Shown: in pieces, positions 1 through 64,000 of the stretch
How positions within the stretch are numbered: the stretch's first letter is position 1
Layout of the letters: each line of letters opens with the position of its first letter
From: Alphaproteobacteria bacterium
GTDB lineage: Bacteria > Pseudomonadota > Alphaproteobacteria > UBA7985
Direction of reading: 5' to 3'
DNA length: 64,000 bases
Assembly: GCA_964228455.1 (NCBI GenBank)
Contig: CAXQZM010000070.1
Coordinates: 180-64,179 of the forward strand
Translations under genes and position numbers: made by a program
Notes under the pieces: generated by a model
What the model was told of the DNA's origin: nothing
Seen by the model: the letters and a program-made list of their open reading frames with translations, nothing else
Database searches by the model: none

Positions 1-48
1 TCAAAAGGGCTAGCGGTTCAATTAAGCGTTTCTCGAAGTCTGTAATAC

Positions 49-528
49 ATGAAGAGTCTAGGACAGATCTCTTTCACGCTTTTAATAGTCTCAGCTTCTA
101 TTCTAAATTCTGTCGCAACTGCTGATGTGATCCCCTCGGGGCAAACCTTCAACTGCACACCTACCCATGTTTGGGATGGTGATGGACCTATCTGGTGCGA
201 AGAGGGCACTAAAATCAGACTGGCAGGCATAGCTGCTCGGGAAATTAACGATGAATGCCTAGTAGGCCACCCTTGTCCGCGAGAGTCAGGAAAAAATTCC
301 AGAGCGGGACTAGTTTCGATACTTGGTGAGCCAGTTGGTACCGGAGCCCACGGACACATACTAGTTCGTGGTCCAACATTAAGATGTAAATCTGCAGGCT
401 CAGCAAAGGGAAGCCGAACCGCTGCGTGGTGCATTACCGAAGCTGGACTAGACGTGAATTGTACAATGGTAAAAAAACGATGGGCAGCTCGGTGGGCGGC
501 CTATTGGGGAGCACATAGCTGCGACTAG
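49..528 (+). CDS. Secreted thermonuclease-family (SNase-like) protein, Cys-rich
   Basis: N-terminal signal-like hydrophobic segment (SFTLLIVSASILNSVATA). Motif VWDGDGPIW...KIRLAGIAAREINDEC resembles the SNase signature V.DGDT...RL.GIDAPE. ORF from the six-frame track. Confidence 0.5.
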   Translation: MKSLGQISFTLLIVSASILNSVATADVIPSGQTFNCTPTHVWDGDGPIWCEEGTKIRLAGIAAREINDECLVGHPCPRESGKNSRAGLVSILGEPVGTGAHGHILVRGPTLRCKSAGSAKGSRTAAWCITEAGLDVNCTMVKKRWAARWAAYWGAHSCD

Positions 529-561
529 ACTTAGATCAGTTACCTCCAGACCCTGGTGTCT

Positions 562-765
562 TTATTTATAATGCTCACGCCGATTTCGAAACAACTTAAC
601 TCTCTTCCTCCAAGCACGGTAAGATCCTGGCCTAAGATTTTCCTGCATCACGCGTTTTACTGCGCTTTCATCAAGGCCAAAAGATGCGCGGATGCTATCA
701 AAATCTGTATCGTCGCAAAGCGCCATCTCGATGACCTCACTAATTTGTGCTTGTGAAAGACTCAT
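562..765 (-). CDS. Small conserved hypothetical protein (DUF2805/TIGR03643-like, uncertain)
   Basis: 67-aa ORF whose end overlaps the downstream methyltransferase gene by 4 nt on the same strand, which suggests an operon. Sequence is not low-complexity. The family name is from memory and uncertain. Confidence 0.4.
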   Translation of the reverse strand: MSLSQAQISEVIEMALCDDTDFDSIRASFGLDESAVKRVMQENLRPGSYRAWRKRVKLFRNRREHYK

Positions 766-1388
766 ATCAAGATTTCGTATGCACGAACTTCATGAATACC
801 TTCTGGCTCTGCAATTGGCATAACCTTGTAATCCCCAGACGCAAATCGAAGTGACCATTTGCCTTGTGCGCTCAACTTATCACATGCCTCAATATAATCT
901 GGGCTAGTTTTTTCGCCACCACGGAGAGAAAATACACAGAATCCTCCCGGCCGCGTGACACGCGCCAATTCTGACAAACTTGAAGCTGGCGCCTGACCTG
1001 GAGAGAGCGCTCCAGCAGATATGACTGCACCGAATTTTCCGTCGGAGAAGGGCATATCAGATGCGACAGGGCCTTCAATTAGTTCGTCATAGATTCCCTT
1101 TGCACTCGCAACCGATAGCATACCTGCAGAAATATCTAATCCTATCAGCGGACGATACCCCAGAAGCGCCAGAGGTTCAGATTGCAAACCTCCGCCGCAA
1201 CCCGCGTCGAGAATTGGACCAATATTTTGAGGTATGAAACGGGTAAAAGTTGCCGCAATAATTGCGGGCGTTCGATACCCATTTCCAAAAACCTCCTGCT
1301 CATAAGACGCAGACCACTCATCATATATCTCCCTCTGCCCCTCAAGAGTTTTAGTGGAGAATACTCGATCAACAAATTTGAGGCCCAT
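762..1388 (-). CDS. Class I SAM-dependent methyltransferase
   Basis: Motif I ILDAGCGGGLQSEPLA followed by LIGLDIS (motif II-like). Length about 208 aa. Confidence 0.75.
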   Translation of the reverse strand: MGLKFVDRVFSTKTLEGQREIYDEWSASYEQEVFGNGYRTPAIIAATFTRFIPQNIGPILDAGCGGGLQSEPLALLGYRPLIGLDISAGMLSVASAKGIYDELIEGPVASDMPFSDGKFGAVISAGALSPGQAPASSLSELARVTRPGGFCVFSLRGGEKTSPDYIEACDKLSAQGKWSLRFASGDYKVMPIAEPEGIHEVRAYEILI

Positions 1389-1518
1389 ATTTTCCTCGCT
1401 GACAGAAACACTTTAAATGCCGGGATACCAAGTGTTTTAGCCACGTAAAAGCCTCAATTTTGTGAGAGCTGTTAATTGGCTTAGACTTTTTCTTAACCGA
1501 CCCTTAGATGCTGCCGTG

Positions 1519-2142
1519 ATGACTGATAATATCCATCTTTACCAGGGCGATGTTCCCGATGACTTTAGACTGCCAGGTTCCTTGGCAATTGATACTGAAA
1601 CCATGGGCCTCATCCATGGGCGTGATCGTTTGTGCTTAGTACAAATGTCGAATGGTAACGGCGAGGCACATTTAGTTCAGATTGCCAATGGACAGCGCCA
1701 TGCACCAAACCTCAAAAAACTAATAGAGACAACAACAGAGCCTGTGCTCATGCATTTTGCGCGCTTTGACATTGCCTCCCTCAAGGCAGGTTTAGATATT
1801 GATGTGCCGATGGTTTTTTGTACAAAAATTGCGTCAAAAATTTCGCGCTCCTTTACTAATCGTCATGGACTAAAAGATCTGTGCCTTGAGCTGCTAAGCA
1901 TCGATATTTCGAAGCAGCAGCAAAGCTCAGATTGGGGAGCAGAGACTCTGTCTGAAGCACAGCTGGCTTATGCTGCATCTGACGTGCTACATTTACACAA
2001 AATTGCAGAAAAACTTAAAACTATGCTTGATCGTGAAGAGCGACAAGATCTGGCAAAGGCGCATTTTGACTTCCTCTCCACAAGAGCCGCGATGGATCTT
2101 TTAGGATGGGAAACTCGTGATCTTTTTGCTCACTCAGGATAA
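1519..2142 (+). CDS. 3'-5' exonuclease domain protein (RNase D-like, DEDDy family)
   Basis: Exo I motif AIDTETMGL, and later YAASDVLHLHKI (Exo III Y-x3-D). Start moved to the in-frame ATG at 1519 (MTDNIHLYQGD) by analogy with small alphaproteobacterial RNase D-like proteins. The ORF opens at 1462 with GTG. Confidence 0.7.
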   Translation: MTDNIHLYQGDVPDDFRLPGSLAIDTETMGLIHGRDRLCLVQMSNGNGEAHLVQIANGQRHAPNLKKLIETTTEPVLMHFARFDIASLKAGLDIDVPMVFCTKIASKISRSFTNRHGLKDLCLELLSIDISKQQQSSDWGAETLSEAQLAYAASDVLHLHKIAEKLKTMLDREERQDLAKAHFDFLSTRAAMDLLGWETRDLFAHSG

Positions 2143-2144
2143 GA

Positions 2145-3098
2145 ATGAAACAGCTGCTCAAAACTGCTCAAGATGTCATTTTAGCTGAGCAAGAAGGCCT
2201 TGCAGAACTAGCCCGCAGTCTTGATGACACTTTCCTGAATGCACTTGAACTGTTGAGAGGGTGTGAAGGCAGAGTGATTTTCTCCGGCATGGGTAAATCA
2301 GGCCATATTGGATCAAAACTAGCTGCAACCATGGCGAGCACGGGCACCCCCGCTCTTTTTGTTCATCCAGGCGAAGCGAGCCATGGAGACATGGGTATGA
2401 TCAAACCAAGTGACGTCTTAATTCTTATGTCAAACTCGGGAAATACAGACGAATTAAAAGATCTCAGTGCCTATGGAAGACGTCAAAAGCTCTCGATAAT
2501 TGGGATTTCAAAAACTGATGACTCAATAGTGGGCCGAGCTTCAGACGTATTCATTCGGCTGCCACAGGTTGATGAGGCCTGCACTCTGCAGCTGGCTCCG
2601 ACCACCTCTACGACTATGATGCTAGCGTTAGGTGACGCTTTATGTGTTGCGCTAATGGAGATAAAAGGCTTCAAACCGTCTGATTTTCATCAATTTCATC
2701 CTGGTGGAAAACTAGGGCTAGATCTGATTCAAGTTCACGAGCTAATGCGACCATTAAGCAAGGTACCTACCTGCACGCTACCTTGCAGCATGGCAAAGGT
2801 TATCACTTCAATTAATCGAGGTGGTATCGGCCTTGTAGCACTCACAGAAAATGGTGTGTTAGCCGGGCTAATAACCGACGGTGATATTCGACGAAACTCG
2901 TCCCTGCGACTTATTGACCAAGACCCTTCTGATATAATGTCAGTTGATCCTCATGGGGTATTACCAACCGATCTTGCTTCCCACGCGTTGAAATTAATGA
3001 ATGATGAAGGAATTACCGCGTTGGTCGTGCGAGACAATCAAAGCGATTTAACGGGGTTACTTCATATCCACGATCTTCTAAGGGCAGGCTTAGGCTAG
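2145..3098 (+). CDS. kdsD: Arabinose-5-phosphate isomerase (KpsF/GutQ family, SIS + tandem CBS)
   Basis: SIS motif GRVIFSGMGKSGHIGSKLAATMASTGTPALFVHPGEASHGDMGMI. C-terminal CBS pair. Sits upstream of lptC-lptA-lptB as in the canonical kdsD-(kdsC)-lptCAB cluster. Confidence 0.85.
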   Translation: MKQLLKTAQDVILAEQEGLAELARSLDDTFLNALELLRGCEGRVIFSGMGKSGHIGSKLAATMASTGTPALFVHPGEASHGDMGMIKPSDVLILMSNSGNTDELKDLSAYGRRQKLSIIGISKTDDSIVGRASDVFIRLPQVDEACTLQLAPTTSTTMMLALGDALCVALMEIKGFKPSDFHQFHPGGKLGLDLIQVHELMRPLSKVPTCTLPCSMAKVITSINRGGIGLVALTENGVLAGLITDGDIRRNSSLRLIDQDPSDIMSVDPHGVLPTDLASHALKLMNDEGITALVVRDNQSDLTGLLHIHDLLRAGLG

Positions 3099-3101
3099 GT
3101 C

Positions 3102-3677
3102 ATGCACAATTATAAATCGGCACAAAAGCTGCATCGAAGCCAAAGTATATTTCTTTTTGCGTCAATGTCTTTGTTAACCGTGGCAATGCTATACTTAGCG
3201 CTTGTTAGGCCTTTTTCAGTTGGTTTCGACTTAAATTCAGTAGAGGAGGGTCGACGCTTGCAAGTTTTTGATGCTGCTGATGACTCCTACACGTCCCTAA
3301 ACAATCGGTTACTTGGACTTCGTGCCCAAGTATTATCTGGCGAGTTCAAAGGGACCGAGCTAACAGCCAATTCAATTAGTCAGCTTGATGGCATTGAGCA
3401 GCCATTTGTAATGGAATTAAATGCTAATGGCCCTGCAGGAGAAATACTCGCAGTTGGGCTCGCACGACCCGGCGAAAACCGTGAGGTTTATGAATTTCCT
3501 GCTGGCCTTACTGCAGATAATACAAGAGAACGCCTTGATTCTGAGAATTTAATGATCAATGTAGATGAGGGTACTGCGGAAGCACGAGGCAAGACCTACG
3601 TTGAGTCAGAGGATTCAATAATTAAAGCTGACGAAGGTCTTTTCATCGACAGGGAAGGCAACATTGAAATACGTTAA
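3102..3677 (+). CDS. lptC: LPS export protein LptC (putative)
   Basis: Single N-terminal TM segment, about 190 aa. Position between kdsD and lptA. Sequence alone is weakly diagnostic, so the call rests mainly on gene order. Confidence 0.5.
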   Translation: MHNYKSAQKLHRSQSIFLFASMSLLTVAMLYLALVRPFSVGFDLNSVEEGRRLQVFDAADDSYTSLNNRLLGLRAQVLSGEFKGTELTANSISQLDGIEQPFVMELNANGPAGEILAVGLARPGENREVYEFPAGLTADNTRERLDSENLMINVDEGTAEARGKTYVESEDSIIKADEGLFIDREGNIEIR

Positions 3678-4461
3678 ACTCTTATTACTCGCACTCTCTG
3701 CGAGTATTGCACCAAGCCACGCCCAAACTCCATCTATCAGCTTAAACTTGGAAGGAGAGCAGGGCGACATAAATGTGCAAGTTGGGGAAAGCCTTCAGCG
3801 AGACGTAGAAAAAGGGATAGTTCGTTTAACCGGCGGCATCCAAATTCGACAAGCCGATGGCGCAATAGTTCTGGCAGACAGTGCAGTTCTAATTAGTGAG
3901 CCCAACGCTATTTTTACAAGGGATGCAGAAGCCTTAGAGGGTGCCACTCTGATCGGCCGGGTTTATTTGCGAAACTCAGATGGTTTTGAGATAGAGGCAG
4001 AGACCCTTGAATTAAAAGATGAGCTCACCCGGTTCGAGGCACTTGGAGCACCAGTAGTTGTTAAAATTGATAGCCAAAGTCTTGAGGCCAACGAGGGGCT
4101 TCTTGGTAATTTAGACACTCGTACTTTTTATGGATACGGCGGCGCCACAATTAGTCTCAATGATGGCAAACTTGTAGGCAACGAAGTTCAAATCACCCTC
4201 CCCAAAAACCCTCAAGATCGCCCAAAAGTTCTTGCACGAGGGGACGTTTTGTTTGTCAATTTAACCGCTAGCGTAGCAGCTGATCAAATGGAAAGTAGCG
4301 ACGACGGTCGCTTTCTCACCTTGAGCGGTAATGTGGAAGTAACAAGTGGTAGCTCAAATTTTTCAAGCGGAAGTATTTTGATAGATCTCGAGACAGAGGC
4401 ATTTACGCTAGAGGCCGCAAATACTGAGCCTCAGGCGGCGCTAAACTTTTTAAAGCCATGA
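3664..4461 (+). CDS. lptA: LPS transport periplasmic protein LptA (OstA-like)
   Basis: Signal peptide MKYVKLLLLALSASIAPSHAQ. Beta-jellyroll-like repetitive segments. Lies immediately upstream of lptB and overlaps it. Confidence 0.65.
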   Translation: MKYVKLLLLALSASIAPSHAQTPSISLNLEGEQGDINVQVGESLQRDVEKGIVRLTGGIQIRQADGAIVLADSAVLISEPNAIFTRDAEALEGATLIGRVYLRNSDGFEIEAETLELKDELTRFEALGAPVVVKIDSQSLEANEGLLGNLDTRTFYGYGGATISLNDGKLVGNEVQITLPKNPQDRPKVLARGDVLFVNLTASVAADQMESSDDGRFLTLSGNVEVTSGSSNFSSGSILIDLETEAFTLEAANTEPQAALNFLKP

Positions 4462-5216
4462 TAGAAACTCCACTACGCAATGGATTAGTTGCCCAAGGTT
4501 TAAGGAAATCATATGGCCGTCGCGCTGTTTTATCAAAAGTTGATTTTGATGTGCAACGTGGCGAAGTCGTAGCTATTTTGGGACCTAATGGCGCGGGCAA
4601 AACCACAAGTTTCTATATGATGTGTGGGCTTACGAAAGCGGACTCGGGTCGCGTGATAATGGACGGAAAGGATATAACGAAATTACCCATGTATATCCGT
4701 GCGCGAATGGGAATTGGGTATTTGCCACAAGACTCAAGTATTTTTCGAGGCCTGAATGCGGAGCAGAATATTTCCTCAATTCTGCAGCTCGGAAACAAAA
4801 CAAAAAAAGAACAGCGAGAACGACTTGAGCAACTATTGGATGACTTTGGATTGCAACGAGTTCGCAAAGCACCTGCCCCTGCGCTGTCAGGCGGCGAGCG
4901 GCGGCGCGTCGAAGTAGCACGCGCTCTAGCATCGGATCCATCCTACATACTGCTTGATGAGCCGTTCGCAGGTGTCGACCCGATTGCAGTCGCAGATATT
5001 AGAGCTCTAGTTTCAAAACTAAAAACTTATGGGATCGGTGTTTTAATTACAGATCATAACGTTCGTGAAACGCTTGAAATTGTCGACCGCGCATTCATCA
5101 TCTACGATGGTACAATTCTGAAATCTGGATCAGCCAAGGAAATAATAGAAGACCCGGCGGTACAACAACACTATCTAGGAGACTCGATGAAGCGCTCCAG
5201 TCACCTTAATGACTAA
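4458..5216 (+). CDS. lptB: LPS export ABC transporter ATP-binding protein LptB
   Basis: Walker A GPNGAGKTT, ABC signature LSGGERRRVEVARAL, Walker B ILLDEP. 252 aa. Confidence 0.9.
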   Translation: MIETPLRNGLVAQGLRKSYGRRAVLSKVDFDVQRGEVVAILGPNGAGKTTSFYMMCGLTKADSGRVIMDGKDITKLPMYIRARMGIGYLPQDSSIFRGLNAEQNISSILQLGNKTKKEQRERLEQLLDDFGLQRVRKAPAPALSGGERRRVEVARALASDPSYILLDEPFAGVDPIAVADIRALVSKLKTYGIGVLITDHNVRETLEIVDRAFIIYDGTILKSGSAKEIIEDPAVQQHYLGDSMKRSSHLND

Positions 5217-5787
5217 ACTTTCAACTAGGAAAGCTCTCCTTGCACAGAGGAAGAAAGCGCACTCAGAGGAGTTGGAGGGAAACTTACCAGCCATGGCCAA
5301 GTGGCTGCTAGCGCAACTCGATACTAGCAAGATCTTGGCTAGCTACAAGCCTATTGGATCTGAGCGTGATCCAGGTCCTTTAACTAAACTTTTAAATATT
5401 CAATTAACGTTTCCTAAGGTTATGGGCTCAGCTCAGCCGCTGTCGTTTTTTTCAGCCTCCAAGGTTGATGATTTCGAACGAGGTGCTTTCGGCGTAATGG
5501 AGCCAAAAGACCTCCTAACCGAAATTCTGCCAGACATTGTCATCGCTCCTCTCGTTGGCTTCGATGAGAACGGATACCGAATGGGCTATGGTGGGGGGTT
5601 CTATGATCGCACTTTAGCTAAATTGCGAGCCGTTAAGAGTGTAACCGCAATCGGTTACGCCTATGAAAAACAGCTTAGCAAGAACCCTCTAAATTTTGAA
5701 CCCACGGACTTAGCTCTAGATTTTGTTATGACCCCTTCAAATCTTTATAAATTTAATAGCGGAAAAGATAAGTTCACATGGTCCTGA
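5209..5787 (+). CDS. 5-formyltetrahydrofolate cyclo-ligase
   Basis: Diagnostic GYGGGFYDRTL motif (GxGxGYYDR). About 190 aa. Confidence 0.8.
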   Translation: MTKLSTRKALLAQRKKAHSEELEGNLPAMAKWLLAQLDTSKILASYKPIGSERDPGPLTKLLNIQLTFPKVMGSAQPLSFFSASKVDDFERGAFGVMEPKDLLTEILPDIVIAPLVGFDENGYRMGYGGGFYDRTLAKLRAVKSVTAIGYAYEKQLSKNPLNFEPTDLALDFVMTPSNLYKFNSGKDKFTWS

Positions 5788-6593
5788 GAATAGGTGTCTT
5801 TGGTGATGTGGTGGGCCGAGCCGGGCGAAGTGCTGTGCTGAAACATATGCCGCTTGTTAAAGAAGCTCTCAAGCTGGACTTAGTGGTACTTAACATTGAA
5901 AATGCAGCTTCAGGCTTTGGTTACACACAAAAAATGGTCGAGGAATTTGAAGCAGCTGGGGTGGATGCAATGATTACTGGTAACCATGCTTTTGACCAGA
6001 AAGACGCAAATCAACTATTATCAACAAAACGTAGCCTAATCCGCCCAGCTAATTATCCTGAAGGAACACCTGGGATAGGATTATGCGAAGTTCAAACTCC
6101 CAAGGGCTCTATTGTAATTGCTCAGGTTATGGGGAGATTGTTCATGACACCTTTAGATTGTCCATTTAAAACGGTAGATAATCTTTTAAGGACCCACCGA
6201 TTAGGCGAAACATGCAAGGCGATTCTAGTCGATATTCATGGTGAAGCCACCTCAGAAAAAATGGCAATGGGACATTACCTTGATGGCCGGGTAACACTTG
6301 TTGAGGGCACCCACACCCATGTCCCGACAGCAGACACCATGATTTTACCGAAAGGAACTGCTTATCAGACCGATCTGGGTATGACAGGTGACTACCATTC
6401 TGTAATTGGTTTTGACCCACAGGTTCCAGTAAATCGGTTCAAGACGGGTCGAAGCGGAGGACGGCTAACACCGGCTTTAGGCGAGGCAACGCTAAGCGGA
6501 ATATACGTAGAAGCAGATTTAAACACCGGCTTAGCACAAAAAGCAAAACCAATTCGTACAGGCGGAAAATTAATTTCGACCTTATCCACATGA
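5778..6593 (+). CDS. YmdB-like metallophosphoesterase (TIGR00282 family)
   Basis: N-terminal RIGVFGDVVGRAGR and NIENAASGFG motifs typical of the YmdB calcineurin-like phosphoesterase family. Confidence 0.8.
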   Translation: MVLRIGVFGDVVGRAGRSAVLKHMPLVKEALKLDLVVLNIENAASGFGYTQKMVEEFEAAGVDAMITGNHAFDQKDANQLLSTKRSLIRPANYPEGTPGIGLCEVQTPKGSIVIAQVMGRLFMTPLDCPFKTVDNLLRTHRLGETCKAILVDIHGEATSEKMAMGHYLDGRVTLVEGTHTHVPTADTMILPKGTAYQTDLGMTGDYHSVIGFDPQVPVNRFKTGRSGGRLTPALGEATLSGIYVEADLNTGLAQKAKPIRTGGKLISTLST

Positions 6594-6770
6594 GCTAAGG
6601 TGAGTCCCCAAGCGGACTTTCGACTCTTGCGGGCAAAAGAATCCCCAGCTCAAACGACTCGAGTGCCGATTACAGACTTTCCCCGAGTCGCGAACCGTGA
6701 GAAAGGTGCCTTTCAAGAGGCCAAAACATCAGTGTAGCGGCGTTAGTTCTAATGATGAGAGGGACGTGTG
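6594..6770 (+). ncRNA. Candidate 6S RNA (ssrS-like), unverified
   Basis: About 175-nt non-coding gap on the same strand as the 5-FCL gene (in enterobacteria ssrS is linked to ygfA). By-eye partial resemblance to E. coli 6S motifs: CUUGCGGGC..UCCCCAGCUC versus E. coli GCAAGCGGGCCAGUCCCCUGAGCC, and GAGAAAGG..CCAAAAC..GUAGCGGCG versus GAGAAGCCUUAAAAC..CUGCGGCGGC. UCCCC/GGGA segments could close a central bubble. Not verified with a covariance model. Confidence 0.3.
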
Positions 6771-7265
6771 GACAGGGGATTTGATGCATTCTTAGAAAAT
6801 CCGATCGACACGGTAGAGGATGTCCTCACGCCGGATGACAGTCTTCAGCTCACACGCCCAAGCACGCGTGAATTGTTGATTGTTACTCCAGGTCAGTGGA
6901 GCTCTTACCGCTTGCACTGCTATTGGCAAACAGAGCTTCAAGCGCTTCACACTGCGTCCATGATGGAATTAAATATTTCGAAAGCACAAAAGCCAAAAAT
7001 AATGGAGCTAATGTGTCTAATTAACTCACGGCTTTGGATTGGGCACTTTGAGTTCTCCGATGAAGAGACAATGCCAGTCTTTCGCCATGGACTATTGCTT
7101 CGCGGCCAAGATCGTGTAGCTCGCGAACAAGTTGAAGATATGATGGAAGTAGCTATCGGAGAATGCGACCGGTTCTATCCTGCTTTTCAACTTGTCCTCT
7201 TGGCCGACCATGAGCCCAAGGATGCACTTCAAGCAGCGATGGTAGAGACAGTTGGCGAAGCCTAA
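6768..7265 (+). CDS. YbjN-domain protein (putative)
   Basis: 165-aa ORF directly upstream of proC. GTG start at 6768, start uncertain. Family assignment from general resemblance and from the ybjN-proC pairing I recall in alphaproteobacteria. Confidence 0.5.
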   Translation: MDRGFDAFLENPIDTVEDVLTPDDSLQLTRPSTRELLIVTPGQWSSYRLHCYWQTELQALHTASMMELNISKAQKPKIMELMCLINSRLWIGHFEFSDEETMPVFRHGLLLRGQDRVAREQVEDMMEVAIGECDRFYPAFQLVLLADHEPKDALQAAMVETVGEA

Positions 7266-7348
7266 CCCGGCTCCTTGAAGCGTGAACAAGAACACTTTCA
7301 GTGTGTTATTATGAGCTCCAGGCGAGAAATTTTTGTTAGAGTGAACAT

Positions 7349-8131
7349 ATGAGCGCAAAAAATCTGCTATTTATTGGTGCTGGAAATATGGGCGGCGCCT
7401 TTATCCGAGGCCTTTTGAAGCATGAAACACACCAAATTACTGTAGTGGATCCTGCTAAACCAAACTTTGATGCAGTAACAGTGCTCAGCCACATTAAGGA
7501 ATTCGATGGACCTACCCCGGATGCCGTGATCCTAGCCGTAAAACCACAAATCATGGAGCAAGTAGTATCTGCTTTGAGGGAAAAAATTTATGATAGCTTA
7601 GTCATTTCTATCGCCGCAGGTAAAAAAATAGCTTTTTTTCAAGGTATTTTAGGCAAGAATGCACGTATCATCAGAGCAATGCCTAACCTACCTGCAGCGA
7701 TTGGCGAGGGCATGACATGCTGGGTTGGTAACCATAACCTGGGTCAAAGAGACAAAGAAACCGCTCATGAAATACTGAGAGGTGCAGGTCAGGTACATGA
7801 ATTGCAAGAAGAGAGTGCTGTTGATTCTTGGACAGCTATAGCAGGAAGTGGTCCCGCTTTTGTATTCCACTTTTTGGAGTGCCTGAGCCTAGCTGCAGAA
7901 AAGCTTGGTTTTAATAAGGAGCTTTCTGATCTTCTTGCGATACAGACTACTTTAGGCTCAGCCAAACTTGTCAAAGAGTTAAATGATGAATTTATTACAT
8001 TACGAGAGAGCGTTACTAGTCCAGGTGGAACTACCGCAGCTGGGTTGGCTGTTTTGATGGAGAAACTGCCCGAATTATTAGTTCAGACAAGTCTAGCAGC
8101 TCATCAGCGTTCTGTTGAGTTAAGCGGCTAG
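7349..8131 (+). CDS. proC: Pyrroline-5-carboxylate reductase
   Basis: Rossmann motif LLFIGAGNMGGAFIRGLL and a C-terminal ProC dimerization region. 260 aa. Confidence 0.9.
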   Translation: MSAKNLLFIGAGNMGGAFIRGLLKHETHQITVVDPAKPNFDAVTVLSHIKEFDGPTPDAVILAVKPQIMEQVVSALREKIYDSLVISIAAGKKIAFFQGILGKNARIIRAMPNLPAAIGEGMTCWVGNHNLGQRDKETAHEILRGAGQVHELQEESAVDSWTAIAGSGPAFVFHFLECLSLAAEKLGFNKELSDLLAIQTTLGSAKLVKELNDEFITLRESVTSPGGTTAAGLAVLMEKLPELLVQTSLAAHQRSVELSG

Positions 8132-8143
8132 TCTAAGAATTCA

Positions 8144-8176
8144 GAAAAAATAAAGGGGGCCAAAGCCCCCTTTTGA
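8144..8176. terminator. Bidirectional rho-independent terminator (proC / rpsA)
   Basis: Sequence aaaaaataaaGGGGGCcaaaGCCCCCtttt. GC stem, 4-nt loop, A-tract on one side and T-tract on the other. Lies between convergent proC and rpsA. Confidence 0.6.
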
Positions 8177-8185
8177 ACTTTGAGG

Positions 8186-9862
8186 CTAATCTTTGGTCAT
8201 CCCTGCTTTTTTAAACGCTTCACCCAAAATTGATCCGAGGGCTGCGCCGGAATCTGCTGAGCCATGTTTTGCCATTGCTTCACGCTCTTCAGCTTCCTCT
8301 AACGCTCTAATGGATAGATTAATGCGACGCGAACGGGCATCGAGCTGTGTAACTTTCGCATCGATACGCTCACCAGCTGAGAAGCGGTCCGTCCGCTGTT
8401 CACCGCGATCACGAGATAAGTCTCCACGTCGGATATAGCCTTCAACACCATCCGCAACCTCCACGGCCAAGCCGCCAGATTGAACCTCTTTAATTGTTAC
8501 GGTGATGATTTGCCCTTTCTTAAGATCGCCCATAGCTTCAGCATAGGGATCTGCGCCCATTTGCTTAATACCAAGCCCTACACGCTCTTTCTCAGTATCA
8601 ATCTCAAGAACCTTAGCTTGTACAACATCACCTTTCTTGTAGGTAGCTAGTGCCTCCTCGCCAGACATGTCCCATGACAGATCATTCAAGTGGACCATGC
8701 CATCTATGTCATCTTCGAGTCCAACGAACAAGCCAAACTCTGTAGTGTTTTTAACTTCGCCCTCAATTGTAGAACCAACCGGATGCTCTCTCTCCAGCTT
8801 TATCCAAGGATTTTCTTGAGTCTGTTTAAGGCCCAGAGAAATTCGACGCTTTTCATTATCTATATCTAGGATAACAACATCAACTTCTTGGCTGGTTGAG
8901 ACAATCTTACCAGGGTGCACATTCTTTTTAGTCCAGGACATCTCCGAGACGTGCACAAGGCCCTCAATTCCATCCTGAAGCTCTACGAACGCCCCATAAT
9001 CTGTAATGTTCGTGATCTGGCCTGAGAGACGCTGACCAATGTCAAATGTCTTAGACTGCACCTCCCAAGGATCTGCTTCGAGCTGCTTCATTCCGAGAGA
9101 AATACGCTGTGTTTCTTCATTAAACTTAATAACGATAACTTCAACGGACTGGCCGATCGTCAATGCCTCTGAAGGATGATTAATCCTCTTCCATGAAATA
9201 TCTGTGACATGCAGAAGACCATCAACACCGCCTAGATCCACGAATGCGCAATAGTCAGTGATTTTTTTAACTACACCAGTAAACTGCTTACCCTCTTCAA
9301 GCCCTGCAACAATTTCTGCGCGGGCTTCATTTCGAGTTTCCTCTAAAATTGCTCGGCGAGAAACGACGATATTACCGCGCAGCCGATCCATTTTTAAAAT
9401 AGCAAAAGGCTGTCTAACATTCATAAGAGGACCGACGTCTCGAACTGGCCGGATATCTACTTGGGAACCTGGTAAAAAAGCCATGGCTCCGCCAAGGTCC
9501 ACGGTAAACCCGCCTTTAACCCGGTTGAACATCACACCATCTACGCGTTCTTCAGTTTCAAATTTTTTCTCTAAATCTACCCAAGCCTCTTCACGACGAG
9601 CACGCTCGCGAGATAGACCGATTAAACCATCTCGATCCTCATAGCGTTCCACAAATACATCGACGACGTCGCCAACTTTTATGCTAGGCTCTTCGCCTGG
9701 CATAGAAAATTCTCTTAAAGGAATGCGGCCTTCAGACTTTAGGCCGACATCGATTGTCGCCATGTCATTATGGATTTCTATGATAGTACCAGCAACTACA
9801 TTGCCTGTCAGGGATGTCTCGGAGGATTCGCCGAATAGTTCAGCGAAGGATTCGTTGGTCAT
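8186..9862 (-). CDS. rpsA: 30S ribosomal protein S1
   Basis: Six S1 domains with repeated VKGG/GLLH/VGQ motifs. ORF extends to 9904. Start placed at the in-frame ATG giving MTNESFAELF, which is typical of S1 N-termini. The exact start is uncertain. Confidence 0.9.
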   Translation of the reverse strand: MTNESFAELFGESSETSLTGNVVAGTIIEIHNDMATIDVGLKSEGRIPLREFSMPGEEPSIKVGDVVDVFVERYEDRDGLIGLSRERARREEAWVDLEKKFETEERVDGVMFNRVKGGFTVDLGGAMAFLPGSQVDIRPVRDVGPLMNVRQPFAILKMDRLRGNIVVSRRAILEETRNEARAEIVAGLEEGKQFTGVVKKITDYCAFVDLGGVDGLLHVTDISWKRINHPSEALTIGQSVEVIVIKFNEETQRISLGMKQLEADPWEVQSKTFDIGQRLSGQITNITDYGAFVELQDGIEGLVHVSEMSWTKKNVHPGKIVSTSQEVDVVILDIDNEKRRISLGLKQTQENPWIKLEREHPVGSTIEGEVKNTTEFGLFVGLEDDIDGMVHLNDLSWDMSGEEALATYKKGDVVQAKVLEIDTEKERVGLGIKQMGADPYAEAMGDLKKGQIITVTIKEVQSGGLAVEVADGVEGYIRRGDLSRDRGEQRTDRFSAGERIDAKVTQLDARSRRINLSIRALEEAEEREAMAKHGSADSGAALGSILGEAFKKAGMTKD

Positions 9863-9976
9863 ATTTTTTGGAGTTTCTTGATTAGGGCTTCGGCGAGGGA
9901 TCAACTAGAGCCCGGGGTTGGTTGTGATAGTATAAACCGCGGACCTCGCAATCCGACAGTGAGACGAAGCAGCCCC

Positions 9977-10600
9977 TTATAGTGAGTCCCGCCATATGGA
10001 AAGAGCTAAGTTCAGAACTGAAGGAGCATCCATATCACTTGTGTCAATCATATAAGAGTCTGGTGCTACCTCCATGGGAGCCTCACTGCGCGAGGCGTCG
10101 CGAGCATCACGACGTCTAACCTGCAAAAGGAGATCATCTATTGTTGGAGTTGAGGGTGAATTTAACTGCTCATGTCTTCGTCGCGCTCGTACTTCAGCAC
10201 GCGCCGTAACAAACAATTTTAAATCTGCCTCTGGAAAAATTTTTGTGCCAATATCTCTCCCATCAAGAATTGCGCCAGCTTTCCTATCTGGCGGGTTTAA
10301 TCCAAAGGTACGCTGAAAGTCGTACAGAGCCCCTCGCACTCCCTGCTGAGCAGCAACTTGTGACGCTAACTCTCCGGTCTCTGCACTTCGAAGACTGGTA
10401 TGGGTTAAGTCTTCAGGCTTAAGATTCTGAGCGATTTTTGTGGCATCATCTAGAGAATTAGCCAACCGCGCTTTTATACCTACTGCTCGATATAAAGAAC
10501 CCGTGTCTAAATAAGCAAAATCGAGTTTTGCTGCCATGGATTGCGCGAGTGTGCCTTTACCTGCGGCCGCAGGGCCATCTATGGCTATGACCTTGGTCAT
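9977..10600 (-). CDS. cmk: Cytidylate kinase
   Basis: P-loop IAIDGPAAAGKGT followed by YLDTGSLYRAV. The cmk-rpsA linkage is classic. Confidence 0.9.
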   Translation of the reverse strand: MTKVIAIDGPAAAGKGTLAQSMAAKLDFAYLDTGSLYRAVGIKARLANSLDDATKIAQNLKPEDLTHTSLRSAETGELASQVAAQQGVRGALYDFQRTFGLNPPDRKAGAILDGRDIGTKIFPEADLKLFVTARAEVRARRRHEQLNSPSTPTIDDLLLQVRRRDARDASRSEAPMEVAPDSYMIDTSDMDAPSVLNLALSIWRDSL

Positions 10601-12060
10601 CCAAAGTATTCTTCAATTTTTAATAGTGTCTCAGGACTAACCCGAAGACCCATTTTGCTGCGTCGCCATAAGTAGTCATTGGCTCTCTTTGCAAACTCGT
10701 TGGTTTTCACATGCTTAAGCTCAGCTTCATAGACGCCATCACCCAAGCAAGGACCCGGTGATTCCGCCATCCCAAACGCATAACTGCCATAGTTTCGTAA
10801 CCAGCGGAAAAGCACCTTTTGTTCCAAGTCTGGCGCAGCTTCTCGCAACTCCTTCATCCTAGCGTCAAAGTCTAACCCCATATCACCGCCTGGCAATACC
10901 GAAGACGCTGTCCAAGGTTCCGACATAGTGAGTATACCCTCAAAATGCTTTAACGCATCCTCGGCCAACTCTCGAGCTGCAGTGAGCTTGCCTCCATATA
11001 CAGATAGCAATGGCGCTTTCTCTATAGAGCCCTCCATAGAGAAGGAATAATCTCGGGAAACCTTTGAGGCTGCTTTACCTTCCTCAAACAAAAGTGGGCG
11101 CACACCTGAGTAGCGCCAAACAATCTGATCCGTAGATAAGGGTGACTCGAGGTAACGTGAAACTGCTTGGCAAAGATATGCTGCTTCATCATCGGAGCAC
11201 CTTACCTGATCCGGTTCGCCTTCGTGATTAACATCCGTTGTGCCTATAAGAGTGAAGTCCTCCTCATAAGGTATCATAAATATAACCCGACCATCTGTGT
11301 TCTGGAGCAAGAATGAATGCTCAACACCCTCAATTTTGGGCACGATAATGTGAGAGCCTCTGACGTGCCGCAGCTGTCCAGGTCTATTTTTTGCCACCAC
11401 ATTACTATCAACTTTGTCAGCCCATGGACCTGCGGCATTTACCACCGCTTTTGCTTGACCGTGTAAAAGATCACCGTTCTCATCTCTTAACGTGAAATTC
11501 CAGTGCGTTTCATTTTTTGAACGCCGGGCTGATGTAACTTCAGTTCGGGTTAAGACCCTCCCGCCACGTGCAACTAAATCTTGAGCCATTAGAGCAACTA
11601 GACGAGCGTCTTGCACCCAACAGTCGGAATAAACGAACCCATTTCGATAATTACTTTTAAGGGGATTAATGCTTGTAAATTCCTTAGAAAAACGCACACC
11701 ACGAGACCCTGGTAACAACTCTCTCCTAGCTAGATTATCATAGAGAAAAAGCCCCGCTCGGATCATCCAGCGTGGGCGTTGTTCCGCGCTATGGGGAAGA
11801 TAAAAACGCATCGGCCAAATAATGTGCGGCGCTGAACTCATTAGAATTTCACGTTCTTTTAAGGCCGCTCTTACTAGCCTAAATTCATAGGTCTCCAAGT
11901 AGCGTAAACCACCATGAATTAGCTTAGTCGAGGCGCTCGATGTACCACTTGCTAAGTCATTTTTCTCTACAAGAAGCGTCTCGAGGCCACGACCCTGAGC
12001 ATCACGGGCGATAGCGGCACCGTTCACGCCGCCGCCAATTACTAACAAATCATAATCCAT
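10597..12060 (-). CDS. glpD: FAD-dependent glycerol-3-phosphate dehydrogenase
   Basis: YDLLVIGGGVNGAAIARDAQGRGL FAD-binding fold and the GLRYLE region typical of GlpD. 487 aa. Confidence 0.8.
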   Translation of the reverse strand: MDYDLLVIGGGVNGAAIARDAQGRGLETLLVEKNDLASGTSSASTKLIHGGLRYLETYEFRLVRAALKEREILMSSAPHIIWPMRFYLPHSAEQRPRWMIRAGLFLYDNLARRELLPGSRGVRFSKEFTSINPLKSNYRNGFVYSDCWVQDARLVALMAQDLVARGGRVLTRTEVTSARRSKNETHWNFTLRDENGDLLHGQAKAVVNAAGPWADKVDSNVVAKNRPGQLRHVRGSHIIVPKIEGVEHSFLLQNTDGRVIFMIPYEEDFTLIGTTDVNHEGEPDQVRCSDDEAAYLCQAVSRYLESPLSTDQIVWRYSGVRPLLFEEGKAASKVSRDYSFSMEGSIEKAPLLSVYGGKLTAARELAEDALKHFEGILTMSEPWTASSVLPGGDMGLDFDARMKELREAAPDLEQKVLFRWLRNYGSYAFGMAESPGPCLGDGVYEAELKHVKTNEFAKRANDYLWRRSKMGLRVSPETLLKIEEYFG

Positions 12061-12199
12061 GGACGATCTATAGGGTTATGAATATCGTGGGTGAAGTCAT
12101 TTCATTAACTATTTCTGAGTAACTTTTGACTCCATGCATCTACCTCTTTTAACCTTGGCCTGAGGCCTAATTTAAATGCGTTCCAGTATAAAAAAAGAT

Positions 12200-13399
12200 T
12201 TAACTTGATGAATAAATATCGATCAAATGCAGATATGAGCCTGCAACCGTTCCTACCTTCAAACCCTGCAAACCTTGGCTAGAGCCGTACGCATCATTAA
12301 CTTCGAAAAGTGCCTCAGCTTCACCTTGCCATTCGATCCGCGTATAATGAAATTCGTGTCCGCGCCAAATCTCACCTTCAGAGCCCAGAGAAAAATTGGT
12401 AAGCGCTCGAATCTCGCGATAACCCAGATGTCGCTTCTTTTTAGCAAAGGTAGTAACTAAAGGCAGCAATCCGGCCATCTGATGGCGTACCCCTTGCGCA
12501 TCAATAATTGCTTCACCTAGCACCATAAATCCCCCACACTCACCATAGATTGGAACGCCGGCCTCAGCGGCCTGACGCAAGTTGGGCAAAAAATGTTGAT
12601 CCGATTTTATCTTGTCCAAGTATAGCTCTGGATAGCCGCCTGGGAGAAAAATACTTTGTTCGGGGACTTGCATGTGAGGGTATGAAAAACATAACCCCAA
12701 ATCAGGATGCCCAATCGATGAGAAAGTCATTGGAGTTTCTGGTTTAAGCACACTTTCGTTTGCGAGATGAGAAGTTTCAACAAGAGGATTCGCCCATTCA
12801 GAGGCTTTAAGAAGAAAACGATTAAGGTCGGAATTTTCATCTGCCATATGCAGGCCCAAGTGCCGGCTTGGAAGCACCAGACTATCTTCTGGTGGCAAGA
12901 ACCAACTTGGAATATCAGAATGCAAGGCTTCACGGATTAATGCTTCGTGTCTTTTGCTCGCAACCCGGTTAAAAATTACTCCGCTTATGGCAAGATCGGG
13001 GTCTCGGAGCACTAGACCCTCTGCAACTGCCGCCGCCGTTTGTGCGGATTTGCTCGCGTCAACCACTAAAATTATAGGCCAACCAGAAATACGTGACAGA
13101 GCGGCTGTTGAACCAGGTCCATCATGCAGTCCCATGACACCCTCTACAATTGCCACCTCATCAGGCTTAACACCGCCGATAAGACGAGATATCGTCTCCC
13201 TGCGCATAGCCCAGGGATCGAGGTTTGCGCATGGTGCGCCTGCGGCAGCGCTCAAATAAGTTGGATCAATATAATCTGGACCGGTTTTAAAAGGACGTAC
13301 TTTTTGACCCGCGGAGGTTAAAGCAGAAATCAAACCCAAAGTAATAGTAGTTTTCCCAGCACCTGAATTAGGGGCAGCTATTATTAAACCTCGAGCCAA
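12200..13399 (-). CDS. cobB: Cobyrinate (hydrogenobyrinate) a,c-diamide synthase
   Basis: N-terminal ATPase P-loop APNSGAGKTTITLGL and a C-terminal glutamine amidotransferase domain with YGECGGFMVLG. 399 aa, which is somewhat short. The last ~20 codons lie in AT-rich sequence. Confidence 0.8.
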   Translation of the reverse strand: MARGLIIAAPNSGAGKTTITLGLISALTSAGQKVRPFKTGPDYIDPTYLSAAAGAPCANLDPWAMRRETISRLIGGVKPDEVAIVEGVMGLHDGPGSTAALSRISGWPIILVVDASKSAQTAAAVAEGLVLRDPDLAISGVIFNRVASKRHEALIREALHSDIPSWFLPPEDSLVLPSRHLGLHMADENSDLNRFLLKASEWANPLVETSHLANESVLKPETPMTFSSIGHPDLGLCFSYPHMQVPEQSIFLPGGYPELYLDKIKSDQHFLPNLRQAAEAGVPIYGECGGFMVLGEAIIDAQGVRHQMAGLLPLVTTFAKKKRHLGYREIRALTNFSLGSEGEIWRGHEFHYTRIEWQGEAEALFEVNDAYGSSQGLQGLKVGTVAGSYLHLIDIYSSS

Positions 13400-14175
13400 T
13401 TCAATTGCTCCCTCAGACCTACGTTAGCCCCGACCACAATCAAAGCAGGAGATCCAAACTTATGCGCTGAGACATCTTCTACGGTTCTCCCCACCGTAGT
13501 ATCAAGAATTCGCATGTTGGGCAATGTAGCATTCTGTACGACAGCTACTGGCTCATCAATTGGCCGACCTCCAGCAATTAGTGATTGCATTATCCGGTCC
13601 AAATGTTTGATCGCCATAAATATTACAAGTGCAGGGCTTGATTTAGCTAATCCAGTCCAATCAACATTGTCAGGAACATCCCCTGTTACGGAATGCCCAG
13701 TAATAAAAGTTACTGCTGAGTTCGTACTTCGGTGAGTTAGGGGAATACCAGCATATGCCAATCCTCCGATACCACTTGATACTCCTGGGACAAAACGAAA
13801 TGGCACTCCAGCGTCTAGCAGTGCCAATGCCTCTTCCCCACCACGGCCAAATACCAATGGGTCACCACCCTTTAACCTGACCACACGTTTGCCTTGCTTG
13901 GCAAGCGCAACCAAACGGGAGCTAATATCTACCTGCTTAGGACTAGAAACGCCACCGCGCTTTCCTGCAAATACTAATTCTGCATCGCCATTTGCCCAAT
14001 CTAAAATGTCCTGACCAATTAAAGCATCATGCACAACAACATCTGCTTGCTGAATTGCAGATAGTCCAAGAAGCGTGAATAAGCCTGGATCTCCAGGGCC
14101 TGCGCCCACCAGCCAAACATGGCCTGGCTTCAGCTCACCAAGACTAGCAACATTTGGCAAAGAATTTGACATCAC
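13384..14175 (-). CDS. cobA: Uroporphyrinogen-III C-methyltransferase (SUMT)
   Basis: VWLVGAGPGDPGLFTL and VVRLKGGDPLVFGRGGEE are tetrapyrrole methylase motifs. Overlaps cobB by 16 nt. Confidence 0.85.
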   Translation of the reverse strand: MMSNSLPNVASLGELKPGHVWLVGAGPGDPGLFTLLGLSAIQQADVVVHDALIGQDILDWANGDAELVFAGKRGGVSSPKQVDISSRLVALAKQGKRVVRLKGGDPLVFGRGGEEALALLDAGVPFRFVPGVSSGIGGLAYAGIPLTHRSTNSAVTFITGHSVTGDVPDNVDWTGLAKSSPALVIFMAIKHLDRIMQSLIAGGRPIDEPVAVVQNATLPNMRILDTTVGRTVEDVSAHKFGSPALIVVGANVGLREQLNWLEV

Positions 14176-14250
14176 TGCCCCCTATCCTGGCCTTAAGAGG
14201 ACATCTATAGGAAACCGACCTATGACCTCGACAATTGAGACATAAAGATC

Positions 14251-15342
14251 ATGGCAAGTGCATTTTCAGCTAAAAGCGAGCCACATCCAGGCGTTAAAAA
14301 TACCGGTAAAAGCGGCCGTTTAAAAAGGGGCTGGACCACAGGTGCCTGCGCTACGGCTGCAACCAAGGCTGCTCTTATTGCATTGTTGGATGGGGACTTT
14401 CCTGACCCTATTAGCATCACATTACCCGGTGGCCAAACCCCTGCATTTACAATTTCCAGACATAAACAGGGCATAGATTGGGCTCAAGCAAGTGTCATAA
14501 AAGATGCTGGCGATGACCCTGATGTCACCCACGGGGCGGAAGTGCAGGTTTTGATTAAGCGGTCAGAAAAACCAGGGTTGCGCTTCCACGCGGGGTCAGG
14601 CGTTGGCACTGTCACTAAAGAAGGGTTACCGATCGAGGTAGGACAGGCATCTATCTCCCCGACACCACGCACAATGATGACCACTGTGGTCTCAGAGAGG
14701 TTGAACCTAGAGCACGAGGGGCTCGACATCACCATATCAATTCCGGGGGGAGAAAAACTAGCAGAGAAGACATGGAATGGACGGCTGGGTATTTTGGGTG
14801 GACTCTCGATTTTGGGCACGACTGGTGTGGTTGTACCCTATTCCTGCGCCGCTTGGATCCACTCTATTCATCGCGGTATTGATGTAGCACGAGCGAACAA
14901 AATTCAGCACGTGGCAGCGGCAACAGGAAATCAGTCAGAAGCTGGCATACAAGCGATGTATGATCTACCGAGTCACGCACTAATTGATATGGGCGACTTT
15001 GCCGGTGCAATGCTAAAATATCTAAAAAAGTACCCCATACCAAAGCTATCAATTGCAGGTGGTCCAGGGAAGCTAGCGAAACTAGCCCAGGGCCACGGTG
15101 ATTTGCATTCATCAAGATCTCAAGTTGATGTGATGTTTTTAAGTCAGATTAGCGGCCAAGACATTGGTAATGCTCAAACTGCAGCCCAAGCTCTGAAAAA
15201 CGTCTCAGCTCCAAATGACTTTGCAAATTCAATTGCAAAACATGCACAGCGGGAGGCGCAGAAACGACTTGGCTCTGGTATTTTGATTGACGTACAGCTT
15301 TTCGACCGAGTGGGTAAGCATTTGGGAGGGGCAAATGCTTAA
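14251..15342 (+). CDS. cbiD: Cobalt-precorrin-5B C1-methyltransferase CbiD
   Basis: CbiD signature LKRGWTTGACATAATKAA near the N-terminus. 363 aa. Confidence 0.8.
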   Translation: MASAFSAKSEPHPGVKNTGKSGRLKRGWTTGACATAATKAALIALLDGDFPDPISITLPGGQTPAFTISRHKQGIDWAQASVIKDAGDDPDVTHGAEVQVLIKRSEKPGLRFHAGSGVGTVTKEGLPIEVGQASISPTPRTMMTTVVSERLNLEHEGLDITISIPGGEKLAEKTWNGRLGILGGLSILGTTGVVVPYSCAAWIHSIHRGIDVARANKIQHVAAATGNQSEAGIQAMYDLPSHALIDMGDFAGAMLKYLKKYPIPKLSIAGGPGKLAKLAQGHGDLHSSRSQVDVMFLSQISGQDIGNAQTAAQALKNVSAPNDFANSIAKHAQREAQKRLGSGILIDVQLFDRVGKHLGGANA

Positions 15343-16099
15343 AATATTAGTTCTTGGTGGAACAATAGAAGCCAGGGAATTAAGTTTAGCACTCGTAGAA
15401 ACGGGCCATGAGGTCACAATCTCATTTGCCGGCCTAACGCGAAACCCATTGACAGCGGACGGGGTCTTTTTAATTAGCGGCGGGTTTGGCGGACCTCAAG
15501 GCCTAGCGAATTACTTAAGCAACACACAGACCGACATATTAATTGATAGTACGCATCCATTTGCTAACCGAATGTCACGAAATGCTTTCATTGCAGGTAG
15601 ATTATCTAACACGGAAGTACTTGCACTCAGGCGACCAAGCTGGAATCGCAGGCCTGGTGATAGGTGGAAAAACCTTGATACTCTCGAAAAAGCCGTGAAG
15701 CGATTAAGACACGCGAAGCCTAAGCGCGTTCTATTAGCTCTAGGTGGGCAAGGCGCAGAGCAATTTAGAAAATGCCGCCAACATCAGTTTCAGGCTCGAG
15801 TGCTGATCAACTCCGCGACTAATTTGGCTACCTCTTCTGCGCATCGCTGGAAAGGATTGGAGATTATTCGAGTGGATTCGCGCCGAACAGTAACAGAAGA
15901 AATCAACGAAATCTGCAACTATAGGCCAGATTTAATGATTGTTCGAAATGCTGGAGGGCCACTAAATGCAAAACTTGACGCTGCCAGAAGACTGTCGCTG
16001 CCGGTTTGGTTAATTGACAGGCCCCCAATGCCGCCCGTACCTTTATTTTCGTCGCCTACAGCGCTGCTCAAGCATTTACAAAATGAGAAGCTCGCGTGA
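15335..16099 (+). CDS. cobK: Precorrin-6A/cobalt-precorrin-6A reductase
   Basis: MLKILVLGGTIEAREL N-terminus typical of CobK/CbiJ. Start at the ATG 15335 overlaps the cbiD stop and is preceded by a GGGAGG Shine-Dalgarno. The ORF in the track begins at 15287. Confidence 0.8.
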   Translation: MLKILVLGGTIEARELSLALVETGHEVTISFAGLTRNPLTADGVFLISGGFGGPQGLANYLSNTQTDILIDSTHPFANRMSRNAFIAGRLSNTEVLALRRPSWNRRPGDRWKNLDTLEKAVKRLRHAKPKRVLLALGGQGAEQFRKCRQHQFQARVLINSATNLATSSAHRWKGLEIIRVDSRRTVTEEINEICNYRPDLMIVRNAGGPLNAKLDAARRLSLPVWLIDRPPMPPVPLFSSPTALLKHLQNEKLA

Positions 16100-16326
16100 T
16101 GAACACCACAACGCGAGAGCGACGACAGACACGCCGAAAGGTCCGGCCGATAATTGACACCAGCATTCCCAGCCCGTGCAAGTCATTGTGTCAAATTGAT
16201 AAAACTAATTCCACCTGCATTGGATGTAGAAGAACCTTGGACGAAATAAGAAATTGGATGATAATGACTGCGGAGGAAAAACAGTCCGTATGGCAACGCC
16301 TCAATTCGATATCGACTGATGCCTAG
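16099..16326 (+). CDS. DUF1289-family small Cys protein
   Basis: SPCKSLCQID...CIGCRRTLDEIRNWM matches the DUF1289 Cys-x-x-Cys...Cys-x-Gly-Cys-x-Arg pattern. Translationally coupled to cobK (TGATG) and to cobU. Confidence 0.5.
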   Translation: MNTTTRERRQTRRKVRPIIDTSIPSPCKSLCQIDKTNSTCIGCRRTLDEIRNWMIMTAEEKQSVWQRLNSISTDA

Positions 16327-16810
16327 TCATCTTATCTTAGGAGGCCGAAGATCAGGAAAATCTGCTTTTGCAGAAGCTGAGGCTTTAGCGCTAAAGAAAC
16401 CCTTAACCTACATAGCTACATCTCGAGCATATGACAAAGATCATGCAGAACGCATAAATCTGCATCGACAGCGACGGCAGGGAGAGGGATGGACAGTTCA
16501 TGAATCTGGAGACCCAACAGAGCTCCAGGGTCACCTTAATTTAGCTTCAGGTGCTGTCCTAGTTGACTGCTTATCCATGTGGCTTAACAATATCTTTCTC
16601 GACAATATTGATATCCCACCCCTTACTCTTCCAGTCACTGATGCTTATCTCATCTTAGTCTCTACCGAGGTTGGATTAGGTATTCACTCGGAAACATCGT
16701 TGGGCCGCCGATATGCTGACAAGCTGGGCGAACTCAACCAGTCGATAGCAGCCCAAGCTGACAAAGTCAGTTTCGTTGCTGCAGGTCTAAATTTAAAACT
16801 AAAAGGCTAG
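16319..16810 (+). CDS. cobU: Adenosylcobinamide kinase / adenosylcobinamide-phosphate guanylyltransferase
   Basis: P-loop LILGGRRSGKSAFAE. About 160 aa, typical of CobU/CobP. Confidence 0.85.
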   Translation: MPSHLILGGRRSGKSAFAEAEALALKKPLTYIATSRAYDKDHAERINLHRQRRQGEGWTVHESGDPTELQGHLNLASGAVLVDCLSMWLNNIFLDNIDIPPLTLPVTDAYLILVSTEVGLGIHSETSLGRRYADKLGELNQSIAAQADKVSFVAAGLNLKLKG

Positions 16811-16812
16811 CA

Positions 16813-17841
16813 ATGCTTAAAAAAATCCCCGCAACCATCATAACAGGCTTTCTCGGTGCAGGAAAAACAACATTGGTGCGGCATCTAATGGAAAATAACA
16901 ATGGAAAACGCTTAGCGCTTATAGTTAATGAGTTTGGTGATGTGGGAGTGGATGGTGAACTGTTAAGATCTTGTGGTATTGAAGGGTGCTCCGATGACGT
17001 GATGGTTGAGCTATCAAATGGGTGTTTGTGCTGTACCGTCGCGGATGACTTTATACCCGCAATAGAGGCATTGCTCGCACTCCCCCAGCGTCCTGACCAC
17101 ATCCTAATTGAGACCTCGGGACTAGCCCTGCCAAAACCTCTTGTTCAAGCTTTTAATTGGCCAGAGATCAAAACTAAAGTAACGGTAGATGGCGTTGTTT
17201 CACTAGTTGACGCACGGGCCACTGCAGACGGACTGTTTGCGCCTAACCCCAATGCAGTTGAGGCTCAACGTAAAGCAGATGAAGGTCTTGATCACGAAAC
17301 ACCACTTGAAGAACTTTTTGAAGAACAATTAGGTTCCGCAGATTTAATTCTAGTCAACAAAACAGATCTTATCACTAGCGCTGAAAAGCTAGATGTAATC
17401 GAAAAAATTAATCAAGAAAAAAGGACTGCAGCTCAAATTCTGTGGGCTACTCAAGGGCAAGTTGACCCTCGAGCCCTTCTTGGGTTGGGCTTGGCAGCAG
17501 AGGATGATCTCGATAGCCGCCCATCCCATCATGATGGAACTGATGAACACGAGCATGATGACTTCGATACCTGCGTTGTCTCTGCACCTGATGGTATGAG
17601 TAAGGATGCGCTCATTGCCAAGTGCCGGGCAGCAGTTAATGAATTTGGATTATACCGAATGAAAGGATTCGCCCCAATACCTAACAGCAATATGCGCCTA
17701 GCAATACAAGGTGTTGGCAACCGCTTCCAAGCGCATTTCGATAGGGATTGGGCTGAAGGTGAAGACCGTCAAAGCCGGCTGGTTGCTATTGGTCAGCACG
17801 GCCTGGATCCAAAAGCGTTACAAATTTTCATGAATGGCTAA
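16813..17841 (+). CDS. cobW: Cobalamin biosynthesis protein CobW (G3E GTPase)
   Basis: GFLGAGKTTL P-loop, CLCC motif, and a His-rich stretch SHHDGTDEHEHDD typical of the CobW/COG0523 family. Confidence 0.8.
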   Translation: MLKKIPATIITGFLGAGKTTLVRHLMENNNGKRLALIVNEFGDVGVDGELLRSCGIEGCSDDVMVELSNGCLCCTVADDFIPAIEALLALPQRPDHILIETSGLALPKPLVQAFNWPEIKTKVTVDGVVSLVDARATADGLFAPNPNAVEAQRKADEGLDHETPLEELFEEQLGSADLILVNKTDLITSAEKLDVIEKINQEKRTAAQILWATQGQVDPRALLGLGLAAEDDLDSRPSHHDGTDEHEHDDFDTCVVSAPDGMSKDALIAKCRAAVNEFGLYRMKGFAPIPNSNMRLAIQGVGNRFQAHFDRDWAEGEDRQSRLVAIGQHGLDPKALQIFMNG

Positions 17842-18706
17842 TAAATTATTTATCTTTGGCATTGGTTACTCAGCGCTAGCGTTGGCAGAAAAATGCATGG
17901 AGCGTGGCTGGCAGGTAAGCGGAAGTGTAAGATCCGGCAACAAAGCTTCAACGCTTCGAGCGAAAGGAATTCGTGCTTTTGCATATGAAGGAGGAAACCC
18001 TAGTGATGAATTAATAAACGAGGTGCAGTCATCTCCTTACATACTTCAATCTATTGGGCTGGCAGAGGGCAAAGATCCAATCCTGCCATTCTTCGACAGT
18101 TACATTGCCTCAATGCCAAGAAAGTGGGTGGGCTATCTCTCAACGACTGTTGTTTATGGAAACCATGATGGAGCGCTTGTAGATGAGACTACAACGCCCC
18201 GTCCAACCACAGATAGGGGAAAGGCACGTCTAGCTGCAGAAAACGCATGGGCACAATTACCAGTGCCAATTCATATTTTTCGCCTTGCTGGGATATACGG
18301 ACAAGGCCGAAACATATTACTTAAAATGCAGCAGGGAAAAGCCCGTACTATCCATAAACCTAACCAGGTTTTTAGTCGTATTCACGTAGAGGATATTGCG
18401 AAGTTACTTCTAGCATCAATGAACGCACCCGCCGCCAAAAGAGGATTGCCTGAAATTTATAATGTTGCTGATACTGAGAGTGCGGCCCCTGAAGTGGTTG
18501 CGGCTTTTGCAGCGGAACTATTAGGTATTAAACCACCTCCTCTTATCCCATTTGAAGCTGCAGAAATGTCTGAAATGGCCAGTAGCTTTTATCAAGACAA
18601 CAAGCGTGTCTCATCTGCAAAAATGCTGAAGCTAATTGGTGAATTTACCTACCCAACCTATCGAGAAGGCCTACGTGCCATAAAACAAAGCCTGCACCCC
18701 AGGTAG
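17834..18706 (+). CDS. NAD(P)-binding Rossmann-fold protein (NAD-dependent epimerase/dehydratase-like SDR)
   Basis: N-terminal LFIFGIGYSALA glycine-rich Rossmann motif. About 290 aa. Overlaps the cobW stop and is convergent with pgk. Confidence 0.6.
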   Translation: MANKLFIFGIGYSALALAEKCMERGWQVSGSVRSGNKASTLRAKGIRAFAYEGGNPSDELINEVQSSPYILQSIGLAEGKDPILPFFDSYIASMPRKWVGYLSTTVVYGNHDGALVDETTTPRPTTDRGKARLAAENAWAQLPVPIHIFRLAGIYGQGRNILLKMQQGKARTIHKPNQVFSRIHVEDIAKLLLASMNAPAAKRGLPEIYNVADTESAAPEVVAAFAAELLGIKPPPLIPFEAAEMSEMASSFYQDNKRVSSAKMLKLIGEFTYPTYREGLRAIKQSLHPR

Positions 18707-19864
18707 TTCGCGACCTTCCATCCACTCTAAGAAAGCACCCCCTGCACTAGAGACATAGGTTAAATCTTCAATAACCCCGGCTTGCTCTAGTGCAGCCACT
18801 GTGTCGCCCCCTCCTGCAACTGATCGCATGCTACCTGCTTTCGTATGCAATGCTACTGCATTAGCCACTGTTTGCGTGGCTGCATTAAACGGCAAGAACT
18901 CAAATGCCCCCAGGGGTCCGTTCCAAATCAGTGTTTTGATTTTTGGTAATAGCCCTAAAATCTGATTTACAGATTCAGGACCAAAATCAAGAATCATTCT
19001 ATCACTCGGAATCTTTGTAATTTCACCTATTTCTGACGCATTGCCCTGGTCTATCGCAGGCGCATAAGAAGCATCAATAGGCAAAATAACACTGCAACCA
19101 AGTCCGTGAGCGCGATCCAAAACATCCAGAGCTCGATTTCTCAGCTCTGGCTCACAAATTGAAATGCCAACCTCATGACCCTGCGCCGCAAGGAAAGTAT
19201 TAGCCATCCCGCCACCAATAACCAAGAAATCTACTTTGGTTACCAGATTGTAGAGAAGATCAAACTTCGTCGAGACCTTTGAGCCTCCAACTATTGCCAT
19301 CACAGGGCGATCAGGCATCGACAATGCCATTTCCAAAGCCCTAAGTTCCGAGGTCATTAGCTCACCGGCAAACGCTGGCATCAAGCTAGGTAGCGCGGCA
19401 GTTGAAGCGTGCGCTCTATGCGCAGCGGAGAAAGCGTCATTAACGTAGATATCTGCCAGGGCCGCTAGATCTTTAGCTAAAGCTATTTCATTAGCCTCTT
19501 CTCCAGGATCAAAACGTAAGTTTTCTAATACTAGTATATCACCAATCCGCATATTTCGCACGCCTGCCATGGCAGCCGTTCCTCGCAAATCAGAAATAAA
19601 TTGAATGTCCTTATCCATGATTTTACCCAAGGCAGCGGCTATGGGGGCAAGGCTCAACTCTGGAACTTCTTGGCCCTTCGGACGTCCAAAATGAGATACG
19701 AGCACAACACGCGCGCCACGCTCTGAAAGATTCATCAGACCAGGCGCAAGGCGACGTAGTCGCGCATCATTGCTTACTTTACCATTAATCATTGGGACAT
19801 TTAAATCGACCCGAACAACAATAGTGCGTCCACTTACCTCAGCTTCCGTTATGGATCGAAACAT
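18671..19864 (-). CDS. pgk: Phosphoglycerate kinase
   Basis: RVDLNVP...VSHFGRPKG N-terminal signature. 397 aa. Confidence 0.9.
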   Translation of the reverse strand: MFRSITEAEVSGRTIVVRVDLNVPMINGKVSNDARLRRLAPGLMNLSERGARVVLVSHFGRPKGQEVPELSLAPIAAALGKIMDKDIQFISDLRGTAAMAGVRNMRIGDILVLENLRFDPGEEANEIALAKDLAALADIYVNDAFSAAHRAHASTAALPSLMPAFAGELMTSELRALEMALSMPDRPVMAIVGGSKVSTKFDLLYNLVTKVDFLVIGGGMANTFLAAQGHEVGISICEPELRNRALDVLDRAHGLGCSVILPIDASYAPAIDQGNASEIGEITKIPSDRMILDFGPESVNQILGLLPKIKTLIWNGPLGAFEFLPFNAATQTVANAVALHTKAGSMRSVAGGGDTVAALEQAGVIEDLTYVSSAGGAFLEWMEGRELPGVQALFYGT

Positions 19865-20021
19865 TAAATGGCCTTCCTTAAATATTTCTAACGCCGCTTA
19901 TCCTAAACTTTCAGTTATGAGGGGTAACTACCGTTATTTTGCATGAACAGAGTTAAGATGGCAAAAGTGTCGTACCAATTAAAAATTCAAACTATCAAAT
20001 AGCTACTCTACGAGTATTTTT

Positions 20022-21164
20022 TTACAGAATAACGTCAGCCAAAGAATTAGGGTGATAGGTCAATTTCTCGTATCCATCTGCAGTTACGATAAAGCTATCG
20101 CCAACTTGCGCACGAAAAGTATCAACAGACACGGACCCGTCGATAGCAAGAACCATACCAGGCTCAATGATTGTTTTATCACCAGTAACTAATTGTGGAG
20201 ACTCCAAAAAACTAAAGCCAGTGGCGCGACCACATCGGAACGGATATTCATATCCAGATGTTTGTATAACTTCTGCGTATTCAGCGTGAATGCTTTCGGC
20301 GGTCACCCCTGGACGAAGCGCGTCCAAAGCGGCTTTCTGGCTTGCTAGCGCCACTTGATAAACAGATGCTTGATCATCAGGTGCATCACTAATCCAGAAT
20401 GTACGATCAAATCCCAATTTAAAGCGATGGAAATTTGTCATACCGCAAAAGCATAAGAACACGGGTTCACCCTGCCTCATAATTCTTGTGGAGGCTCGAT
20501 GGTGGGTTTTAATGATCTCGTTCCCGGAAGCCATGATCTGCAGAAAATGAGTATTCGGAGACATATCTTTATCACTATAATGCGCGATTAAGAGCTCTGC
20601 TGCTTTGCGCGTTCCCGCTTGTGATGTAGCCAATGCGACTTCGAATTCTGCAACGCCGGATCCTATAGCATCCCTGCCCGCTGCCATCATTGCAGTTGCA
20701 ACCTCTCCTGCGTGGCGAGCAAGTTGCAATTCATCTGCCGACTTGATCATGCGCATTTTACTCAAAATAGGGGATATCGTTGTTAATGACGCACCATCCT
20801 TAGCCTCATCTAAATAAGTACGCACGGGCGCAGGCATTTGATCCGGCTCTATGCCAATAAGCTTCGCAAACTTCATAATTCTTGGAAGCTCTTCACGCCA
20901 CTCTTCACCCATCCCATCATTCCAAGCAGAGATGCGATCGACCTCTGCAGCCGCTAAAGCGGTGTTTAGATCAATAGTCGGAGTAACTAATAGAATTTCT
21001 CCATCCTTTGGAATTATAAGTATTGTCGGTCTACCAAACTCCATATGAAGATAATCATAGTAACCACACAGGTAATAAATGTTGTCGTCGTCTGTTATCA
21101 GAGCAACATCTATACTTGCCTTAGAAAGTTCTGATTGAAAGCGAGCTAACCTTTCTCGAAACAC
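20022..21164 (-). CDS. M24-family peptidase (Xaa-Pro aminopeptidase/creatinase-like)
   Basis: Creatinase-type N-terminal domain plus a C-terminal pita-bread region with His/Asp/Glu metal-ligand spacing typical of M24. 380 aa. Confidence 0.75.
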   Translation of the reverse strand: MFRERLARFQSELSKASIDVALITDDDNIYYLCGYYDYLHMEFGRPTILIIPKDGEILLVTPTIDLNTALAAAEVDRISAWNDGMGEEWREELPRIMKFAKLIGIEPDQMPAPVRTYLDEAKDGASLTTISPILSKMRMIKSADELQLARHAGEVATAMMAAGRDAIGSGVAEFEVALATSQAGTRKAAELLIAHYSDKDMSPNTHFLQIMASGNEIIKTHHRASTRIMRQGEPVFLCFCGMTNFHRFKLGFDRTFWISDAPDDQASVYQVALASQKAALDALRPGVTAESIHAEYAEVIQTSGYEYPFRCGRATGFSFLESPQLVTGDKTIIEPGMVLAIDGSVSVDTFRAQVGDSFIVTADGYEKLTYHPNSLADVIL

Positions 21165-21218
21165 GTGCGCCCTCCTCTGAAAAAAACCAGTATCAGCCGC
21201 ACTTAGCGCAGGCTGACC

Positions 21219-21779
21219 TTACTTAGCTACTATAACCATCGCGGCCCTCAATAACCGATCATGGATCAGATAACCTGGTGCCACAACTTCGACAATGATG
21301 CCAGAGTCTGCATCTGAACCCTCAACATGTTGGAGTGCCTGATGATGGTTAGGATCAAAAGGCTCGCCCTTCGGATTAATTTGTTGGATATGACATTTCT
21401 GAAAAGCTTTCAGCATCTCTTTTTCTGTCATCTCAACTCCAATGCAAAGATTGGATAAAATCTCATCGTCTTTACGCTTCTCAAGCGGAACCGCGAGCCG
21501 AGCTCTACCCAAATGGTCGAGGGCAGTAAGCAGCTCTTTTGCTAATGGCTCAACCGCAAATTTCCGCGCGTTTTCCATATCGCGACGAGTACGGTTACGA
21601 GTATTCTCAGAATCTGCTAAAGCTCGAAGAACATTTTCATTAGCTTTTGAAAGCTCTGCTTCTAGCTCAGATATTCTTTCCTCAGGCGACAGTTCCTGAT
21701 CATCGGCATCAGTCACCTCGTTCTCGAGATGCTCCTCAACAATTTCCTCTTCCGAGACTTCGTTATCCTGGTCGTTCAT
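21219..21779 (-). CDS. grpE: Nucleotide exchange factor GrpE
   Basis: Acidic N-terminus, coiled coil, RTRRDMENARKFAVE and C-terminal GYLIHDRLLR typical of GrpE. Confidence 0.9.
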   Translation of the reverse strand: MNDQDNEVSEEEIVEEHLENEVTDADDQELSPEERISELEAELSKANENVLRALADSENTRNRTRRDMENARKFAVEPLAKELLTALDHLGRARLAVPLEKRKDDEILSNLCIGVEMTEKEMLKAFQKCHIQQINPKGEPFDPNHHQALQHVEGSDADSGIIVEVVAPGYLIHDRLLRAAMVIVAK

Positions 21780-21825
21780 TATTTACCCTTGGGAAAGTGA
21801 TTTGGAGCCTATCTGGGTATTCAAA

Positions 21826-22866
21826 TCAGGAACGCAAGACCCGCTCCATAACTTGAGCTGTATAATCAACCATGGGGACGATACGGCCGTAGTTCATATG
21901 AGTTGGTCCAATTACGCCGACAGCTCCAACAAGAGACTTATCTCCAACTTTATATGAGCTCAAAACCAGCGAAAACCCAGAGAGCCCAAAAAGGTCCGAC
22001 TCCGATCCTAGATAGACCTGAACGCCCATAGCATTATCCGCTTCAGCCAAAAGTCGCTGCATTGTTTCTGTTGTTTCTAATGCGTCCAACAAGGACTGCA
22101 GTCTCTCAAAGTCTTCCTGTGCCTTAACATCATTAAGCAAATGTGATTGTCCTCTAACAATGAAGACAAGCTCTTCCTGGTCTTTAGCCATTTGCGTGAG
22201 ACCCTTCTCCACTAGTCCCTTTGAGAGAATCTCTGCTTCATTACGTTGCTGATTTAATAATATCTTTAAGTCGACAAGACCTTGCACCAAAGTCTTGCCC
22301 GCCAAATGAGCGCTCAAAAAGTTCGACGCCGCCTTCAGTTGGCCTGCACTAAAACCTGTAGGAAGGTCCAAAAGTCTGTTCTCAACTTTGCCCTTCTCAT
22401 CAACCAAAACGATTAATGCTTGTTCTATGCTTAAGGGAACAAACTCGATCTGCCTTAATCTAGTTTGGGCTTTTGGAGCCATGACTAATCCTGTTAGACT
22501 GCTCAAACCAGACAACTTTGAACCCGCCTCTTCCAAAACCTGATTGAAATTCAGCCCAGTGTCTTTTGCTTGCGCCTCCAAACTTGCACGCTCCTCTAAC
22601 GTTAGATTTCCTCGCTCTAATAGGCCAGACACAAATAGCCTCAATCCAGCCTCCGTTGGCAATCTACCAGCACTAACGTGTGGCGCATATAAAAGTCCGC
22701 TATCTTCTAAATCGGCCATTACATTTCTTATTGATGCAGGAGATAGTCCAAGCGAATCCGATTTTGACAGGGTTCGGGAACCGACAGGAGCCCCAGTTGC
22801 GAGATAAGATTCTACTAGCTCACCTAAGATAAGGCGTGCACGGTCAGTTAGGGATTGCAATTCCAT
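21826..22866 (-). CDS. hrcA: Heat-inducible transcription repressor HrcA
   Basis: N-terminal winged [25 protein letters not shown]. 346 aa. hrcA-grpE operon. Confidence 0.9.
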
Positions 22867-22922
22867 GTCGACTTATAGGTATGGGGATACAACTTTTGAT
22901 GTCAACCAAAGGACCAGTCATA

Positions 22923-23651
22923 ATGTCCCGTGCTTTAAACCGCCCATCTGGGCGTTCAGCTGACGAGCTTCGCCCTACAGAATTTGATCTCTCAATATCA
23001 AAATGGGCAGAAGGTGCCTGTTTAATCTCTACTGGAGACACCCGCGTCCTTGTAACTGCAAGTGTGGAAGAGGGTGTGCCTCCATTCATGAGGGGACAAG
23101 GTACGGGTTGGCTAACTGCTGAGTATGGGATGTTACCGCGAGCTACCGATACCCGCGGAGCTCGCGAAGCCGCTAAGGGAAAACAATCTGGCCGGACTCA
23201 AGAAATACAGAGACTTGTAGGCCGCTCATTGCGAGCAGCGGTGGATCTCAAGTTACTTGGAGAACGCCAAATCAAAATAGACTGTGATGTGATTCAAGCA
23301 GATGGGGGAACCCGCACCGCATCAATTTTGGGTGCATCTGTAGCAGTACGACAAGCACTTGATCATTTGTTAAAACTCGAGGTGATTATGAATGACCCTA
23401 TGCCCGAGCACGTACTAGCCGTATCATGTGGCCTGTACCAAGGGGTTCCTGTTTTGGATCTAGATTACAAAGAAGACTCAAATGCAGGCGCGGATGCCAA
23501 CTTTGTCATGACAGCTGGAGGTGGCCTAATCGAAATTCAGGGAACAGCAGAAGACAAGCCATTCCCGAGATCAGAATTTTTGGCAATGCTAGAGCTTGCA
23601 GAATCAGGCTGCAAAAAATTGAATGAAAGAATTCAAGCAGTGCTCAGCTAG
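22923..23651 (+). CDS. rph: Ribonuclease PH
   Basis: [12 protein letters not shown]...[16 protein letters not shown] motifs. Start chosen at the ATG giving MSRALNRP. The ORF in the track begins at 22836. Confidence 0.9.
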
Positions 23652-23692
23652 ACTTGCGCTATTGGTTCACCCGTCCTAAGGGCGGACGCAAC

Positions 23693-23782
23693 AGAGAGGT
23701 GGCCGAGTGGCTGAAGGCGCTCCCCTGCTAAGGGAGTAGGCGTGAAAATGCCTCGTGGGTTCGAATCCCATCCTCTCTGCCA
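23693..23782 (+). tRNA. tRNA-Ser (anticodon GCT)
   Basis: Manual fold: acceptor AGAGAGG/CCTCTCT, anticodon stem CTCCC/GGGAG with loop CTGCTAA, long variable arm GGCGtgaaaatGCCT, T-loop GTGGGTTCGAATCCCAT, discriminator G, encoded CCA. Confidence 0.85.
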
Positions 23783-23818
23783 CAAACTTATGGAAATAAC
23801 CAAGACCTTCTATCTGTT

Positions 23819-24766
23819 TTATACTTCCAAAAGAAATAGTACTCCACTCATGGTAAAAAAGGACATGACCGTCATCACTAGCATGGATGCTGAAGCTTGG
23901 TCAGCTTCTCCAAACTGTTCTGCCAAAATTGGGTATAAAGTCATTGCTGGGGTTGAAGCCATAATGATGGCAGCTTTACGCAAATTGTGGTCAGACACAC
24001 CAAATCCTATGCTGTCGAGCAGTTCGAATGTTAAAAAAACCAAAATCGGAAGCAAAATTAGTTTACCACTTACGATTCCAAACATCCTGAACCCAAATTT
24101 ACTTGCCGTGACGCCACAGAGAGTGCCTCCGATTACGAATAAGCAAACTGCCGCGCTTGATTGAGCCAAAAGATTAATAGAAGTGACGGCAAACACGGGC
24201 AATTTGATATCTGCTATTACAACCAGCAACCCAGCTATCATAGCGATGACGAGGGGATTAGTAAGTAGCCGTTTTGTTATGAAAACAATCAGTGATAAAC
24301 CCTTTCTCTTACTGGATGATGCACGCTCAGCCAGTATTAAAACCAAAGGTATTATAACAAGGTTTTCGACCAGCATGTTCAGCGCTATCGCAGTTTGTGC
24401 AACAGCAGGTAAAGCTAACAAAAGAAGAGGATAACCAACGAATCCACTGTTTGCGCATGCCATCCCTGCTGCATCAAAGGTGCTAGCAACCGGATCTGTT
24501 TGCCAAAAGTATTTCGAAACCAGATAGCCAAATACAAGAACCAGCAGTGTGGCACTAAGGTATCCGATTAAATAGCTAGTGTTGGCAATATCTGTTAGTG
24601 ATCGAGTTGAAAGAGCGTTAAAAATAAGCGCGGGCAAAGCGATATTTATTACATATGCACTAAGCGTACCAAGTGCATTCCTTGTAAGAAGCCGCCATCT
24701 CAGAGAAGAATAGCCAACAATGACAATTACAAAAATTGTCCCCGTTAGGGATAAGACATTTGTCAA
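23819..24766 (-). CDS. AEC-family (auxin efflux carrier / MdcF-like) membrane transporter
   Basis: About 10 hydrophobic helices in a 315-aa protein with two repeated halves. General resemblance to AEC permeases. Confidence 0.7.
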   Translation of the reverse strand: MTNVLSLTGTIFVIVIVGYSSLRWRLLTRNALGTLSAYVINIALPALIFNALSTRSLTDIANTSYLIGYLSATLLVLVFGYLVSKYFWQTDPVASTFDAAGMACANSGFVGYPLLLLALPAVAQTAIALNMLVENLVIIPLVLILAERASSSKRKGLSLIVFITKRLLTNPLVIAMIAGLLVVIADIKLPVFAVTSINLLAQSSAAVCLFVIGGTLCGVTASKFGFRMFGIVSGKLILLPILVFLTFELLDSIGFGVSDHNLRKAAIIMASTPAMTLYPILAEQFGEADQASASMLVMTVMSFFTMSGVLFLLEV

Positions 24767-24954
24767 CTTAAGCGCTCCCTCGACAATGACACATTCAAAA
24801 TTTCTTCCAAGATCACGAAAACCACTAACTTTTAGAGAAGATAGAGCATATCATATATCTAAATGTTATATTAGATCTTCTTGACCTTACGGCATAGCCT
24901 CTCTAAGGGCGCGCCTTCTATTTTGAATTGAAATTAAAGTTAGGATCGAGTCCT

Positions 24955-25221
24955 ATGGCTAACTCTCCCCAGGCAAAAAAACGCATCCGTACCAACGCAA
25001 CTCGCGCTCGTATAAATGCAGCTCGTCGTTCACGGGTAAGAACTTTCTTGAAAAAAGTCGACCTCGCGGTTGCTGGTGGTGACCAAACCGCGGCTAACGA
25101 AGCTTTGAAGTCGGCTCAATCAGAACTAATGCGAAGTGTGTCACGAGGCGTTTTCAAAAAGAACACTGCGGCTCGCACAGTTTCACGCCTAAATGCGCGT
25201 GTGAAAGCTATGTCTGCTTAA
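24955..25221 (+). CDS. rpsT: 30S ribosomal protein S20
   Basis: [12 protein letters not shown]...RARVKAMSA is typical S20. Start moved to the ATG at 24955, preceded by AGGA. Confidence 0.9.
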
Positions 25222-25239
25222 CCAAAAGCAATTTTTTTG

Positions 25240-25273
25240 TAAAAAAAAGGGCCCTTGAGGGCCTTTTTTTTTA
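25240..25273. terminator. Rho-independent terminator after rpsT
   Basis: Sequence aaaaaaaaGGGCCCttgaGGGCCttttttttt. GC hairpin with flanking A-tract and T-tract. Confidence 0.55.
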
Positions 25274-25350
25274 GCAGCGTCGAAACATTGTTTTGAAGTT
25301 GGAATTGCAATTTTGTATGACGCTCGCGTGCTTAAGTTTGAAGGATAAAA

Positions 25351-25875
25351 ATGGCCCAACCGAATTCTTACAACTACGATGACCTTCTCGCATCAGGAAG
25401 GGGAGAGCTTTTCGGACCCTTGGGACCTCAACTACCAGCGCCTCCAATGCTTATGTTCGACCGTATAACCCAAATTTCATCTGAGGGAGGATCATACGGT
25501 CGCGGTGAAGTGATTGCTGAGCTCGACATCAACCCTGACCTTTGGTTCTATCCTTGTCACTTTGAGGGAGATCCAGTTATGCCAGGTTGCCTAGGTGTTG
25601 ATGCACTGTGGCAACTTGTTGGCTTTTACATAGGTTGGTTAGGTGGAGAGGGTAAAGGTCGCGCACTTGGAGCTGGCGACATTAAATTTACCGGACAAGT
25701 AAGACCAACCGTCAAAACTGTGACCTACAAAATTTCTATCCGAAGAGCTAAAGTTTCCGCAGCATCAATCGCATTTGCTGATGGACTAGTCTACGCAGAT
25801 GACCGTTTAGTATATGACTGCAAAGGCCTTCGTGTTGGCCTCTTCAACGCAACATCTCTGGAGGCTTTAGACTAA
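25351..25875 (+). CDS. fabA: 3-hydroxydecanoyl-ACP dehydratase/isomerase
   Basis: Active-site region [24 protein letters not shown]. 174 aa. Directly followed by fabB. Confidence 0.9.
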
Positions 25876-27104
25876 TGAACTTACCTCGCGTTGTTATCAC
25901 AGGTTTTGGGATCATTTCTTCCCTTGGTGCAAATAAAGAAGAAATTTGGGATGCACTAAAATCTGGGAGATCCGGCATTAGCTTTGAGCAGAGCTTTGCA
26001 GATCATGGTTTTAGATGCCACATATCGGCCCGACCAAAAGTCACTGCGTTAGAAGTTCTTGATCGGAAAACCCAACGATTCATGGGCGAAACAGCGGGGT
26101 TGGCGTACTTAGCCGCCCAGGAGGCAATAGAATCAGCGGGGTTAAGCGAAGAAGATGTTCAGTCTGAGCGAACAGCACTCATTGTAGGCTCTGGCGGACC
26201 CTCCACAGATATTCAAGTATCTATTGCAGACACAGCTCGCGAGAGAGGCGCCAGAAAAGTTGGACCTACATTAGTGCCAAAGATAATGAGTTCGGGTACG
26301 TCTGCTGTGCTATCAACTTTACTGAAAACGAAGGGTGCCTCTTACTCAATATCTTCGGCATGTTCGACATCGGCGCATTGCATCGGCCATGCAATGGAAC
26401 TTATCCAACTAGGTAAGGCTGACCGCGCATTAGCCGGGGGGGCGGAAGAAGTACACTGGACTATGGCAGCAGCTTTTGACGCTATGGGCGCTATGTCGGC
26501 TGGGCGAAACGATAACCCTGAAACGGCTTCGCGTGCGTACGATGCCAGTCGCGATGGCTTCGTTATATCTGGTGGTGGTTCTATTCTGGTTCTAGAATCC
26601 TTAGACGCCGCGAACGCACGAGGCGCAAATATCATTGCTGAAATCGTCGGCTATGGTGCATCAGCAGACGGGTTTGATATGGTTGCGCCCTCGGGCGAAG
26701 GCGCTGTCCGGTGCATGCGGCAAGCCCTACAACAAGCAGGTAACCCGCAAATTGATTATATTAACACTCATGGTACGTCTACGCCGGTTGGCGACACGCG
26801 CGAGTTGTCAGCTTTGGCAGAAGTGTTTGGTGGAGAAGAGCACGTTCCTGCTATATCTTCCACCAAGTCCCTCTCGGGCCATGCCCTAGGTGCAGCAGGC
26901 TCTAATGAGGCAAGTTACTGCTTGCTTATGCTTCAAAATAAAATGATCGCTGCCTCCGCCCATATTGAAGAACTAGATGAAAGTGCTCAAAAGTTCGACA
27001 TAGTGCAAGAAAACCGCTACGGTGAACTAAACTATTTACTTTCCAATTCGTTTGGCTTTGGCGGAACAAATGCCACCCTTATTTTCAAGGCACCTAGCCA
27101 GTAG
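25875..27104 (+). CDS. fabB: 3-oxoacyl-ACP synthase I
   Basis: KAS active-site SSACSTSAHCIGHA plus NTHGTSTPVGD and GHALGAAG motifs. fabA-fabB operon. Confidence 0.9.
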   Translation: MNLPRVVITGFGIISSLGANKEEIWDALKSGRSGISFEQSFADHGFRCHISARPKVTALEVLDRKTQRFMGETAGLAYLAAQEAIESAGLSEEDVQSERTALIVGSGGPSTDIQVSIADTARERGARKVGPTLVPKIMSSGTSAVLSTLLKTKGASYSISSACSTSAHCIGHAMELIQLGKADRALAGGAEEVHWTMAAAFDAMGAMSAGRNDNPETASRAYDASRDGFVISGGGSILVLESLDAANARGANIIAEIVGYGASADGFDMVAPSGEGAVRCMRQALQQAGNPQIDYINTHGTSTPVGDTRELSALAEVFGGEEHVPAISSTKSLSGHALGAAGSNEASYCLLMLQNKMIAASAHIEELDESAQKFDIVQENRYGELNYLLSNSFGFGGTNATLIFKAPSQ

Positions 27105-27155
27105 CAGTCAGTTACACGGCTTTTTGATCAAGATATTTGAGAATAACTTTTCAGC

Positions 27156-28265
27156 CTAGCTAACTGGCTCACCTGAAAGTTGCTGCGCCTTCTGCTCGAT
27201 TAGTTCCACCATTCGATTAATCATGCCTTCCGTGTCAGTTTTTTCGGCAGCCTGACCTCCAACATAAAGCAAATGAGTGCCGTTTCCACCTCCTGTTAGC
27301 CCGATGTCAGTTTCTTTAGCCTCACCGACTCCGTTGACTACACAACCAATCAAGGAGACATCCATCGGCGTCGTAATATGTGCCACCCGCTCCTCTAAAG
27401 CTTTAACCATTTCAATGACTGGAAACTGCTGTCTTGCGCATGATGGACAAGAGATGATGTTTACGCCTTTGTGTCTCAAACCAAGGGACTTAAGCAAATC
27501 AAAGCCAACCTTAATTTCTTCAACTGGGTCAGCTGATAAAGACACTCTTAGCGTGTCGCCAATACCTGCCCAAAGCAGTGAGCCCATCCCTATAGAGGAT
27601 TTAACTGTCCCTGTTCGCGCGGGACCCGCCTCTGTGATACCTAAATGAAGTGGATAGTCTACTTCATCTGAAAGCCCATGATAAGCCGCCACCGCCATAA
27701 ATAGGTCGGATGCTTTCACTGATATCTTCATGTTTGTAAAATCTAAATCCTCTAGCAGCCGAACAGACTCTAATGCTGACTCCACCAAAGCCTCGGGGCA
27801 CGGCTCACCGTATTTTTCAAGCAAGTGTTTCTCGAGAGAGCCTCCATTAACGCCAATACGAATTGCACAACCGTTTGCCTTCGCCGCCGAAACTACCTCT
27901 GCGACTCTATCCCGGCTGCCGATATTTCCTGGGTTAATTCGCAAACAGTGAGCGCCAGCGTCCGCAGCTTCCAGGGCACGATGATAGTGAAAGTGTATAT
28001 CCGCCACCAGAGGGACTGACATCTCTTTCAAAATTTGAGGAAGCGCCTTGCTTGACTGCTCATCTGGGCAAGACACTCGAATAAGGTCCGCTCCTGCTGC
28101 TTCAAGTTTATGGATTTGAGATACGGTAGCATTAACGTCGTGTGTGGGTGTGTTAGTCATTGACTGCACAGAAATTGGCGCAGTTCCGCCTATAACTACA
28201 TTACCAACTTTTATTTCACGCGTCTTTCGACGCTGTATTTGACGCCAAGGGCGAATGGCAGACAT
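27156..28265 (-). CDS. ispG: 4-hydroxy-3-methylbut-2-enyl diphosphate synthase
   Basis: [23 protein letters not shown]-terminal signature and a C-terminal Cys cluster (CPSCAR...GCVVNG). Confidence 0.9.
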
Positions 28266-28449
28266 AAATTACTCTCGTTCAGACAAATAGCTTCCTTCAA
28301 TATATAGTGGCATAGTGTTGCAGCACCAATATCAACTTTATAGTATCAGCCTGACATTGATTTCTTAAATATATTAAACAGGGCTAGCTCCATTAGCATC
28401 GCTGAGGCATAAAGAAAAACAAGGACTTGTTAATTAGGATATTCACTAC

Positions 28450-29622
28450 ATGCGCTTTTCTAAGCTTGCCGGAATTATACTTGCTGCAATGGCGCTCACA
28501 AGCTGCCAACCATTCCAGGTCAACCCAGGAAATACAAGAGTAGCCGTAATCTTGCCGCTATCTGGTCCTTTGGGAAGGGTGGGAGAAGAGATGCGCAATT
28601 CTATTGCGATGGCATCTATGGATCGTCCCAGCAATGTGGAAATCAAATATTTTGATAGCCTGGGCACGGCTGAGGGCGCATTTGCTGCAGGGCAAGGTGC
28701 ACAATCTTTCGGGGCTGGTCTAGTGCTAGGGCCTCTAGTTGGTGCCAATATTTCTGAAGTGAGGAGAGGCCTCAACACTGGAGCTTCCATCATATCATTT
28801 TCAAATGACGCCACCAAAGCAAGCCCAAACAACTTCATATTCAATCTTACCCCCGCAGACTCAATAAACCGGGTTCTAGAGTTTTCCGCAGCAAATGAAA
28901 ATTTAAGCATAGGGATGTTGTATCCTAGTAATGACCTCGGCAGAGCAAGTGCTGCAGCCGCTGCTCAGATTGCACCAACACTTGGTATCGATTTGGTTGC
29001 TGCATTTCCTTACGACGTCGATGCAGGCCGAGATGGTGCAACTTCTCGCCAACAAGCAGCGCAAAAAATGGCAGAATTAAGTGATCTAATCGACGGTCTT
29101 TTACTCCCAGATCGTGGGCCTCGATTGCGCGAGATTGCAACATTAGCATTTTTCTATGAGTTGGAACCACCTGAAGAGAATCTCGAAGATAGTTCGGATC
29201 TCGACCAAGAACTCCAGGTTACGGAGTCAGATGAGGAGCCGCGCGAGAAAATTACATACCTTGGGACACACCTTATGGATGATGCCTCTTTGGCAAATGA
29301 ACCCGCGCTGAGTGGCGCATATTTTGCGGGCATAAATGATCGTCTCGAGCAGTTTGAGCAACGATATAGTAATAATTTTTCTAGCAGCCCACAAATCCAC
29401 TCCGTTGCAGCTTACGATGCTATGTCTATGGCTATCAGCTTAGTAAGCAATGGCAAAGGTCTAGGATATCAGTCACTAACAAACCGAAGTGGGTTTGTTG
29501 GCGTATTAGGCACATACCGGCTACTCGGAAATGGTCAGGTTGAGAGGCTTCTAGGTATAAAAACTATTGGGAAAGATGGCATTGAGCTGGTTGATCTACC
29601 TGCTCGTTCGTTTGAAAACTAA
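28450..29622 (+). CDS. Periplasmic-binding-protein-like lipoprotein (LppC/LpoA-like or Leu/Ile/Val-binding family)
   Basis: Lipobox ALTSC. Type I PBP fold start VAVILPLSGPLGRVGEEMRN. An acidic internal stretch EPPEENLEDSSDLDQELQVTESDEEPRE. Confidence 0.55.
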   Translation: MRFSKLAGIILAAMALTSCQPFQVNPGNTRVAVILPLSGPLGRVGEEMRNSIAMASMDRPSNVEIKYFDSLGTAEGAFAAGQGAQSFGAGLVLGPLVGANISEVRRGLNTGASIISFSNDATKASPNNFIFNLTPADSINRVLEFSAANENLSIGMLYPSNDLGRASAAAAAQIAPTLGIDLVAAFPYDVDAGRDGATSRQQAAQKMAELSDLIDGLLLPDRGPRLREIATLAFFYELEPPEENLEDSSDLDQELQVTESDEEPREKITYLGTHLMDDASLANEPALSGAYFAGINDRLEQFEQRYSNNFSSSPQIHSVAAYDAMSMAISLVSNGKGLGYQSLTNRSGFVGVLGTYRLLGNGQVERLLGIKTIGKDGIELVDLPARSFEN

Positions 29623-29826
29623 CAACAATATAATTTTTGCCACAAGAAATGCTAATTGCAGTTCTTAGGGTGCTTAGCTTAGGTCGGTGTTGGGGCTGAA
29701 GCCTACATGATTAACGAACAGTAAAGAGCCTGCACACGCCTCTTGCAAAGGTCTTATCCTTGTCTAGCACTCCCATACTTGATGTCAAAAGCGCTAAAGG
29801 CTCCAGCCTAAACATTAGGAGAGTGT

Positions 29827-30207
29827 ATGGCTCAACGCCCATTGTCGCCCCATCTTAGCGTCTATAAATTACCCCTACTGCCCTTGGTATCTATTATAAC
29901 AAGGATTTGCGCTGTAGCGTTAAGCATTGGGATATTGGTCTTTGGAATATGGCTAATTTCACTTGGTTATAGCTCCGATAGCCTCGCCTTTCTTACTGAA
30001 ATTTTAGTCTCACCGGTTGGAGTTGTATTGCTCGTTGGTTGGACATTTGCTTTCATGTGGCACAGCGCTAATGGGGTACGTCATCTTTTCTGGGATGCTG
30101 GCCATGGCTTCAGTCTGACAGTAGCGGAGCGATCTGGGTATGCAGTAATAATCTTTTCCGTCATCGGGACTTCTATACTTTGGAGCTACATATGGTCCGC
30201 GTTATGA
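29827..30207 (+). CDS. sdhC: Succinate dehydrogenase cytochrome b556 subunit
   Basis: RPLSPHLSVYKLPL N-terminal signature and three TM segments. Confidence 0.85.
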   Translation: MAQRPLSPHLSVYKLPLLPLVSIITRICAVALSIGILVFGIWLISLGYSSDSLAFLTEILVSPVGVVLLVGWTFAFMWHSANGVRHLFWDAGHGFSLTVAERSGYAVIIFSVIGTSILWSYIWSAL

Positions 30208-30602
30208 AAGCAACCTCCTCTTCATCTAGACGCTCTTCACTTGCAGTGGCTCGAGGGCTTGGTTCAGCCGGATCTGGAACTGAAGTCTGGTTCACTCAGC
30301 GCATTACATGGGCCCTCACTATAATTTTGTCTATTATGGTTGTGTTTCTAATGGTTAATCAAGTTGGAAACCCATTGCCTGATATTAAATCTGAACTCTC
30401 AGGCTTTTGGTCTTCACTGCTGCTGATCGTGTTTGTCGCAGTGACTTTCTACCACTATGTTCTAGAGTTGACTGAAGTGATTGAAGACTATGTTCACAAC
30501 CGGCCCTTAGAGCTTCTGCTCCTTCTAATGATTCGATTAGGCTTTGCCGTTGTCGGGTTAGCAGCCATTGTGATGATATTACGAAACTTCCTTAGCCCTT
30601 AA
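30204..30602 (+). CDS. sdhD: Succinate dehydrogenase hydrophobic membrane anchor subunit
   Basis: Three TM helices. Start at the ATG overlapping the sdhC stop (ATGA). Lies directly before sdhA. Confidence 0.7.
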   Translation: MKATSSSSRRSSLAVARGLGSAGSGTEVWFTQRITWALTIILSIMVVFLMVNQVGNPLPDIKSELSGFWSSLLLIVFVAVTFYHYVLELTEVIEDYVHNRPLELLLLLMIRLGFAVVGLAAIVMILRNFLSP

Positions 30603-30616
30603 AAACTTAGACCATT

Positions 30617-32413
30617 ATGCTTTCATCTGCTTATAAATTTACCGACCACACTTACGATGTTGTAGTGGTAGGTGCTGGAGGCTCAGGCCTCCGCGCCACC
30701 CTTGGCTTAGCGGAATCAGGTTTAAAAACAGCCAACATCACAAAAGTTTTCCCAACCCGTTCGCACACTGTTGCAGCCCAAGGAGGAATAGCTGCATCGC
30801 TGGGTAATATGGGCGAAGACAACTGGCAGTGGCACATGTATGACACTGTTAAAGGTTCCGACTGGCTTGGTGATCAAGATGCTATTGAATATATGACACG
30901 AGAGGCCGGCCCGTCAGTTGTTGAACTTGAGCACTATGGAATGCCGTTCTCACGAACGGAAACTGGCGAAATATATCAACGTCCCTTTGGCGGAATGACA
31001 ACACAGTTTGGTAAAGGTCCAGCGGCGATGCGCACTTGTGCAGCAGCCGATCGAACTGGTCACGCAATGCTTCACACGCTTTACCAACAATCTCTTAAAC
31101 GCAAAGCTGAGTTCTACATCGAATACTTTGTAATTGACCTGATGATGGATGAAGATGGATCTTGCCGAGGGGTTGTCGCTCTCAATCTTGATGACGGCAC
31201 CCTTCACCGTTTTCGAGCTCAACAAACTATCTTAGCTACTGGTGGCTATGGTCGCGCGTATTTTTCATGCACTGCTGCACATACGTGCACCGGTGACGGA
31301 GGTGGGATGGCAGCTCGGGCTGGGGTTCCTCTTCAGGATATGGAATTCGTTCAGTTTCATCCGACCGGGATATATGGAGCGGGAGCCCTGATCACTGAAG
31401 GAGTGCGCGGCGAGGGCGGTATACTTCGAAACTCAGATGGTGAAAGGTTCATGGAACGTCACGCCCCTTCCGCAAAAGATCTTGCCTCAAGGGACGTGGT
31501 CTCCCGAGCGATGACTTTGGAAATTCGTGAAGGGCGTGGCGTAGGACCAAGAAGAGACCATATTCATCTGGACCTCACGCATCTACCAACAGAAACAATT
31601 GACAATAAATTGCCCGGCATTGCCGAGACTGCTCGGATATTTGCGGGAGTTGATGTTAAAGAATCACCCATACCAGTGCTTCCAACATGCCACTATAATA
31701 TGGGAGGAGTACCTACTAATTATCATGGCGAAGTGATCCGACCTACCAAAGATGATCCTGATGCAGTGGTTCCTGGCCTTATGGCAGTAGGCGAAGCAGC
31801 CTGCGTGTCAGTCCATGGCGCAAACCGACTCGGCTCCAATTCACTGTTAGATCTCGTAGTATTCGGCCGCGCAGCAGGAAAGAGATGTGTCGAAAAAGTG
31901 GAGCCGGGAGCAACACAAGGCGACCTAAACAGCAAACATGTGGAACTTGCTATTCACCGATTGGATAAATTTCGACACGCAAATGGCGGAACAAAAACCG
32001 CTGATTTGAGACACGAAATGCAGGTCATCATGCAAGAAGACTGTGCTGTTTTTCGAACTGGAGAGAGCCTAACTGCAGGAGTTTCTCGAATGCAAGATGC
32101 GTGGACTAAGCGAGCGGACCTAAATGTATCTGACAAGTCCCTAGTTTGGAACTCAGACCTTGTTGAAACATTAGAGCTCGACAACCTGTTATTCCAGGCT
32201 GCAGCCACAATTCACTCCGCAGCTAATCGAACTGAGTCACGAGGCGCACACGCGCGAGAAGACTTCACTCAACGCGATGATGACCAATGGATGAAACATT
32301 CGCTTGCCTATATCGACGAGACCGGTGTGCAAAGTATGAATTACCGGCCGGTTCACACATTTACGCTATCCAATGACGTCGCCTATATTGAGCCAGCAAA
32401 GAGGGTTTATTGA
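30617..32413 (+). CDS. sdhA: Succinate dehydrogenase flavoprotein subunit
   Basis: [17 protein letters not shown] fold, [10 protein letters not shown] (covalent FAD His), HYNMGG. 598 aa. Confidence 0.95.
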
Positions 32414-32521
32414 AAAAGCAGACCAGCGTGAAACCCCGCTGACCTCAAATTTATACTTCGAGTTCTCTCTTAGAGCCATGCTTTGCTATAGAATATCGCT
32501 AATAATAATTTAAATGGGCTT

Positions 32522-33205
32522 ATGCGGTATGTTTTTGATCCAGCACCAGTCCCAACCCTGTCCGTAGAAGGACGTAGTGATCGATTTCCTGTTCATCGTG
32601 TTTTCTGCGTAGGCAGAAATTTTTCTGAACACGCGCTGGAAATGGGCAACACAGTAGATCGCACAACGCCGTTCTACTTTACGAAATCAAGTCATCATGT
32701 GAGAGAAGCTAAGGGTCAAATTGCAATTGCCTCCCAAACACAAGATTACCACCACGAAGTGGAACTCGTTGTAGCCCTTAAAGGTGGTGGAACAAATATT
32801 TCGAAAAATCTCTCCCTCAGTCACGTCTTTGGCTACGCTGTTGGGTTGGATATGACCCGGCGCGATCTACAAAAAACTGCAAAAGACAAGCGCAGACCTT
32901 GGGCTACAGCAAAAGATGTGCAAGAATCTGCACTAGTTGGCCCTTTACTTGAGACATCAATCCCAAATGGACCAATTTGTTTAGCGGTTAACGAGGATAT
33001 CCGTCAGCTAGGTCATTTGAGCGAAATGATATGGTCGGTAGAAGAGATTATATCGGATCTTTCTAAACTATATACACTCCATGCCGGAGACTTAATTTTT
33101 ATGGGAACACCCTCAGGGGTTGGGCCAGTTCATATCGGAGACACACTAAAGGGATCAATAGAAGGGTTGCCCAAACTTGAACTCACGTTAGTGGGCAGTG
33201 ATTAA
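32522..33205 (+). CDS. Fumarylacetoacetate hydrolase (FAH) family protein
   Basis: FCVGRNFSEHALEMG, HHEVELVVAL and GTPSGVG motifs of the FAH/HpcE family. Confidence 0.8.
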   Translation: MRYVFDPAPVPTLSVEGRSDRFPVHRVFCVGRNFSEHALEMGNTVDRTTPFYFTKSSHHVREAKGQIAIASQTQDYHHEVELVVALKGGGTNISKNLSLSHVFGYAVGLDMTRRDLQKTAKDKRRPWATAKDVQESALVGPLLETSIPNGPICLAVNEDIRQLGHLSEMIWSVEEIISDLSKLYTLHAGDLIFMGTPSGVGPVHIGDTLKGSIEGLPKLELTLVGSD

Positions 33206-34081
33206 GTTCTGCTCAACCGCGGCTGTTTTCATTGCGTCTTGGAGCTTTTCAAACGCCCGAACCTCAATTTGACGGATACGCTCACGACTCACATTATAAA
33301 TCTGGCTAAGGTCTTCTAGAGTGCTTGGTTCCTCTGATAGCCGACGTTTTACTATTATATCTCTCTCTCTATCATTTAGGCCAGACATAGCCTTAGTGAG
33401 AAGTTCGCGTCGCTTATCAAATTCGTCTGTCTCTGCAAGTTGCGCTTCCTGTCCGGGAGCATCATCCACCAGCCAATCTTGCCATTCACCTTCCCCATCC
33501 ATGCGAAGGGGAGCATTAAGAGATTGGTCAGCTCCAGACATTCGGCGATTCATGGAAATCACTTCATCCTCATTTACGTCCAAACGTTCTGCTATTTCCG
33601 ACACATGCTCGGGACTTAAATCTCCATCTTCATATGCCTGCATTTGATTTTTCATTCTTCTTAGATTGAAAAATAACTTCTTCTGCGCCGCGGTAGTGCC
33701 CATTTTGACCAGAGACCAAGAATGCAGAATGTACTCATGAATTGAAGCACGTATCCACCACATAGCATAGGTAGACAGGCGAAAGCCCTTGTCGGGGTCA
33801 AATTTTTTGACTGCCTGCATCATGCCTACGTTACCCTCTGATATCAGCTCGGTAACAGGCAAGCCATATCCGCGATAACCCATCGCAATTTTAGCAACTA
33901 ACCTAAGGTGGCTTGTTACAAGCTTGTGCGCCGAATGAACATTCCCCTGCTCTCTCCAGTCTGTAGCAAGCTGAAATTCCTCCTCGGCACTAAGCATGGG
34001 AAATTTTTTAATCTCACTTAAATAGCGAGATAGGTTAGATTCTGCAGACAGCGCCGGCAGAGCGATGTTTTGGCTCATCAC
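33188..34081 (-). CDS. rpoH: RNA polymerase sigma-32 factor
   Basis: RpoH box QKKLFFNLRRMK, regions 2 and 4 of the sigma-70 family. 297 aa. Confidence 0.9.
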   Translation of the reverse strand: MMSQNIALPALSAESNLSRYLSEIKKFPMLSAEEEFQLATDWREQGNVHSAHKLVTSHLRLVAKIAMGYRGYGLPVTELISEGNVGMMQAVKKFDPDKGFRLSTYAMWWIRASIHEYILHSWSLVKMGTTAAQKKLFFNLRRMKNQMQAYEDGDLSPEHVSEIAERLDVNEDEVISMNRRMSGADQSLNAPLRMDGEGEWQDWLVDDAPGQEAQLAETDEFDKRRELLTKAMSGLNDRERDIIVKRRLSEEPSTLEDLSQIYNVSRERIRQIEVRAFEKLQDAMKTAAVEQNLITAH

Positions 34082-34294
34082 GTTCTCCTGGCCTAAGATT
34101 TATAAATAGGCAACCCAAGACAGCCATAGTCACCTTGCGATTAAGCGCGACTAATGTCTTTTCAAGTCCCTCACTCGGCCTCTAATTCTAATATGAGAAG
34201 TTAATTAGGTAACTTCAAGACACATAGCTTCACAGACAGGCGAGCAGCCAATTTTAGGATAGCAGGCTTAATTGGTTTAGCGCATATATCGATC

Positions 34295-35080
34295 ATGAAT
34301 TTGATAATAGAACACGAGAGTAGTCTGCGCCTAGCGGTTTTCATTGGCCTTTTAACAGTTATGTTTACCTGGGAGTCAGTGACCCCTGCACGACGTTTTG
34401 AAGTATCAAAGAAGACCCGTTGGAGCGCCAATATCGGACTAGTTTTAATCGACACAGCCGTTCTAAGGCTTCTAGTGCCAATCTTAGCTGTAGGAATTGC
34501 CTCCAGAGAATGGGGCTTAATGAATTGGATTTCCACTCCAGTATGGGTTTCAGGAATTGTAGGTTACATTGCGCTAGAATTGCTTGTCTACTGGCAGCAC
34601 CGGTTTTTCCATACCGTTCCATTCTTATGGCGATTTCACCGCGTGCATCATTGCGATACCGGGTTTGACTCCACAACTGGTCTTCGGTTCCACCCGGTAG
34701 AATCAATAATTTCAATGCTATCAAAGGTGGCTGTTGTTGCAACCTTAGGTATCCCTGTAATTTCAGTATTTATATTTGAAATTATTTTAAGTGGGACAGC
34801 TATTTTTAATCATGCAAATATTAGGCTGCCCGTTAAGTTCGAAAGCTGGGTTAGAAAATTGATTGTAACTCCTGATCACCACCGAATTCATCACTCATCG
34901 GCCGAAAATGAAACCAACTCGAACTTCGCTTTTTCAATTGTGATATGGGACCACTTATTTGACACCTACCAGTACTCGCCTGCAAAGGGCCAAAACAATA
35001 TGCAGATTGGACTTGAAGGCCTCCGGAGTTCGCAGGAACAGCGACTGGATAAGCTCTTGTTGCAGCCTTTAAAAAAATAG
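34295..35080 (+). CDS. Sterol desaturase / fatty acid hydroxylase superfamily membrane protein
   Basis: Histidine boxes HRFFH, HRVHHCD and HHRIHH, with several TM helices. Confidence 0.75.
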   Translation: MNLIIEHESSLRLAVFIGLLTVMFTWESVTPARRFEVSKKTRWSANIGLVLIDTAVLRLLVPILAVGIASREWGLMNWISTPVWVSGIVGYIALELLVYWQHRFFHTVPFLWRFHRVHHCDTGFDSTTGLRFHPVESIISMLSKVAVVATLGIPVISVFIFEIILSGTAIFNHANIRLPVKFESWVRKLIVTPDHHRIHHSSAENETNSNFAFSIVIWDHLFDTYQYSPAKGQNNMQIGLEGLRSSQEQRLDKLLLQPLKK

Positions 35081-35157
35081 GGTTCCACCAGCAAACCTAG
35101 GGCATGCAACTAAAAATCTTGACCCTACCCATTTGGTCTTTTGGCTAGTTGTAAATA

Positions 35158-35874
35158 TTATTGTCTATTTAATGCTACATTTGACTGATTTTTGCGAATT
35201 ACGAACAGCCATGCATCTAAATTGGAGTTCAGCTTTTCTTGAACGGAGTGTTCAAGAGATATCTGAGAACCGAACCACATGGTTAAAACATATGGCATGG
35301 AGGTAGGGCGAACACCAAACGGATCCATTTTTGAAGCGTATGCTGGACCATGCGATTTAGTATGCTCGATTATTAAGATTCCGTTTTCTTTTAGCTGAGC
35401 CAACCAAGTCTCCAAAGCCAATTGTGGCTTCCATGCTTGATCCAGAGAATTAGTATAGATGAAATCTTTGGAGCCCAACCAGGCGTCATTTACATCGTGA
35501 AAATCCCACTGAAACGAATTTTCATAGTTATTGGCAGTATCTGATATATCAGTTCCAATAACATCAAATTTCTTGGACGCTTCCCGCAAATAATTCTGCT
35601 CAAATCCATTGCGCGAACCATGGCAAATTCCACTAATGGTCTCAATGTCTTTAAATTCCCTAAGAACGAGCTCTGCGACTCTATCTAGAGTTTTCTTATC
35701 AGCAAAAACTCGGTCAATCTTGCGCTTGTTGTGAAATACTTGAGCAGTTTTATATTCGTCATATGAGGAGTACTCGTGCAAGTAAAAATCCGTCATATCC
35801 TTTTCTTTTACTACTACATATCCGAATGGCTTAAATAAGGACCTGAAAAATCGTTTAACTAGATTTTCTGCCAT
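35158..35874 (-). CDS. Putative SAM-dependent methyltransferase (orphan, in AT-rich patch)
   Basis: GICHGSRNG...DVIGTDIS resembles methyltransferase motifs I/II. The ORF lies in a locally AT-rich segment. Confidence 0.45.
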   Translation of the reverse strand: MAENLVKRFFRSLFKPFGYVVVKEKDMTDFYLHEYSSYDEYKTAQVFHNKRKIDRVFADKKTLDRVAELVLREFKDIETISGICHGSRNGFEQNYLREASKKFDVIGTDISDTANNYENSFQWDFHDVNDAWLGSKDFIYTNSLDQAWKPQLALETWLAQLKENGILIIEHTKSHGPAYASKMDPFGVRPTSMPYVLTMWFGSQISLEHSVQEKLNSNLDAWLFVIRKNQSNVALNRQ

Positions 35875-35915
35875 GCGTATACCCTTCCTAAAAAAACTAT
35901 TGCTTGCTCCTACTC

Positions 35916-36749
35916 TTAAGCTGGAGTCTCTTTCAAAAAGCCCATCTGTTCTCCTAACTTAGCAAGGGTCACCATATTTCCAGACGCACCAGAAAGCGAC
36001 CATCCGCCATCTGCTGGAATAACGGTACCGCTAACATAGGCTCCTAAATCAGAAGCTAACATTAACGCAACCTTGCCGACATCATGCGGATGGCCCAGCC
36101 TCTTAATTGGAACGGAGTCTCTCGTGGACTCAAGCAGTTCGGGCGTTGGAGCCAGACGCTCCATACCCTCTGTGCCATCAATTGGGCCCGGTGAAATAGA
36201 ATTGACTAAAATGCCCTTGGGACCCCACTCCATCGCAAGGGTCTTAGTAACCATGTCAACACCAGCCTTGGCCGCGCATACATGGACTTGGGCCATCATA
36301 GGTAACCAAGCTTGTGGAGCTGAAATATTGATCACTCGACCGCCAGGTTGTTTCAGATGCGGATAACCAGCTCGCATTACATGAAAAGTCCCGAGTAAAT
36401 CGATATCTATCACTGACTTAAAACCATTTGGAGAAAGGCCGTTTGCTAAAGCGGGGAAATTACCCGCTGCACCAGAAATCAGCACATCAATCTGGCCAAA
36501 CTGATCATTACAAGCCTGAAAAACTGCTTTCACCCCATCATAGTTTCTAACATCCGTGCATGCTCCTGCTGCCAACCCCTTTTTGCGACTGTTGAGGCCT
36601 TCTATGGCCTTGTCTAACTTTTCCTGTTTGCGGCCAACAACAAAAACATTGCAACCCTGGTCCATAAAACATTCGGCTATTCCCAAGTTTATTCCGCTTG
36701 TGCCTCCCGAAATAAAAACAGTTTGACCGCTTAAATTAAGGTCTATCAT
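35916..36749 (-). CDS. SDR-family oxidoreductase (dienoyl-CoA reductase-like)
   Basis: VFISGGTSGINLGIA matches the TGxxxGIG motif. Start chosen at the ATG (MIDLNLSGQ) preceded by GGAGG. The ORF in the track extends to 36797. Confidence 0.8.
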   Translation of the reverse strand: MIDLNLSGQTVFISGGTSGINLGIAECFMDQGCNVFVVGRKQEKLDKAIEGLNSRKKGLAAGACTDVRNYDGVKAVFQACNDQFGQIDVLISGAAGNFPALANGLSPNGFKSVIDIDLLGTFHVMRAGYPHLKQPGGRVINISAPQAWLPMMAQVHVCAAKAGVDMVTKTLAMEWGPKGILVNSISPGPIDGTEGMERLAPTPELLESTRDSVPIKRLGHPHDVGKVALMLASDLGAYVSGTVIPADGGWSLSGASGNMVTLAKLGEQMGFLKETPA

Positions 36750-38137
36750 AATTGCTGCTCCTCCATATTTTTCACAGACGGTGCTTCCCATGCGCACCTT
36801 TTTTCATAAATCTCACGTAACCGCCGTATCTTATCATTCAAGGGGTCCCAATTGTCCCTTGCGGCTATTTCTTGCCATAGATCTTCGACCTCAGTTAGAA
36901 GCATTGTTTCAGATTTATGTTCTACTGGATAGCCTGACCAGCCCTCCGATAGACTCCGCATTCTCTGAGAGAGATGTTCACGTTGATCGGTACTGAAATA
37001 ATAAAATAGATCCTCAAACGGAAGCTGCTCCTCTCTCAGCTCACTCAACAAGGCTTCTGCTAACTTTGTATCTGTGGCGAAATCACCACTAGAGTGAAGG
37101 CGTGTTCGCCAAAAAAACTGTGATATTGAAGCCGCTTGAAGCAAATCTCCAAACTCTGACAAAATGGTTTGAAGAGGAACAGTATTGGTGTGCAAAATCG
37201 AAAGAGCCGAAGCCAACGCCGTTAAATTCCAAGACACCGCCCTAGGCTGGCGCCCGTAAGCATAAAGGCCATTATTGTCGAAATAAGCGGCAGTAAACTT
37301 GCCATCGTAGGTAGGTAACCAACGCCACGGACCGTAGTCGAACGATTCCCCAGTAATATTGATATTATCTGTGTTTAGGACACCATGAACAAATCCTGCC
37401 ATCATCCAGCCAGCGAGAGTTAATGCTTTACGCCGCACAATTTCACGAAGAAGTATCTGCACTGCTTCGATAATACCCAACCGTTGGTCATCAATTCGGT
37501 AGTAGTGCGTTAAAACGTAGCGCACCAGGTGCTCCATTAAGTCGGCTCTTTTCTCGAAAGCTAATCGCTGAAAAGTCCCGATCCGAATATGCGAATGTGA
37601 CAAGCGAGTCAGCATAGCCGATCTTGCCGGTGAAGGTTCGTCTCCACGATAAAGTTCAGTATCTAGATCCTCGACTATTGCAAATGTTCGAGAAGTGGGC
37701 ACTCCCTGAGACTCCAGCATAGAAGTTGCTAGTAGTTCTCGCACAGCTCCTTTTAGCGTCAGTCGCCCATCACCTGAACGAGAATATGGCGTGATACCCG
37801 TGCCTTTTGTCCCAAAATCTAAAAGTCTTGAAGTGCCCCCGAGCTCAATACATTGGGCAAATAGAAATCCTCGGCCATCTCCTAGATTAGGATTATATAC
37901 CTGAAATTGGTGGCCATGATATCTTAGTGCTAAGGGTTTCTGCAAACTACCCGGGAGAGGCTCAAATCTGCCAAAATGATGTTCAATCTGTGCGGCGCTT
38001 AAACCCAATAATCCAACTGAAAAAGCAGCATCTTGATTAAAATATCGCACCCTGATGTTTTCGCACATAACTGGCTCAACAGGATCAAATAAACTTTTTC
38101 CTAAACTCAAATGATCAGTGCGGCCCTTGAAATTCAT
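36746..38137 (-). CDS. selO: Protein adenylyltransferase SelO (YdiU/UPF0061)
   Basis: Kinase-like fold with HGVLNTDNINITGESFDYG catalytic region. 463 aa. Confidence 0.85.
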   Translation of the reverse strand: MNFKGRTDHLSLGKSLFDPVEPVMCENIRVRYFNQDAAFSVGLLGLSAAQIEHHFGRFEPLPGSLQKPLALRYHGHQFQVYNPNLGDGRGFLFAQCIELGGTSRLLDFGTKGTGITPYSRSGDGRLTLKGAVRELLATSMLESQGVPTSRTFAIVEDLDTELYRGDEPSPARSAMLTRLSHSHIRIGTFQRLAFEKRADLMEHLVRYVLTHYYRIDDQRLGIIEAVQILLREIVRRKALTLAGWMMAGFVHGVLNTDNINITGESFDYGPWRWLPTYDGKFTAAYFDNNGLYAYGRQPRAVSWNLTALASALSILHTNTVPLQTILSEFGDLLQAASISQFFWRTRLHSSGDFATDTKLAEALLSELREEQLPFEDLFYYFSTDQREHLSQRMRSLSEGWSGYPVEHKSETMLLTEVEDLWQEIAARDNWDPLNDKIRRLREIYEKRCAWEAPSVKNMEEQQL

Positions 38138-38149
38138 CGGATCATACTA

Positions 38150-38186
38150 AAAATAAAAAAGCCCGCTAACTGCGGGCCTTTTATAA
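38150..38186 (-). terminator. Rho-independent terminator downstream of rpmE
   Basis: Minus-strand read ataaaaGGCCCGCagttaGCGGGCttttttatttt. GC stem plus U-tract. Confidence 0.6.
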
Positions 38187-38205
38187 CTGAGATGTAGCGA
38201 TCTCA

Positions 38206-38433
38206 CTAAACCTTGAGTGAGTTGATCGCACCAAACCGATTCTTAAACTTACCAACCTGGCCGCCAGTGTCAGATAAACGCTGAACACCCGTCCATGCTG
38301 GGTGTGTCTTTGGGTCAATGTCTAAACGAAGGGTATCCCCCTCAGAGCCCCAAGTTGAGCGCGTTTTAAATTCGGTACCATCTGTCATAACGACGGTAAT
38401 CTCGTGGTAGTCGGGATGAGTGTCAGCCTTCAT
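38206..38433 (-). CDS. rpmE: 50S ribosomal protein L31 (Cys-less form)
   Basis: [29 protein letters not shown] is a typical L31 N-terminus. No CxxC zinc motif is present. Confidence 0.9.
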
Positions 38434-38494
38434 GGCACAAACCTTTCAAATTCGAAGCCGGGGCTCTAGGGCGATTCAACAATCAAAGCAATAC

Positions 38495-39358
38495 CTAGCT
38501 TTGCGTTTCCCTCCATTGGTCCAACATGTGCCGAGCAATGGTATTGCGCCTAGGAAAACCATAAGCTGGATCATTTTTGAGCCGCAATAAATCTTTATGA
38601 CTAAACCAATCTGCAGTCTCAAGCTCATCTGCATCAATTTGGATTTCCCAACTTGTAGCCACACAAGTAAATCCGACCATCAGAGAGCCTGATAAAGCCC
38701 ACGGTTGGCTAGCTAAATAAGTAACTTCTGACACATTCAACCCGACCTCCTCAATTGTTTCTCTTCGGACTGTATCTTCCAATGCCTCCCCTGGCTCTAC
38801 GTATCCTGCTAAAAGGGAGTGCAAGCCAGGCGGCATAAGCTTACTGTTTGCCAAGACTACCTTTTTTTTATCAGGGCTTAAAACAAGCATAATCACCGCT
38901 GGGTCTATCCTTGGATAGATGTCTGTCTTTGCTATCTCAGAACGCCGAGAACGCCCAAAATCTTGAAGTTCAGTTGGTGTTCCAGTCTTCGCGCAAAACC
39001 TGTTTTTAGCATGCCACCTGAGCATGTGCTGACCCTGGCAGAGGAGTGCCAGATGATCCTTAGGCACGCTATTCGGCAGCAACCAAAGGTCCGTTGGATC
39101 TCCTGGAAGCTCAACCAAATGACTTAGATCTTGAGCAAAAATTGCAACACCATTCCAATTTCCCAGAAACACTTGCAGCCCATTCGGGTCTGGTTTTACC
39201 CAGACTAGCATTTCTTGGTCAATCAATACACGTCCTTTAAAGTAACCTAGATATAGAGTTTCATCTAATGGCTCTCCGCGCTCTAAAAAACCGGCTGATA
39301 GAGGCATTAAGGGTGTAATATTGTCCATCTTCAACCAATTAGTTTTGAGAGCCATCAA
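38495..39358 (-). CDS. nudC: NAD+ diphosphatase NudC-like Nudix hydrolase
   Basis: Nudix box GYVEPGEALEDTVRRETIEEVG with upstream ...NRFCAKTG... (NudC-like). The zinc-ribbon cysteines are mostly absent. Confidence 0.75.
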   Translation of the reverse strand: MMALKTNWLKMDNITPLMPLSAGFLERGEPLDETLYLGYFKGRVLIDQEMLVWVKPDPNGLQVFLGNWNGVAIFAQDLSHLVELPGDPTDLWLLPNSVPKDHLALLCQGQHMLRWHAKNRFCAKTGTPTELQDFGRSRRSEIAKTDIYPRIDPAVIMLVLSPDKKKVVLANSKLMPPGLHSLLAGYVEPGEALEDTVRRETIEEVGLNVSEVTYLASQPWALSGSLMVGFTCVATSWEIQIDADELETADWFSHKDLLRLKNDPAYGFPRRNTIARHMLDQWRETQS

Positions 39359-39484
39359 CGCAAGTCAATGCCCGAAAATACAAGGTACGGTCTCGTATAA
39401 TCGCCAATAAAATAGGCACTACCCATCCACTTCCGTATAAAAAATTTGAAACAGATTTAATTGCTAGATGCGGAAAATTACGGA

Positions 39485-39578
39485 AAGCTGGCGAACGACC
39501 CGCGCTCCATCCCCTATGGCTGCTCCGTTCCCGGCCTGACCAGGTTCAGGGCAAAGCTCGTCCGCCGCCAACTTTCCT
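39485..39578 (-). ncRNA. ffs: Signal recognition particle RNA (4.5S-type)
   Basis: The minus strand reads CCUGGUCAGGCCGGGAACGGAGCAGCC. This matches the E. coli 4.5S domain IV sequence CCAGGUCAGGUCCGGAAGGAAGCAGCC, including the GGAA tetraloop and the AGCAG asymmetric-loop residues. G-rich 5' and 3' arms (GGCGGCGGACGAGC / GCGCGGGUCGUUCGCC) can pair. A sigma-70-like promoter sits just upstream. The ends are approximate. Confidence 0.65.
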
Positions 39579-39583
39579 CGCTC

Positions 39584-39613
39584 CATTCTATTGGTTTTAG
39601 TTAGAATCTCAAG
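39584..39613 (-). promoter_or_regulatory. Sigma-70-type promoter for ffs
   Basis: Minus strand TTGAGA-N16-TAGAAT placed about 7 nt before the predicted SRP RNA 5' end. It overlaps the upstream alternative GTG start of dnaX. Confidence 0.4.
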
Positions 39614-39651
39614 GGGTGTCTTTCCCAAATCAATCGACTAAGTATTTCTTC

Positions 39652-41340
39652 ATGGAATTGAGCTTAACTGGTGGATCAGACCAAAACACAAGCTATCGAG
39701 TTTTAGCGCGAAAATACCGACCGCGTGATTTCTCAACATTATATGGACAGGAGCCATTGGTAAAGACGCTAACCAATGCAATATCGTCTGGACGGCTTGC
39801 CCATGCCTTCATGTTGACAGGCGTAAGGGGCGTAGGGAAAACAACAACAGCAAGAATATTAGCAAGAGCGCTTAATTGCTCTGCGCCAGATGTAACAAAA
39901 CCAACGCCGGTGCCTTGCGGCAAGTGTGAAAACTGCTTGGCAATCCTAAAAGACCATCACCCCGACGTTCTTGAAATGGATGCAGCAAGCCATACTGGTG
40001 TTGATGACATTCGAGAACTTCAAAAATCTGTAGCTTACCGACCTAGTTTGGGCAGATTTAAAATATTTATCATTGATGAAGTTCACATGCTGTCCACTAA
40101 TGCGTTCAACGCCTTATTGAAAACATTAGAAGAGCCACCTGAGCAAGTGATCTTTATCTTTGCTACCACGGAGATTAAAAAAGTTCCGGTAACAGTTTTA
40201 TCTCGCTGCCAGCGCTTTGACTTGCGACGCATCGATATTGACGTTCTAACAAAACTATTCAGTCACGTAATTGGTGAGGAGAATCTTGAGGCCGAAGCTG
40301 AAGCGCTATCGATAATCGCACGCGCTGCAGATGGCTCCGCGCGCGATGGCCTATCAATCTTGGACCAAGCCATATCTCTGTCAGGGTCGCCCTTAACCGC
40401 GAAGGCTGTACAGGAGATGCTAGGACTGGCAGATCGGGCTCAAATTCTTGACCTATGTGAGCTTATCATGAGTGGTGACGTTCCCAAAACCTTGTTGTTA
40501 TTTGATAAGCTCTACCAGTCAGGCGCCTCACCTTTAAGCATTTTGACTGATCTTGCTGACTTTGTACATTGGATGACCAGGCTAAAGGTTGGCTCAGGTG
40601 CCGATGATCCAGGTTTAAGTGAAACGGCACGAAACAAAGGTCAGGAAATGGCTGACGCGTTGTCAATTGCCAACCTCGCTAGAAGTTGGCAGATCCTAAG
40701 TAAATCAATAATCGACGTTAAAGCTGCAGACCATCCAAAAGAGGCAGCAGATATGGCGCTTATACGATTGGTATACGCCGGCACCCTCCCTACTCCTGAC
40801 CAAATTTCAAAAAAGCTCTTGGGGGCGCCCCTTAAACGCCAGCATGCCAGCGATAAAGCATCACAAAAATCACCAAGTGATCCGGATATAAAGAAACCTC
40901 CTTTTGATCCTCTTCCAGGCAGCTCTGGCGCTGATCCAAACGTCCGCGCAATTCATGAGCTTAATCCGGACAAACAAAGACGAATTGAGAGTCTAGAGGA
41001 TATAATTGAAGCTTTGCTAATAGAACGCGAGCCTCTTTTAGCAGCTGATCTTCGAGCTTACGCCAGAGTCATTTCCATAATAGATGGTAACCTGATTCTT
41101 TCCAGAAACAGCAGAATCACTCGAGAACATCTCAACAAACTCTCGGCTCATTTACTGAAGTGGACAGGTTTTACTTGGCTTGTAACTCTAGCGGATGGTG
41201 ATGGGGGCCCGACATTGGCGGAAGCCCAGCATGCAGCAACCAAATCAAAAAAAGATGCAGCCGAAAATCACCCACTAGTCCAAGCAGCTCTGGAAGCCTT
41301 TCCAGATGCAAAAATGAGTGAAGTAGTCGTTATAGATTGA
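39652..41340 (+). CDS. dnaX: DNA polymerase III subunits gamma/tau
   Basis: YRVLARKYRPRDF...GVRGVGKTTTARILA Walker A, zinc module CGKCENC, box FIIDEVHMLS. Start set at the ATG 39652. A GTG at 39616 is the alternative. Confidence 0.85.
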   Translation: MELSLTGGSDQNTSYRVLARKYRPRDFSTLYGQEPLVKTLTNAISSGRLAHAFMLTGVRGVGKTTTARILARALNCSAPDVTKPTPVPCGKCENCLAILKDHHPDVLEMDAASHTGVDDIRELQKSVAYRPSLGRFKIFIIDEVHMLSTNAFNALLKTLEEPPEQVIFIFATTEIKKVPVTVLSRCQRFDLRRIDIDVLTKLFSHVIGEENLEAEAEALSIIARAADGSARDGLSILDQAISLSGSPLTAKAVQEMLGLADRAQILDLCELIMSGDVPKTLLLFDKLYQSGASPLSILTDLADFVHWMTRLKVGSGADDPGLSETARNKGQEMADALSIANLARSWQILSKSIIDVKAADHPKEAADMALIRLVYAGTLPTPDQISKKLLGAPLKRQHASDKASQKSPSDPDIKKPPFDPLPGSSGADPNVRAIHELNPDKQRRIESLEDIIEALLIEREPLLAADLRAYARVISIIDGNLILSRNSRITREHLNKLSAHLLKWTGFTWLVTLADGDGGPTLAEAQHAATKSKKDAAENHPLVQAALEAFPDAKMSEVVVID

Positions 41341-41341
41341 A

Positions 41342-42367
41342 TCAACGCCCGTCACCCCATCGGTCGTGCAGCCAAAACCAGTCAGCAGGACGCTCACGGA
41401 TCCAACGTTCAAGCAAGCTGTTATAGCGACTGAGAACGGCCTCTAAATCCTTATCATCACCCGGCATGAACAAATTTGGGTGAATGGTTAGATGAAAGTG
41501 CCCGTCATTTGCTTTCCGACGTAAATCTAGAGGTAAAATATGCGCTCCAAGACGCGCGCCAAGCTTCAATGGGATAATTGTGCTGCGCGCTGGGCGCCCA
41601 AAAAATGGCGCGTAAGTATTGCTTGCCCTTTGATCCAAAGCAACAATCAAAGCATGGCCTGAAAGCATGTCTCGACGCACATAGCCAACCGACATCCGAG
41701 CGGAACGCGGATAGAACCGAGAACCATTTCGTGTTCGACGATGAAGTTGTCTCCGCTGAATTGAAGGAATAGCTAGTGGAGAATATAAAGCGCACAGGCT
41801 ATTCCGCGTAACCTTCTCACCTAAGTCGAGCATAATCTCCCAATTAGCTTGATGTGCATGAACCAATATAATTGGCCTACCTTCAGAAATAGCTAGATCT
41901 ACGTTTTCTTGCCCTTCAATTGTTACCCGATCGAGCAAACACTCACTAAAGCGGTGATCATCTAAAAGCTCAAACGCAGTCTTCCCAAATTGACGAGCAA
42001 CTTGTCTTCGAGTATTTCTTAAGTCCGAAATTGAAGCCGCAGGGAAAGCGAGTCTTAACCGCCCCTCGACCGAGCGTCGTATAATAGGAATAATTGTAAA
42101 CAATAGCTGCGCTAAAGCAGAAAATAAGCTATAGCCAGTGGAACGCGGAATTACCCTTGCAATCAATGCCAAAGTTGAAAAAGCTTGAGCGCCTATTTGG
42201 TCGCGTCTTGAACCCTTACCACGCGCTTTTTCAAGGTTTGATTCATGAATGAGGCCAGATGTGACCCGCTGCTCAAGCTCATTCGCAATGTCCGCATCTG
42301 TTAATCTACGCCTACCGTTATTCATTAAACTTCTCAATAAAAGTTTGCCGCCAATCTCTAGCATCAA
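41342..42367 (-). CDS. Lysophospholipid/lipid A acyltransferase (LpxL/HtrB family)
   Basis: Acyltransferase HX4D-like region ILVHAHQANWE and a C-terminal WFWLHDRW typical of LpxL/HtrB-family proteins. Confidence 0.7.
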   Translation of the reverse strand: MMLEIGGKLLLRSLMNNGRRRLTDADIANELEQRVTSGLIHESNLEKARGKGSRRDQIGAQAFSTLALIARVIPRSTGYSLFSALAQLLFTIIPIIRRSVEGRLRLAFPAASISDLRNTRRQVARQFGKTAFELLDDHRFSECLLDRVTIEGQENVDLAISEGRPIILVHAHQANWEIMLDLGEKVTRNSLCALYSPLAIPSIQRRQLHRRTRNGSRFYPRSARMSVGYVRRDMLSGHALIVALDQRASNTYAPFFGRPARSTIIPLKLGARLGAHILPLDLRRKANDGHFHLTIHPNLFMPGDDKDLEAVLSRYNSLLERWIRERPADWFWLHDRWGDGR

Positions 42368-43034
42368 TTAGCATCAGATGGTCCCTCAAATAGCTTACTT
42401 TGCCCGTTACTAACTTCAGCGCTTCAGCGGCCATTATCTGAGCCACCAAATTTGCTAGTTGGCCCAGGACACCTTGTGCAGCGCAAGTCACTCTCGCGGA
42501 CGGTGCCTCAGGAAATATAGATGTAAAGCCTGGGCTCCCCGCTGAAAATACCGTGACCTGCGCGTCCATGCCTATTACAGAACCAAAGATAAGAGTTGTG
42601 CGTGATTGACGCAGTTTATCGATTTGAACTCGTGTTTCGTAGGTGTCGGTGCAATCAAGCCAAAGAGTGGCGTTGCTTCCTTCAAAATAATTTAAGTTGG
42701 TCTGGATACGGGTTTTTTTATTTCGGGAGTTGCACAAATCTTTAAGCGCCAAAACTTTTGGTGTGCCTATTTGATCTTCCATGTATGGTTGCCGGTGTAG
42801 GTTTGATAATTCTACCACATCTGGATCATAAAGCTCCAACTGCCCGATTCCTGACTGGGCCAATGTCAGTGCTGCATTAGCTCCCAAACCACCACATCCG
42901 ATGATGGCAACTTTTGCTTGAGCAATATCCAACTGACCAGTTGCACCTATCTCTGGCATCACCAACTGCCGAGCGTAACGCTCAATCTCTTCATCGCTGA
43001 ATTGGTCAATAATATCAGACACCTGTTGATCCAA
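42318..43034 (-). CDS. ThiF/MoeB-family adenylyltransferase (E1-like)
   Basis: [14 protein letters not shown]...[23 protein letters not shown]...[13 protein letters not shown] are the ThiF/MoeB signature. No rhodanese domain or CxxC pair is evident. Confidence 0.75.
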
Positions 43035-43452
43035 AACCGCCTACATTTCGACCTGTATTGCCCAACTCATCAACCACAGAAAACTCGACACGCGTAACCT
43101 CGCTGATAACGAGCTGAGCTATGCGAGCGCCTCTTTCAAACGATACGATTTCCTGGCCTAAATTAATCAGCGGAACTTTAATTTCACCTCTATAATCTGC
43201 ATCAATGGTACCTGGCGCGTTTATGACAGTTAAACCATGTTTGATCGCCAATCCGGACCGTGGACGTATTTGGCCCTCAAACCCCTCTGGGATCGCTATC
43301 GCAAATCCAGTTGAAACTAGCTTTCTATCTCCGGGCGCCAATTCAATATCTTCTGCAGAGCAAATATCTAACCCAGCACTCCCTGCCGTAGCATAAGTAG
43401 GAATATCCAGCCCAACTCCATTCGTCAGCCAACTGATTAAAATTTTGCTCAT
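43015..43452 (-). CDS. dut: dUTP diphosphatase
   Basis: dUTPase motifs [15 protein letters not shown] and [10 protein letters not shown]. 145 aa. dfp-dut linkage. Confidence 0.9.
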
Positions 43453-44615
43453 GATAGTTTCTTTATTATTTTTTCTACCAATTTAGATGCGACTTCTTCC
43501 TTTGATTGGATAGGCCATTGCTCAGGCTCCTCATCACCTAAAAACAATATTTGATTATCTCCTCCTCCAAATATTTGCGGCATCGCACCTACATCATTAG
43601 CCAAAAGCCAATTACATCCCTTGCGCACTCGTTTTTTCCAGGCATTTTCTGCTAAATTTTCAGTCTCTGCTGCGAAACCTATAGTTAAGGTTTTATCTGC
43701 TACCTCAGAGCAAAGGGTGGCTAATATGTCGGCTGTCGGCTTTAGGGTTAAGGCAAGATCGTGCCCTAATTTCTTTATCTTATTTGTTGCGAACTCGGTG
43801 GGAGTATAATCAGCCACAGCCGCTGCACATACCAATATATCAGCAGGTAATGCAGATTGTGCCGCCTTCAGCATAGAGGCGCCGCTTAACACGTCGACTT
43901 GATAGGTGCCGCGAGGGGGCATCAAATTCGTAGGCCCGGAAATTAGCGTTACTTCCGCACCTGCGCGAGAAAGAGCATCCGCAATTTCCCACCCTTGCTT
44001 CCCGCTAGAGTGATTTGACAAATAACGGACTGGATCAATCGCTTCGATTGTAGGTCCAGTAGTTACAATAGCGCTTTTACCACGTAATGGGAGATCACCT
44101 AACACCGCTTGCACCAGCTCGGAAATATCCGGCATTCGTCCTGGTCCGAACTCCCCACACGCCATTTCTCCGTGATCAGGCTCAATAAATGTATGTCCAT
44201 CATCATGAAGCCTTTTTATATTTCTTTGGGTCGCAGCATTTTGCCACATTCGATGGTTCATGGCCGGGGAAAAAATGGCAAATTTATCTGAAGCTAGCAG
44301 CACTGAGCTAGCCAGATCATCTGCTCGCCCATGGGCAATTTTAGCAAGAAAATCTGCACTGGCCGGCGCAACCAAAATACGATCAGCTTCCCGACTAAGC
44401 TTTATATGCCCCATCTCTCTTTCGTCTTTTAAATTCCATAAATCTTCGTAGACTGGATTCTCGCTAACTGCAGCCAGAGCTAGGGGGGTGACAAAATTTT
44501 TAGCTGCTTTTGTAAGCAAACACGTTACGTGCACGCCCTTTTCGCGAAGTCGACGAACCAGGTCGGGTGTTTTATAGGCGGCGATTCCACCTGTGACGAT
44601 AAGCAGCAAATGCAT
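43449..44615 (-). CDS. coaBC: Bifunctional phosphopantothenoylcysteine decarboxylase / phosphopantothenate-cysteine ligase
   Basis: N-terminal flavoprotein fold [12 protein letters not shown] plus a C-terminal CoaB domain. 388 aa. Confidence 0.9.
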
Positions 44616-45022
44616 TCCAGCTCCTTAACATTGCTACATGCGCATGACGATACCATCTATATAGAATGCGCTACCCTGGGCAGGGTCTATCACCCACAAG
44701 CAACACTCAGGCAATTTGATTATGGAAACAGTTATGTTCAACAGGAAACACCGTGGCAATTATAACCTTTCATGGCCCATGCCGAGTAACTGCGGCGGCT
44801 TAATAAGGACGATGCTTGAAATAACGGGTGAGCAAGAGCGTACCCACTTGAAGTGGGATACTTGTGATATGCTTCGTCAAAAAGCTGCTCCAAAACTCTT
44901 ATCTAAGCGGCGCACTAGAAGATCTTGAGCGACCCGCAATAGCTGAAGTTAGTTTAAATGCTAAGGTATACCATATAGTAAGAATTGCGCTACCAAAGCA
45001 CTTAATGTTCCTCACCAACACG

Positions 45023-46855
45023 CTAAGAATCCATTTTCAAAGCTGCGATAAAAGCACTTTGGGGTATATCTACGTTTCCTATAGACCGCATCCGCTTTTT
45101 ACCTTCTTTTTGCTTCTCTAGAAGCTTCTTCTTTCGCGTCGCGTCTCCGCCATAACATTTGGCTGTTACATCTTTGCGCAGCGCGGAAACGGTTTCCCTT
45201 GCTATCACTTTGCCACCAATCGCAGCTTGGATTGCTATTTTGAATAATTGACGAGGGATCAATTCTTTCAATTTTTCACAAAGTTGGCGACCTCTACTTT
45301 CAGCCTTTGTTCGATGAACCATCAGAGCAAGAGCGTCGATTGGATCCTGATTTACTAGAATATTTACCTTTACAAGATCACCTTCCTTGTTTCCGATTGG
45401 CTCATAGTTAAATGAGGCATAGCCCCTACTTACGGACTTAAGACGATCATAGAAATCGAAAACAACCTCGTTAAGCGGCAACTCATATTCCAGCATAGCT
45501 CGTGAACCTGCGTAAGTAAGCTGCTTTTGAATCCCGCGCCTATCCTCACATAGTTTTAGAATGGGACCCAAATAATCATCAGGGACCAAAATAGTGGCCT
45601 TAATCCAAGGCTCCTCGATGAAATCAACCTTCTGGACCTCTGGCATGTCCACTGGATTATGCATCAATTGCTGAGTACCATCGGTTAAATGAAGATTGTA
45701 AACTACTGATGGCGCCGTCGTAACAAGATCTAGGTTGAACTCTCTACTCAACCGCTCTTGAATAATTTCAAGATGGAGCAGCCCTAAAAAACCACAGCGG
45801 AAGCCAAAACCTAGTGCAGCAGAGCTTTCTGTTTCAAAATGAAACGACGCATCGTTAAGAGCCAATCTTTCAAGGCTATTCCTAAGCTCATCGAACTGAG
45901 CAGCATCAGAAGGATAAAGACCACAGAAAACAACTGGCACTGACGGCTTGAACCCGGCGAGAGGCTCGTGTGCAGGTTTCCGTTCATCAGTAATTGTATC
46001 CCCAATTTGACAGTCTGAAACATTTTTTATGCCAGCCGTGATGTAACCTAGCTCTCCAGTCTTAAGAATTTTTCCCTCAACTCTTTCGGGGCGAAACACG
46101 CCTATGCGGTCAATATCGTAGGATGCCTTAGAGTCCATTAGACGGATCTTCTGACCTTTTCTTAATGTCCCCTCCATAACCCTCACGAGAATAATAACAC
46201 CAAGATAGGCATCATACCAAGCATCCACTAGCAATGCTTGAGTTCTTGCTTCGGGGTCACCGCCAGGAGCCGGCACAAGGTCAATAATTTGCTGTAGTAC
46301 TTCCGGGACACCTGCTCCTGTTTTACCAGAAACAGCTAGAGAATCAGATGTATCCAGTCCTATAACCTCTTCAATCTGTTCCTTAACTTGCTCTGGTTCC
46401 GCAGCCGGCAAATCAATTTTGTTGAGTACAGGTATTATTTCATGATTATTATCGAGAGCTAAATATACGTTGGCTAATGTTTGTGCCTCCACACCTTGCG
46501 AAGCGTCAACAAGTAGTATTGAGCCCTCACAAGCGGATAAAGAACGAGAGACTTCATACGCAAAATCAACATGTCCAGGCGTATCAATCAGGTTCAGCGC
46601 ATACAAATCGCCATCATCTCCAGTATATTCAATGCGAACAGAGTTTGATTTAATTGTAATACCTCGCTCACGTTCTAGCTCCATCGAGTCAAGAACTTGG
46701 TCCTTCATTTCTCGCTCAGACAAAGTTCCAGTAAGCTGTATCATCCGGTCAGCTAACGTAGATTTCCCGTGATCAATATGAGCTATAATCGCGAAGTTCC
46801 GAACACGCTCCTGAGGAACGTCAGTGATAGTAGAAGAGTTGGAGAGGTTAGACAT
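45023..46855 (-). CDS. lepA: Elongation factor 4
   Basis: G domain [26 protein letters not shown] and NKID, plus a LepA-specific C-terminus. Start set at the ATG giving MSNLSNS. The ORF in the track extends to 46891. Confidence 0.9.
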
Positions 46856-47011
46856 TGCCGCGGCTTTAAGCGGCAGCGCTAATTTGAGCAAGAGAGTGGT
46901 TGTCGCGGCTAGCCATAATATTTGAGATCTGACTTAAATTGCTTTCTGTAATACAAAGAATTTATGTGGGGTTTGACTTGTTTAAAGCAAAAAACATGCC
47001 ATCTATAAAGT

Positions 47012-48304
47012 ATGGTGCTTACTCCCTCCTTAGGTCTTAAGCAGCGTCAACGTCTTGGTTTGACACAAGAAATAAAGTCGTCTCTTCAATACCTGGCACT
47101 GGCGGGGCTTCGATTAGAACAAGCCCTTACAGATGTTTTAGATTCTAACCCATTTCTGTCAGTTCGAAGCACGCACCCAATTCATAGCGAAGCTGATTGG
47201 TTGACAAATTTAGCTTCACCTGGACCTGAGTCTATCGCAACGGCTCTTCGCCTGTTGGCTACCGACTTATTTTGGACGCCAGAAGACAAATTTCTAAGCG
47301 ATATGCTCATTGATGAGGTCGGCGATAATGGCTTACTAGAGTTGCCCCTTGCTGACATTGCTGAAGATAATCGTATTGAGCTAGACCGGCTCAGACCGAT
47401 TCAGGACAAGTTTCTGGCTGAAGGCGGTTTGCTTGCTGACAATTTAGGCCATAGCCTAAGCGCACAAGCCGTTGCAAAGGTTCAAGTTGGTGACTGGCCA
47501 AACGAAGTTTTGGCTGAGGTACTAGAGGCATGTGACCTTTTAGACTTGATAGCATGCGGTGAGTTCACGCCAAATGCAAAAATTCTCGACCTAGTGCGAA
47601 CCCTTAACCCCCGGCCGGCCGATAATTTAGACTTAGAAGCTGCCGTAATTATACCGCCAGATCTCATTGTTGAAGAGTATGAAAATAACTGGCGCATAAG
47701 CCTAAATCCGCTGACGAATAGAGCCTACGAATTAGATGTTGATGCGCTAGGTGGTTTGAGTCCCAATGAGCAAAAGCAACCAAATATCGCTGAACCAATA
47801 AAAACTGCAAAAAGTACCGTAAGAGCACTGAAGGCACGTAAGCAAACTTTGGTTAATCTTGGTTATTTTCTGTGTAAAAAACAAGATGCTGCGCTTCGCC
47901 ACGGAAGAGCGCAACTGTCACCACTTACTCAAATGGACGCTGCAGAAGCGTTAGATTGTCATTCCTCCACTATATCGCGGGCTGTCGCAGGAAAAACGAT
48001 TCAAACCCCACAAGGGGTTTGGCCTTTAAGAGATTTTTTTTCTGCACTAATTGATCCCAACTCACTCTTATCAGGAGCCCAGCTGCGAGCGTGGCTTACA
48101 GAGACCATCTTTGAAGAAAATCGAACTGCTCCAATGTCGGATGCTGAGTTAGCAATTAAATTATCTGAACTTGGGCATGAGGTTGCTCGACGTACAATCA
48201 CAAAATACCGTCTTCATATAGGCTTGCCGGGTGCAGCGGCTCGGCGACGCCTATACTCTAGACGGTCACCAAATTTTAAAACATATAAGAAAGGGAAACT
48301 ATGA
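47012..48304 (+). CDS. rpoN: RNA polymerase sigma-54 factor
   Basis: N-terminal Gln/Leu-rich activator-interacting region (LKQRQRLGLTQEIKSSLQYLAL) and the C-terminal RpoN box ARRTITKYR. Followed by hpf. 430 aa, which is short for sigma-54. Confidence 0.85.
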   Translation: MVLTPSLGLKQRQRLGLTQEIKSSLQYLALAGLRLEQALTDVLDSNPFLSVRSTHPIHSEADWLTNLASPGPESIATALRLLATDLFWTPEDKFLSDMLIDEVGDNGLLELPLADIAEDNRIELDRLRPIQDKFLAEGGLLADNLGHSLSAQAVAKVQVGDWPNEVLAEVLEACDLLDLIACGEFTPNAKILDLVRTLNPRPADNLDLEAAVIIPPDLIVEEYENNWRISLNPLTNRAYELDVDALGGLSPNEQKQPNIAEPIKTAKSTVRALKARKQTLVNLGYFLCKKQDAALRHGRAQLSPLTQMDAAEALDCHSSTISRAVAGKTIQTPQGVWPLRDFFSALIDPNSLLSGAQLRAWLTETIFEENRTAPMSDAELAIKLSELGHEVARRTITKYRLHIGLPGAAARRRLYSRRSPNFKTYKKGKL

Positions 48305-48867
48305 AACTCACAATTGAAGGCCACCAAGTCCAAATGTCTCCCGTTCTCAATGAGAGAGTTGAAGCCTCTTTAGATGGTATTTTTGAAAAATATTTTGGGG
48401 ACGCTGTCTCAGCACAAGTCTTGTTCAGGCGCTCAGGGCATGGCTTCTCAGCACACCTGGAGACACATGTTGGAAAGCACATACATCTTGCCTCAGAGGG
48501 AAAAGCTGGTGATGCTTATAGCGCATTTGATTTAGCGGCTACTCGATTAGCGAAGCGACTCAGGCGGCACAAACGTAAATTACGAGATCATCATGCTGAT
48601 TTGGATGGTAGAAAAGTCCTCGAGGCTCGCGGTTTCGTTCTGGAGGCTGCGCCAGAAGAAGAACCAGAGGAAACCACGCCAGATGCGCCAACAGTTATTG
48701 CAGAAACCCCAACCCTAATTCCCACACTAAGTGTAGCGGAAGCTGTGATGCATCTTGATTTAAGTGATCAGCCAGCGCTCATGTTTCATAATGTTAACCA
48801 TGGTGGTTTGAATATGGTTTATGAAAGAACAGATGGCCACATATCCTGGGTAGATCCTCAAGAATAA
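48301..48867 (+). CDS. hpf: Ribosome hibernation promoting factor (long form)
   Basis: MKLTIEGHQVQMSPVLNERVEASL...FKRLRRHKRK matches the YfiA/HPF fold. Sits directly after rpoN. Confidence 0.85.
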   Translation: MKLTIEGHQVQMSPVLNERVEASLDGIFEKYFGDAVSAQVLFRRSGHGFSAHLETHVGKHIHLASEGKAGDAYSAFDLAATRLAKRLRRHKRKLRDHHADLDGRKVLEARGFVLEAAPEEEPEETTPDAPTVIAETPTLIPTLSVAEAVMHLDLSDQPALMFHNVNHGGLNMVYERTDGHISWVDPQE

Positions 48868-48950
48868 GTCAGTGCAGCAGTAGACTTGCCATAAAGTAGC
48901 CTCAGAGTTAGGGCTTAAACAGAATGAACATAGAGGGGAGCAGCACGCTC

Positions 48951-49724
48951 ATGCAGTTTAGTTTTCGAGCTTCAATGGCCTTAACTTTGATTTGCTGTGG
49001 AAATCTTGCAGTTGCACAGTCACAAGCACTCACGCCAGGTGCGGCGGCCATCGGCGGTACAACAACCAGTACTCAGTTAATTGGACCAGGAGGATCCTTG
49101 GTTCCGATTAGAGCCGCTCCCAATGCAGAGGACACTTCTCAGACCTCTACTCAAATAACCACAGGTGAAAGTAGCCTTCGCAGCTCCGATCAAAGTGAAC
49201 CAGTAGTGCTCCCAGCTGATCGGACTCAAGAAGCTACTGCTACTGAAACATCTGAACAAACGAGTGCACCAGAGAAAATTGAAGAGCCAAAAACTGTAGA
49301 AACAAGCATCCCTCAACCTCCTGAGAACGCCGAGACATCGCAAATTACGGCAGGCGCCACGCCAACGACCGCACCAGCAGCTGAAGATGATGAGGCAGGC
49401 GCGCTAAACCCTATTAATACTTTCGAACCAGCCCGCCTTGATTTTGGTAACGAGGGTATTGCATTAACAGCTCAACACGAAATTGCTCTTGACCCAATTG
49501 CAGCTCTTATGAGAGCAAATCCACTTATGCCGCTCCAAATCATTGCGGTGCTGCCACTCTCCGAAGCAACAAGCGACGAGGCAAAACAGAAAGCACGGAG
49601 AAGAATACTTGCTGTTCGAAGCAATCTAATTTCACGTGGGCTTAGCGCAGATAATCTGACATTTGTAATATCCGCCAATACAGAGTCGGAGCCTTTTGCT
49701 AACTTTATCCTTATTGAACGCTAA
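48951..49724 (+). CDS. Secreted protein with Ser/Thr/Glu/Pro-rich linker and degenerate OmpA-like C-terminal domain
   Basis: Signal peptide MQFSFRASMALTLICCGNLAVA-QS, then about 110 aa of low-complexity T/S/E/P-rich sequence. The C-terminal 100 aa (ARLDFGNEGIALT...ILAVRSNLISRGLSADNLTF) follows the OmpA C-domain spacing but lacks the GHTD core motif. Start set at the ATG 48951, preceded by GAGGGGAG. The stop overlaps the next gene (TAATG). Confidence 0.55.
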   Translation: MQFSFRASMALTLICCGNLAVAQSQALTPGAAAIGGTTTSTQLIGPGGSLVPIRAAPNAEDTSQTSTQITTGESSLRSSDQSEPVVLPADRTQEATATETSEQTSAPEKIEEPKTVETSIPQPPENAETSQITAGATPTTAPAAEDDEAGALNPINTFEPARLDFGNEGIALTAQHEIALDPIAALMRANPLMPLQIIAVLPLSEATSDEAKQKARRRILAVRSNLISRGLSADNLTFVISANTESEPFANFILIER

Positions 49725-50836
49725 TGATCATACTTGCCCGCCCACTCATTTTAATATTCATCGCACTAGCTGCGCTTTTAACGATTTTAAGTCTTCAGTT
49801 CGGTCCAATTAGCGCATTTTTCGCAGAAAATTTGGTGATAAATAGCCTGATTTTAGGCGTTTTCATAATTGGGCTATTTTTATCATTCTGGCGGCTTTCA
49901 GCTCTTGCATTCGAAATTACTTGGATCGATCGGATTAGAAATGCCACACAAGCCAGCGATGCAGATGAATTAGCTGGCCCTAGGGTAGTTGCGCGCCTGC
50001 ATATGCTTGCGGCATTTGCAAATGTCTGGCGCCGATTTTTTGATTCCAGTCAAGCTCTAACCCCCGATCTCGCAACAACTTTAGTTGACTCGGCCCAAAA
50101 TCGACTTGATGAGCGAAGAGAGCTCTCTCGCTACCTTGCTAATGCCTTGCTAATTCTAGGTTTGCTAGGAACTTTCTGGGGTCTTCTTGGTGCATTAATT
50201 GGAATGCGTGAGGCACTTGGAAATCTCGATGCTCAACAAGATTTCTTTACGGGTCTATCTAGCTCGCTGTCAGCGCCTTTAGAAAGCATGGGCACTGCGT
50301 TTTCATCTACCTTATTTGGTCTGGCTGCTTCGCTTTTGTTTGGGTTCATTGAACTTCAGACCACTCGCGCGCATTCTGCATTTTTGGAAAATTTTGAAGC
50401 CTGGCTTGCTACTTTTATGCAGACAACAGAACTTGCTTCAGATGACAACAAACATCCGATGTCAGCAAAACCGCGTCCATCGATAGAGCCAAATGCAAAT
50501 ATAGAGACGCTTGGTCACCTAATGCGGCGGGGTCAGCAAGATACTATGGTCTTGAACAATAACCTCGTGAGTCTTTTAGATCAGATAACTCGCGTTGCTG
50601 ATAAAGTAGAAGCAAACCACCTAGTTCACGAAAAGATACTCTCATCTCAGATGACTAATGAGCAGCTTATTGATAAAATTGAGGTTTTAGTGGATACTTT
50701 GACAATAGAAAAACAAACAGATTCTTTATCGGGCATTGATAATAGGATTGTAGCAACTGCAGAAAGCATAGAGCCAAACGATTACAAAGATCCCGCAGAT
50801 GATGCTGCCGCGGACTCGAGTAAAGACGAAAGTTAG
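49724..50836 (+). CDS. MotA/TolQ/ExbB-family proton-channel protein with C-terminal hydrophilic tail
   Basis: Four TM segments. TM3 contains LGLLGTFWGLLGALIGM, the MotA_ExbB signature. A C-terminal stretch of about 140 aa is polar and coiled-coil-like. Confidence 0.7.
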   Translation: MIILARPLILIFIALAALLTILSLQFGPISAFFAENLVINSLILGVFIIGLFLSFWRLSALAFEITWIDRIRNATQASDADELAGPRVVARLHMLAAFANVWRRFFDSSQALTPDLATTLVDSAQNRLDERRELSRYLANALLILGLLGTFWGLLGALIGMREALGNLDAQQDFFTGLSSSLSAPLESMGTAFSSTLFGLAASLLFGFIELQTTRAHSAFLENFEAWLATFMQTTELASDDNKHPMSAKPRPSIEPNANIETLGHLMRRGQQDTMVLNNNLVSLLDQITRVADKVEANHLVHEKILSSQMTNEQLIDKIEVLVDTLTIEKQTDSLSGIDNRIVATAESIEPNDYKDPADDAAADSSKDES

Positions 50837-50842
50837 GCTACC

Positions 50843-52033
50843 GTGGCGCGGAGACGCAGCATCAATGGGGAGCTTAATGTTTGGCCTGCTTTTGTGGATG
50901 TCCTCGCGACACTACTTCTCGTCATTATTCTATTGGTGCTAGCAGTTACGCTTACTCAATTTTATACAGCAAATCGGGCTTCCGGATTAGAGCGTATAGG
51001 AGATCAACTCAGCGATCAGCTAGAGCAGCGAGTAAGACAATTAACCGCATTACAACAGGAACGTGAGAGCCTAATTCGAGAAGGGGATGACCTTAGAAGT
51101 AATGTGGGTGAGTTAACTTATCAGGTGAACACACAGTCAAATGAAATAGACGAACTCCAGATTCTACGCGATCAATTATTTGCCCAAATTGCTCTTCAAG
51201 CTGATGAACTTAACGTTCTGAAGAGTGAGCAAATAGAGTTGACCAATAATAGCGAAGCAGCTGAGAAAGCGGTGGAAGATCTTCTGCTTAAACTTGCTGA
51301 AATAGAAGGCGGGGATGTTGATCTTGAAGGCGGCTTGCTAACTGTATTAGGACAAATGGACGATAAACTAGAACGACTGCTTAACGTTCTTTCGAATGCA
51401 GAGAGGGAACGCAAAAATGCGGAAAATCAGCGCGCAGCCGCAGAAAATGAACTTGCAGAACTTGATGCCAATAACTTTATCCTTCTTGCCGAAAATGAGG
51501 GCTTAAGAGCTAATTTAGAAACGCTAAGCTTAAGCGAGAGGCTTAACGACTCATTGCTTATAGAAGCGGAGGAACTTGGTCGCCAGCGCTCCGCTTTCTT
51601 CGCTAATTTGATTGAAGTATTAGGGGAGCGTGATGATGTCTCAGTTGTTGGTGATCGATTTGTCTTCCAATCCGAGGTTTTGTTTGATTCTGGCTCTGCC
51701 AGGCTAGGAATTAGTGGTGAAGCACAACTTACACGCCTTGCTGAAACGATAATGTCTTTAGCCTCAGACTTCCCATCTGACTGGATTTTAAGAGTTGATG
51801 GCCATACCGATGCAAGACCCATTTCGCCTAGTTCTAGAAGCCGTTATCAGAATAACTGGCAGCTTAGTTCAGAGCGGGCTCGTTCTGTTGTAGAGTCACT
51901 AATTGCACAAGGGGTGCCACCAAACCGGCTTGTTGCAGCTGGCTTTGGAGAGCACCAACCCCTAATCGATGAAGACACCCCAGAAGCTTTAGCTAAAAAT
52001 CGTCGTATTGAGCTCAAACTAACAACGCGATGA
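50843..52033 (+). CDS. MotB-like protein with long coiled-coil linker and C-terminal OmpA peptidoglycan-binding domain
   Basis: N-terminal TM with MotB/TolR-type Asp (WPAFVDVLATLLLVIILL). About 230 aa of heptad-like Leu/Glu/Gln-rich sequence. OmpA domain with FQSEVLFDSGSARL...RVDGHTDARP...NWQLSSERARSV...NRRIEL. Confidence 0.7.
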   Translation: MARRRSINGELNVWPAFVDVLATLLLVIILLVLAVTLTQFYTANRASGLERIGDQLSDQLEQRVRQLTALQQERESLIREGDDLRSNVGELTYQVNTQSNEIDELQILRDQLFAQIALQADELNVLKSEQIELTNNSEAAEKAVEDLLLKLAEIEGGDVDLEGGLLTVLGQMDDKLERLLNVLSNAERERKNAENQRAAAENELAELDANNFILLAENEGLRANLETLSLSERLNDSLLIEAEELGRQRSAFFANLIEVLGERDDVSVVGDRFVFQSEVLFDSGSARLGISGEAQLTRLAETIMSLASDFPSDWILRVDGHTDARPISPSSRSRYQNNWQLSSERARSVVESLIAQGVPPNRLVAAGFGEHQPLIDEDTPEALAKNRRIELKLTTR

Positions 52034-52067
52034 AGTCTTACACATCCTACAATTTTTTCGGAGCGAG

Positions 52068-52658
52068 CTAAGCTTCCTTTCGCCCGCGCAAAGCGCTGGC
52101 CAAAGTGCCTTCATCCAAATACTCAACTGCTCCGCCTACTGGCAAACCCTGCGCCAACTTAGTAATTTTCAAGCCGCTTGCCTTCAGTAAATCCTGAATA
52201 AAATGCGCGGTCGACTGTCCTTCTACAGTCGCTGATAATGCTAGAATCACTTCTTTGAGGTCTCCGCGGCTAACGCGTTGTTTTAGGGATTCAGTACTCA
52301 GCAAGTCCGGTGTCACCCCATCTAACGCAGAAAGCCGACCCCCTAGAACATGGTAAAGTCCCTTATAGGTTTGCGCTCTCTCCAAAGCCCAAACGTCCGC
52401 AACCTGCTCAACAACACACACAATGCCTACGTCGCGCCCGATATCTCGGCACACACGGCAAACTGATGCAGAATCTAGGTTACCGCACTCAATACAGGGT
52501 TGAACATCGTTCGCAACTCGAGCCAGTGTGCTGGCCAAAGGCATCATTAAGTCGGTTTTCCGCTGGAGCAAGTTAAGCGCCATCCTCCTTGCCGACCGAG
52601 GGCCAACCCCTGGCAACCTAGATAATAGGTTTATAAGTTCATCTATCTGAGAGATCAA
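52068..52658 (-). CDS. recR: Recombination protein RecR
   Basis: Helix-hairpin-helix LPGVGPRSARRMA, C4 zinc finger CIECGNL...CRVC, and a Toprim domain. 196 aa. Confidence 0.9.
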   Translation of the reverse strand: MISQIDELINLLSRLPGVGPRSARRMALNLLQRKTDLMMPLASTLARVANDVQPCIECGNLDSASVCRVCRDIGRDVGIVCVVEQVADVWALERAQTYKGLYHVLGGRLSALDGVTPDLLSTESLKQRVSRGDLKEVILALSATVEGQSTAHFIQDLLKASGLKITKLAQGLPVGGAVEYLDEGTLASALRGRKEA

Positions 52659-52661
52659 AAT

Positions 52662-52994
52662 CTAGAATCCTAGCCCACCGGGTAGTTTGAGACCGCCTGT
52701 GATTGACTGCATTGAGTCGGCAGCTACTTGTTCAGCTTTTTTCTGCGCATCATTCACAGCCGCTACGATTAGATCTTGAAGCATATCAGGATCCTCTGGA
52801 TCAATAAGAGATGAATCAATTTTAAGAGCCTTAAGTGCGCCTTTGCCGGTGGAAGTTGCCTCCACTAAACCGCCACCTGAGTTTCCTGTTACCTCGAGCT
52901 CATCTAATTTCTCTTGAGCTTCCTGCATTTTAGCCTGCATTTGCTGCGCTTGCTTCATCATTGCCTGCATATTTTTCATTGAAGGGTTCTCCAT
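52662..52994 (-). CDS. ybaB: Nucleoid-associated protein YbaB/EbfC
   Basis: MQAMMKQAQQMQAKMQEAQEKL N-terminus typical of the YbaB family. 110 aa. Immediately upstream of recR. Confidence 0.9.
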   Translation of the reverse strand: MENPSMKNMQAMMKQAQQMQAKMQEAQEKLDELEVTGNSGGGLVEATSTGKGALKALKIDSSLIDPEDPDMLQDLIVAAVNDAQKKAEQVAADSMQSITGGLKLPGGLGF

Positions 52995-53039
52995 TTAATC
53001 TTTGTAGTCGACGTAAGGGATTTGTAGCTCGAAGAAAAG

Positions 53040-53114
53040 TGGCTGGCGCGGCAGGATTCGAACCTGCAATCTACGGTACCAAAAACCGGTGCCTTACCAT
53101 TGGGCCACGCGCCA
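53040..53114 (-). tRNA. tRNA-Gln (anticodon TTG)
   Basis: Minus strand reads UGGCGCGUGGCCCAAUGGUAAGGCACCGGUUUUUGGUACCGUAGAUUGCAGGUUCGAAUCCUGCCGCGCCAGCCA. It is near-identical in its core (AAGGCACCGGUUUUUG.UACCG) to E. coli tRNA-Gln(UUG). Acceptor pairs UGGCGCG/CGCGCCA. CCA is encoded. Confidence 0.8.
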
Positions 53115-53198
53115 TTAGCCGAGGGCTGGGCTTTACCGAGGTGCTTCAGCGCTTTCAAGTGGCATTTATACCTGAATCTATCTTATGACTAACTATCG

Positions 53199-53786
53199 AT
53201 GTTTACTTGGATTAATACCTCTCAAAATTGGCGTGTCCCACATATTTCATTAGCCGCAAACGATGAAATCTATCTCCGCCCGTTTGTTTATGAAGATACC
53301 TTAGCATATCAGCAGGAGATAAACCTGACATTAAGCGCGCCCGAGACGCCCAAATATATGTTAACCTTTCCGCAACCATTCTATCGTCGCCATGCTCGGG
53401 CACGTATAAGCCAAACACATCAATGGCTTCGAGAAGACAGGGGATGGTCATTAGCCCTAATTTACAAGGGTAATCTTGCGGGACAGATGCAGATTATTTG
53501 TGGTCTTCCAAGTCGCCGCCGCGCAGAAGTTTCCTATTGGCTAAGTCCAACTTATCGCCGTATTGGCTTAGCACGCAAGGGAGTTAGCGCCTTAATTAAA
53601 GCGGCACAAAAACAATGGCCAGTCGATCAAATCGAAGCCACTGTGGTTCCTGGCAATTCAGAATCCATCGCGCTTCTGAAAGACCTAGGGTTCACGCAAC
53701 AAGAAATAGCTCCAGTTTCATATCGAGTGCAAGGTCAGTGGCGAAGAAAATGGGCTGATCTGGAAATATTTAGACTAGAAGGATGA
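53199..53786 (+). CDS. GNAT-family N-acetyltransferase (RimJ/RimL-like)
   Basis: Acetyl-CoA binding region RRIGLARKGVSALIKAA (the Q/RxxGxG/A motif) and the overall RimL-like length of 195 aa. Confidence 0.75.
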   Translation: MFTWINTSQNWRVPHISLAANDEIYLRPFVYEDTLAYQQEINLTLSAPETPKYMLTFPQPFYRRHARARISQTHQWLREDRGWSLALIYKGNLAGQMQIICGLPSRRRAEVSYWLSPTYRRIGLARKGVSALIKAAQKQWPVDQIEATVVPGNSESIALLKDLGFTQQEIAPVSYRVQGQWRRKWADLEIFRLEG

Positions 53787-54193
53787 GCGGTATGAAGAAA
53801 AAGGTCATTAAATCTGATGCTGAATGGAGAGCGCATCTCTCACCTGAGGCATATCGTGTAATGCGAAAACAAGGAACCGAGCATCCAGGAAGTTCCCCTC
53901 TCAACCATATAATTAGCTCGGGTCGTTTTCATTGCGCAGGCTGCGGAAGTCCTTTGTTTGATTCCGCCACCAAATATGAAAGTGGGTCAGGGTGGCCATC
54001 TTTCTATGCTCCTATTTCCGAAGATGCCGTAAGCACACAGACTGATAACAGTTACTTCATGACTCGTAATGAGGTACATTGCAGTCATTGTAAAGGCCAC
54101 CTTGGTCATGTTTTCCCCGATGGGCCACAGCCCACTGGAATGCGTTACTGTATGAACGGAGTGGCATTAGAATTTATACCTGAAACTGAATAG
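53783..54193 (+). CDS. msrB: Peptide-methionine (R)-S-oxide reductase
   Basis: Two CxxC zinc pairs (CAGCGSPLF... and CSHCKGHLGHVF) and the GWPSF motif. 136 aa. Confidence 0.9.
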   Translation: MSGMKKKVIKSDAEWRAHLSPEAYRVMRKQGTEHPGSSPLNHIISSGRFHCAGCGSPLFDSATKYESGSGWPSFYAPISEDAVSTQTDNSYFMTRNEVHCSHCKGHLGHVFPDGPQPTGMRYCMNGVALEFIPETE

Positions 54194-54245
54194 CCTCATA
54201 TGGTTACCTACTTATGAAGGATATAAAAACGCTCCCTATTAGATA

Positions 54246-54278
54246 GCCCTTGAAAGACTTTTTTTGAATCACCATTTC
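54246..54278 (+). promoter_or_regulatory. Sigma-32 (RpoH)-type heat-shock promoter upstream of ibpA
   Basis: CCCTTGAA (-35, identical to the E. coli sigma-32 consensus core), a 16-nt spacer, then CACCATTT (approximating CCCCATnT). Located about 110 nt before the ibpA start. Confidence 0.45.
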
Positions 54279-54389
54279 TTAGTCACTGAATGATGCTAGC
54301 CTGCCGAATGAGGGGGTTACGCATCGGGCAGTGGGCGCCAAATTTTTGGGTCCGTTATTAATGTCGCTTTAGAAAAAAGGATATGAACT

Positions 54390-54869
54390 ATGCCGACTTA
54401 TGACTTTACTCCACTATTCCGCACAGCCGTTGGGTTCGATCGAATGAGCAAATTGGCTGATCGAGCACTTCGTATGGATGAACAAGCTAGCGCTTATCCT
54501 CCATATAATATCGAGAAAGTGTCAGAAGATGACTACAGAATCACTATGGCAGTTGCTGGTTTTGGAGATTCCGAAATAGATATAACGGTGCAAGAACACG
54601 TGCTAATCGTAAAAGCAAAGAAACAAAAAGCAGAGGACCAGTCTGATGCAAATTCGGTTTTTCTGCATCGTGGCATTGCCAATCGCTCCTTCGAACGTCG
54701 TTTCCAGCTAGCCGACCACATACAGGTCACAGATGCGCGCCTTCAGAATGGGCTGCTTCATATCGACTTGCTCCGTGAAGTCCCTGAGGCACTCAAACCA
54801 AGAAAAATTGAGATTAGCCAAACCTCTAAGGGTTCAAAATCACGGGTGATTGAGAGCCAAGCAGCTTAA
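54390..54869 (+). CDS. ibpA: Small heat-shock protein (Hsp20/IbpA family)
   Basis: Alpha-crystallin domain PPYNIEKVSEDDYRITMAVAGFGDSEIDITVQEHVLIV. 159 aa. Confidence 0.85.
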   Translation: MPTYDFTPLFRTAVGFDRMSKLADRALRMDEQASAYPPYNIEKVSEDDYRITMAVAGFGDSEIDITVQEHVLIVKAKKQKAEDQSDANSVFLHRGIANRSFERRFQLADHIQVTDARLQNGLLHIDLLREVPEALKPRKIEISQTSKGSKSRVIESQAA

Positions 54870-54890
54870 ACAAAGAGCACTATGATCAAG

Positions 54891-54917
54891 GAGGGAGCTC
54901 TAAAGCTCCCTTTTTTA
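54891..54917 (+). terminator. Rho-independent terminator after ibpA
   Basis: Sequence GGGAGCTctaaAGCTCCCtttttt. A 7-bp GC-rich stem followed by T6. Confidence 0.65.
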
Positions 54918-54987
54918 CCCCGGGCTTAGCCAACCAGCAAGATTGACCATTACGCACAGCCAAAGTGGACACCAATATATTGCTACC

Positions 54988-56799
54988 TTACTTTGTAGCT
55001 AACTCTTCTAGTTCCAACCACTCTAATTCGGAAGAATCCAAAGCTTTTGTCAAAGTTTCATGAGCCTCAGTAACTTGCGAAAATTTAATGGGATCATTTG
55101 TGTAGAGGCTAGGGTCTGAAAGTTTACGCTCTAGTGCTCTTATTTTCTTTAGCAGGTCTGATATCTCTGCGGGTAAGATCTTAAGACGTGCTGATTGAGT
55201 GAATGTCAGGCCCGATTTCTCGTTCGATCGTCTAACTTCATTTTTTTCGCTGTTCGAGCTTTTTGAAGCTTTGTGAGGCTTGACCTTTATGCCCTTGGGA
55301 ACCCACCCTCCTTGGGCGACCATATCACTAAAACCGCCAGCGAATTTTTGCAAATTACCAGACCCATCAATCAACAGTGTCGAGGTTACAACTCTGTCTA
55401 TAAAATCCCTGTCGTGTGAGACTAACAAAATAGTCCCCTCGTATTCATCTAGCATCTCTTGCATTAAATCTAAGCTCTCAATATCCAAATCATTTGTTGG
55501 CTCATCAAGGATCAACAAATTCGAGGGATTTGCTAGTTTTTTGGCAAGTAGTAGTCGATTTTTCTCCCCACCTGATAGGCCTGATATGGGGCTTCGAACT
55601 TGATCATCTCCAAATCCAAAATCACGAAGATAGGTCACAACATGTTTAGCTTTGCCTTGGACCACAATTGAGTCGCCGCCTACGTCAGCGATATAATCCC
55701 AGACTCGCTCTGAATCTTTAAGAGAGTCCCGACGTTGGTCTACCCATGTGGGTTCTAAGTTTGTACCATGTTTTATGTTTCCGGAGTCTGTCTCTTCCTC
55801 GCCCATTAGTAGCCGAATAAGTGTAGTTTTTCCTGCTCCGTTAGGACCCACCAGCCCTACGCGATCGCCACGCGAGATTCTCAGATTAAAAGGCTTGAAA
55901 AGGGTCCGATTTCCAAAAACCTTCGAGATATTAAAAGCTTCGATAACGCGCTTGCCACTAACTTGCCCTTGGTCAAGTTCGATTTTCATTACGCGCTCTT
56001 GTCGTTGATTGATGCGTCTTTGTTCTCTTAAATCGCCCAAACGACGGAGACGACCCATATTCCGCCTTCTCCGCCCAGAAATTCCCTCAACAGACCAAAC
56101 TCGTTCCTGCTCAATGAGCCGATCTAACTTGTGCTGTGCAACTTTTTCTTGCTCTATCAGTTCCAGAGACCACTCTTCAAAATAATGATAAGATTTATCG
56201 AGACGCTTAATCTTGCGTTGGTCCAACCAAAGCACACAGTTAGATAGTCGCTCGAGAAACGCACGGTCATGCGAGATGGTTAACAAGGCACCTTCATAAG
56301 CGGCTAGGCGTGCCTCTAGCCATTCAATGGCGTGGATATCTAAGTGATTAGTAGGCTCATCAAGAAGCAAGATATCGGGCTGGCTTACTAAAACTTTGAT
56401 CAAAGCCGCTTTGCGCGCTTCTCCGCCAGATAAGCTCCTAGGATCACACCCAACATTTATGCCTAACTCGTCAGCCAAAAGAGCAACTCTGTAGTCATCT
56501 ATGCTGGCCCCATCTTCGAGGCTCTCGATCATAAAGTGCCCAACTGTTTCATAACCGCTAAAGTCTGGGTCTTGATCGAGGTATGCCATGTGCACCCCAG
56601 GTTGCACCCATCTCTCTCCACCGTCGGGCTCAATAATTCCAGCAATAGTCTTGAGAAGCGTAGATTTACCTGAACCGTTGCGACCAACTAAAACAGCGCG
56701 ATCGCGCGCACCCATATGAAGCTCTAGATCTTGGAAGAGATGCGCTCGACCTAATTTGAAGGATAAATCCCGTAGAGATAGAATTGGAGGGGCGTTCAT
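54988..56799 (-). CDS. uup: ABC-F family ATPase (Uup/EttA-like)
   Basis: Two ABC cassettes (GRNGSGKSTLL and GPNGAGKTTLI, each with LSGGE signature) and a C-terminal coiled-coil/basic tail. No TM domain. 603 aa. Confidence 0.85.
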   Translation of the reverse strand: MNAPPILSLRDLSFKLGRAHLFQDLELHMGARDRAVLVGRNGSGKSTLLKTIAGIIEPDGGERWVQPGVHMAYLDQDPDFSGYETVGHFMIESLEDGASIDDYRVALLADELGINVGCDPRSLSGGEARKAALIKVLVSQPDILLLDEPTNHLDIHAIEWLEARLAAYEGALLTISHDRAFLERLSNCVLWLDQRKIKRLDKSYHYFEEWSLELIEQEKVAQHKLDRLIEQERVWSVEGISGRRRRNMGRLRRLGDLREQRRINQRQERVMKIELDQGQVSGKRVIEAFNISKVFGNRTLFKPFNLRISRGDRVGLVGPNGAGKTTLIRLLMGEEETDSGNIKHGTNLEPTWVDQRRDSLKDSERVWDYIADVGGDSIVVQGKAKHVVTYLRDFGFGDDQVRSPISGLSGGEKNRLLLAKKLANPSNLLILDEPTNDLDIESLDLMQEMLDEYEGTILLVSHDRDFIDRVVTSTLLIDGSGNLQKFAGGFSDMVAQGGWVPKGIKVKPHKASKSSNSEKNEVRRSNEKSGLTFTQSARLKILPAEISDLLKKIRALERKLSDPSLYTNDPIKFSQVTEAHETLTKALDSSELEWLELEELATK

Positions 56800-56881
56800 C
56801 GAAATTCCATGAAGGCAGACCTGTTAAACCGTCAATGATTTAATCTAGAATTATCAATCAATTTAGCGAATAAGCATCCGC

Positions 56882-57658
56882 ATGCTTGAGCAATTTGTTG
56901 ACCTAAGTCGCCATAATATCAAAAACGATAATTACGCGGCTACCTGTCGATCTCGATTAGATTCTAAAGGCGTTCTTTGTTTGCCAAAATTTTTGAAGCC
57001 GGAAGTACTGCACGCATTAGTTGATGCGGCAGCAGAGGTGGAAAAACATGCATATTTTACCACATCAACGCACAATGTTTATTTAACGCCAAAGAATCCG
57101 GAGTTACCAAAAAGTCATGTGTTTAATCTGCAGGTAGTCTCAACTAAAGGTTGTGTTTGTGATGATATAATTTCAGCTAACTCACCATTACGTCATATTT
57201 ATAACAACGCTGACTTTAAAAAATTTATATGCCAAGTTGTCGGAGTAGATTCTCTTTTCCCTTACGAGGATCCGCTCTCATCCATCAACATTCACTATGC
57301 ACCCAAGGGAAAGGAACTAGGATGGCATTTTGATAACTCAGAGTTCGCAATCACACTTCTTCTACAGGCGCCAGAAGCGGGCGGAGAGTATCATTATATT
57401 AAAGATTTAAGAGATGCTAATGCTGGCGAAATGAACTTTGAGGGGGTTAAAGCAGCATTAGAGGGAAGGCTTGAACCCACAGTTCTCCCAATAGAGCCTG
57501 GAACTCTCGTGCTCTTTCGAGGTCGAAACTCATTGCACAGGGTTACACCAACAAAAGGAAAGATTTCCCGCTATTTGGTTGTACTAGCATACAATGGAAA
57601 GCCCGGGGTGAGCCTCTCAGAAACTGCTCGTCAAACATTCTATGGGCGCGTTGTTTGA
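56882..57658 (+). CDS. Putative Fe(II)/2-oxoglutarate-dependent dioxygenase-like protein
   Basis: Candidate HxD...H facial triad (GWHFDNSE ... SLHRVTP) with a downstream Arg/Ser (KISRY). 258 aa. The gene body is locally AT-rich. Assignment is tentative. Confidence 0.45.
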   Translation: MLEQFVDLSRHNIKNDNYAATCRSRLDSKGVLCLPKFLKPEVLHALVDAAAEVEKHAYFTTSTHNVYLTPKNPELPKSHVFNLQVVSTKGCVCDDIISANSPLRHIYNNADFKKFICQVVGVDSLFPYEDPLSSINIHYAPKGKELGWHFDNSEFAITLLLQAPEAGGEYHYIKDLRDANAGEMNFEGVKAALEGRLEPTVLPIEPGTLVLFRGRNSLHRVTPTKGKISRYLVVLAYNGKPGVSLSETARQTFYGRVV

Positions 57659-57794
57659 CTCTCGTGAACTAAATCCTTAAGGGGCGCCGATGCTTCAAAT
57701 TCGTGGTGTGTAACACCATGTTCGAGAAGGTATTCGAACCCCCTGCTTGGCGAAGGCTCGCTCAGTGGGGTTATTTTGCTTGTGAGGTTTTGGC

Positions 57795-59216
57795 TTGTTC
57801 CAAGGACTTTCGGAAAGATTAGAAGGTGTATTCGGCGGACTCCGTCGGAAGGCCAGGTTAACTGAGGCCGACGTAACCGCCGCCTTGCGCGAAGTTCGTC
57901 TTGCTTTGCTGGAGGCGGATGTAGCATTGCCAGTGGTTAAAGACCTTATGGCTCGCGTTAAAGAGGCTGCCGTAGGTGCTAACCTCGTTAAGAAAATTTC
58001 CCCAGATCAGTTAGTTGTAAAAATAGTTAACGACGAACTTGTCAAAACATTGGGTGATACGATCCATCCCCTCACAGAAGCCAGCGCGCCTCCAACCATT
58101 TTTTTAATGGCTGGTCTACAAGGATCGGGTAAAACAACAACTTCGGCTAAGCTTGGGCTAAAATTTACAAAAGATCGTAAACGGGTTTTGCTGGCATCAT
58201 TGGACACTCGCCGTCCTGCTGCTCAAGAACAACTAAAAATTTTAGGGAAACAGACCGGAGTTAACAGCCTGCCGATTGTACCAGGAGAGACGCCGCTTCA
58301 GATTGCAAAGCGTGCTCAAACAATAGCGGCGCTTGAAGGCTACGACATACTTATCTTGGACTCCGCTGGGCGGCTCTCGATTGATGATGAATTAATGAAC
58401 GAGCTAGTTGGTGTTCGCGACGCTACCGCTCCGCACGAAACACTTCTTGTTGCAGATGCAATGACTGGTCAAGATGCGGTTAATACCGCGAAAATATTTG
58501 AAGAGCGAATAGGGGTAACGGGTCTAGTTCTAACGCGAGTGGACGGGGACGCGCGAGGAGGTGCAGCCCTTTCTATGAGGGCCATAACCGGTAAGCCAGT
58601 CAAGCTTCTCGGCACAGGTGAAAAAATGGACGCGCTTGAGGAGTTTCACCCAACTCGCATTGCGTCTCGCATCCTAGGCATGGGCGATGTAGTATCACTC
58701 GTTGAGAAAGCACAGGAACTTCAGGAAGAAGGTGAAGCGGAACGGTTGCAGGCAAAACTTTCTAAAGGTCAGTTCGACTTGAATGATATGGCAGACCAAA
58801 TGAAAAAAATTTCAAAGCTCGGTGGCATTGGTGGGCTTATGTCTATGATGCCTGGCATGGGTGGCATGAAAAAACAATTAGAGGCCGCCAAAGACCAGAT
58901 AAATGATAAAGTGGTGTCTCGACAGCTTGCTATGATCTCATCCATGACCCCAGGTGAAAGAGCTAAGCCCGAAATTTTAAAGGCTAAGCGCAAGCAACGC
59001 ATAGCCTCAGGGTCCGGTACGTCGGTGGCAGATCTCAACAAATTGCTAAAGCAACATCAGGGTATGGCCAAAATGATGAAAAAGGTCAGCAAACAATCTC
59101 GAAGAGGCGGAATGCCACAAATGCCCTCAGAACTCGAAGTTGGAGACCTCTCCCAACTCGGAAACCTGAAAGGCCTGACAGGCAAATTGCCTAAAGGCTT
59201 TCCATTCAAACGCTAA
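57795..59216 (+). CDS. ffh: Signal recognition particle protein Ffh
   Basis: N domain, G domain (MAGLQGSGKTTTSAKLG, DTRRPAA, DSAGR) and a Met-rich M domain (MMPGMGGMKK). TTG start at 57795, preceded by GAGG. Confidence 0.9.
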   Translation: MFQGLSERLEGVFGGLRRKARLTEADVTAALREVRLALLEADVALPVVKDLMARVKEAAVGANLVKKISPDQLVVKIVNDELVKTLGDTIHPLTEASAPPTIFLMAGLQGSGKTTTSAKLGLKFTKDRKRVLLASLDTRRPAAQEQLKILGKQTGVNSLPIVPGETPLQIAKRAQTIAALEGYDILILDSAGRLSIDDELMNELVGVRDATAPHETLLVADAMTGQDAVNTAKIFEERIGVTGLVLTRVDGDARGGAALSMRAITGKPVKLLGTGEKMDALEEFHPTRIASRILGMGDVVSLVEKAQELQEEGEAERLQAKLSKGQFDLNDMADQMKKISKLGGIGGLMSMMPGMGGMKKQLEAAKDQINDKVVSRQLAMISSMTPGERAKPEILKAKRKQRIASGSGTSVADLNKLLKQHQGMAKMMKKVSKQSRRGGMPQMPSELEVGDLSQLGNLKGLTGKLPKGFPFKR

Positions 59217-59240
59217 ATCCAACAAAAAAGGAAGACAAAC

Positions 59241-59630
59241 ATGGCACTAAAAATTCGTTTAGCACGAGCAGGGGCAAAAAAACGCCCATACTACCGCGTC
59301 GTCGTGGCTGATAGCCGCATGCCTCGCGATGGTCGCTTTATCGAGCGTGTGGGTTCATATAACCCAATGGTCCCTAAAGATCATGACGAGCGGCTTACGT
59401 TAGATGGCGAAAAAATTGCGGAATGGGTGGAAAAAGGAGCTCGACCAACCGACCGAGTTGCGCGATTGATGTCACAGGCTGGATTAGGTGAGGCTCCAGC
59501 CATTCCCCAGCAAACTAAGCAAAATCAGCCCAAGAAAAAAGCCCAAGAACGCGCTGAGGAAAAGGCACAAAAAGTAGCAGAAGCAGCGGCAGCTGAAGAA
59601 GCACCAGCTGAAGAAGCGCCAGCTGAGTAA
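59241..59630 (+). CDS. rpsP: 30S ribosomal protein S16 (with Ala/Glu/Pro-rich C-terminal extension)
   Basis: [26 protein letters not shown] is the canonical S16 N-terminus. C-terminal tail [25 protein letters not shown]. Confidence 0.9.
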
Positions 59631-59670
59631 ACAAAAATAGTACACGCCGAAACATTAGTGGCGCGGTTGT

Positions 59671-59712
59671 CTCCTGATTATTTAACCGAGGTAATTAGGA
59701 GACTATTTTTTA
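59671..59712 (+). terminator. Rho-independent terminator after rpsP
   Basis: CTCCTGATTAtttaaccgaggTAATTAGGAG, a 10-bp stem with one G.U, followed by actatttttt. Confidence 0.5.
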
Positions 59713-59835
59713 TCCTGAGTAAACTTTTGAGGCACGATTCTATGAAATTAGATTGCGGAAACTGTTTGTCTCATCTCAGATAGAGCTAAATTAGCGACCC
59801 TTGACCTTGAGGCTCTGGTTGCCCACTTTCGATTA

Positions 59836-60390
59836 ATGAACATGAGCACTGATCAAACTATGCATGCCACAACTATCCTAACGGTTAGAAAAGGCAATCA
59901 AATTGTGGTCGCTGGAGACGGACAAGTTTCGATGGGCCCCACGATCGTAAAAGGCACTGCGCGCAAAGTAAGAAGGCTAGGAAAGACAAACGAAATCATT
60001 ACAGGTTTTGCCGGAGCGACTGCTGACGCGTTCACGCTATTTGAATTGCTGGAATCCAAGCTAGAAAAACACAGTGGCCAATTGATGCGAGCAGCTGTTG
60101 AATTAGCAAAAGAATGGCGACAAGACCGAATGCTACGGAGGCTGGAGGCATTACTAATTGTCGTCGACAAGGAGCATAGTTTAATGATTTCTGGAACGGG
60201 GGATGTGCTTGATTCGGAAGATGGCATCATAGCGATTGGATCAGGTGGAAACTATGCGCTCGCCGCCGCCCGAGCACTTTCAGATCAAGATATGACTGCG
60301 GAGGAGATAGCTCGTAAGGCCATGAAAATCGCTGGAGATATCTGTGTGTACACTAATCATAGCCTAGTTATTGAGACCATTAACCTCTAA
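59836..60390 (+). CDS. hslV: ATP-dependent protease subunit HslV
   Basis: [21 protein letters not shown] with catalytic Thr after a short N-terminal extension, and GSGGNYA. 184 aa. Confidence 0.85.
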
Positions 60391-60432
60391 CCCGACAGTA
60401 CGCCTGTAACGCGACCAAACGAAATTATTCTT

Positions 60433-61740
60433 ATGAAATCTGCTGCTTACACACCTCGAGAAATTGTTCACGAGTTAGATCGTCACATTGTTGGGCAGCT
60501 TGAGGCAAAGCGGGCCGTAGCAATTGCACTTCGAAATCGATGGCGTCGCCAGCAGCTAGATGAAGCGCTCGCGGAAGAGGTGACCCCAAAGAATATTCTT
60601 ATGATTGGGCCAACGGGATGCGGCAAAACTGAGATTGCACGGCGTTTGGCAAAATTAGCCGATGCACCGTTCACAAAAATAGAAGCCACAAAATTCACCG
60701 AAGTTGGTTATGTAGGTAGAGATGTAGAATCAATTATCAGGGACTTGGTTGAGGTAGGCATAAAGCAGACTCGTGATACTCAAATGAAATCAGTTAGGGC
60801 TGCTGCCGAAGATGCTGCAGAAGATCGGGTTCTTGATGTTTTTGTAGGTGCGACTGCCAGCGAAGAAACTCGACAAAAATTTCGAAAAAAGCTTCGTCAA
60901 GGCGATCTTAATGACAAAGAAATAGAAATAGAGATCCTTGATAAAAAGAGCGGTCTGCCAACCATGGATATCCCGGGGATGCCTGGCGGACAAGTTGGTA
61001 TGCTAGATCTTGGCGATCTACTTGGATCTAAAGGAAGACCAACCAAACGTAAGATGGCCGTCAAAACAGCGCTCGAAGCCGTTACCGAAGAAGAGGCTGA
61101 CAAACGATTAGATCAAGAAAGTCTGCAGGCTGAAGCAATAAGTTCTGTTGAAAATAACGGGATCGTTTTCATCGATGAAATCGATAAGATTGCTATAAGT
61201 GAACAAAGGGGCGGAGGCGCTGTTAGCAGGGAAGGAGTCCAACGTGATCTTCTTCCACTGATTGAAGGCACACAAGTTTCAACAAAGCACGGCATAGTAA
61301 AAACGGATCATATTCTTTTCATAGCCTCGGGTGCCTTTCATCTATCCAAACCGAGCGACTTATTACCAGAGTTACAAGGTAGGCTCCCGATACGTGTAGA
61401 ACTAACAGCACTTAGCAAAGAGGACTTCCGCAGAATTCTAGCCGATACTGAGCATTCCTTGTTGAAACAGTATCGTGCGCTCCTGGGCACTGAAGGTTTA
61501 TCAGTAAAATTTTCAGAAGAAGCTATAGACCGACTTGCGGAGCTTTCCTTCAACATCAACGAAAGTGTCGAGAATATCGGTGCCAGGCGACTGGCAACAG
61601 TTATGGAAAGACTTTTGGAAGATATCTCTTTCACTGCGCCTGATAAGGGCGAGGATAGTATCCTAATCGACCGTGCTTTAGTTGATGAACGTGTTGGTAT
61701 CCTTAGTGATCAAACAGATCTAAGTAGATTTATCCTCTAA
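60433..61740 (+). CDS. hslU: ATP-dependent protease ATPase subunit HslU
   Basis: [15 protein letters not shown], Walker [17 protein letters not shown], Walker [12 protein letters not shown], sensor-2 region. 435 aa. Confidence 0.9.
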
Positions 61741-62016
61741 AGCTCTAAGCTTCTTTAACTTTTTATTTCGAAGCTTTTCGTCGTTACCGGCTAACTTCAC
61801 GGCTATTGGTTCTTTCGTTTTTTTCACTTTTAGGCCATCAAAATCGTATCGGCCCTGACGCAAGGCCCAGCAGGCCAGCGCCATAGATCTGGGTATGGAA
61901 TGACCTTGCTTCTCATAATTCTGGAACATTCGCAACTTTAAGCCAAGGGCAAGAGCAGCCTCACTTTGGGTTAAGGCCAATGCTTTGCGCCAGATCTTTA
62001 GACCCGCGCCAGTCAT
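61720..62016 (-). CDS. XRE-family helix-turn-helix transcriptional regulator (small)
   Basis: [33 protein letters not shown] matches the Cro/C1-type. Start set at the internal ATG (MTGAG), because the upstream extension of the ORF runs through AT-rich palindromic sequence. Confidence 0.5.
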
Positions 62017-62268
62017 ATTAGAGTGTTTCTTAAATGCCACGTTCTTTTCACCAAATTTATATGCAATACTTGCGTATTTTTTGAGGTTAATATATGCATA
62101 ATGTGCATATTTTGAGAGTAACAGTATGAGCAGACAAGCGGCACTTTGGCAATACATGATGACCCCTTATCAGGAAACCGGTCTTGAAGGGCGCAAGCGC
62201 TTTCGAAAAAAGTCTGGACCAAATTTAGTTCGCTGGTTGCAGCGCCAACTTAACGCCGCGCTTGGCAA

Positions 62269-62721
62269 TTAGAGCGGCAAAGCTGTTTTTCTAACAACTT
62301 TCTTTAAACTAAACTGACTTTGTAAACGCGCGACGTGAGGAAGCGCTGTTAGTTTTGTGCGATGCAAGCGCTCGTAGTCTTCAACATCCTTTACTACGAC
62401 ACGAATTAGGTAATCAGATGTTCCTGCAACTAGTGTGCAGTCCATAACTTCCGGAATCATAATAACCTCCGACTCAAATGCTCTCAATTGATCAGCGTGC
62501 TGGCTATCCAGCTCTACCGAAATAAATACTGAAGTACGAAAGCCGAGAGTGTTTGCGTTTAAAAGCGCCCTATAAGAGTCAATCACACCGTTGGATTCCA
62601 GTGCCTTTACGCGCCGGTGACAAGCAGCCGGAGATAGGCCAATAGCGTCTGATAACTCTGCATTTGTTAAGCTTGCATCTTCCTGCAGAGATCGTAGAAT
62701 TTTTTGGTCTATTTCATCCAT
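62269..62721 (-). CDS. lrp: Lrp/AsnC-family transcriptional regulator
   Basis: N-terminal HTH LDEIDQKILRSLQEDASLTNAELSDAIGLSPAACHRRVKALE and a C-terminal RAM domain. Divergent from ald. Confidence 0.85.
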   Translation of the reverse strand: MDEIDQKILRSLQEDASLTNAELSDAIGLSPAACHRRVKALESNGVIDSYRALLNANTLGFRTSVFISVELDSQHADQLRAFESEVIMIPEVMDCTLVAGTSDYLIRVVVKDVEDYERLHRTKLTALPHVARLQSQFSLKKVVRKTALPL

Positions 62722-62853
62722 ATAGAATATTTTCCTAATATTAATAATAACATTAATATATTATCTTAATTTAATCCATAATTTTCGGAAATCCGCAAGG
62801 ACATTTCTGAGTCGATATGTATTTAAAGTACCATCAACTCAGGAGAATTATAC

Positions 62854-63897
62854 ATGAGAATTGGCGTCCCCAGCGAGATTAAGCCCCAGGAAAAACGAGT
62901 GGGGCTCACCCCTGAATCAGTCGCCGCTCTAATATCGGACGGACATGAGGTCATTGTGCAAGCTGGTGCAGGTTCTGGGATTGGAGCTGAGGACAAGGCC
63001 TATGCAGCTGCTGGTGCAACAATTGAAGTGAGCCGAGACAATATCTTTGCGTCATCTGATATGATTGTAAAGGTTAAGGAACCACAAGCTGAGGAGATAG
63101 CATTGCTCAGATCAGATCAGCTATTATTTACTTATCTGCATCTGGCACCCGATCGACCCCAAACCGAAGGCCTTCTTGCGTCGGGATGCACGGCTATAGC
63201 TTATGAGACCATAACAGACAAAAACGGAGCCCTGCCACTATTGCGTCCTATGTCTCAGGTTGCGGGCCGCATGGCCGTTCACGTTGCTGCAACAACACTT
63301 CAGCATACAAATGGTGGACAAGGCTTGCTTATTGGGGGTGTTCCAGGTGTAGGTCCAGCTAAGGTGCTAATACTAGGCGGAGGAGTGTCCGGTCGTCATG
63401 CGGCGCAAATGGCAGTTGGAATGGGCGCTGATGTAACGGTTTTTGACCTAAACGTAGCCACCCTTGAACAGCTCGACATACAGTTTGGCGCCTCCCTAAA
63501 AACCCAATTTTCTACTCGCGCGGCCCTGTCAGCTGCGCTGAAAACTGCCGATGTAGTAATTGGAGCAGTTCTTGTAGCGGGGGCAAAAGCGCCTAAATTG
63601 GTTACAGCACACGATCTAAAAACTATGAAAGCTGGCTCGGTTCTAGTAGACATTGCTATCGACCAGGGTGGTTGTTTTGAAACTTCTAAAGCCACCACAC
63701 ACGAAAGCCCAACCTATGTTGTAGACGACGTCGTGCACTATTGTGTTGCGAATATGCCCGGCGGAGTGCCAAAAACTTCAACTTACGCCCTCAATGCAGC
63801 AACACTACCGTTCGCGCGCGCACTAGCAAACAAGGGTTGGAGACAAGCTTGTGCAGAGGATCAACATATAGCACTGGGCCTAAAAATTCACGCTTGA
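62854..63897 (+). CDS. ald: Alanine dehydrogenase
   Basis: MRIGVPSEIKPQEKRVGLTP N-terminus and NAD fold VLILGGGVSGRHAAQMAVGMGADVTVFD. 347 aa. Confidence 0.9.
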   Translation: MRIGVPSEIKPQEKRVGLTPESVAALISDGHEVIVQAGAGSGIGAEDKAYAAAGATIEVSRDNIFASSDMIVKVKEPQAEEIALLRSDQLLFTYLHLAPDRPQTEGLLASGCTAIAYETITDKNGALPLLRPMSQVAGRMAVHVAATTLQHTNGGQGLLIGGVPGVGPAKVLILGGGVSGRHAAQMAVGMGADVTVFDLNVATLEQLDIQFGASLKTQFSTRAALSAALKTADVVIGAVLVAGAKAPKLVTAHDLKTMKAGSVLVDIAIDQGGCFETSKATTHESPTYVVDDVVHYCVANMPGGVPKTSTYALNAATLPFARALANKGWRQACAEDQHIALGLKIHA

Positions 63898-64000
63898 AAA
63901 ATCGAGCACCCCGAAGTGGCGCACGCGTTTCCAGAGCTACCGAATTCGCTCTAAATACCGACTGTTAGGTCCAGCAATAAGTTGCAGAAGTGTCGAATTT

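Follow-up and report, generated by a model that had tools for sequence, protein, structure and literature searches.

The nudC'-ffs-dnaX-ybaB-recR cluster (a prime marking a gene on the opposite strand) has been taken apart in an uncultured alphaproteobacterial clade, and this is a genuine and stably inherited break of synteny that probably arose through several rearrangements of different ages. The break is ordinary in kind and reveals no novel mechanism or system. It is described here for the window, that is, the whole 64,000-nt stretch of DNA analysed, for which the original prediction had proposed a single inversion of about 11 kb ending at a tRNA-Gln gene; that proposal is only partly supported.

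Gene order of the locus

Across positions 39485-53114, the plus-strand gene dnaX comes before five minus-strand genes (lpxL-like, thiF/moeB, dut, coaBC and lepA); after these stand rpoN, hpf and the three genes of a MotAB-like module on the plus strand, and finally recR, ybaB and tRNA-Gln on the minus strand. ORF calls, NCBIfam, Pfam, Rfam and ARAGORN agree with the identities, coordinates and strands first given for the block from dnaX to tRNA-Gln. The features and junctions are as follows.

38495-39358, minus strand: NUDIX (NudC-like) hydrolase (Pfam NUDIX, 1.6e-16)
39483-39573, minus strand: ffs, small SRP RNA (Rfam RF00169, 54.5 bits)
39616/39652-41340, plus strand: dnaX, DNA polymerase III gamma/tau (NCBIfam PRK09111, 726 bits)
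41340-41342: junction 1, dnaX stop and lpxL-like stop, convergent, 1 nt apart (ORF coordinates)
41342-42367, minus strand: lpxL-like acyltransferase, Lip_A_acyltrans (NCBIfam)
42318-43034, minus strand: ThiF/MoeB-family gene (NCBIfam)
43015-43452, minus strand: dut (NCBIfam)
43449-44615, minus strand: coaBC (NCBIfam)
Between coaBC and lepA (no coordinates given), plus strand: small ORF
45023-46891, minus strand: lepA (NCBIfam)
46892-47011: junction 2, lepA and rpoN, divergent
47012-48304, plus strand: rpoN
48301-48867, plus strand: hpf
48924-49724, plus strand: uncharacterised secreted protein
49724-50836, plus strand: MotA/ExbB-like protein
50843-52033, plus strand: OmpA/MotB-like protein
52068-52658, minus strand: recR (TIGR00615)
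52662-52994, minus strand: ybaB (TIGR00103)
52995-53039: junction 3, ybaB start and tRNA-Gln 3' end, 45-nt spacer (sequence)
53040-53114, minus strand: tRNA-Gln(UUG) (ARAGORN; Rfam tRNA, 63 bits)

The DnaX of the window has a 100% protein match, P0001. The ybaB-recR pair is intact, its two genes being adjacent on the minus strand with a 3-nt spacer, and it lies 11.3 kb from dnaX and antiparallel to it, with tRNA-Gln immediately upstream and running in the same direction. GC content is uniform across the region, at 0.44-0.48.

The source is a metagenome-assembled genome, and the arrangement might on that account be a chimeric contig joining unrelated regions; this reading is scarcely credible, however, given that three independent Logan assemblies from different runs (L001-L003) carry the dnaX/lpxL junction at ~100% protein identity, one of them (L001) spanning dnaX to motB. 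A separate NCBI MAG places DnaX (MGB0784817.1) and RecR (MGB0784806.1) on one contig of 113,578 nt, with accessions 11 apart, which would match the gene count of the window, and composition is uniform. The possibility of misassembly raised with the original prediction is thereby made unlikely by independent assemblies of identical order. It is also very improbable that a mobile or tRNA-targeted genomic island was inserted between dnaX and ybaB-recR. Although tRNA-Gln stands at one end of the segment with its 3' end facing inwards, there is no integrase, transposase or recombinase among the genes of the segment, which are housekeeping ones (lpxL, thiF, dut, coaBC, lepA, rpoN, hpf); the 64 kb window contains the tRNA-Gln 3' end once only, with no direct-repeat or att-like duplicate, GC content does not change, and an insertion would leave ybaB-recR uninverted.

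The MotAB-like module was also considered as a Zorya anti-phage system and rejected as such, the PADLOC similarity to ZorA and ZorB being at the domain level only and restricted to the MotA domain (residues 134-238) and to that of MotB/OmpA. ZorA profiles cover 505-1063 positions and include a long C-terminal tail, whereas the MotA-like protein of the window has 370 aa. No Zor effector genes (ZorC/D or ZorE) adjoin the module, and its retention beside rpoN-hpf in genome B, a relative described below, likewise counts against Zorya.

The ancestral cluster and its remains in the window

Outgroup loci were taken from a GTDB scan with a RecR alignment, in which RecR identity was 51-59% among the matches listed and no clade member appeared. 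The linkage of ffs, dnaX, ybaB and recR that the original prediction took as its premise holds for these loci: among the matches listed, dnaX-ybaB-recR is contiguous and co-directional in 57 of 70 alphaproteobacterial RecR loci, dnaX lies within 4.5 kb in 60 of the 70, and an Rfam-confirmed ffs precedes dnaX in the same orientation in 58 of 59. The median gap between dnaX and ybaB in the outgroups is 105 nt, and a minus-strand NUDIX homologue precedes dnaX in 35 of the 57 canonical outgroup loci as well as in genome A, a second relative. The arrangement nudC'-ffs-dnaX-ybaB-recR is the ancestral one in alphaproteobacteria. The scr-dnaX-yaaK-recR order of Bacillus subtilis follows the same logic. 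E. coli has dnaX-ybaB-recR (PMC9610160).

Set against the alphaproteobacterial consensus of nudC'(-), ffs(+), dnaX(+), ybaB(+) and recR(+), the window keeps the adjacency of NUDIX gene, ffs and dnaX and also the tight ybaB-recR pair. In contrast to the consensus, ffs is inverted, ybaB-recR is found on the other strand 11.3 kb further downstream, dnaX meets a convergent lpxL-like gene where the outgroups have ybaB after a median of 105 nt, and the gene after recR is MotB-like, a neighbour seen in none of 80 outgroup loci among the matches listed.

On its left side, too, the cluster departs from the canonical form, because ffs is flipped. In many bacteria the small RNA gene is co-directional with dnaX, which is not so here: the Rfam match (RF00169) lies on the minus strand, divergent from the plus-strand dnaX, yet still immediately upstream of it. 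This divergent pair recurs in the relatives L004, L005/L096, L006 and L007, and ffs stands opposite to dnaX in all five clade lineages (the window, A, B, L006 and L007); ffs was flipped in place, in a change common to the whole clade. A sigma-70-like promoter match of 10/12 on the minus strand (39612-39585) fits the orientation of ffs, in a consensus scan with counts not above those of shuffled sequence.

Relatives and the ages of the junctions

Relatives within the clade have dnaX genes 62-73% identical to that of the window, and the nearest named relatives of the clade are Rhodospirillales-like, at ~50% DnaX identity. Phylogeny was derived from single-protein NJ trees on identity distances: in the DnaX tree the clade receives 100% support and the pairing of the window with A 98%, with B outside that pair, and the LepA tree resolves the members of the clade poorly. 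Genome A is represented by a contig of 3.25 Mb and genome B by the 2.38 Mb contig ctg12646 of ENA ERZ25068043, with a strain variant in ctg12233 (loci L005, L096 and L012). Gene order was compared over three long relatives, and a change from a window-like to a B-like order and the reverse are both compatible with that comparison; the neighbours of dnaX and recR that are peculiar to the clade (mnmE, rho, hemE, mmcB, lysS, dinG, ppdK, glyQS and rlmH) gave no informative match on the direction of change when compared by tblastn with the window and the outgroup loci. An exact look-up of the YbaB of the window returned no record, a GTDB scan with RpoN no relatives, and a JGI metagenome scan with RecR a best match of 57% and no clade member. 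No relative with the uninverted order was found among those compared, the GTDB scan (among the matches listed) and the JGI scan having yielded no clade member.

The ybaB-recR pair itself is kept in every relative compared, and ybaB is absent after dnaX in all four informative clade relatives. By the refuting condition set with the original prediction, this lineage does not keep dnaX linked to ybaB-recR. Downstream of dnaX are DUF1491-mnmE-rho-hemJ-hemE in A, DUF4411-M78-purH in L006 and the lpxL-like gene in B. In genome A, dnaX (2.299 Mb) and ybaB-recR (2.852 Mb) lie on the same strand, 552 kb apart, and the lepA...lpxL block is not next to dnaX (2.073-2.079 Mb; L097). In genome B, rpoN...motB/recR'-ybaB' is found at about 196-202 kb and lepA...lpxL/dnaX' at about 305-315 kb, and dnaX and ybaB share a strand and the canonical order, 111 kb apart. 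Genome B thus resembles the window in its divergent ffs/dnaX pair, in dnaX/lpxL'-thiF'-coaBC'-lepA' and in rpoN-hpf-X-motA-motB/recR'-ybaB', but differs in that 111 kb separate the two blocks, whose relative orientation is reversed, with dnaX and ybaB co-directional, in that ppdK and not tRNA-Gln lies upstream of ybaB, and in that dut is missing from its block and two N6-methyltransferase genes are inserted.

The junctions of the window differ in age, and its 11 kb interior consists of two independently conserved blocks. The dnaX/lpxL' junction is also present in genome B, with a DnaX only 62% identical, and in the strain variant of B (L005, L096), and the lpxL-like/thiF-moeB/dut/coaBC/lepA block (41342-46891) has the same order in A (L097) and in B, dut being missing in the latter. 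The genes for RpoN, Hpf, the secreted protein and the MotA-ExbB-like and OmpA-MotB-like proteins abut recR in genome B in the same order (L012; 57, 78, 42, 54 and 58% identity), and the recR/motB-like junction is therefore common to the window and B. The lepA/rpoN junction, by contrast, was found only in the window's own species (for example in L001), few lineages having been compared: in B, SDR genes adjoin lepA, and uvrA and others adjoin rpoN; in A, a giant adhesin gene adjoins lepA; and in the relative with 93% LepA identity (L093-95) lepA is flanked by an ABC transporter and ffh. The ybaB/tRNA-Gln junction is likewise confined to the window's own species among the few lineages compared. 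Here ybaB follows ppdK in B and dsbA in A, with other genes at that place in L011. Up to 10 kb from ybaB-recR, neither A, B, L008 nor L011 has a tRNA.

Single inversion or several rearrangements

The two junctions of one inversion would arise together and should therefore have the same phylogenetic distribution. Of the inversion originally proposed, from the dnaX 3' end to tRNA-Gln, the geometry stands, in that the break falls exactly at the 3' end of dnaX and an antiparallel ybaB-recR lies 11 kb away; the single event is not supported, the ages of the junctions being unequal. Against an end at tRNA-Gln stands the ybaB'/tRNA-Gln' junction, which does not recur in B, A or L011, whereas B does have dnaX/lpxL'; against a single inverted unit stands the absence of lepA'/rpoN from B, A and the LepA-93% relative. 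The inverted repeats expected near 41.3 and 53.0 kb proved to be at chance level only, the best near the ends being 19 nt at 79%, and a search for inverted and direct repeats over 38.5-54.5 kb returned only chance-level pairs.

That the inversion is recent, specific to the strain or species, with ends at the dnaX 3' end and tRNA-Gln and possibly mediated by short inverted repeats, is highly unlikely. The geometry fits, and tRNA genes are known recombination end-points; against this, the dnaX/lpxL' junction is present in a relative whose DnaX is only 62% identical, the inverted repeats at 41.3 and 53.0 kb do not exceed chance, and the convergent stops 1 nt apart indicate a long-compacted junction. 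Nor is the skew at neutral sites reversed: within the segment the replication component of GC skew at 4-fold sites is -0.072, against -0.063 outside, whereas a reversal would predict +0.06 within it, some 3 SE from the observed value.

A possible, though rather doubtful, alternative is a local inversion in the stem lineage, from just after dnaX to just before the upstream neighbour of ybaB, with the product kept in the window and later rearranged in A, B, L006 and L093. The geometry fits it exactly, the distances between dnaX and ybaB-recR (11.3 kb in the window, 111 kb in genome B and 552 kb in genome A) read as drift from a local event, and the dnaX/lpxL' and interior recR/motB junctions are both old. 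However, the far junction is not conserved, ppdK (B) or dsbA (A) preceding ybaB with no tRNA near; B, A and L093 all lack the interior lepA'/rpoN junction; the prior order it needs (recR, then motB'...rpoN' lepA...lpxL) occurs in 0 of 80 outgroup loci among the matches listed; and one or more additional events, on the branch of the window or in B, are needed to account for tRNA-Gln against ppdK. There is a lesser chance that the window preserves the primary product of a local inversion that split the cluster in the stem of this deep clade, which with the flipped ffs of ~100 nt would make two rare, clade-defining synapomorphies and would record a gene order that is exceptionally labile in the dnaX/origin-proximal region.

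The probability of finding ybaB-recR this near dnaX by chance is ~0.8% (2 x 11.7 kb over ~3 Mb, a genome size inferred from the 2.4-3.3 Mb contigs of relatives), and the 11 kb proximity argues that the window may preserve an original local event, a point against a multi-step account.

Several rearrangements of different ages nonetheless remain the probable explanation. By the time of the ancestor common to the window lineage, A and B, dnaX had already lost its downstream ybaB, and the dnaX/lpxL' junction and the rpoN-hpf-X-motA-motB/recR'-ybaB' block are both as old as that ancestor or older. The lepA'/rpoN and ybaB'/tRNA-Gln' junctions, seen so far only in the window species, unite the two old blocks, with ybaB-recR antiparallel to dnaX; they would bracket the 6 kb rpoN...ybaB block (47.0-53.0 kb) and not the whole 11.7 kb segment. 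Since ybaB-recR runs in the direction of dnaX in A and B but antiparallel to it in the window, at least one inversion was probably involved. Chromosomal inversions between rRNA, tRNA or IS repeats, or symmetric around the origin, are a well-known class of bacterial rearrangement. The window likewise has a conserved operon split, one part antiparallel and a tRNA at one junction, but its junctions are without repeated sequences and unequal in age, and several events are needed.

Predicted consequences for transcription

Promoters of ybaB/ebfC lie within dnaX in E. coli and Borrelia (PMC9610160). In the window, dnaX ends at a convergent gene and, to judge from the gene layout, would be transcribed alone from a promoter back-to-back with that of ffs. 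The ybaB and recR genes would remain coupled across their 3-nt spacer but lack the dnaX-internal promoter; separated from it, they would therefore be read from the tRNA-Gln promoter or from a novel promoter in or near the 45-nt spacer. A consensus scan for promoters and terminators gave counts not above those of shuffled sequence.

Significance

The practical value of these observations is modest. The flipped ffs and the dnaX/lpxL' junction are usable as rare-genomic-change markers for the clade. Throughout one uncultured alphaproteobacterial clade, a cluster that is commonly regarded as near-universal is broken up, and ybaB-recR, as far as the sequence indicates, may do without the promoter inside dnaX.

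Gene content and reality of the gene order

Around dnaX, ordinary chromosomal rearrangement has broken up a well-known conserved cluster in a lineage-specific way, an event that is old and multi-step. Every gene named in the original prediction was recovered where it had been placed and on the same strand by ORF listing, ARAGORN, Rfam, NCBIfam and Pfam, including the split itself, with dnaX separated from recR and ybaB, both on the minus strand, by the genes in between:

39616-41340, plus, dnaX
41342-42367, minus, lpxL-like acyltransferase
42318-43034, minus, ThiF/MoeB-family gene
43015-43452, minus, dut
43449-44615, minus, coaBC
45023-46891, minus, lepA
47012-48304, plus, rpoN
48301-48867, plus, hpf
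48924-49724, plus, secreted protein without a family
49724-50836, plus, MotA/ExbB-like protein, 370 aa
50843-52033, plus, OmpA/MotB-like protein, 396 aa, with a long coiled coil
52068-52658, minus, recR
52662-52994, minus, ybaB
53040-53114, minus, tRNA-Gln(UUG)

Misassembly is very unlikely, because three Logan assemblies made independently from separate runs, encoding a DnaX 100% identical to that of the window (P0001), and a second NCBI MAG agree with this order. The dnaX/lpxL-like junction is present in all three Logan assemblies, one of which (L001, a 28.6-kb contig) spans the sdh genes, dnaX, lepA and rpoN to the motB-like gene at 99-100% protein identity throughout. In the second MAG a single 113.6-kb contig carries both DnaX (MGB0784817.1) and RecR (MGB0784806.1), whose accession numbers differ by 11, a spacing that we infer agrees with the window's gene count between the two.

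A small ORF of about 57-70 aa (44716-44928, plus) lies between coaBC and lepA on the strand opposite to both; it has no Pfam match, is 54% identical to an ORF in genome A, a clade relative with a 3.25-Mb contig (L097 11951-12139), and has a similarly placed counterpart in genome B, a relative with a 2.38-Mb contig (strain variant L096, 13527-13700). The window's rpoN is short (430 aa), scoring 208.7 bits against an NCBIfam equivalog cut-off of 277 bits. In proteobacteria lptB usually precedes rpoN; here rpoN has no lptB before it and diverges from lepA instead, and in genome B unrelated genes lie upstream. The three-gene secreted/MotA-ExbB-like/MotB-OmpA-like module (48924-52033, plus) stands directly 3' of rpoN-hpf, abuts recR and is kept in genome B (L012 10551-13544) at 42-58% identity. 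Its identification as Zorya was rejected, the PADLOC similarity to ZorA/ZorB extending no further than the MotA and MotB domains.

Ancestral arrangement and inversion of ffs

The outgroup set comprised at least 80 loci from Alphaproteobacteria whose RecR is 51-59% identical (RecR-alignment scan, GTDB species representatives), linkage being counted in the 70 listed loci that offer 2.6 kb or more of upstream sequence. Among the matches listed, dnaX, ybaB and recR are contiguous and co-directional in 57/70, with median gaps of 105 and 66 nt; dnaX lies within 4.5 kb of recR in 60 of the 70; a minus-strand NUDIX gene is found upstream in 35 of the 57 contiguous loci; and rpoN, hpf, MotAB-like genes or the lepA block occur 3' of recR in 0/80. 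The SRP RNA gene ffs, located with a covariance model made from clade ffs genes, lies just 5' of dnaX and shares its strand in 58/59 loci among the matches listed, Rfam independently agreeing on its placement in six. The presumed ancestral linkage of ffs-dnaX-ybaB-recR is therefore borne out in Alphaproteobacteria, the left flank in the window (minus-strand NUDIX, ffs, dnaX) is ancestral, and the cluster break is located exactly at the dnaX 3' end.

In one detail the window departs from the co-directional picture of the cluster: its ffs is on the minus strand (39483-39573; RF00169, 54.5 bits), divergent from dnaX, and a 10/12 sigma-70-like site (minus strand, 39612-39585) agrees with this orientation. 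The same opposition is found in 5/5 lineages with data in the clade of uncultured alphaproteobacterial relatives: the window, genome A (L004 9729-9825), genome B (L005 9693-9784, and L096) and two further loci (L006 2571-2661; L007 9805-9896). Within the clade ffs stays beside dnaX whatever the upstream gene, be it NUDIX, L28, parB or an unknown gene. The in-place inversion of the roughly 100-nt ffs is a clade-wide, clade-defining micro-inversion.

The locus in clade relatives

DnaX identity steps from 100% to 62-73%, reached by a few metagenomic genomes, and next to about 50% in Rhodospirillales-like taxa, and RecR and LepA homologues show the same gap. None of the informative clade members (A, L006, B and its strain variant) has ybaB 3' of dnaX.

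Gene orders in clade relatives (a prime marks the minus strand relative to the others; a slash marks a junction)
A, dnaX locus: NUDIX' ffs' dnaX / DUF1491' mnmE' rho' hemJ' hemE'
L006, dnaX locus: parA parB ffs' dnaX / DUF4411' M78' purH'
B and strain variant, dnaX locus: L28' ffs' dnaX / lpxL-like' … thiF' coaBC' … lepA'
A, 2.073-2.079 Mb: lepA-coaBC-dut-thiF-lpxL, then rlmH'
A, 2.299 Mb: dnaX
A, 2.852 Mb: cobalamin cluster, dsbA-ybaB-recR, mmcB' lysS' dinG
B, about 196-207 kb: rpoN hpf X motA-like motB-like / recR' ybaB' ppdK' glyS' glyQ'
B, about 305-316 kb: SDR SDR lepA … coaBC thiF … lpxL-like / dnaX' ffs L28

The lepA…lpxL block, dnaX and dsbA-ybaB-recR are all on one strand in genome A. 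In genome B the block orientations put dnaX and ybaB on one strand as well, 111 kb from each other and still in canonical order. There dut has been lost from the lpxL…lepA block, and two N6/N4 DNA methyltransferase genes and small ORFs have entered it between the housekeeping genes (L005 13345-14220, 16929-17912; L096 12524-13384, 16037-16912). An eight-gene cobalamin-biosynthesis cluster (window 12200-18706) is collinear and homologous to one directly 5' of dsbA-ybaB-recR in A (L009 949-7702), a further tie between the window and those surroundings.

In a relative with 93% LepA identity (L093-95), lepA is flanked by an ABC transporter and, directly 3', by ffh-rpsP-hslV (L093 12187-14724), whereas the window has ffh-rpsP-hslV-hslU at 57.8-61.7 kb (57795-61740, plus), 11 kb from the lepA 5' end; both lepA flanks are therefore rearrangement breakpoints within the clade.

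The genes mnmE-rho-hemJ-hemE and parA-parB are the usual markers of the replication origin region in Alphaproteobacteria. The former lie beside dnaX in A (L004 11753-16276) and the latter directly 5' of ffs/dnaX in L006 (700-2393); none is in the window. Origin-proximal inversions might have caused the fluid gene order. The window's cumulative GC skew declines from about 8 kb onwards, bottoms out near 57 kb and climbs thereafter, a switch (~56-58 kb) that is poor evidence for an origin or terminus because the coding strand changes there too.

Age and number of the rearrangements

Signs of a recent event are lacking at the proposed ends (41.34 and 53.04 kb), where no inverted-repeat pair above chance was found. 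The window holds no second copy of the tRNA-Gln 3' end, and the dnaX-to-tRNA-Gln segment no recombinase or integrase; GC content is uniform (0.44-0.48), and the junction of dnaX with the lpxL-like gene is compacted, with 1 nt between the two stop codons. When plus-strand GC skew at 4-fold degenerate sites was divided into replication and coding-strand parts, the replication part was -0.072 inside 41.3-53.0 kb vs -0.063 outside; a fresh inversion would predict about +0.06, some 3 SE from the observed value. A mobile island between dnaX and ybaB-recR was considered and ruled out in favour of ordinary rearrangement.

A neighbour-joining tree of DnaX supports the clade at 100% and, at 98%, a pair formed by the window and A that excludes B; the LepA tree resolves the clade poorly. 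Because the window and B have both the dnaX/lpxL' and motB/recR' junctions, these predate the window/A/B ancestor and were both lost in A. The lepA'/rpoN (46.9-47.0 kb) and ybaB'/tRNA-Gln' (53.0 kb) junctions are so far known only from the window species. Within 10 kb of ybaB-recR, A, B and two other relatives (L008, L011) have no tRNA, which leaves tRNA-Gln unsupported as an inversion end. The original prediction of a single inversion between 41.34 and 53.04 kb is partly supported, in the split and the ancestral linkage and not in the mechanism: one inversion makes both ends at once, yet these junctions differ in distribution and two blocks, each conserved on its own, make up the interior, so that the present order requires no fewer than two or three events. 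The window and B orders differ by an inversion, of either direction, with its near end at lepA/rpoN; the genes adjoining dnaX and recR in A and B had no matches in the outgroup loci by which to polarise it.

An inversion of the predicted geometry may instead have occurred anciently, in the stem lineage, with the window perhaps retaining its product, followed by a later gain of tRNA-Gln or by a gain of ppdK in B. The distance from dnaX to ybaB-recR, 11.3 kb in the window vs 111 kb (B) and 552 kb (A), speaks for this, such closeness arising by chance in, we infer, about 0.8% of cases in a ~3-Mb genome; we nevertheless regard it as rather unlikely.

Consequences for transcription

In the window dnaX now stands alone, ending at a convergent gene, and its promoter would have to fall in the 40-75 nt separating it from the divergent ffs. 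The ybaB-recR pair is still tight (3-nt spacing), 45 nt downstream of the co-directional tRNA-Gln. Promoters that serve ybaB/ebfC in E. coli and Borrelia are situated 5' of dnaX or within it (PMC9610160); with that source gone and the tRNA so close, ybaB-recR would most likely be transcribed by read-through from the tRNA promoter or from a new promoter lying in the spacer or close by.

Follow-up and report, generated by a model that had tools for sequence, protein, structure and literature searches.

In the alphaproteobacterium Komagataeibacter hansenii (Acetobacteraceae), which has no flagellum, a gene named motA (348 aa, four transmembrane (TM) segments) adjoins one named motB (321 aa, one TM segment and an OmpA-like domain) (PMC6570709). 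When motA/motB is overexpressed, the cells elongate and form chains and the colonies spread faster (three-fold on 0.3% agar), and the authors likened the phenotype to that of tolQ/tolR overexpression (PMC6570709). The GFP fusions were polar, and the MotB-GFP fusion was C-terminal (PMC6570709). The latter is hence periplasmic, an unreliable type of reporter. Disruption mutants are viable and produce denser cellulose (review PMC7347698). Jacek et al. 2019 treated the pair as motility genes and proposed neither a mechanism nor a partner (PMC6570709).

A comparable pair, P2 and P3, is preceded by a third gene, P1, in the stretch of 64,000 nt analyzed here (the window). Judging from the published description and from matching database names, the K. 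hansenii pair probably belongs to the same family: the genes are adjacent and alphaproteobacterial, the A subunit has four TM segments and the B subunit has one plus a C-terminal OmpA-like domain. The K. hansenii proteins are shorter than their counterparts of 370 and 396 aa in the window and, unlike in the window, no P1-like gene is mentioned in their description.

Gene set and junctions

P1, P2 and P3 are tightly coupled plus-strand genes downstream of rpoN-hpf (Table 1), with open reading frames (ORFs) of 266, 370 and 396 aa, the last from a GTG start. P1 is read from 48951, the second ATG of its ORF, 10 nt downstream of GAGGGGAG; this ATG lies 83 nt after the end of hpf, and no terminator-like or sigma-54 promoter-like site was seen in the interval. 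The co-directional coupling claimed in a sequence-only reading of this DNA was found at both junctions: P1 and P2 share 1 nt in TAATG, and P2 and P3 are separated by a 6-nt gap. All window ORFs of at least 150 aa, together with ORFs in the remaining gaps, were checked with Pfam or by eye and are housekeeping genes; Pfam confirmed the identities of rpoN, hpf, recR and ybaB. The checked ORFs include no fli, flg, che, tol, pal, tonB or exbD gene, as had been claimed for flagellar, Tol-Pal and TonB context. The asserted lack of zorC/zorD/zorE-like genes was borne out as well: neither the window nor the conserved neighbors of the family at other loci contain zorC/D/E/F/G, a nuclease or a helicase gene. 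A paralog of P2 or P3 was sought in the window and none was found.

Table 1. Positions of the three genes, their parts and the upstream neighbors in the window
Feature	Coordinates	Strand	Evidence
rpoN (sigma-54), co-directional upstream neighbor	47012..48304	+	Pfam Sigma54_AID/CBD/DBD
hpf (long ribosome hibernation factor)	48301..48867	+	Pfam Ribosomal_S30AE and its C-terminal domain
P1, secreted periplasmic accessory protein (predicted)	48951..49724 (alternative start 48924)	+	ORF; P1-family C-terminal HMM E=1e-8, 33.9 bits
P1 putative signal peptide MQFSFRASMALTLICCGNLAVA, AXA-type site before QS	48951..49016	+	read from sequence
P1 low-complexity Thr/Ala/Glu/Pro/Ser linker	49017..49433	+	composition
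P1 degenerate OmpA-like domain	49443..49682	+	Pfam OmpA 17.3 bits (cut-off 27.2); comparison with P1 homologs and P3 domain
P2, A-subunit-like, MotA/ExbB/TolQ/ZorA superfamily, 4 TM	49724..50836	+	ORF; Pfam MotA_ExbB 31.5 bits (cut-off 22.9)
P2 channel core: TM3, short periplasmic loop, TM4	50138..50359	+	invariant columns in 82 and in 20 sequences
P2 cytoplasmic tail	50360..50833	+	AF2 secondary structure and pLDDT
P3, B-subunit-like: N-terminal TM helix, periplasmic coiled coil, OmpA-like domain	50843..52033	+	NCBIfam PRK09039.1-2 267 bits; Pfam OmpA 61.8 bits
P3 TM helix with invariant W14, P15, V18, D19	50882..50962	+	invariant columns in 61 sequences; hydrophobic segment 10-44
P3 periplasmic helical region	50963..51622	+	AF2; heptad scan; alignment
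P3 MotB-type OmpA-like peptidoglycan-binding domain (predicted)	51638..52027	+	invariant columns; PDB profile and Foldseek matches

Architecture of the three proteins

P1 had been described as a protein with a signal peptide, a Ser/Thr/Glu/Pro-rich linker and a degenerate OmpA-like C-domain, and this description agrees with our results. Its N-terminus resembles a signal peptide, and homologs begin equivalently. Residues ~41-170 contain 17% T, 14% A, 12% E, 11% P and 10% S; the linkers of homologs are Pro/Ala-rich and highly variable in length, in proteins of 236 to 578 aa. The C-terminal domain has other residues in place of GHTD and NRRxE but keeps an LSxxRA-like Arg; the label 'degenerate' is fair because the Pfam OmpA score lies below the cut-off.

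P2 has four hydrophobic segments, and the MotA/TolQ/ExbB-type channel ascribed to it is supported; the added tail is ~158 aa long (residues 213-370), not ~140 aa as estimated before. Residues 145-161 form the motif LGLLGTFWGLLGALIGM. The channel core, to which the matches of Pfam, PADLOC ZorA and NCBIfam ZorA_4 are all confined, carries G146-L-x-G-T150-F-x-G-L, followed by P185, M189 and T191-A-F-S194; in the 82-sequence alignment the invariant residues are G146, L147, G149, T150, F151, G153, L154, P185, M189, T191, A192, F193 and S194. By predicted fold, P2 comes nearest to TolQ, ZorA and ExbB, with MotA ranking below all three, and among these matches ZorA has the highest sequence identity (15-20%). 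Sequence profiles of P2 against the PDB did not reach TolQ, ExbB, MotA or ZorA, and many family members score under the Pfam cut-off. Since P2 is too divergent for PDB profiles, its place in the superfamily depends on a single Pfam hit together with the predicted fold and the conserved motifs. In the AF2 model the TM4 helix continues into the tail, where a disordered stretch leads to a single long helix (257-330) and the end is acidic and again disordered; the tail has a net charge of -14 and its profile matches are weak, coiled-coil and apolipoprotein-like only.

For P3 the TM Asp in AFVDVL, a coiled coil of ~230 aa and a complete OmpA domain had been reported, and each of them was recovered. 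AFVDVL spans residues 16-21, with the Asp at D19 (codon 50897-50899). The GTG start is supported because W14 and P15 are invariant in homologs; in 379-aa database versions of P3 the start is called at V18. The AF2 model (pLDDT 85.4) shows helices at 14-155 and 162-260 with ~220 periplasmic helical residues: the periplasmic helix runs from 41 to 155, breaks at EGGDVDLEGG and resumes at 162. The proximal part of this region varies in length across the family and the distal ~90 residues are conserved; from locus to locus, P3 lengths run from 341 to 661 aa and more. In the OmpA-like domain GHTD, NWxLSxxRA and NRRIE are all intact. PDB profiles matched this domain to MotS (1e-26), MotB (1e-24) and PomB, and Foldseek to MotS, MotB, PomB and PA0833; ZorB (8vvn_A) was aligned to P3 by Foldseek over 217 columns, and the PADLOC ZorB1 model aligned to residues 3-101.

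In P2 and P3, as in the flagellar stators MotA-MotB, PomA-PomB and MotP-MotS, the A subunit has four TM segments and the B subunit combines a TM Asp with a MotB-type OmpA-like domain; unlike in these stators, P2 has an added cytoplasmic tail, P3 has a coiled coil of ~220 residues in place of the short plug and linker, and the context is not flagellar. TolQ and ExbB have three hydrophobic segments against four in P2, and TolR and ExbD have a periplasmic domain where P3 ends in an OmpA-like wall anchor. The GLxGTxxG motif in the channel helix of P2 and the PxxDV motif in the TM helix of P3 appear to resemble the ExbB/TolQ and ExbD/TolR signatures of E. coli. With ZorA-ZorB (PDB 8qyd, 8vvn) the pair shares an A subunit, presumably of the 5:2 type, that runs into a cytoplasmic helical tail, and a B subunit that pairs a TM Asp with an OmpA-like peptidoglycan-binding domain. 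However, the ZorA tail is several hundred residues long compared to ~160 aa with one long helix in P2, the long coiled coil belongs to the periplasmic part of the B subunit, and the module lacks effector genes and is chromosomal, syntenic and vertically inherited rather than mobile.

The proteins gave no full-length match to any characterized family, and their NCBIfam MotA, MotB and ZorA scores are far under the respective cut-offs; the earlier view of a MotA/MotB-like module that is still functionally uncharacterized is upheld. The best-scoring models for P3 are the NCBIfam PRK09039 'peptidoglycan-binding protein' models (NF006542-NF006546), which align to the C-terminus with 201-267 bits. 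P3 stays under every curated PRK09039 cut-off (305 for the best model), consistent with a divergent lineage only ~40% identical to the main family. The models say nothing about function; NCBI applies their name, 'peptidoglycan-binding protein', to P3 orthologs in Sinorhizobium, Thalassospira and Roseibium.

Spread and synteny of the family

At E<=1e-30, a P2 profile search yielded 1,022 clusters (50% identity). Of 80 genomes fetched, 77 have P2 and P3 side by side, mostly genomes of Alphaproteobacteria and including Sinorhizobium meliloti and the Acetobacteraceae genomes L027, L042 and L070; the commonest gap between the two genes is 3 nt. The usual neighbors are efp, suhB, a thiE-like gene, an ABC transporter gene and hsp20, and flagellar, Tol or Ton genes are not among the recurrent neighbors at the 80 loci. 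More specifically, tolA, tolB, pal, tonB and TonB-dependent receptor genes were absent from the window ORFs and from the neighbors at the loci. In S. meliloti the pair is flanked by an inositol monophosphatase gene on one side and an ABC gene on the other. According to the P1-family C-terminal HMM, a P1 ortholog is located immediately 5' of P2 in at least 43 of 69 loci and is missing in Hyphomicrobiales, Kordiimonas and one SAR116 genome; P1 is therefore not essential to the core mechanism.

The order rpoN-hpf-P1-P2-P3 recurs in L081, L082 and L083. The placement after hpf, in the slot that ptsN/yhbJ take in enterobacteria, thus applies to the window and its nearest relatives; as a general rule it fails, as the set follows efp-suhB outside this lineage. 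The family is retained in planktonic marine lineages, for example SAR116 and Thalassospira, occurs in none of 50,697 phage records and is carried by no genuine plasmid. The trio is an ordinary copy of a compact, widespread, vertically inherited, mainly alphaproteobacterial family with housekeeping synteny; this spread and synteny contradict the idea of an unusual module. It is a housekeeping set under generic pipeline names, and not a functionally characterized operon; the only phenotypes described are those of the probable Komagataeibacter orthologs (PMC6570709, PMC7347698).

Proposed function and alternatives

We regard it as reasonably probable that P2 and P3 form a non-flagellar, non-defense inner-membrane complex of the 5:2 MotAB/TolQR/ExbBD/ZorAB type, for which a role in morphogenesis is the likeliest. 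In such a complex, a ring of P2 subunits would enclose two P3 TM helices, each with the conserved Asp19, and conserved hydroxyl residues of P2 TM3/TM4 (T150, T191, S/T196) would line the ion path. P3 would be held to the peptidoglycan by its MotB-type OmpA-like domain, which caps the long, species-variable periplasmic coiled coil. Because P3 would be anchored in this way, ion flow would rotate the P2 ring, along with the five helical tails that it extends into the cytoplasm, against a partner in the cytoplasm or the membrane. P1, whose linker is long and disordered and whose OmpA-like domain lacks part of the peptidoglycan-binding motif, may act as a periplasmic accessory and probably touches the periplasmic domain of P3 or the wall. 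The weakest step is the role itself: morphogenesis of the envelope or the cell, by which we mean elongation, separation or processes at the pole, is suggested by the phenotypes of the probable orthologs in flagellum-less Komagataeibacter.

The possible defense function raised in the sequence-only reading is very unlikely. A Zorya-like anti-phage system, or a minimal ZorAB sensor with effectors encoded elsewhere, would fit the best PADLOC matches (ZorA1, 1.5e-9; ZorB3, 1.5e-24), the top NCBIfam match of P2 (ZorA_4), the leading identity of ZorA among the fold matches and the cytoplasmic helical tail common to P2 and ZorA. However, the ZorA matches are limited to the ~100-aa channel core and reach 26 bits against a cut-off of 500, and the AF2 model of the tail has one ~74-residue helix and no long coiled coil. 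With the missing Zorya effectors, the vertical inheritance in stable housekeeping synteny across orders and the absence from phages and genuine plasmids, we consider this reading extremely improbable. NCBIfam scores also disfavor an accessory or alternative flagellar stator, with 11.6 bits for MotA (cut-off 340) and 57-85 bits for the MotB, MotS and MotD models (cut-offs 250-301). Such a stator would account for the MotA- and MotB-like topologies, for MotS, MotB and PomB as nearest relatives of the P3 domain and for the database names 'flagellar motor protein MotA' and 'chemotaxis protein MotB'. The P2 fold nevertheless places MotA behind TolQ, ZorA and ExbB, flagellar genes are absent from the window, from the recurrent neighbors and from the annotated neighbors of the S. 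meliloti pair, and probable orthologs occur in a genus without flagella (PMC6570709), which leaves a stator highly improbable. Slightly less so, though still quite doubtful, is a flagellum-independent surface-movement motor like AglRQS of Myxococcus that drives colony spreading. The tripled spreading of K. hansenii (PMC6570709) speaks for it, but altered cell length, chaining or cellulose production can also cause spreading on soft agar, none of the 80 loci has Glt-like or adhesin genes close to the pair, and planktonic marine lineages have kept the family.

The long coiled coil and wall anchor of P3 would also suit a passive tether between inner membrane and peptidoglycan, with the channel-like core as an oligomerization scaffold without ion flow. 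Alphaproteobacteria are not known to have Braun's lipoprotein, which we count in favor of a tether. Yet the ion-conduction residues of related motors, the Asp of the B subunit and Thr/Ser and Pro of the A subunit, are invariant family-wide; at the level of sequence this argues for a working channel, and we give the tether little credence. A force transducer of the Tol-Pal or TonB kind is unlikely, but less so than the tether: here the P3 coiled coil would be a TolA/TonB-like arm that pulls on or remodels a wall or outer-membrane target (P1 or another), with a periplasmic output. The structural proximity of P2 to TolQ and ExbB, the ~220 periplasmic helical residues of P3, the co-transcription of a periplasmic partner gene in most lineages and the likeness of the chained, elongated cells to tolQ/tolR overexpression (PMC6570709) all point in this direction. 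However, the arm is capped by a canonical MotB-type anchor with intact binding motifs and has no TolA/TonB-type C-terminal domain, its length varies at least two-fold (P3 of 341 to 661 aa and more), a surprising spread for a calibrated reach, several orders lack P1, and the conserved P2 tail of ~160 aa would be left unexplained. In the 5:2 complex that we prefer, this tail would belong to the rotating part. The main family carries a C-terminal tail motif, GR...RSEIxLLARTIAA, which is lost in P2 of the window's lineage, so that the output may differ in this lineage.

Architecture of the P1-P2-P3 module

The module consists of P1, a secreted protein with a disordered linker and a degenerate OmpA-like domain, P2, which resembles the A subunits of the MotA/ExbB/TolQ superfamily, and P3, a MotB-like B subunit. 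An examination of the ORFs, the TAATG junction, the 6-nt gap and all other window ORFs bore out the three-gene description of the sequence-only reading, including the missing flagellar, Tol and TonB genes. Only lengths needed small corrections: the P2 tail has 158 aa instead of ~140 and the P1 linker ~130 instead of ~110.

Genes of the module and its immediate flanks in the window
Gene	Position	Strand	Remark
rpoN	47012-48304	+	upstream, co-directional with P1-P2-P3
hpf, long form	48301-48867	+	upstream, co-directional
P1	48924/48951-49724	+	ORF, two candidate starts
P2	49724-50836	+	ORF; TAATG junction with P1, 1-nt overlap
P3	50843-52033	+	ORF; 6-nt gap after P2
recR + ybaB	52068-52994	-	downstream of P3, convergent

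Every ORF in the window was checked, and flagellar, chemotaxis, Tol-Pal, TonB and ExbD genes were absent, as was a second P2- or P3-like gene. All remaining ORFs, small gap ORFs included, are of the housekeeping kind: kdsD-lptA-lptB, cobalamin genes, pgk, grpE/hrcA, fabAB, sdhCDA, dnaX, coaBC, lepA, ffh and hslVU are among them. The rpoN neighbourhood suggested a sigma-54 promoter upstream of P1; no match was found near 48.87-48.95 kb, and the window-wide match count was that of chance. No terminator was found between hpf and P1, and co-transcription of rpoN-hpf with the module is possible. Scans for sigma-70 promoters and terminators stayed at or below shuffle expectation and give no information on operon structure.

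P1 starts with a signal-peptide-like N-terminus bearing an AXA-type site, followed by a stretch of ~130 aa in which Thr, Ala, Glu, Pro and Ser abound. Against Pfam OmpA the C-terminal domain of P1 reaches 17.3 bits, under the 27.2 cut-off. We built an HMM on the last 130 residues of 41 proteins whose genes directly precede P2; it matched the P1 of the window with E=1e-8. P1 homologues share the signal peptide, a Pro/Ala-rich linker and an OmpA-like domain in which AYAG replaces GHTD and DRVDL replaces NRRxE; a secreted linker and OmpA-like protein of this kind lies immediately upstream of P2 in the window.

P2 contains four hydrophobic segments. Pfam MotA_ExbB (PF01618) matches residues 123-209, the TM3-TM4 core, with 31.5 bits (gathering threshold 22.9). 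Two P2 relatives, P0011 (21.3 bits) and P0089 (17.3 bits), miss this threshold; by sequence, P2 only just qualifies for PF01618, and several relatives fail. The predicted structure (pLDDT 81.7) has the A-subunit fold of the MotA/ExbB/TolQ superfamily and is closest to TolQ, ZorA and ExbB, ahead of MotA, an order that Foldseek also returns. Profile searches of the PDB with the whole P2 family and with the TM3-TM4 core gave coiled-coil noise only, plus ZorA at E=8. Invariant residues are G146, L147, G149, T150, F151, G153, L154, P185, M189, T191, A192, F193 and S194. The acidic 158-aa tail contains a single 74-residue helix in the AF2 prediction; the tail motif conserved in the main family, GR...RSEIxLLARTIAA, has been lost in the lineage of the window and an acidic disordered end stands in its place. 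The tail (window 50360-50833) and P0089 also show weak PDB matches to apolipoprotein A-I/A-IV/E helical repeats and to an Mce/MlaD-domain protein, which may reflect mere amphipathic-helix composition or hint at membrane-surface binding.

P3 has a single TM helix with the motif AFVDVL, in which D19 provides the acidic residue typical of 5:2-motor B subunits. All 61 sequences compared carry D19, and likewise W14, P15 and V18. The invariant residues of P3 and P2 are ones that matter for ion conduction in related motors. The TM helix has a TolR/ExbD-like look, which is an impression and not a result: a PDB profile search with the N-terminal TM segment was uninformative (coiled-coil noise). AF2 predicts helices at 14-155 and 162-260. 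P3 length varies across species from 341 to 661 aa and beyond whereas P2 stays near 384 aa, and only the ~90 residues of the coiled coil that precede the OmpA-like domain are conserved; no tandem repeat was found beneath the coiled coil. The C-terminal domain (61.8 bits on Pfam OmpA) is a MotB-type peptidoglycan-binding domain with invariant GHTD, NWxLSxxRA and NRRIE motifs, profile matches to MotS (1e-26) and MotB (1e-24), and Foldseek matches to MotS, MotB, PomB and PA0833.

The best NCBIfam model for P3 is PRK09039 'peptidoglycan-binding protein' (NF006543), which aligns through the C-terminus with 267.3 bits, under the equivalog cut-off of 305. P3 clearly belongs to the wider family, with 7,990 homologues and identities of 38-43% across about 100% of the length; the PRK09039 models are functionally uninformative. 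An identical P3 protein is called publicly as 396 aa and as 379 aa. We rejected a length polymorphism, as only the start-codon calls differ; the 379-aa call starts at V18 and drops the invariant W14-P15 and a cytoplasmic Arg cluster (window 50843-50896).

Distribution and synteny of the family

Both P2 and P3 have thousands of homologues. Those of P2 are very uniform in length (~380 aa) and mostly lack Pfam annotation; those of P3 carry names such as 'peptidoglycan-binding protein', 'chemotaxis protein MotB' or 'OmpA/MotB domain protein'. A P2 profile of 82 sequences, searched against 1.84 billion cluster representatives, matched no more than 4,033 proteins at E<=1e-3, with 1,022 at E<=1e-30. 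The P2 family is thus compact and well separated, and its profile does not extend by sequence to the very large TolQ, ExbB and MotA families.

In 80 loci sampled from species-representative genomes, P3 follows P2 directly on the same strand in 77, most commonly after a gap of 3 nt; the other three are contig ends. The module is one of a family and not a one-off. The loci belong mostly to Rhodospirillales (broad sense), Acetobacteraceae, Hyphomicrobiales, Kiloniellales, Kordiimonas and SAR116, with three Xanthomonadales-like MAGs (Dokdonella, Chiayiivirga). Recurrent neighbours are genes for inositol monophosphatase (51 loci) and EF-P, a thiamine-phosphate-synthase-like gene, an ABC transporter gene and hsp20. 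Flagellar, chemotaxis, Tol and Ton genes are missing from the 25 neighbour clusters that recur most often in the 80 loci. The S. meliloti pair is flanked by an inositol monophosphatase gene and an ABC gene, in a locus that has no flagellar gene.

Of the 69 loci whose DNA extends far enough, at least 43 encode a P1-type protein directly 5′ of P2; it is absent from this position in Devosia, Mesorhizobium, Sinorhizobium, Kordiimonas and one SAR116 genome. Taken with the adjacency of P2 and P3 in 77/80 loci, this means that the P1-P2-P3 set is ancestral to a large part of Alphaproteobacteria, with P2-P3 as its invariant core. In 11 loci, that of S. meliloti among them, a Sel1-repeat protein of ~385 aa that carries a signal peptide is encoded upstream of suhB, and its gene lies ~3 kb upstream of P2 in L010, L084 and other loci; it is possibly a further periplasmic component in lineages without P1.

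The source of the window is an uncultured alphaproteobacterium. Only about 13-16 database clusters are >50% identical to the proteins of the window, all others ~30-40%. Relatives of 52-54% identity keep the order rpoN-hpf-P1-P2-P3 with otherwise different neighbours, so the slot behind hpf, pointed out in the sequence-only reading, is stable in the lineage of the window but not general in the family. Neither efp nor suhB was found in the window, which indicates that the usual P2-P3 neighbourhood has been lost in this lineage. The module of the window belongs, as an ordinary case, to a large family that is vertically inherited and mainly alphaproteobacterial.

P2-P3 also occurs in the Chiayiivirga and Dokdonella MAGs (loci L050, L066 and L071) and in MAGs labelled Patescibacteria, Gamma- or Betaproteobacteria (L004, L013, L039 and L068); transfer out of Alphaproteobacteria or mis-binning could account for these cases. 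A Firmicute-labelled contig (L032, WNWL01000002.1, 'Oceanobacillus sp. HTM 045') carries at 7959-15352 a P2 homologue, a 960-aa P3-like ORF and three more OmpA-like ORFs, and is either contamination or an unusual expanded variant.

Relation to known motors and proposed mechanism

Motors of the ion-driven 5:2 kind are at work in flagella, in Ton-dependent import, in the upkeep of the envelope by Tol-Pal, in gliding and in Zorya defence. Homology suggests that P2 and P3 form a ring-and-axle, ion-conducting complex of this type, for which we infer A5B2 stoichiometry and ion-driven rotation. With P3 anchored to the wall by its OmpA-like domain, the flow of ions would rotate the ring of P2 subunits, together with their cytoplasmic tails, against a partner; P1 would assist in the periplasm, on or close to the P3 domain or the wall. 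We consider this wall-anchored motor with P1 as accessory the probable overall reading, held with some reserve, and its cellular role would probably lie in envelope or cell morphogenesis.

The closest experimental data come from flagellum-less Komagataeibacter hansenii, which has just two 'motility-like' genes, 'motA' (348 aa, 4 TM) and 'motB' (321 aa, 1 TM and an OmpA-like domain), side by side (PMC6570709). Their best hits are alphaproteobacterial proteins named exactly like P2 and P3 family members (Table 1 of PMC6570709); architecture, taxonomy and these names make it likely that the two genes belong to the P2/P3 family. Overexpression gave elongated, chained cells, ~3x faster colony spreading on soft agar and looser cellulose, and left the morphology of E. 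coli cells carrying the constructs unaffected (PMC6570709). Disruption mutants are viable and make denser cellulose (PMC7347698). GFP fusions of both proteins were polar, and bipolar in long cells (PMC6570709); the C-terminal MotB fusion places GFP in the periplasm and is therefore a weak reporter. The authors proposed no mechanism (PMC6570709). A survey of stator evolution lists many non-flagellar homologues of unknown function and does not single out the P2-P3 family (PMC12505986). Our searches, which did not cover slash-joined names such as 'MotA/TolQ/ExbB', found no literature specific to the family beyond the Komagataeibacter papers. The S. meliloti Rgs polar-growth proteins, which pull down TolQR, were considered and rejected: none has the architecture of the module, and the supplements omit proteins of the P1, P2 or P3 type.

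The main rival to the wall-anchored motor places the output in the periplasm, with P3 as a Tol/Ton-like arm; we regard it as unlikely. Membership in Tol-Pal or Ton themselves was rejected on topology, the periplasmic domain of the B subunit and missing partner genes. Tol-Pal combines a three-TM TolQ with the tolQ-tolR-tolA-tolB-pal set and ExbBD-TonB uses an exbD-type B subunit, whereas P2 has four segments and P3 ends in an OmpA-like domain; tolA, tolB, pal, tonB and TonB-dependent receptor genes are absent near P2-P3 in the window and among the recurrent neighbours of the 80 loci. Four further readings, namely surface motility, a flagellar stator, defence and a passive tether, each appear very improbable. 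A flagellar role is contradicted by the neighbourhoods, which are free of flagellar genes in the window and among the recurrent neighbours of the 80 loci, by the S. meliloti pair between inositol monophosphatase and ABC genes, and by the equivalog models: flagellar MotA (NF005997) scores 11.6 bits on P2 against a cut-off of 340, and the MotB/MotS/MotD models reach 57-85 bits on P3 against cut-offs of 250-301, over the OmpA-like domain only.

ZorA supplies the best curated models for P2. A Zorya system needs effector genes as well as a ZorA with a long tail, and its distribution is patchy. PADLOC ZorA1 matches P2 with 1.5e-9; the PADLOC ZorA models cover only ~100 residues, in the channel core, out of profiles of 487-1063 positions, and NCBIfam ZorA_4 (NF033917) reaches 26 bits against a cut-off of 500, short of a full-length match. 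P3 scores 84.7 bits with PADLOC ZorB3 (residues 228-392) and ZorB1 (PDLC00611) aligns with residues 3-101; matches of this sort are given by any MotB-type protein. ZorA has a long C-terminal coiled-coil tail, the P2 tail one 74-residue helix. The effector genes zorC/zorD, zorE and zorF/zorG are found neither beside the module (rpoN, hpf, recR, ybaB) nor among the conserved neighbours of the 80 loci. A mobile or patchy defence-island distribution was not seen, with synteny conserved across orders. A typical family member had no match in 50,697 phage records, and in 72,556 plasmid records it matched only five Sinorhizobium and Shinella replicons of 3.5-4.6 Mb, which we judge to be probably mislabelled chromosomes. 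The possible defence role raised by the sequence-only reading is opposed by these searches, the missing effectors and vertical syntenic inheritance. The record L084 (CP090106.1, 'Sinorhizobium meliloti Ak57 plasmid pSymB', 3.72 Mb) carries purE, rpmE, the inositol monophosphatase gene and P2-P3, and on these genes looks like a chromosome mislabelled as pSymB.

P1-P2-P3 is a distinct variant of the 5:2 motor theme and not a defence system; it is mechanistically uncharacterised and the phenotypic data are indirect. Its combination of a TolQ/ZorA-like tailed ring, a MotB-type anchor on a long, variable coiled coil and a secreted degenerate-OmpA partner seems to be undescribed. Each newly understood branch of 5:2 motors has revealed a new coupling of membrane potential to work, and this one has been kept in many Alphaproteobacteria, free-living as well as symbiotic, among them the genetically tractable Sinorhizobium meliloti and Komagataeibacter. 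Its proteins are routinely mis-named 'flagellar motor protein MotA' and 'chemotaxis protein MotB', which misleads the reading of genomes of non-motile taxa. Understanding the module could explain part of alphaproteobacterial envelope biology as well as the changes of cell shape and cellulose architecture in manipulated industrial Komagataeibacter strains. As a speculation with a small chance of being right, it might be a housekeeping cousin of Zorya: a 5:2 wall-anchored motor that informs the cytoplasm of mechanical conditions in the envelope, in which the long P3 coiled coil and P1 would sense spacing or strain between inner membrane and peptidoglycan and five rotating P2 tails would relay the signal, adjusting how cells elongate, separate or mature their poles across Alphaproteobacteria. 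An ancestral 'envelope mechanosensor' logic would in that case be common to anti-phage ZorAB and P1-P2-P3.

Surroundings of the module in the window

In many proteobacteria, rpoN-hpf-ptsN comes after kdsD-lptC-lptA-lptB. The window carries kdsD (SIS+CBS), a 191-aa unannotated ORF at the lptC position, lptA and lptB at 2145-5216, followed by 5-formyl-THF cyclo-ligase and ymdB instead of rpoN-hpf-ptsN; rpoN-hpf adjoins P1-P2-P3 ~42 kb away. No Pfam match at E<=0.01 was obtained for the ORFs at 49-528, 3102-3677 and 35158-35874 (159-237 aa), the second of which is, by position, probably lptC.

The pair ybaB-recR is usually found downstream of dnaX in one operon. In the window, the SRP RNA and dnaX lie at 39483-41340 on the + strand and ybaB-recR ~11 kb off on the - strand, directly after P3; this position suggests an inversion or insertion with a breakpoint abutting the module. 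The same arrangement of recR-ybaB after P3 is present in locus L082 and not in L081. A HalD-like protein (halogenase D, 2OG-Fe(II) oxygenase family) is encoded at 56882-57658 amid housekeeping genes.

Follow-up and report, generated by a model that had tools for sequence, protein, structure and literature searches.

Ion-driven motors of the 5:2 type (MotAB, ExbBD, TolQR, GldLM and ZorAB) form a small set of machines, each of which has a distinct output. The Tol-Pal system (TolQRA with TolB and Pal) and the Ton system (TonB with ExbBD) include a third component with a long spacer and a C-terminal globular domain, as well as an OmpA-like element that binds the cell wall. In Vibrio, the PomAB stator has a secreted T-ring accessory called MotY, which is flagellar and consists of a folded N-terminal domain and, at its C-terminus, an OmpA-like domain whose peptidoglycan site is intact. 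In the ZorAB core of Zorya, the A subunit resembles ExbB and has a cytoplasmic helical tail, and the B subunit resembles MotB and includes a peptidoglycan domain. Alphaproteobacteria also have PRK09039 pairs that are annotated as MotA/MotB, with motA/motB of Komagataeibacter hansenii as a putative example. In this non-flagellate species, overexpression of motA/motB results in elongated cells and looser cellulose, and disruption results in denser cellulose (PMC6570709, PMC7347698).

In domains of the OmpA type, an Asp and an Arg, which are Asp271 and Arg286 in A. baumannii OmpA (AbOmpA), hold the diaminopimelate (DAP) of peptidoglycan, by its amine and its carboxylate, respectively (PMC12108004). 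In R. rubrum PapS, the corresponding change of the Arg (R223A) abolishes mDAP binding (PMC11369160).

We analyzed a three-gene module in a 64,000-nucleotide stretch of DNA, called the window below, from an alphaproteobacterium (GCA_964228455.1, CAXQZM010000070.1:180-64179). In the order of transcription, the genes encode an exported OmpA-like protein, a channel subunit and an anchor subunit. Our preferred reading, with a probability of about 0.6, is that the OmpA-like protein would associate, as an accessory or tether subunit, with a non-flagellar, proton-driven envelope machine of the 5:2 type. The stoichiometry of this putative machine is suggested by analogy with TolQR, ExbBD and ZorAB. An initial annotation of the gene had proposed a degenerate OmpA-like accessory tied to a channel pair. 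That core idea survives our analysis, while its flagellar analogy and its conclusion that the domain is a non-binder need correction.

We found no study of such a module in the literature on PRK09039, on "proton channel family protein" together with "OmpA family protein", or on non-flagellar MotAB in Rhodospirillales. A 2025 phylogeny of MotAB does not single out the family.

The three genes and related motors

The module and the signals at its 5′ end are as follows.

48933..48940, plus strand: GAGGGGAG box resembling a Shine-Dalgarno sequence, 10 nt ahead of the ATG at 48951 (read from the sequence)
48951..49724, plus strand: gene for the exported OmpA-like protein, 257 amino acids plus stop (ORF list, homologues and conserved synteny)
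48951..49016, plus strand: predicted signal peptide, amino acids 1-22, with AVA/Q cleavage (read by eye from alignments)
49724..50836, plus strand: channel subunit, 370 amino acids, with four predicted TM segments, a TolQ/ExbB/ZorA-like fold and a long cytoplasmic helical tail
50843..52033, plus strand: anchor subunit, 396 amino acids, GTG start, with a TM helix containing Asp19, a coiled coil and an OmpA domain of the canonical MotB/PomB type

A second in-frame ATG at 48924 would yield a version of 266 amino acids. This start is used for an identical protein from a marine MAG at NCBI, which is named "hypothetical protein [Alphaproteobacteria bacterium]". We favor the start at 48951, as the initial annotation did, because of the GAGGGGAG box and because all homologues in the alignment begin at this position. 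Conservation and synteny rule out a spurious ORF or a pseudogene.

In alignments of both the A1 family and the broad family, a variable h-region precedes a conserved A-x-A/Q site. The N-terminus reads as a Sec signal peptide, in keeping with the earlier description of a secreted protein, and we predict that the protein is exported. A lipoprotein of the Pal kind was rejected, since the TLIC/LICC sequence does not form a canonical lipobox and its Cys residues lack conservation; an NCBIfam scan also revealed no Pal_lipo match for the protein. We similarly reject an uncleaved TM anchor of the TonB/TolA type, given that the variable h-region is followed by the conserved cleavage site and that a conserved motif appears to start at the mature N-terminus.

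The stop codon of the OmpA-like gene (TAA, 49722-49724) overlaps the ATG of the channel gene as TAATG, so that 1 nt, at 49724, is common to both. This overlap, which had been noticed previously, suggests translational coupling of the two genes. It had also been taken to imply fixed stoichiometric co-expression, which it does not establish. Nor is the overlap conserved: in relatives, the gap varies from -3 to 363 bp. The channel and anchor genes are separated by 6 nt, after which the anchor gene begins with GTG. A promoter and terminator scan around the three genes yielded counts below the shuffled expectation.

The channel subunit passes the Pfam MotA_ExbB model (31.5 bits) and has more than 5,600 homologues. 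Polar Thr residues in TM3 and TM4 are invariant. An AF2 model of the channel exhibits long helices and the cytoplasmic helical tail. A Foldseek search with this model ranks TolQ/ExbB first (E about 1e-3, probability 1.0), followed by ZorA, and places MotA at E 0.08. The NCBIfam MotA model matches the channel at E 0.098, and the profile of the channel family has no match among PDB sequences at E ≤ 0.01. The pair had been labeled MotAB-like, but the channel model resembles TolQ, ExbB and ZorA, and flagellar MotA is far lower in the ranking. Moreover, the region from 43.4 to 56.8 kb, which takes in about 5 kb on each side of the module, contains no flagellar genes. Based on these scores and this context, we rejected a flagellar MotAB stator.

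The anchor subunit has a TM segment of the MotB type and a proline-free coiled coil of 218 residues that is rich in Leu and Glu. Its OmpA domain retains an intact GHTD...N..LS..RA (Pfam OmpA, 61.8 bits), and its closest PDB matches are MotS, MotB and PomB. The best NCBIfam family is PRK09039.1-2 ("peptidoglycan-binding protein"), with a score of 267 bits against a cut-off of 305; the orthologous anchor of Thalassospira passes this cut-off with 457.8 bits.

This match, which in our locus is below the family cut-off, links the module to the PRK09039 pairs. Both the OmpA-like subfamily described below and the channel-anchor pair occur in Acetobacteraceae. The K. hansenii phenotypes are one phenotypic lead, from putative relatives of the pair. 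The papers that report them make no mention of an upstream OmpA-like gene (PMC6570709, PMC7347698).

With Tol-Pal and Ton, the module shares a channel whose model is closest to TolQ/ExbB, the order partner-channel-anchor, a third component with a long spacer and a C-terminal globular domain, and an OmpA-like wall-binding element. By contrast, its anchor is not TolR- or ExbD-like; it resembles MotB and contains a coiled coil as well as a canonical OmpA domain. The third protein also differs in that it is predicted to be soluble after cleavage of its signal peptide, and we saw no homology to TolA, TonB or TolB.

The resemblance to ZorAB raises the question of whether the OmpA-like protein could be an accessory of a Zorya-like anti-phage system. 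The PADLOC and NCBIfam models for ZorA and ZorB do match parts of the channel and anchor, the Foldseek matches include ZorA structures, and the channel has a cytoplasmic helical tail. However, this tail is much shorter than that of ZorA, the ZorA_4 score is 26 bits against a cut-off of 500, and nothing beyond the generic TM and OmpA parts is matched. The neighbors include no effector genes of the ZorC/D/E kind, the OmpA-like protein itself has no PADLOC match, and ZorAB has no counterpart of the extra periplasmic OmpA-like gene. The surroundings of the module are also housekeeping genes, in a synteny that is conserved across genera. The flanking genes are coaBC, lepA, rpoN, hpf, recR, ybaB, tRNA-Gln and genes for a GNAT acetyltransferase, msrB, hsp20 and an ABC-F ATPase. 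Given scores far below the cut-offs, matches to generic regions and the lack of effector genes, we reject membership in Zorya and give this explanation almost no credence.

A degenerate OmpA-type domain with a retained Arg

The C-terminal domain of the OmpA-like protein and the two positions that matter most for its ligand site are located as follows.

49422..49721, plus strand: degenerate domain of the OmpA_C fold, amino acids 158-257 (AF2, Foldseek and profile matches)
49557..49559, plus strand: Leu203, at the position of the DAP-amine-binding Asp (Asp271 of AbOmpA; the D of GH(T/A)D), from HMM and MAFFT alignments
49602..49604, plus strand: Arg218, equivalent to the DAP-carboxylate-binding Arg (Arg286 of AbOmpA; the R of RRA), from the A3 alignment (R70 of the domain) and alignments to Pal and YiaD

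Single-sequence searches are not sensitive enough for this domain. The Pfam OmpA model matches the protein with E 0.0057 and 17.4 bits, below its gathering threshold of 27.2, and a search of the PDB with the single sequence gave no matches, so that profiles were needed. A profile built from the 12 closest homologues finds Pal. A profile of 43 C-terminal domains of the subfamily matches YiaD with an E-value of 3e-11 and MotY with 6e-10, and additionally matches Pal, OmpA and YfiB. The weaker matches of the clade profile in a library of 1.84 billion proteins are ordinary PF00691 proteins. Given that several members of the clade carry a precomputed PF00691 match and that the subfamily profile reaches 3e-11, the homology to OmpA_C is secure and well beyond chance, despite the sub-threshold Pfam score.

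The predicted structure agrees with the profiles. An AF2 model built on the alignment of the 12 closest homologues has pLDDT values of 86-93 for residues 158-257. The elements follow the order beta-alpha-beta-alpha-beta-beta (strands 161-164, 195-201, 236-242 and 252-256; helices 174-189 and 209-228). Foldseek matches this model, with a probability of 1.0, to Pal, OprF, MotY (LPHT ring), SiiA, FopA, PorE, MotB and AbOmpA in the PDB. The target-normalized TM-scores of these matches are 0.6-0.73, and Pal is the top fold match. The degenerate OmpA-like fold proposed initially is therefore borne out by profile searches and structure prediction alike (pLDDT about 90, Foldseek probability 1.0, E 3e-11).

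Domains of the Pal/YiaD type (PF00691), which are the best fold and profile matches, share with our protein the fold, a G.SAD..L segment and, on the second helix, the ligand Arg. Unlike them, the protein has no lipid anchor, lacks the Asp and Asn of the DAP site, has a shortened C-terminal loop and scores under the Pfam threshold. Further differences are its long disordered spacer and the conserved motif near its N-terminus.

We mapped the site using HMM and MAFFT alignments to Pal, to YiaD and to the canonical OmpA domain encoded two genes downstream. The position of the DAP-binding Asp, which is Leu203 here, is A, E, Q, N or G in the broad subfamily. The canonical Asn is replaced by Ala211. 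The LS of LS..RA is lost, with Lys214 and Ala215 aligning to the L-G of Pal, and the clade also lacks the C-terminal (D/N)R(V/R) element. The column of Arg218, on the other hand, is the only invariant one across the 43 subfamily members, whose mutual identity is about 20%. The claim that the peptidoglycan-contacting core is replaced thus stands for the Asp, the Asn and LS, but not for the Arg of RRA, which is kept as Arg218. With the Asp and Asn lost, the site would be weakened and non-canonical.

The replaced core had been taken to indicate a structural mimic instead of a true peptidoglycan binder. A pure mimic would use its OmpA-like domain to contact another protein; it might, for instance, pair with the anchor's OmpA domain or cap it, in the manner of MotY or FlgT. 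The loss of the DAP-amine Asp and the Asn, both in our protein and throughout the subfamily, points in this direction, as does the clade's lack of LS and of the C-terminal (D/N)R(V/R). A basic ARRR...R patch, which is present in the clade, could bind an acidic protein surface, and without the Asp, the ability to bind peptidoglycan may be gone altogether. However, it is hard to explain without a ligand site why the ligand Arg is the sole invariant residue in 43 divergent members. A pure mimic is therefore not established, and we consider it unlikely, if worth keeping in mind. As judged from the alignments, the retained Arg argues for an altered ligand site that is still under selection, rather than an empty shell, and this site is probably carboxylate-binding.

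The comparison with MotY and FlgT itself holds as an analogy. Like MotY, the protein is a predicted secreted accessory with a C-terminal OmpA-like domain and is encoded with a stator-type pair. Unlike MotY, it has a disordered N-terminal part, a degenerate site, a channel partner that is not MotA-like and no flagellar context. The folded N-terminal domain of MotY is absent: the MotY model has no match in the protein in an NCBIfam scan, and the 157 N-terminal residues are disordered. Even a relative from Thalassospira scores only 25.6 bits against the MotY cut-off of 400. The absence of both this domain and flagellar genes nearby also counts against a mimic in the style of MotY.

Recurrence of the OmpA-like gene upstream of the pair

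The clade to which our protein belongs is tiny. A search of 5.8 billion clusters found 12 proteins, and a library of 1.84e9 proteins holds about 11-14 representatives; the clade comes from marine metagenomes. In all five loci of this clade, including the one in the window, the gene order is rpoN, hpf, the OmpA-like gene, the channel gene and the anchor gene. In some other lineages, the broad channel family occurs in the order efp, suhB, an OmpA-like gene, channel and anchor.

To survey the broad family, we scanned GTDB representative genomes with the channel alignment. Among the matches listed, there were at least 80 loci with relatives that are 30-39% identical; the protein's own clade is not among these. 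An HMM of the C-terminal domain was then applied to the surveyed loci. Almost all of its matches are in the ORF that immediately precedes the channel gene.

Of the 83 loci with sufficient upstream sequence, 49 have an OmpA-like gene on the same strand that ends -3 to 363 bp ahead of the channel gene. These include Nitrospirillum, Azospirillum, Thalassospira, Thalassobaculum, Kiloniella, Dongia, Acidisoma, Roseomonas, Elioraea, other Acetobacteraceae and Rhodospirillales. In the remaining 34 loci, which include Devosia, Mesorhizobium, Hyphomicrobiales, Paracoccus, Limimaricola, Kordiimonas, a SAR116 genome and Chiayiivirga, the pair lacks an adjacent OmpA-like gene, and some of these loci have the order efp-suhB-channel-anchor. 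Given these 34 loci, the gene is dispensable or encoded elsewhere in many lineages. A comparison of the channel subunits of loci that have the gene with those of loci that lack it revealed no distinguishing region, such as a co-varying docking region. The proposed co-occurrence of the gene with the downstream pair is therefore confirmed in 5/5 loci of the clade and in 49/83 surveyed loci. The OmpA-like gene is a recurrent, but not universal, third component of the module, and the module is widespread in Alphaproteobacteria of the Rhodospirillales type.

Several results connect our protein to the upstream proteins of other lineages. An HMM made from upstream proteins outside its clade scores it at 35.1 bits, versus 15-25 bits for the downstream anchors. 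With hhalign, the alignment to the upstream protein of Thalassospira extends over the whole domain with an E-value of 8e-06, and another alignment has an E-value of 9e-05. The protein also has the architecture of the subfamily, i.e., a signal peptide, a short motif, a variable spacer and the C-terminal domain at the very C-terminus. By these sequence comparisons, it is a divergent and further-degenerate member of the upstream OmpA-like subfamily. Source databases name subfamily members only "OmpA family protein" or "hypothetical protein".

The protein could also be an ordinary peptidoglycan-associated member of the OmpA family, similar to YiaD or Pal, that acts independently and merely adjoins the pair. 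The family profile does match YiaD, Pal and OmpA best, the Arg is retained, and the pair occurs alone in 34 of the 83 loci. However, adjacency on the same strand recurs in many genera even though the flanking genes differ (efp-suhB versus rpoN-hpf), and the subfamily HMM specifically picks the upstream gene. The protein also has neither a lipobox nor a barrel by which it would be anchored elsewhere. We regard an independent protein as very unlikely.

N-terminal motif, spacer and proposed role

Two further features occupy the region between the signal peptide and the C-terminal domain.

49017..49094, plus strand: mature N-terminal motif QSQALTPGAAAIGGTTTSTQLIGPGG, amino acids 23-48, with the invariant core L.TPGAAA.GG.T...LI.P.G (alignment A1)
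49095..49421, plus strand: acidic, low-complexity, disordered spacer rich in S/T/P/E/A, amino acids 49-157 (composition; pLDDT below 50)

Within the clade, the motif Q.LTPGAAAIGGTTT..LI.PGG (of the LTPGAAAIGG type) is invariant. The broad subfamily instead has a motif (S/N)V.V(D/N).SVL(D/N).LG within about 20 residues of the predicted A-x-A/Q site, followed by a very variable spacer. An HMM of this broad motif does not score significantly on our clade. We therefore suggest that the two motifs are equivalent in position, and do not claim that they are homologous. A second motif, R.H.PDP.WP..LP..R, is found throughout the clade, but is degenerate in our protein.

The spacer had been described as long and rich in S/T/E/P, and this holds. 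In residues 25-157, 69% of positions are S/T/P/E/A/Q, and there are 19 acidic versus 5 basic residues. In the AF2 model, residues 1-157 are disordered, with pLDDT below 50 in the spacer, and spacer length is highly variable among relatives. Given its low pLDDT, the motif at amino acids 23-48 is probably ordered only on a partner. The combination of a conserved mature N-terminal peptide, a disordered tether and a globular wall-type domain suggests a two-ended connector.

These ends could be interpreted in terms of a motor and its substrate. The protein would then be a one-chain analogue of the N-terminal handle of TolB plus Pal: the motor would grab the N-terminal motif, for example by beta-strand augmentation, and pull on the wall-docked domain by way of the spacer, thereby relocating or releasing it. 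The channel model is closest to TolQ/ExbB, the gene order parallels tonB-exbB-exbD, and the arrangement of a conserved mature N-terminal motif, a variable spacer and a Pal-like domain, with Pal as the top fold match, would suit this idea. However, the idea is entirely inferential, and the likeness of the motif to TonB and TolA boxes is qualitative. Instead of a TM anchor, the protein has a signal peptide that is predicted to be cleaved, and we found neither a TolA-like nor a TonB-like domain in the pair. We consider a motor substrate quite unlikely. We hold at the same low level the fuller version in which the module would be an undescribed, vertically inherited envelope motor of Alphaproteobacteria and the protein its dedicated, soluble Pal-like periplasmic client, seized at the mature N-terminus and pulled by way of the spacer. 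The motor would then combine a pentameric TolQ/ExbB/ZorA-like channel, including its cytoplasmic tail, with a dimer of the MotB-like subunit and its long coiled coil. If this were true, the altered site, with its Arg kept and its Asp lost, would read a different state of peptidoglycan, such as stem peptides without a free DAP amine, and the protein would be a single-chain functional analogue of a TolB box plus Pal.

Under our preferred reading of an accessory or tether subunit, the OmpA-like protein would be soluble in the periplasm, with two functional ends joined by the flexible acidic spacer. Its C-terminal domain would dock reversibly at the cell-wall layer via Arg218, using the weakened, non-canonical site, presumably by contact with peptidoglycan. 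The N-terminal motif would dock on a second partner, which could be the periplasmic face of the motor or a component of the outer layer. The module would run from the OmpA-like protein to a TolQ/ExbB/ZorA-like proton channel and on to a MotB-like anchor that combines a long coiled coil with a canonical peptidoglycan domain.

The OmpA-like gene is itself a modest variation, and the widespread, uncharacterized motor is the more interesting object. The module has thousands of alphaproteobacterial homologues among housekeeping genes, and these are annotated only as "MotA", "peptidoglycan-binding protein" and "OmpA family" or "hypothetical" proteins. Our analysis corrects the misleading annotation as a flagellar motor. 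The altered binding site provides a natural test case for changes of ligand specificity in OmpA-type domains. Finally, the OmpA-like gene upstream of the pair recurs as a third component, and its conserved N-terminal motif and one invariant Arg offer a handle on the target of this motor.

Start and short motifs of the exported OmpA-like protein

The gene of interest encodes an exported OmpA-like protein and lies directly upstream of a channel gene and an anchor gene. The NCBI annotation of an identical protein from a MAG begins at an upstream ATG (48924; 266 aa). We favour the start at 48951 (257 aa), since it agrees better with the homologue alignment and with an SD-like box.

Among the upstream OmpA-like proteins of other Alphaproteobacteria (the broad subfamily), a beta-strand-like motif, (S/N)V.V(D/N).SVL(D/N).LG, is kept directly past the predicted signal-peptide cleavage. 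It was seen within the N-terminal 20-60 aa of the upstream ORFs of loci L005, L006, L011, L014, L015, L040, L086 and others from GTDB representative genomes. This motif resembles the TonB-box and TolB N-terminal handles, in a qualitative sense only. The close relatives of the protein (the window clade) have a second short motif, R.H.PDP.WP..LP..R, inside the disordered spacer. In the protein itself (aa 74-91; 49170-49223) only P..LP..R is kept, with His replaced by Arg and Trp by Glu.

Channel and anchor subunits

Downstream genes of the module:
49724-50836, +, channel subunit ("MotA-like")
50843-52033, +, anchor subunit (GTG start codon)

Structure model comparison places the channel nearest to TolQ/ExbB, then ZorA, and flagellar MotA is not the nearest fold. 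The database label of its homologues, "flagellar motor protein MotA", looks like a misannotation. The channel has a cytoplasmic helical tail of ~150 aa (helices 174-240 and 256-330).

The anchor carries the MotB-type Asp (Asp19) in its TM segment, followed by a proline-free, Leu/Glu-rich coiled coil of 218 aa and an intact MotB/PomB-type peptidoglycan domain. Fully extended, the coiled coil would far exceed the distance from inner membrane to wall. The PRK09039.1-2 score of the anchor is 267 bits, below the 305 cut-off.

Genomic setting of the three-gene module

Small RNA genes in the window:
23693-23782, +, tRNA-Ser(GCT)
39483-39573, -, small SRP RNA
53040-53114, -, tRNA-Gln(TTG)

The three-gene, alphaproteobacterial-type module also occurs on some GTDB contigs (L011, L020, L035, L034, L043) that bear the name Patescibacteria, Gammaproteobacteria, Oceanobacillus or delta/beta proteobacterium; these contigs are probably mis-binned or mislabelled.

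In the window, the rpoN stop and hpf start overlap by 4 nt (48301-48304).

In other Alphaproteobacteria, efp-suhB precede the module, whether the OmpA-like gene is present or absent:
L005, 3384-7353, module after efp-suhB
L006, 3707-7388, module after efp-suhB
L023, L027 and L029, around 4900, module after efp-suhB

By contrast, rpoN-hpf precede it in the window clade, and their adjacency is kept at every locus of that clade. Therefore, the three genes were relocated as one unit.

Follow-up and report, generated by a model that had tools for sequence, protein, structure and literature searches.

The gene at positions 50843–52033 of the window, the 64-kb stretch of DNA that we analyzed, codes for an ordinary member of a large and conserved family of non-flagellar MotAB/TolQR-like proton-channel pairs. 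We refer to its product as the B subunit and to that of the preceding gene as the A subunit. B probably provides both axle and anchor for an ion-driven complex of the MotAB/TolQR/ExbBD/ZorAB superfamily that is not flagellar, in which its coiled coil would act as a tether and not as a fixed ruler. An earlier reading of the sequence (the original prediction) had described an unusually long coiled coil between the transmembrane segment and the OmpA domain of this protein, and had proposed that the rod holds the domain far from the inner membrane or acts as a length-defining spacer. That interpretation was partly supported. The features discussed below are as follows.

48924–49724, + strand: accessory gene X, 266 aa, with a signal peptide, a Thr/Ala/Glu/Pro-rich disordered linker, and a weak OmpA-like C-terminal domain
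49724–50836, + strand: A subunit, a MotA/TolQ/ExbB/ZorA-like channel protein of 370 aa (PF01618, AF2, Foldseek)
50492–50713, + strand: cytoplasmic helical tail of A, residues 257–330, followed by an acidic disordered C-terminus (AF2 helix at pLDDT 70–80, heptads)
50843–52033, + strand: B subunit, MotB-like, 396 aa (ORF, Pfam, NCBIfam, AF2)
50882–50968, + strand: transmembrane helix of B, residues 14–42, with the motif W14-P15-x-x-V18-D19 (hydropathy, invariant columns)
50969–51304, + strand: periplasmic coiled-coil segment 1 of B, residues 43–154, which runs on from the transmembrane helix (single register, AF2 helix 14–154)
51305–51334, + strand: Gly-rich hinge of B, EGGDVDLEGG, residues 155–164 (AF2 loop, register shift)
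51335–51556, + strand: periplasmic coiled-coil segment 2 of B, residues 165–238 (second register, AF2 helix 165–260)
51557–52030, + strand: MotB/PomB-type peptidoglycan-binding domain of B, residues 239–396, with an N-terminal helix and a conserved RYRSEFF / GDRFVFQSE lead-in

The B gene encodes a transmembrane helix and a MotB-type domain

The B open reading frame starts with GTG at 50843 and ends with a stop codon at 52031–52033. Its N-terminus (MARRR...NVWPAFVD) agrees with those of homologues, and we therefore ruled out an annotation or start-codon artefact. Six nucleotides separate A from B, and the stop codon of gene X overlaps the start of A by 1 nt. Base composition is uniform, and we therefore rejected horizontal transfer. 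Promoter and terminator scans returned scores at or below shuffle expectation.

Hydropathy analysis identified a single hydrophobic helix in B at approximately residues 14–42. The W14-P15-x-x-V18-D19 motif within it was invariant in 68 aligned sequences. From its position and established knowledge, we take Asp19 (codon 50897–50899) to be the counterpart of MotB D32, TolR D23, and ExbD D25. Residues 3–101 resemble the ZorB1 profile (PADLOC, E 1.8e-7). At the other end of the protein, Pfam OmpA matched residues 280–387 (E 8e-17), and the predicted peptidoglycan-binding motifs were invariant in the 68 sequences. Structure and profile comparisons placed this C-terminal domain nearest to PomB, MotS, and MotB.

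The periplasmic stalk of B is a long coiled coil of variable length

Both the heptad score and the AF2 helices show that the long coiled coil between the transmembrane helix and the OmpA domain is real. Pro is absent from residues 45–275, where Leu accounts for 18% and Glu for 14%. Over this range, the a/d heptad score in the best register was 0.531, compared to 0.368 ± 0.032 in 500 shuffles (z 5.1), and none of the 500 shuffles reached it. Two registers account for the pattern, one from approximately residue 43 to 160 and a second from approximately 165 to 220. With these registers made explicit, position d was 88% hydrophobic (Leu at 16 of 25) and position a was 56% hydrophobic, whereas positions b, c, e, f, and g were at 20–35%. 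The B query itself gave weak matches of the coiled-coil type (JetC/MukB-like), and its homologues matched crescentin-rod, intermediate-filament, and HOOK profiles.

An AF2 model of a single B chain, built from the 68-sequence alignment, contained a helix at residues 14–154, a loop at 155–164, a second helix at 165–260, and then the OmpA fold (mean pLDDT 84). The stalk helices had pLDDT values of 73–90, while the loop fell below 50. The heptad register changes at this same glycine-rich hinge, which B has in common with its closest relatives (P0002 and P0004) and which is not found in P0119, P0094, or others. The original prediction had placed the coil at residues 45–275. A coil does occupy this range, but it is broken at 155–164, and residues 239–260 belong to the peptidoglycan-binding domain.

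The stalk is unusually long compared to characterized MotB, PomB, ZorB, and TolR proteins. The OmpA core begins at residues 275–281 in B, at 132–138 in MotB from C. jejuni and B. subtilis, and at 196 in PomB. The plug and linker of E. coli MotB together span 52 aa and include 5 Pro and 6 Gly (sequence from PMC12505986). The stalk contains no tandem repeats, and coil segments 1 and 2 are not related to each other; we therefore rejected internal duplication as the source of the longer stalk.

Within the family, stalk length is highly variable: the top 120 homologues have stalks of approximately 160–370 aa. Even the nearest relatives (~58% identity) have stalks that are 55 aa (~8 nm) shorter than that of B. 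This variation disfavors a length-defining spacer. Some members carry approximately 270 residues in one unbroken register, which would measure ~40 nm if extended and exceed the typical width of the periplasm. Fully extended, the stalk would reach ~28 nm in B and ~40 nm in P0119, beyond the usual distance from the inner membrane to the wall. An extended stalk of this length counts against the wall-anchored model that we favor.

The A subunit resembles TolQ, ExbB, and ZorA

Hydropathy identified hydrophobic helices in A at residues 1–65 (two helices), 137–161, and 191–211. Together with charge distribution, it predicts a cytoplasmic loop at 66–136 and a cytoplasmic tail at 212–370. PF01618 matched A with an E-value of 1.7e-7, and the best profile matches in NCBIfam and PADLOC were weak ones to ZorA. 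When the AF2 model (pLDDT 81) was searched with Foldseek, the top 50 matches were all TolQ, ExbB, or ZorA, with TM-scores of ~0.6 per target (TolQ 9kq0_A, 0.60 per target; ExbB 5sv0, 0.53–0.57). Flagellar MotA or PomA was not among these 50, and the NCBIfam MotA model gave an E-value of 0.098. The motifs GLLGTFWG and PL..MGTAFSS are invariant, T150 included. In the helical tail, heptad positions a/d were hydrophobic at 0.67 vs. 0.30. A search of PDB sequences with the A family profile returned coiled-coil proteins only (apolipoprotein A-IV, Rad50, and tropomyosin), in each case via the tail.

A and B form a widespread gene pair

B belongs with the NCBIfam PRK09039 group (NF006542–NF006546), in which we counted more than 7,900 relatives. 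The A family comprises 1,023 cluster representatives at E ≤ 1e-30, or about 1,000 clusters at 50% identity. A long stalk is thus not peculiar to B, as had first been supposed, but a family trait of thousands of proteins annotated "peptidoglycan-binding protein" or "MotB." The best model, NF006543, aligned with residues 91–396 of B (profile positions 45–350 of 350) at 267.3 bits and E 3.2e-79, short of its curated cut-off of 305 bits. B has the architecture of the group, with a WP..VD transmembrane helix, a long heptad stalk, and a C-terminal MotB-type OmpA domain. It is ~40% identical to the Thalassospira and Roseibium proteins, and it shares with its PRK09039 relatives the terminal sequence ...RRIE(L/F)(K/R)LTxR as well as the same partner gene. 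We conclude that B represents a divergent clade that is clearly homologous to the PRK09039 group.

Of the 19 loci in which B matched at full length (L001–L019), 17 have the A gene next to B, and the other two (L005 and L019) are truncated by the contig end upstream of B. Loci L020 and L021 have a different arrangement. A also lies directly upstream of B in L022, L024–L026, and L031. Alpha-, Beta-, and Gammaproteobacteria and Nitrospiraceae are all represented among the loci with full-length B. The order efp-suhB-[X]-A-B, in which [X] is a secreted OmpA-like gene, recurs in Thalassospira, Roseibium, Caenispirillum, Cohaesibacter, and a Komagataeibacter-like contig. Relative to these PRK09039 relatives, the window pair has been relocated from efp-suhB to rpoN-hpf. 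It further differs in the stalk of B, which is longer than in the nearest relatives and has a glycine hinge, and in A, which in this clade lacks a C-terminal motif (RSEIxLLARTIAA) that most A homologues contain.

The neighbors of the pair in the window are rpoN, hpf, gene X, recR, and ybaB. We found no flagellar or defense genes in the 64-kb window and no flagellar neighbors in the related loci examined. Gene X codes for a protein with an N-terminal hydrophobic stretch at residues 16–32 and a Pfam OmpA match at 174–253 that is below the cut-off (E 0.006). Only 13 homologues of X were detected, several of which match Pfam OmpA. X takes the same place in the gene order as OmpA-domain genes in the Thalassospira locus L022 (28.7% identity over 87 aa, E 1e-5). 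The OmpA-like gene of the Komagataeibacter-like contig, which was compared with the Thalassospira gene and not with X, shows 37% identity over 103 aa. Gene X is absent from the Roseibium, Cohaesibacter, and beta- and gammaproteobacterial loci.

A Komagataeibacter pair belongs to the family

The Komagataeibacter-like contig (L031) encodes proteins with exactly the termini and sizes published for MotA and MotB from Komagataeibacter hansenii. These proteins are 30–42% identical to the window proteins (35–42% for B). By sequence, then, the published K. hansenii "MotAB" is a member of this coiled-coil-stalked family. K. hansenii has no flagella, GFP fusions to the pair localize to the poles, and disruptants are viable (Jacek et al. 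2019, PMC6570709; PMC7347698). Overexpressing the pair produced elongated, chained cells (PMC6570709; PMC7347698). The authors interpreted the pair as a motility gene (Jacek et al. 2019, PMC6570709), and the Komagataeibacter phenotypes, most of which come from overexpression, are indirect (PMC6570709, PMC7347698). These phenotypes suggest a link to the envelope or to division.

The K. hansenii pair was the one family member for which our literature search found experiments. Full-text searches found no paper on a coiled-coil B subunit or on the PRK09039 family as such. Literature matches to PRK09039 and to Dinoroseobacter "OmpA/MotB domain" lipoproteins proved irrelevant. A 2025 survey of MotAB relatives in mBio separates flagellar from generic transporters and does not mention this architecture.

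Alternative roles for the pair

We considered whether A and B could be a specialized flagellar stator paralogue whose long stalk reaches the wall around a wide motor. The database names "MotB" and "flagellar motor protein MotA" suggest as much, and A, like MotA, has four predicted transmembrane helices (PMC6570709). B also shares with flagellar MotAB, PomAB, and MotPS the transmembrane helix with an invariant Asp and the closely related C-terminal domain. However, the flagellar proteins carry a plug and a flexible Pro/Gly linker where B has a rigid coiled coil of ~200 aa, and Pfam MotB_plug did not match B at E ≤ 0.1. No homologue with a similar linker was found to be an established flagellar stator. 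The fold of A, the gene context, and the conservation of the family in flagellum-less Komagataeibacter largely refute this role, which we regard as highly improbable. An anti-phage system in which a ZorAB-type pair senses the envelope and signals through the A tail is just as improbable. ZorA supplies the best PADLOC and NCBIfam matches to A, B matches ZorB3 as well as ZorB1, and the structural matches include both ZorA and ZorB. Like ZorAB, the pair combines a TolQ/ExbB-like A that has a helical tail with a B that has a peptidoglycan-binding domain. The scores are nevertheless poor: antiphage_ZorA_4 reached 26 bits against a cut-off of 500, PADLOC ZorA1 (E 1.5e-9) covered only ~100 residues, and ZorB3 (E 1.5e-24) covered the OmpA region only. 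The original prediction had contrasted B with Zorya, in which the long tail is on the MotA-like subunit. The long helix here is indeed mainly on periplasmic B, but A also has a cytoplasmic helical tail at 257–330; at ~75–150 aa, this tail is several-fold shorter than ZorA profiles of ~500–1,000 positions. Genes resembling the effectors ZorC/ZorD, ZorE, or ZorF/ZorG are not found next to the pair, either in the window or beside efp, suhB, and rpmE elsewhere. The efp/suhB/rpmE synteny is kept across orders, which argues for a vertically inherited core gene among housekeeping neighbors and not a defense island.

A Tol/Ton-like force transducer is unlikely, though less so. Here the coil would be the moving output, like TolA domain II or GldM, and the head would grip the wall reversibly and in a PMF-dependent manner. 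Rather than serving as a static anchor, the complex would move envelope layers into position or pull on them, at sites such as poles or septa. TolQ and ExbB are the best structural matches to A, and the AF2 helix of B enters the coil from the membrane without a break, which would allow it to transmit torque or pull. The polar localization and chaining in K. hansenii and the secreted OmpA-like partner gene in several lineages are consistent with such a role. Against it, the head of B is a MotB/PomB-type anchor, with all anchor motifs invariant, and not a TolR/ExbD fold. The rod of Tol and Ton resides on a separate protein (TolA or TonB) and is fused to B here. No TolA/TonB-like gene adjoins the pair, no TolB/Pal-like or other outer-membrane partner is conserved beside it, and such a variable stalk length poorly suits a defined target. 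In GldLM/PorLM, a GldM dimer likewise reaches far across the periplasm from a transmembrane helix, but GldM has globular domains and outer-membrane contacts where B has a coiled coil with a wall-binding domain at its end. We found no sequence or fold match between GldLM/PorLM and the pair. Another alternative concerns the shape of the stalk. Its two segments might fold into an antiparallel hairpin, which would form a four-helix bundle in the dimer and hold the wall-binding head close to the membrane until it is opened by an activating signal. The stalk in this clade has its hinge close to mid-length, conservation is highest at both stalk ends (which would be neighbors after folding back), and the pLDDT of the stalk is fairly high for otherwise isolated helices. 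The single-chain AF2 model (pTM 0.46) does not discriminate between this hairpin and an extended parallel dimer, and we consider the hairpin rather doubtful.

A model for a wall-tethered motor

In the model that we favor, B would be made together with A and, in this lineage, with the secreted OmpA-like protein X. If the complex is built like its solved relatives, a ring of A chains would surround two B chains, with a 5:2 stoichiometry expected from homology. The proton path would lead through Asp19 of B and those conserved helices of A that contain Thr. Each B helix is predicted to leave the membrane straight into a leucine-zipper-type coil of ~200 residues, with no Pro/Gly plug-linker. The coil would most simply be a parallel dimer, broken once by the glycine hinge in this clade, and would end in the MotB/PomB-type domain that presumably binds the wall. 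From this straight layout of helix, coil, and wall domain, we infer that the stalk would tether motor and cell wall across a distance while allowing some reach. The mechanical or signaling output would most likely be delivered by the A ring together with its helical tail in the cytoplasm. The physiological role of the complex is probably related to the envelope, the pole, or division.

A more specific version of this model, which we put forward as speculation and consider distinctly unlikely, is a housekeeping, wall-tethered rotary proton motor with a sensing or actuating role in envelope mechanics. The coil would be a tension-bearing tether that gates the channel when the inner membrane and the wall shift against each other. 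Through its tail, the rotating A ring would pass this signal inward. Such a motor would be the core-genome equivalent of the Zorya sensor principle, to which it might also be related by evolution, and would act at the poles or septa of Alphaproteobacteria and other diderms.

MotAB, TolQR, ExbBD, ZorAB, and GldLM are known uses of one ion-driven motor design. The pair described here combines a TolQ/ExbB/ZorA-like ring that has a cytoplasmic tail with a MotB-type wall anchor and a rigid stalk of 20–40 nm. None of the characterized systems that we compared, and none of the solved structures or literature that we searched, contained this three-part combination. For the window itself, the practical message is that B is no local oddity. 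The family to which it belongs is almost unstudied, and studying it could reveal a further cellular job for such motors and how a stiff stalk affects gating and anchoring.

Results

The MotB-like protein under study (B) is encoded directly downstream of a MotA/TolQ/ExbB/ZorA-like protein (A) and a secreted OmpA-like protein (X):

48924-49724, gene X, a 266-aa ORF whose stop overlaps the A ORF by 1 nt
49724-50836, gene A, a 370-aa ORF
50843-52033, + strand, gene B, a real gene with a GTG start, 396 aa, 6 nt downstream of A

This spacing suggests that X, A, and B form one operon. Pfam identified rpoN and hpf upstream of the operon, and the opposite-strand genes downstream of B look, from their translations, like recR and ybaB. 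Inspected by eye, the 64-kb window showed no recognizable flagellar or defence gene. Base composition is uniform throughout, and the database proteins nearest to B come from uncultured Alphaproteobacteria MAGs.

The original prediction was that B carries an unusually long coiled coil at about residues 45-275. B has a basic N-terminus, a single hydrophobic helix (~14-42), and a C-terminal OmpA domain (Pfam, residues 280-387, E 8e-17). Between residues 45 and 275, proline is absent, whereas Leu, Glu, Ala, Arg, Asp, Asn, and Gln are abundant. The best-register heptad score lay 5.1 standard deviations over 500 shuffles. A first register runs from ~43 to 160 and a second from ~165 to 220; with these applied, position d is 88% hydrophobic (Leu at 16 of 25), position a 56%, and the remaining positions 20-35%. 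The occasional Asn at position a is also seen in leucine zippers that dimerize, and suggests a dimer. An AlphaFold2 model (alignment of 68 homologs, pLDDT 84) predicts a helix at 14-154, a loop at 155-164 (EGGDVDLEGG), a helix at 165-260, and an OmpA fold. Since helix 14-154 is predicted to be unbroken, the transmembrane helix would run directly into the coil. The lack of proline, the heptad score, and the two modeled helices together bear out the long coiled coil. The linker is also longer than those of MotB and PomB: the OmpA core starts at residues 275-281 in B, compared to 132-138 in Campylobacter jejuni and Bacillus subtilis MotB and 196 in PomB (solved stators). The plug and linker of E. 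coli MotB span 52 residues with 5 Pro and 6 Gly (sequence in PMC12505986).

The long stalk is therefore real, but it is not a local oddity, since it is a trait of a family that counts at least 7,990 relatives among the 5.8 billion proteins searched. The top curated match of B was NCBIfam NF006543 (PRK09039 group, 'peptidoglycan -binding protein'; E 3e-79, below cut-off), followed by four sister NCBIfam models. Their database names vary between 'peptidoglycan -binding protein', 'chemotaxis protein MotB', and 'OmpA/MotB domain protein', and their sources include Thalassospira, Roseibium, Cohaesibacter, Caenispirillum, and Rhodovibrio. B is an ordinary, somewhat divergent member of this database-recognized family. 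Among the best 120 of the at least 7,990 relatives, the segment from membrane helix to OmpA core is ~160-370 residues long and has length modes near 175 and 225; at 234 residues, that of the query exceeds those of its closest relatives (~58% identity) by 55. Several homologs keep one heptad register over 200-270 residues with almost no Gly and no Pro, and in one of them (P0119) position a is 82% hydrophobic across 270 residues. The Gly hinge (155-164) is confined to the query's clade. Invariant residues fall into three clusters: W14, P15, V18, and D19 in the membrane helix; R249 S250 F252 F253 and GDRFVFQSE in the stretch leading into the wall-binding domain; and the OmpA motifs DGHTD and NRRIE.

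The A protein matches Pfam MotA_ExbB weakly (E 1.7e-7), and its best NCBIfam and PADLOC matches are ZorA models, well under threshold. Its AF2 model (pLDDT 81) resembles TolQ, ExbB, and ZorA chains (TM-score ~0.6 per target); the top 50 structural matches included no flagellar MotA or PomA. The hydrophobic helices of A are:

residues 1-65, two helices
residues 137-161, one helix
residues 191-211, one helix

On its cytoplasmic side, A also has a basic loop and a tail of 160 residues, which contains a heptad-like helix at residues 257-330. Searching the PDB with the family profile returned only coiled-coil proteins, matched via the tail. The invariant helices GLLGTFWG and PL..MGTAFSS, which include Thr150, appear similar to the TolQ/ExbB signature. 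The A family comprises 1,023 representatives (50% identity clusters) at E <= 1e-30. Most members share a C-terminal motif, RSEIxLLARTIAA, that the query clade lacks; there, the C-terminus (window 50713-50836) is acidic, predicted to be disordered, and ends in ...NDYKDPADDAAADSSKDES.

Of the 19 loci where B matched over its full length, 17 have A adjoining B, and the other two end at a contig end. Burkholderiales, Acidiferrobacterales, 'Muproteobacteria', and Nitrospiraceae MAGs are among the 19. Thalassospira, Roseibium, Caenispirillum, Cohaesibacter, and a Komagataeibacter-like contig all have the order efp-suhB-[X]-A-B, followed by rpmE in Caenispirillum and Cohaesibacter. This shared position indicates vertical inheritance as a core gene. 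In the query clade (L001, L002), the module lies beside rpoN-hpf, not efp-suhB, and the window, L001, and L002 share the order rpoN-hpf-X-A-B. In proteobacteria, rpoN-hpf usually come after lptB. Window 2145-5216 holds kdsD, lptC, lptA, and lptB look-alikes, judged by eye from N-terminal sequences; rpoN-hpf (47012-48867) lie 42 kb from this cluster, immediately 5' of X-A-B. In three Burkholderiales MAGs (L004:1263-4759, L010:1399-4781, L014:1422-4769), A-B lies directly 3' of an MFS permease with an Acatn-type N-terminus, AmpG-like by eye, preceded by metX and metW look-alikes. The permease could have a functional tie to A-B through muropeptide recycling, or could simply share its synteny.

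Two Sphingomonadales loci (L020, L021) matched through a common NVWPAFVD membrane motif, with an arrangement unlike A-B. The order in L020:3667-10577 (Novosphingobium MAG) is:

ABC transporter, 760 aa
B-like protein, 235 aa
A-like protein with a long tail, 530 aa
ORF, 117 aa
TolC-like protein, 619 aa

The short B-like protein of both loci apparently lacks an OmpA domain. The genes on either side appear by eye to encode an ABC transporter for type I secretion and a TolC-like protein, and the arrangement resembles a secretion-associated proton channel of the Salmonella SiiAB type.

Gene X is fast-evolving, and only 13 homologs were detectable by sequence. Its layout is constant: a signal peptide is followed by a short N-terminal motif that is conserved (in the query clade, QxLTPGAAAIGG), a long, disordered linker rich in Pro, Ala, Thr, and Glu, and an OmpA-like end. 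The query clade, Thalassospira, Caenispirillum, and Komagataeibacter all have a gene at the X position; the other loci compared have none. The OmpA-like end was found for each of these genes except that of Caenispirillum (351 aa), which has no Pfam match on record. Two counterparts are:

L022:3582-4799, Thalassospira
L031 5764-6597, Komagataeibacter-like contig, minus strand (reverse-complement numbering)

Literature searches for experiments on family members yielded one pair, 'motA' (348 aa) and 'motB' (321 aa) of Komagataeibacter hansenii, an organism without flagella (Jacek et al. 2019, PMC6570709). The cloning primers encode MotA VTRPTTY...NHSAS* and MotB MARRSR...EFRLTDR* (PMC6570709). 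Scanning metagenome contigs for the motB primer retrieved L031, which carries efp-suhB-X-A (348 aa, MTRPTTY...NHSAS)-B (320 aa, MARRSRR...EFRLTDR). The L031 proteins share 30% (A) and 35-42% (B) identity with their window counterparts and 45-52% with those of Thalassospira. These termini, sizes, and identities place K. hansenii MotA/MotB in the same family as A-B. In K. hansenii, GFP fused to the C-terminus localized at the pole, or at both poles of long cells; overexpressing cells were elongated or chained, their colonies spread more, and their cellulose was looser (PMC6570709). Disruptants were viable with denser cellulose (review, PMC7347698). The authors described the partner receiving energy as unknown (PMC6570709).

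Discussion

The best-supported reading is that A-B is a non-flagellar member of the MotAB/TolQR/ExbBD/ZorAB superfamily. Assignments as a flagellar stator or a Zorya system were rejected, as several defining features of each are lacking. By homology, a B dimer would sit within an A ring and protons would pass via Asp19. The B helices would extend as a stiff two-stranded coiled coil, most simply parallel, ending in a MotB-type anchor expected to bind the wall. A ZorA-like output through the A ring and tail is probable; in a TolA- or GldM-like alternative, the stalk could be the part that moves.

It had also been proposed that the stalk is a length-defining spacer. Fully extended, it would measure ~28 nm in the query (0.148 nm per residue) and ~40 nm in P0119. 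Stalks this long would overshoot the usual distance from inner membrane to wall and would not even fit straight across the periplasm, so the stalk must tilt, bend at the hinge, fold back, or run along the wall. This excess, together with stalk lengths that vary greatly even among close relatives, argues against a ruler.

Compared with characterized systems, the A-B family is a distinct variant: B carries a rigid coiled-coil stalk, A is TolQ/ZorA-like and short-tailed, and the genes lie in a housekeeping context. Large periplasmic extensions among non-flagellar relatives have already been noted (PMC12505986), so a stalked family comes as no shock; it is worth study for a motor specialist.
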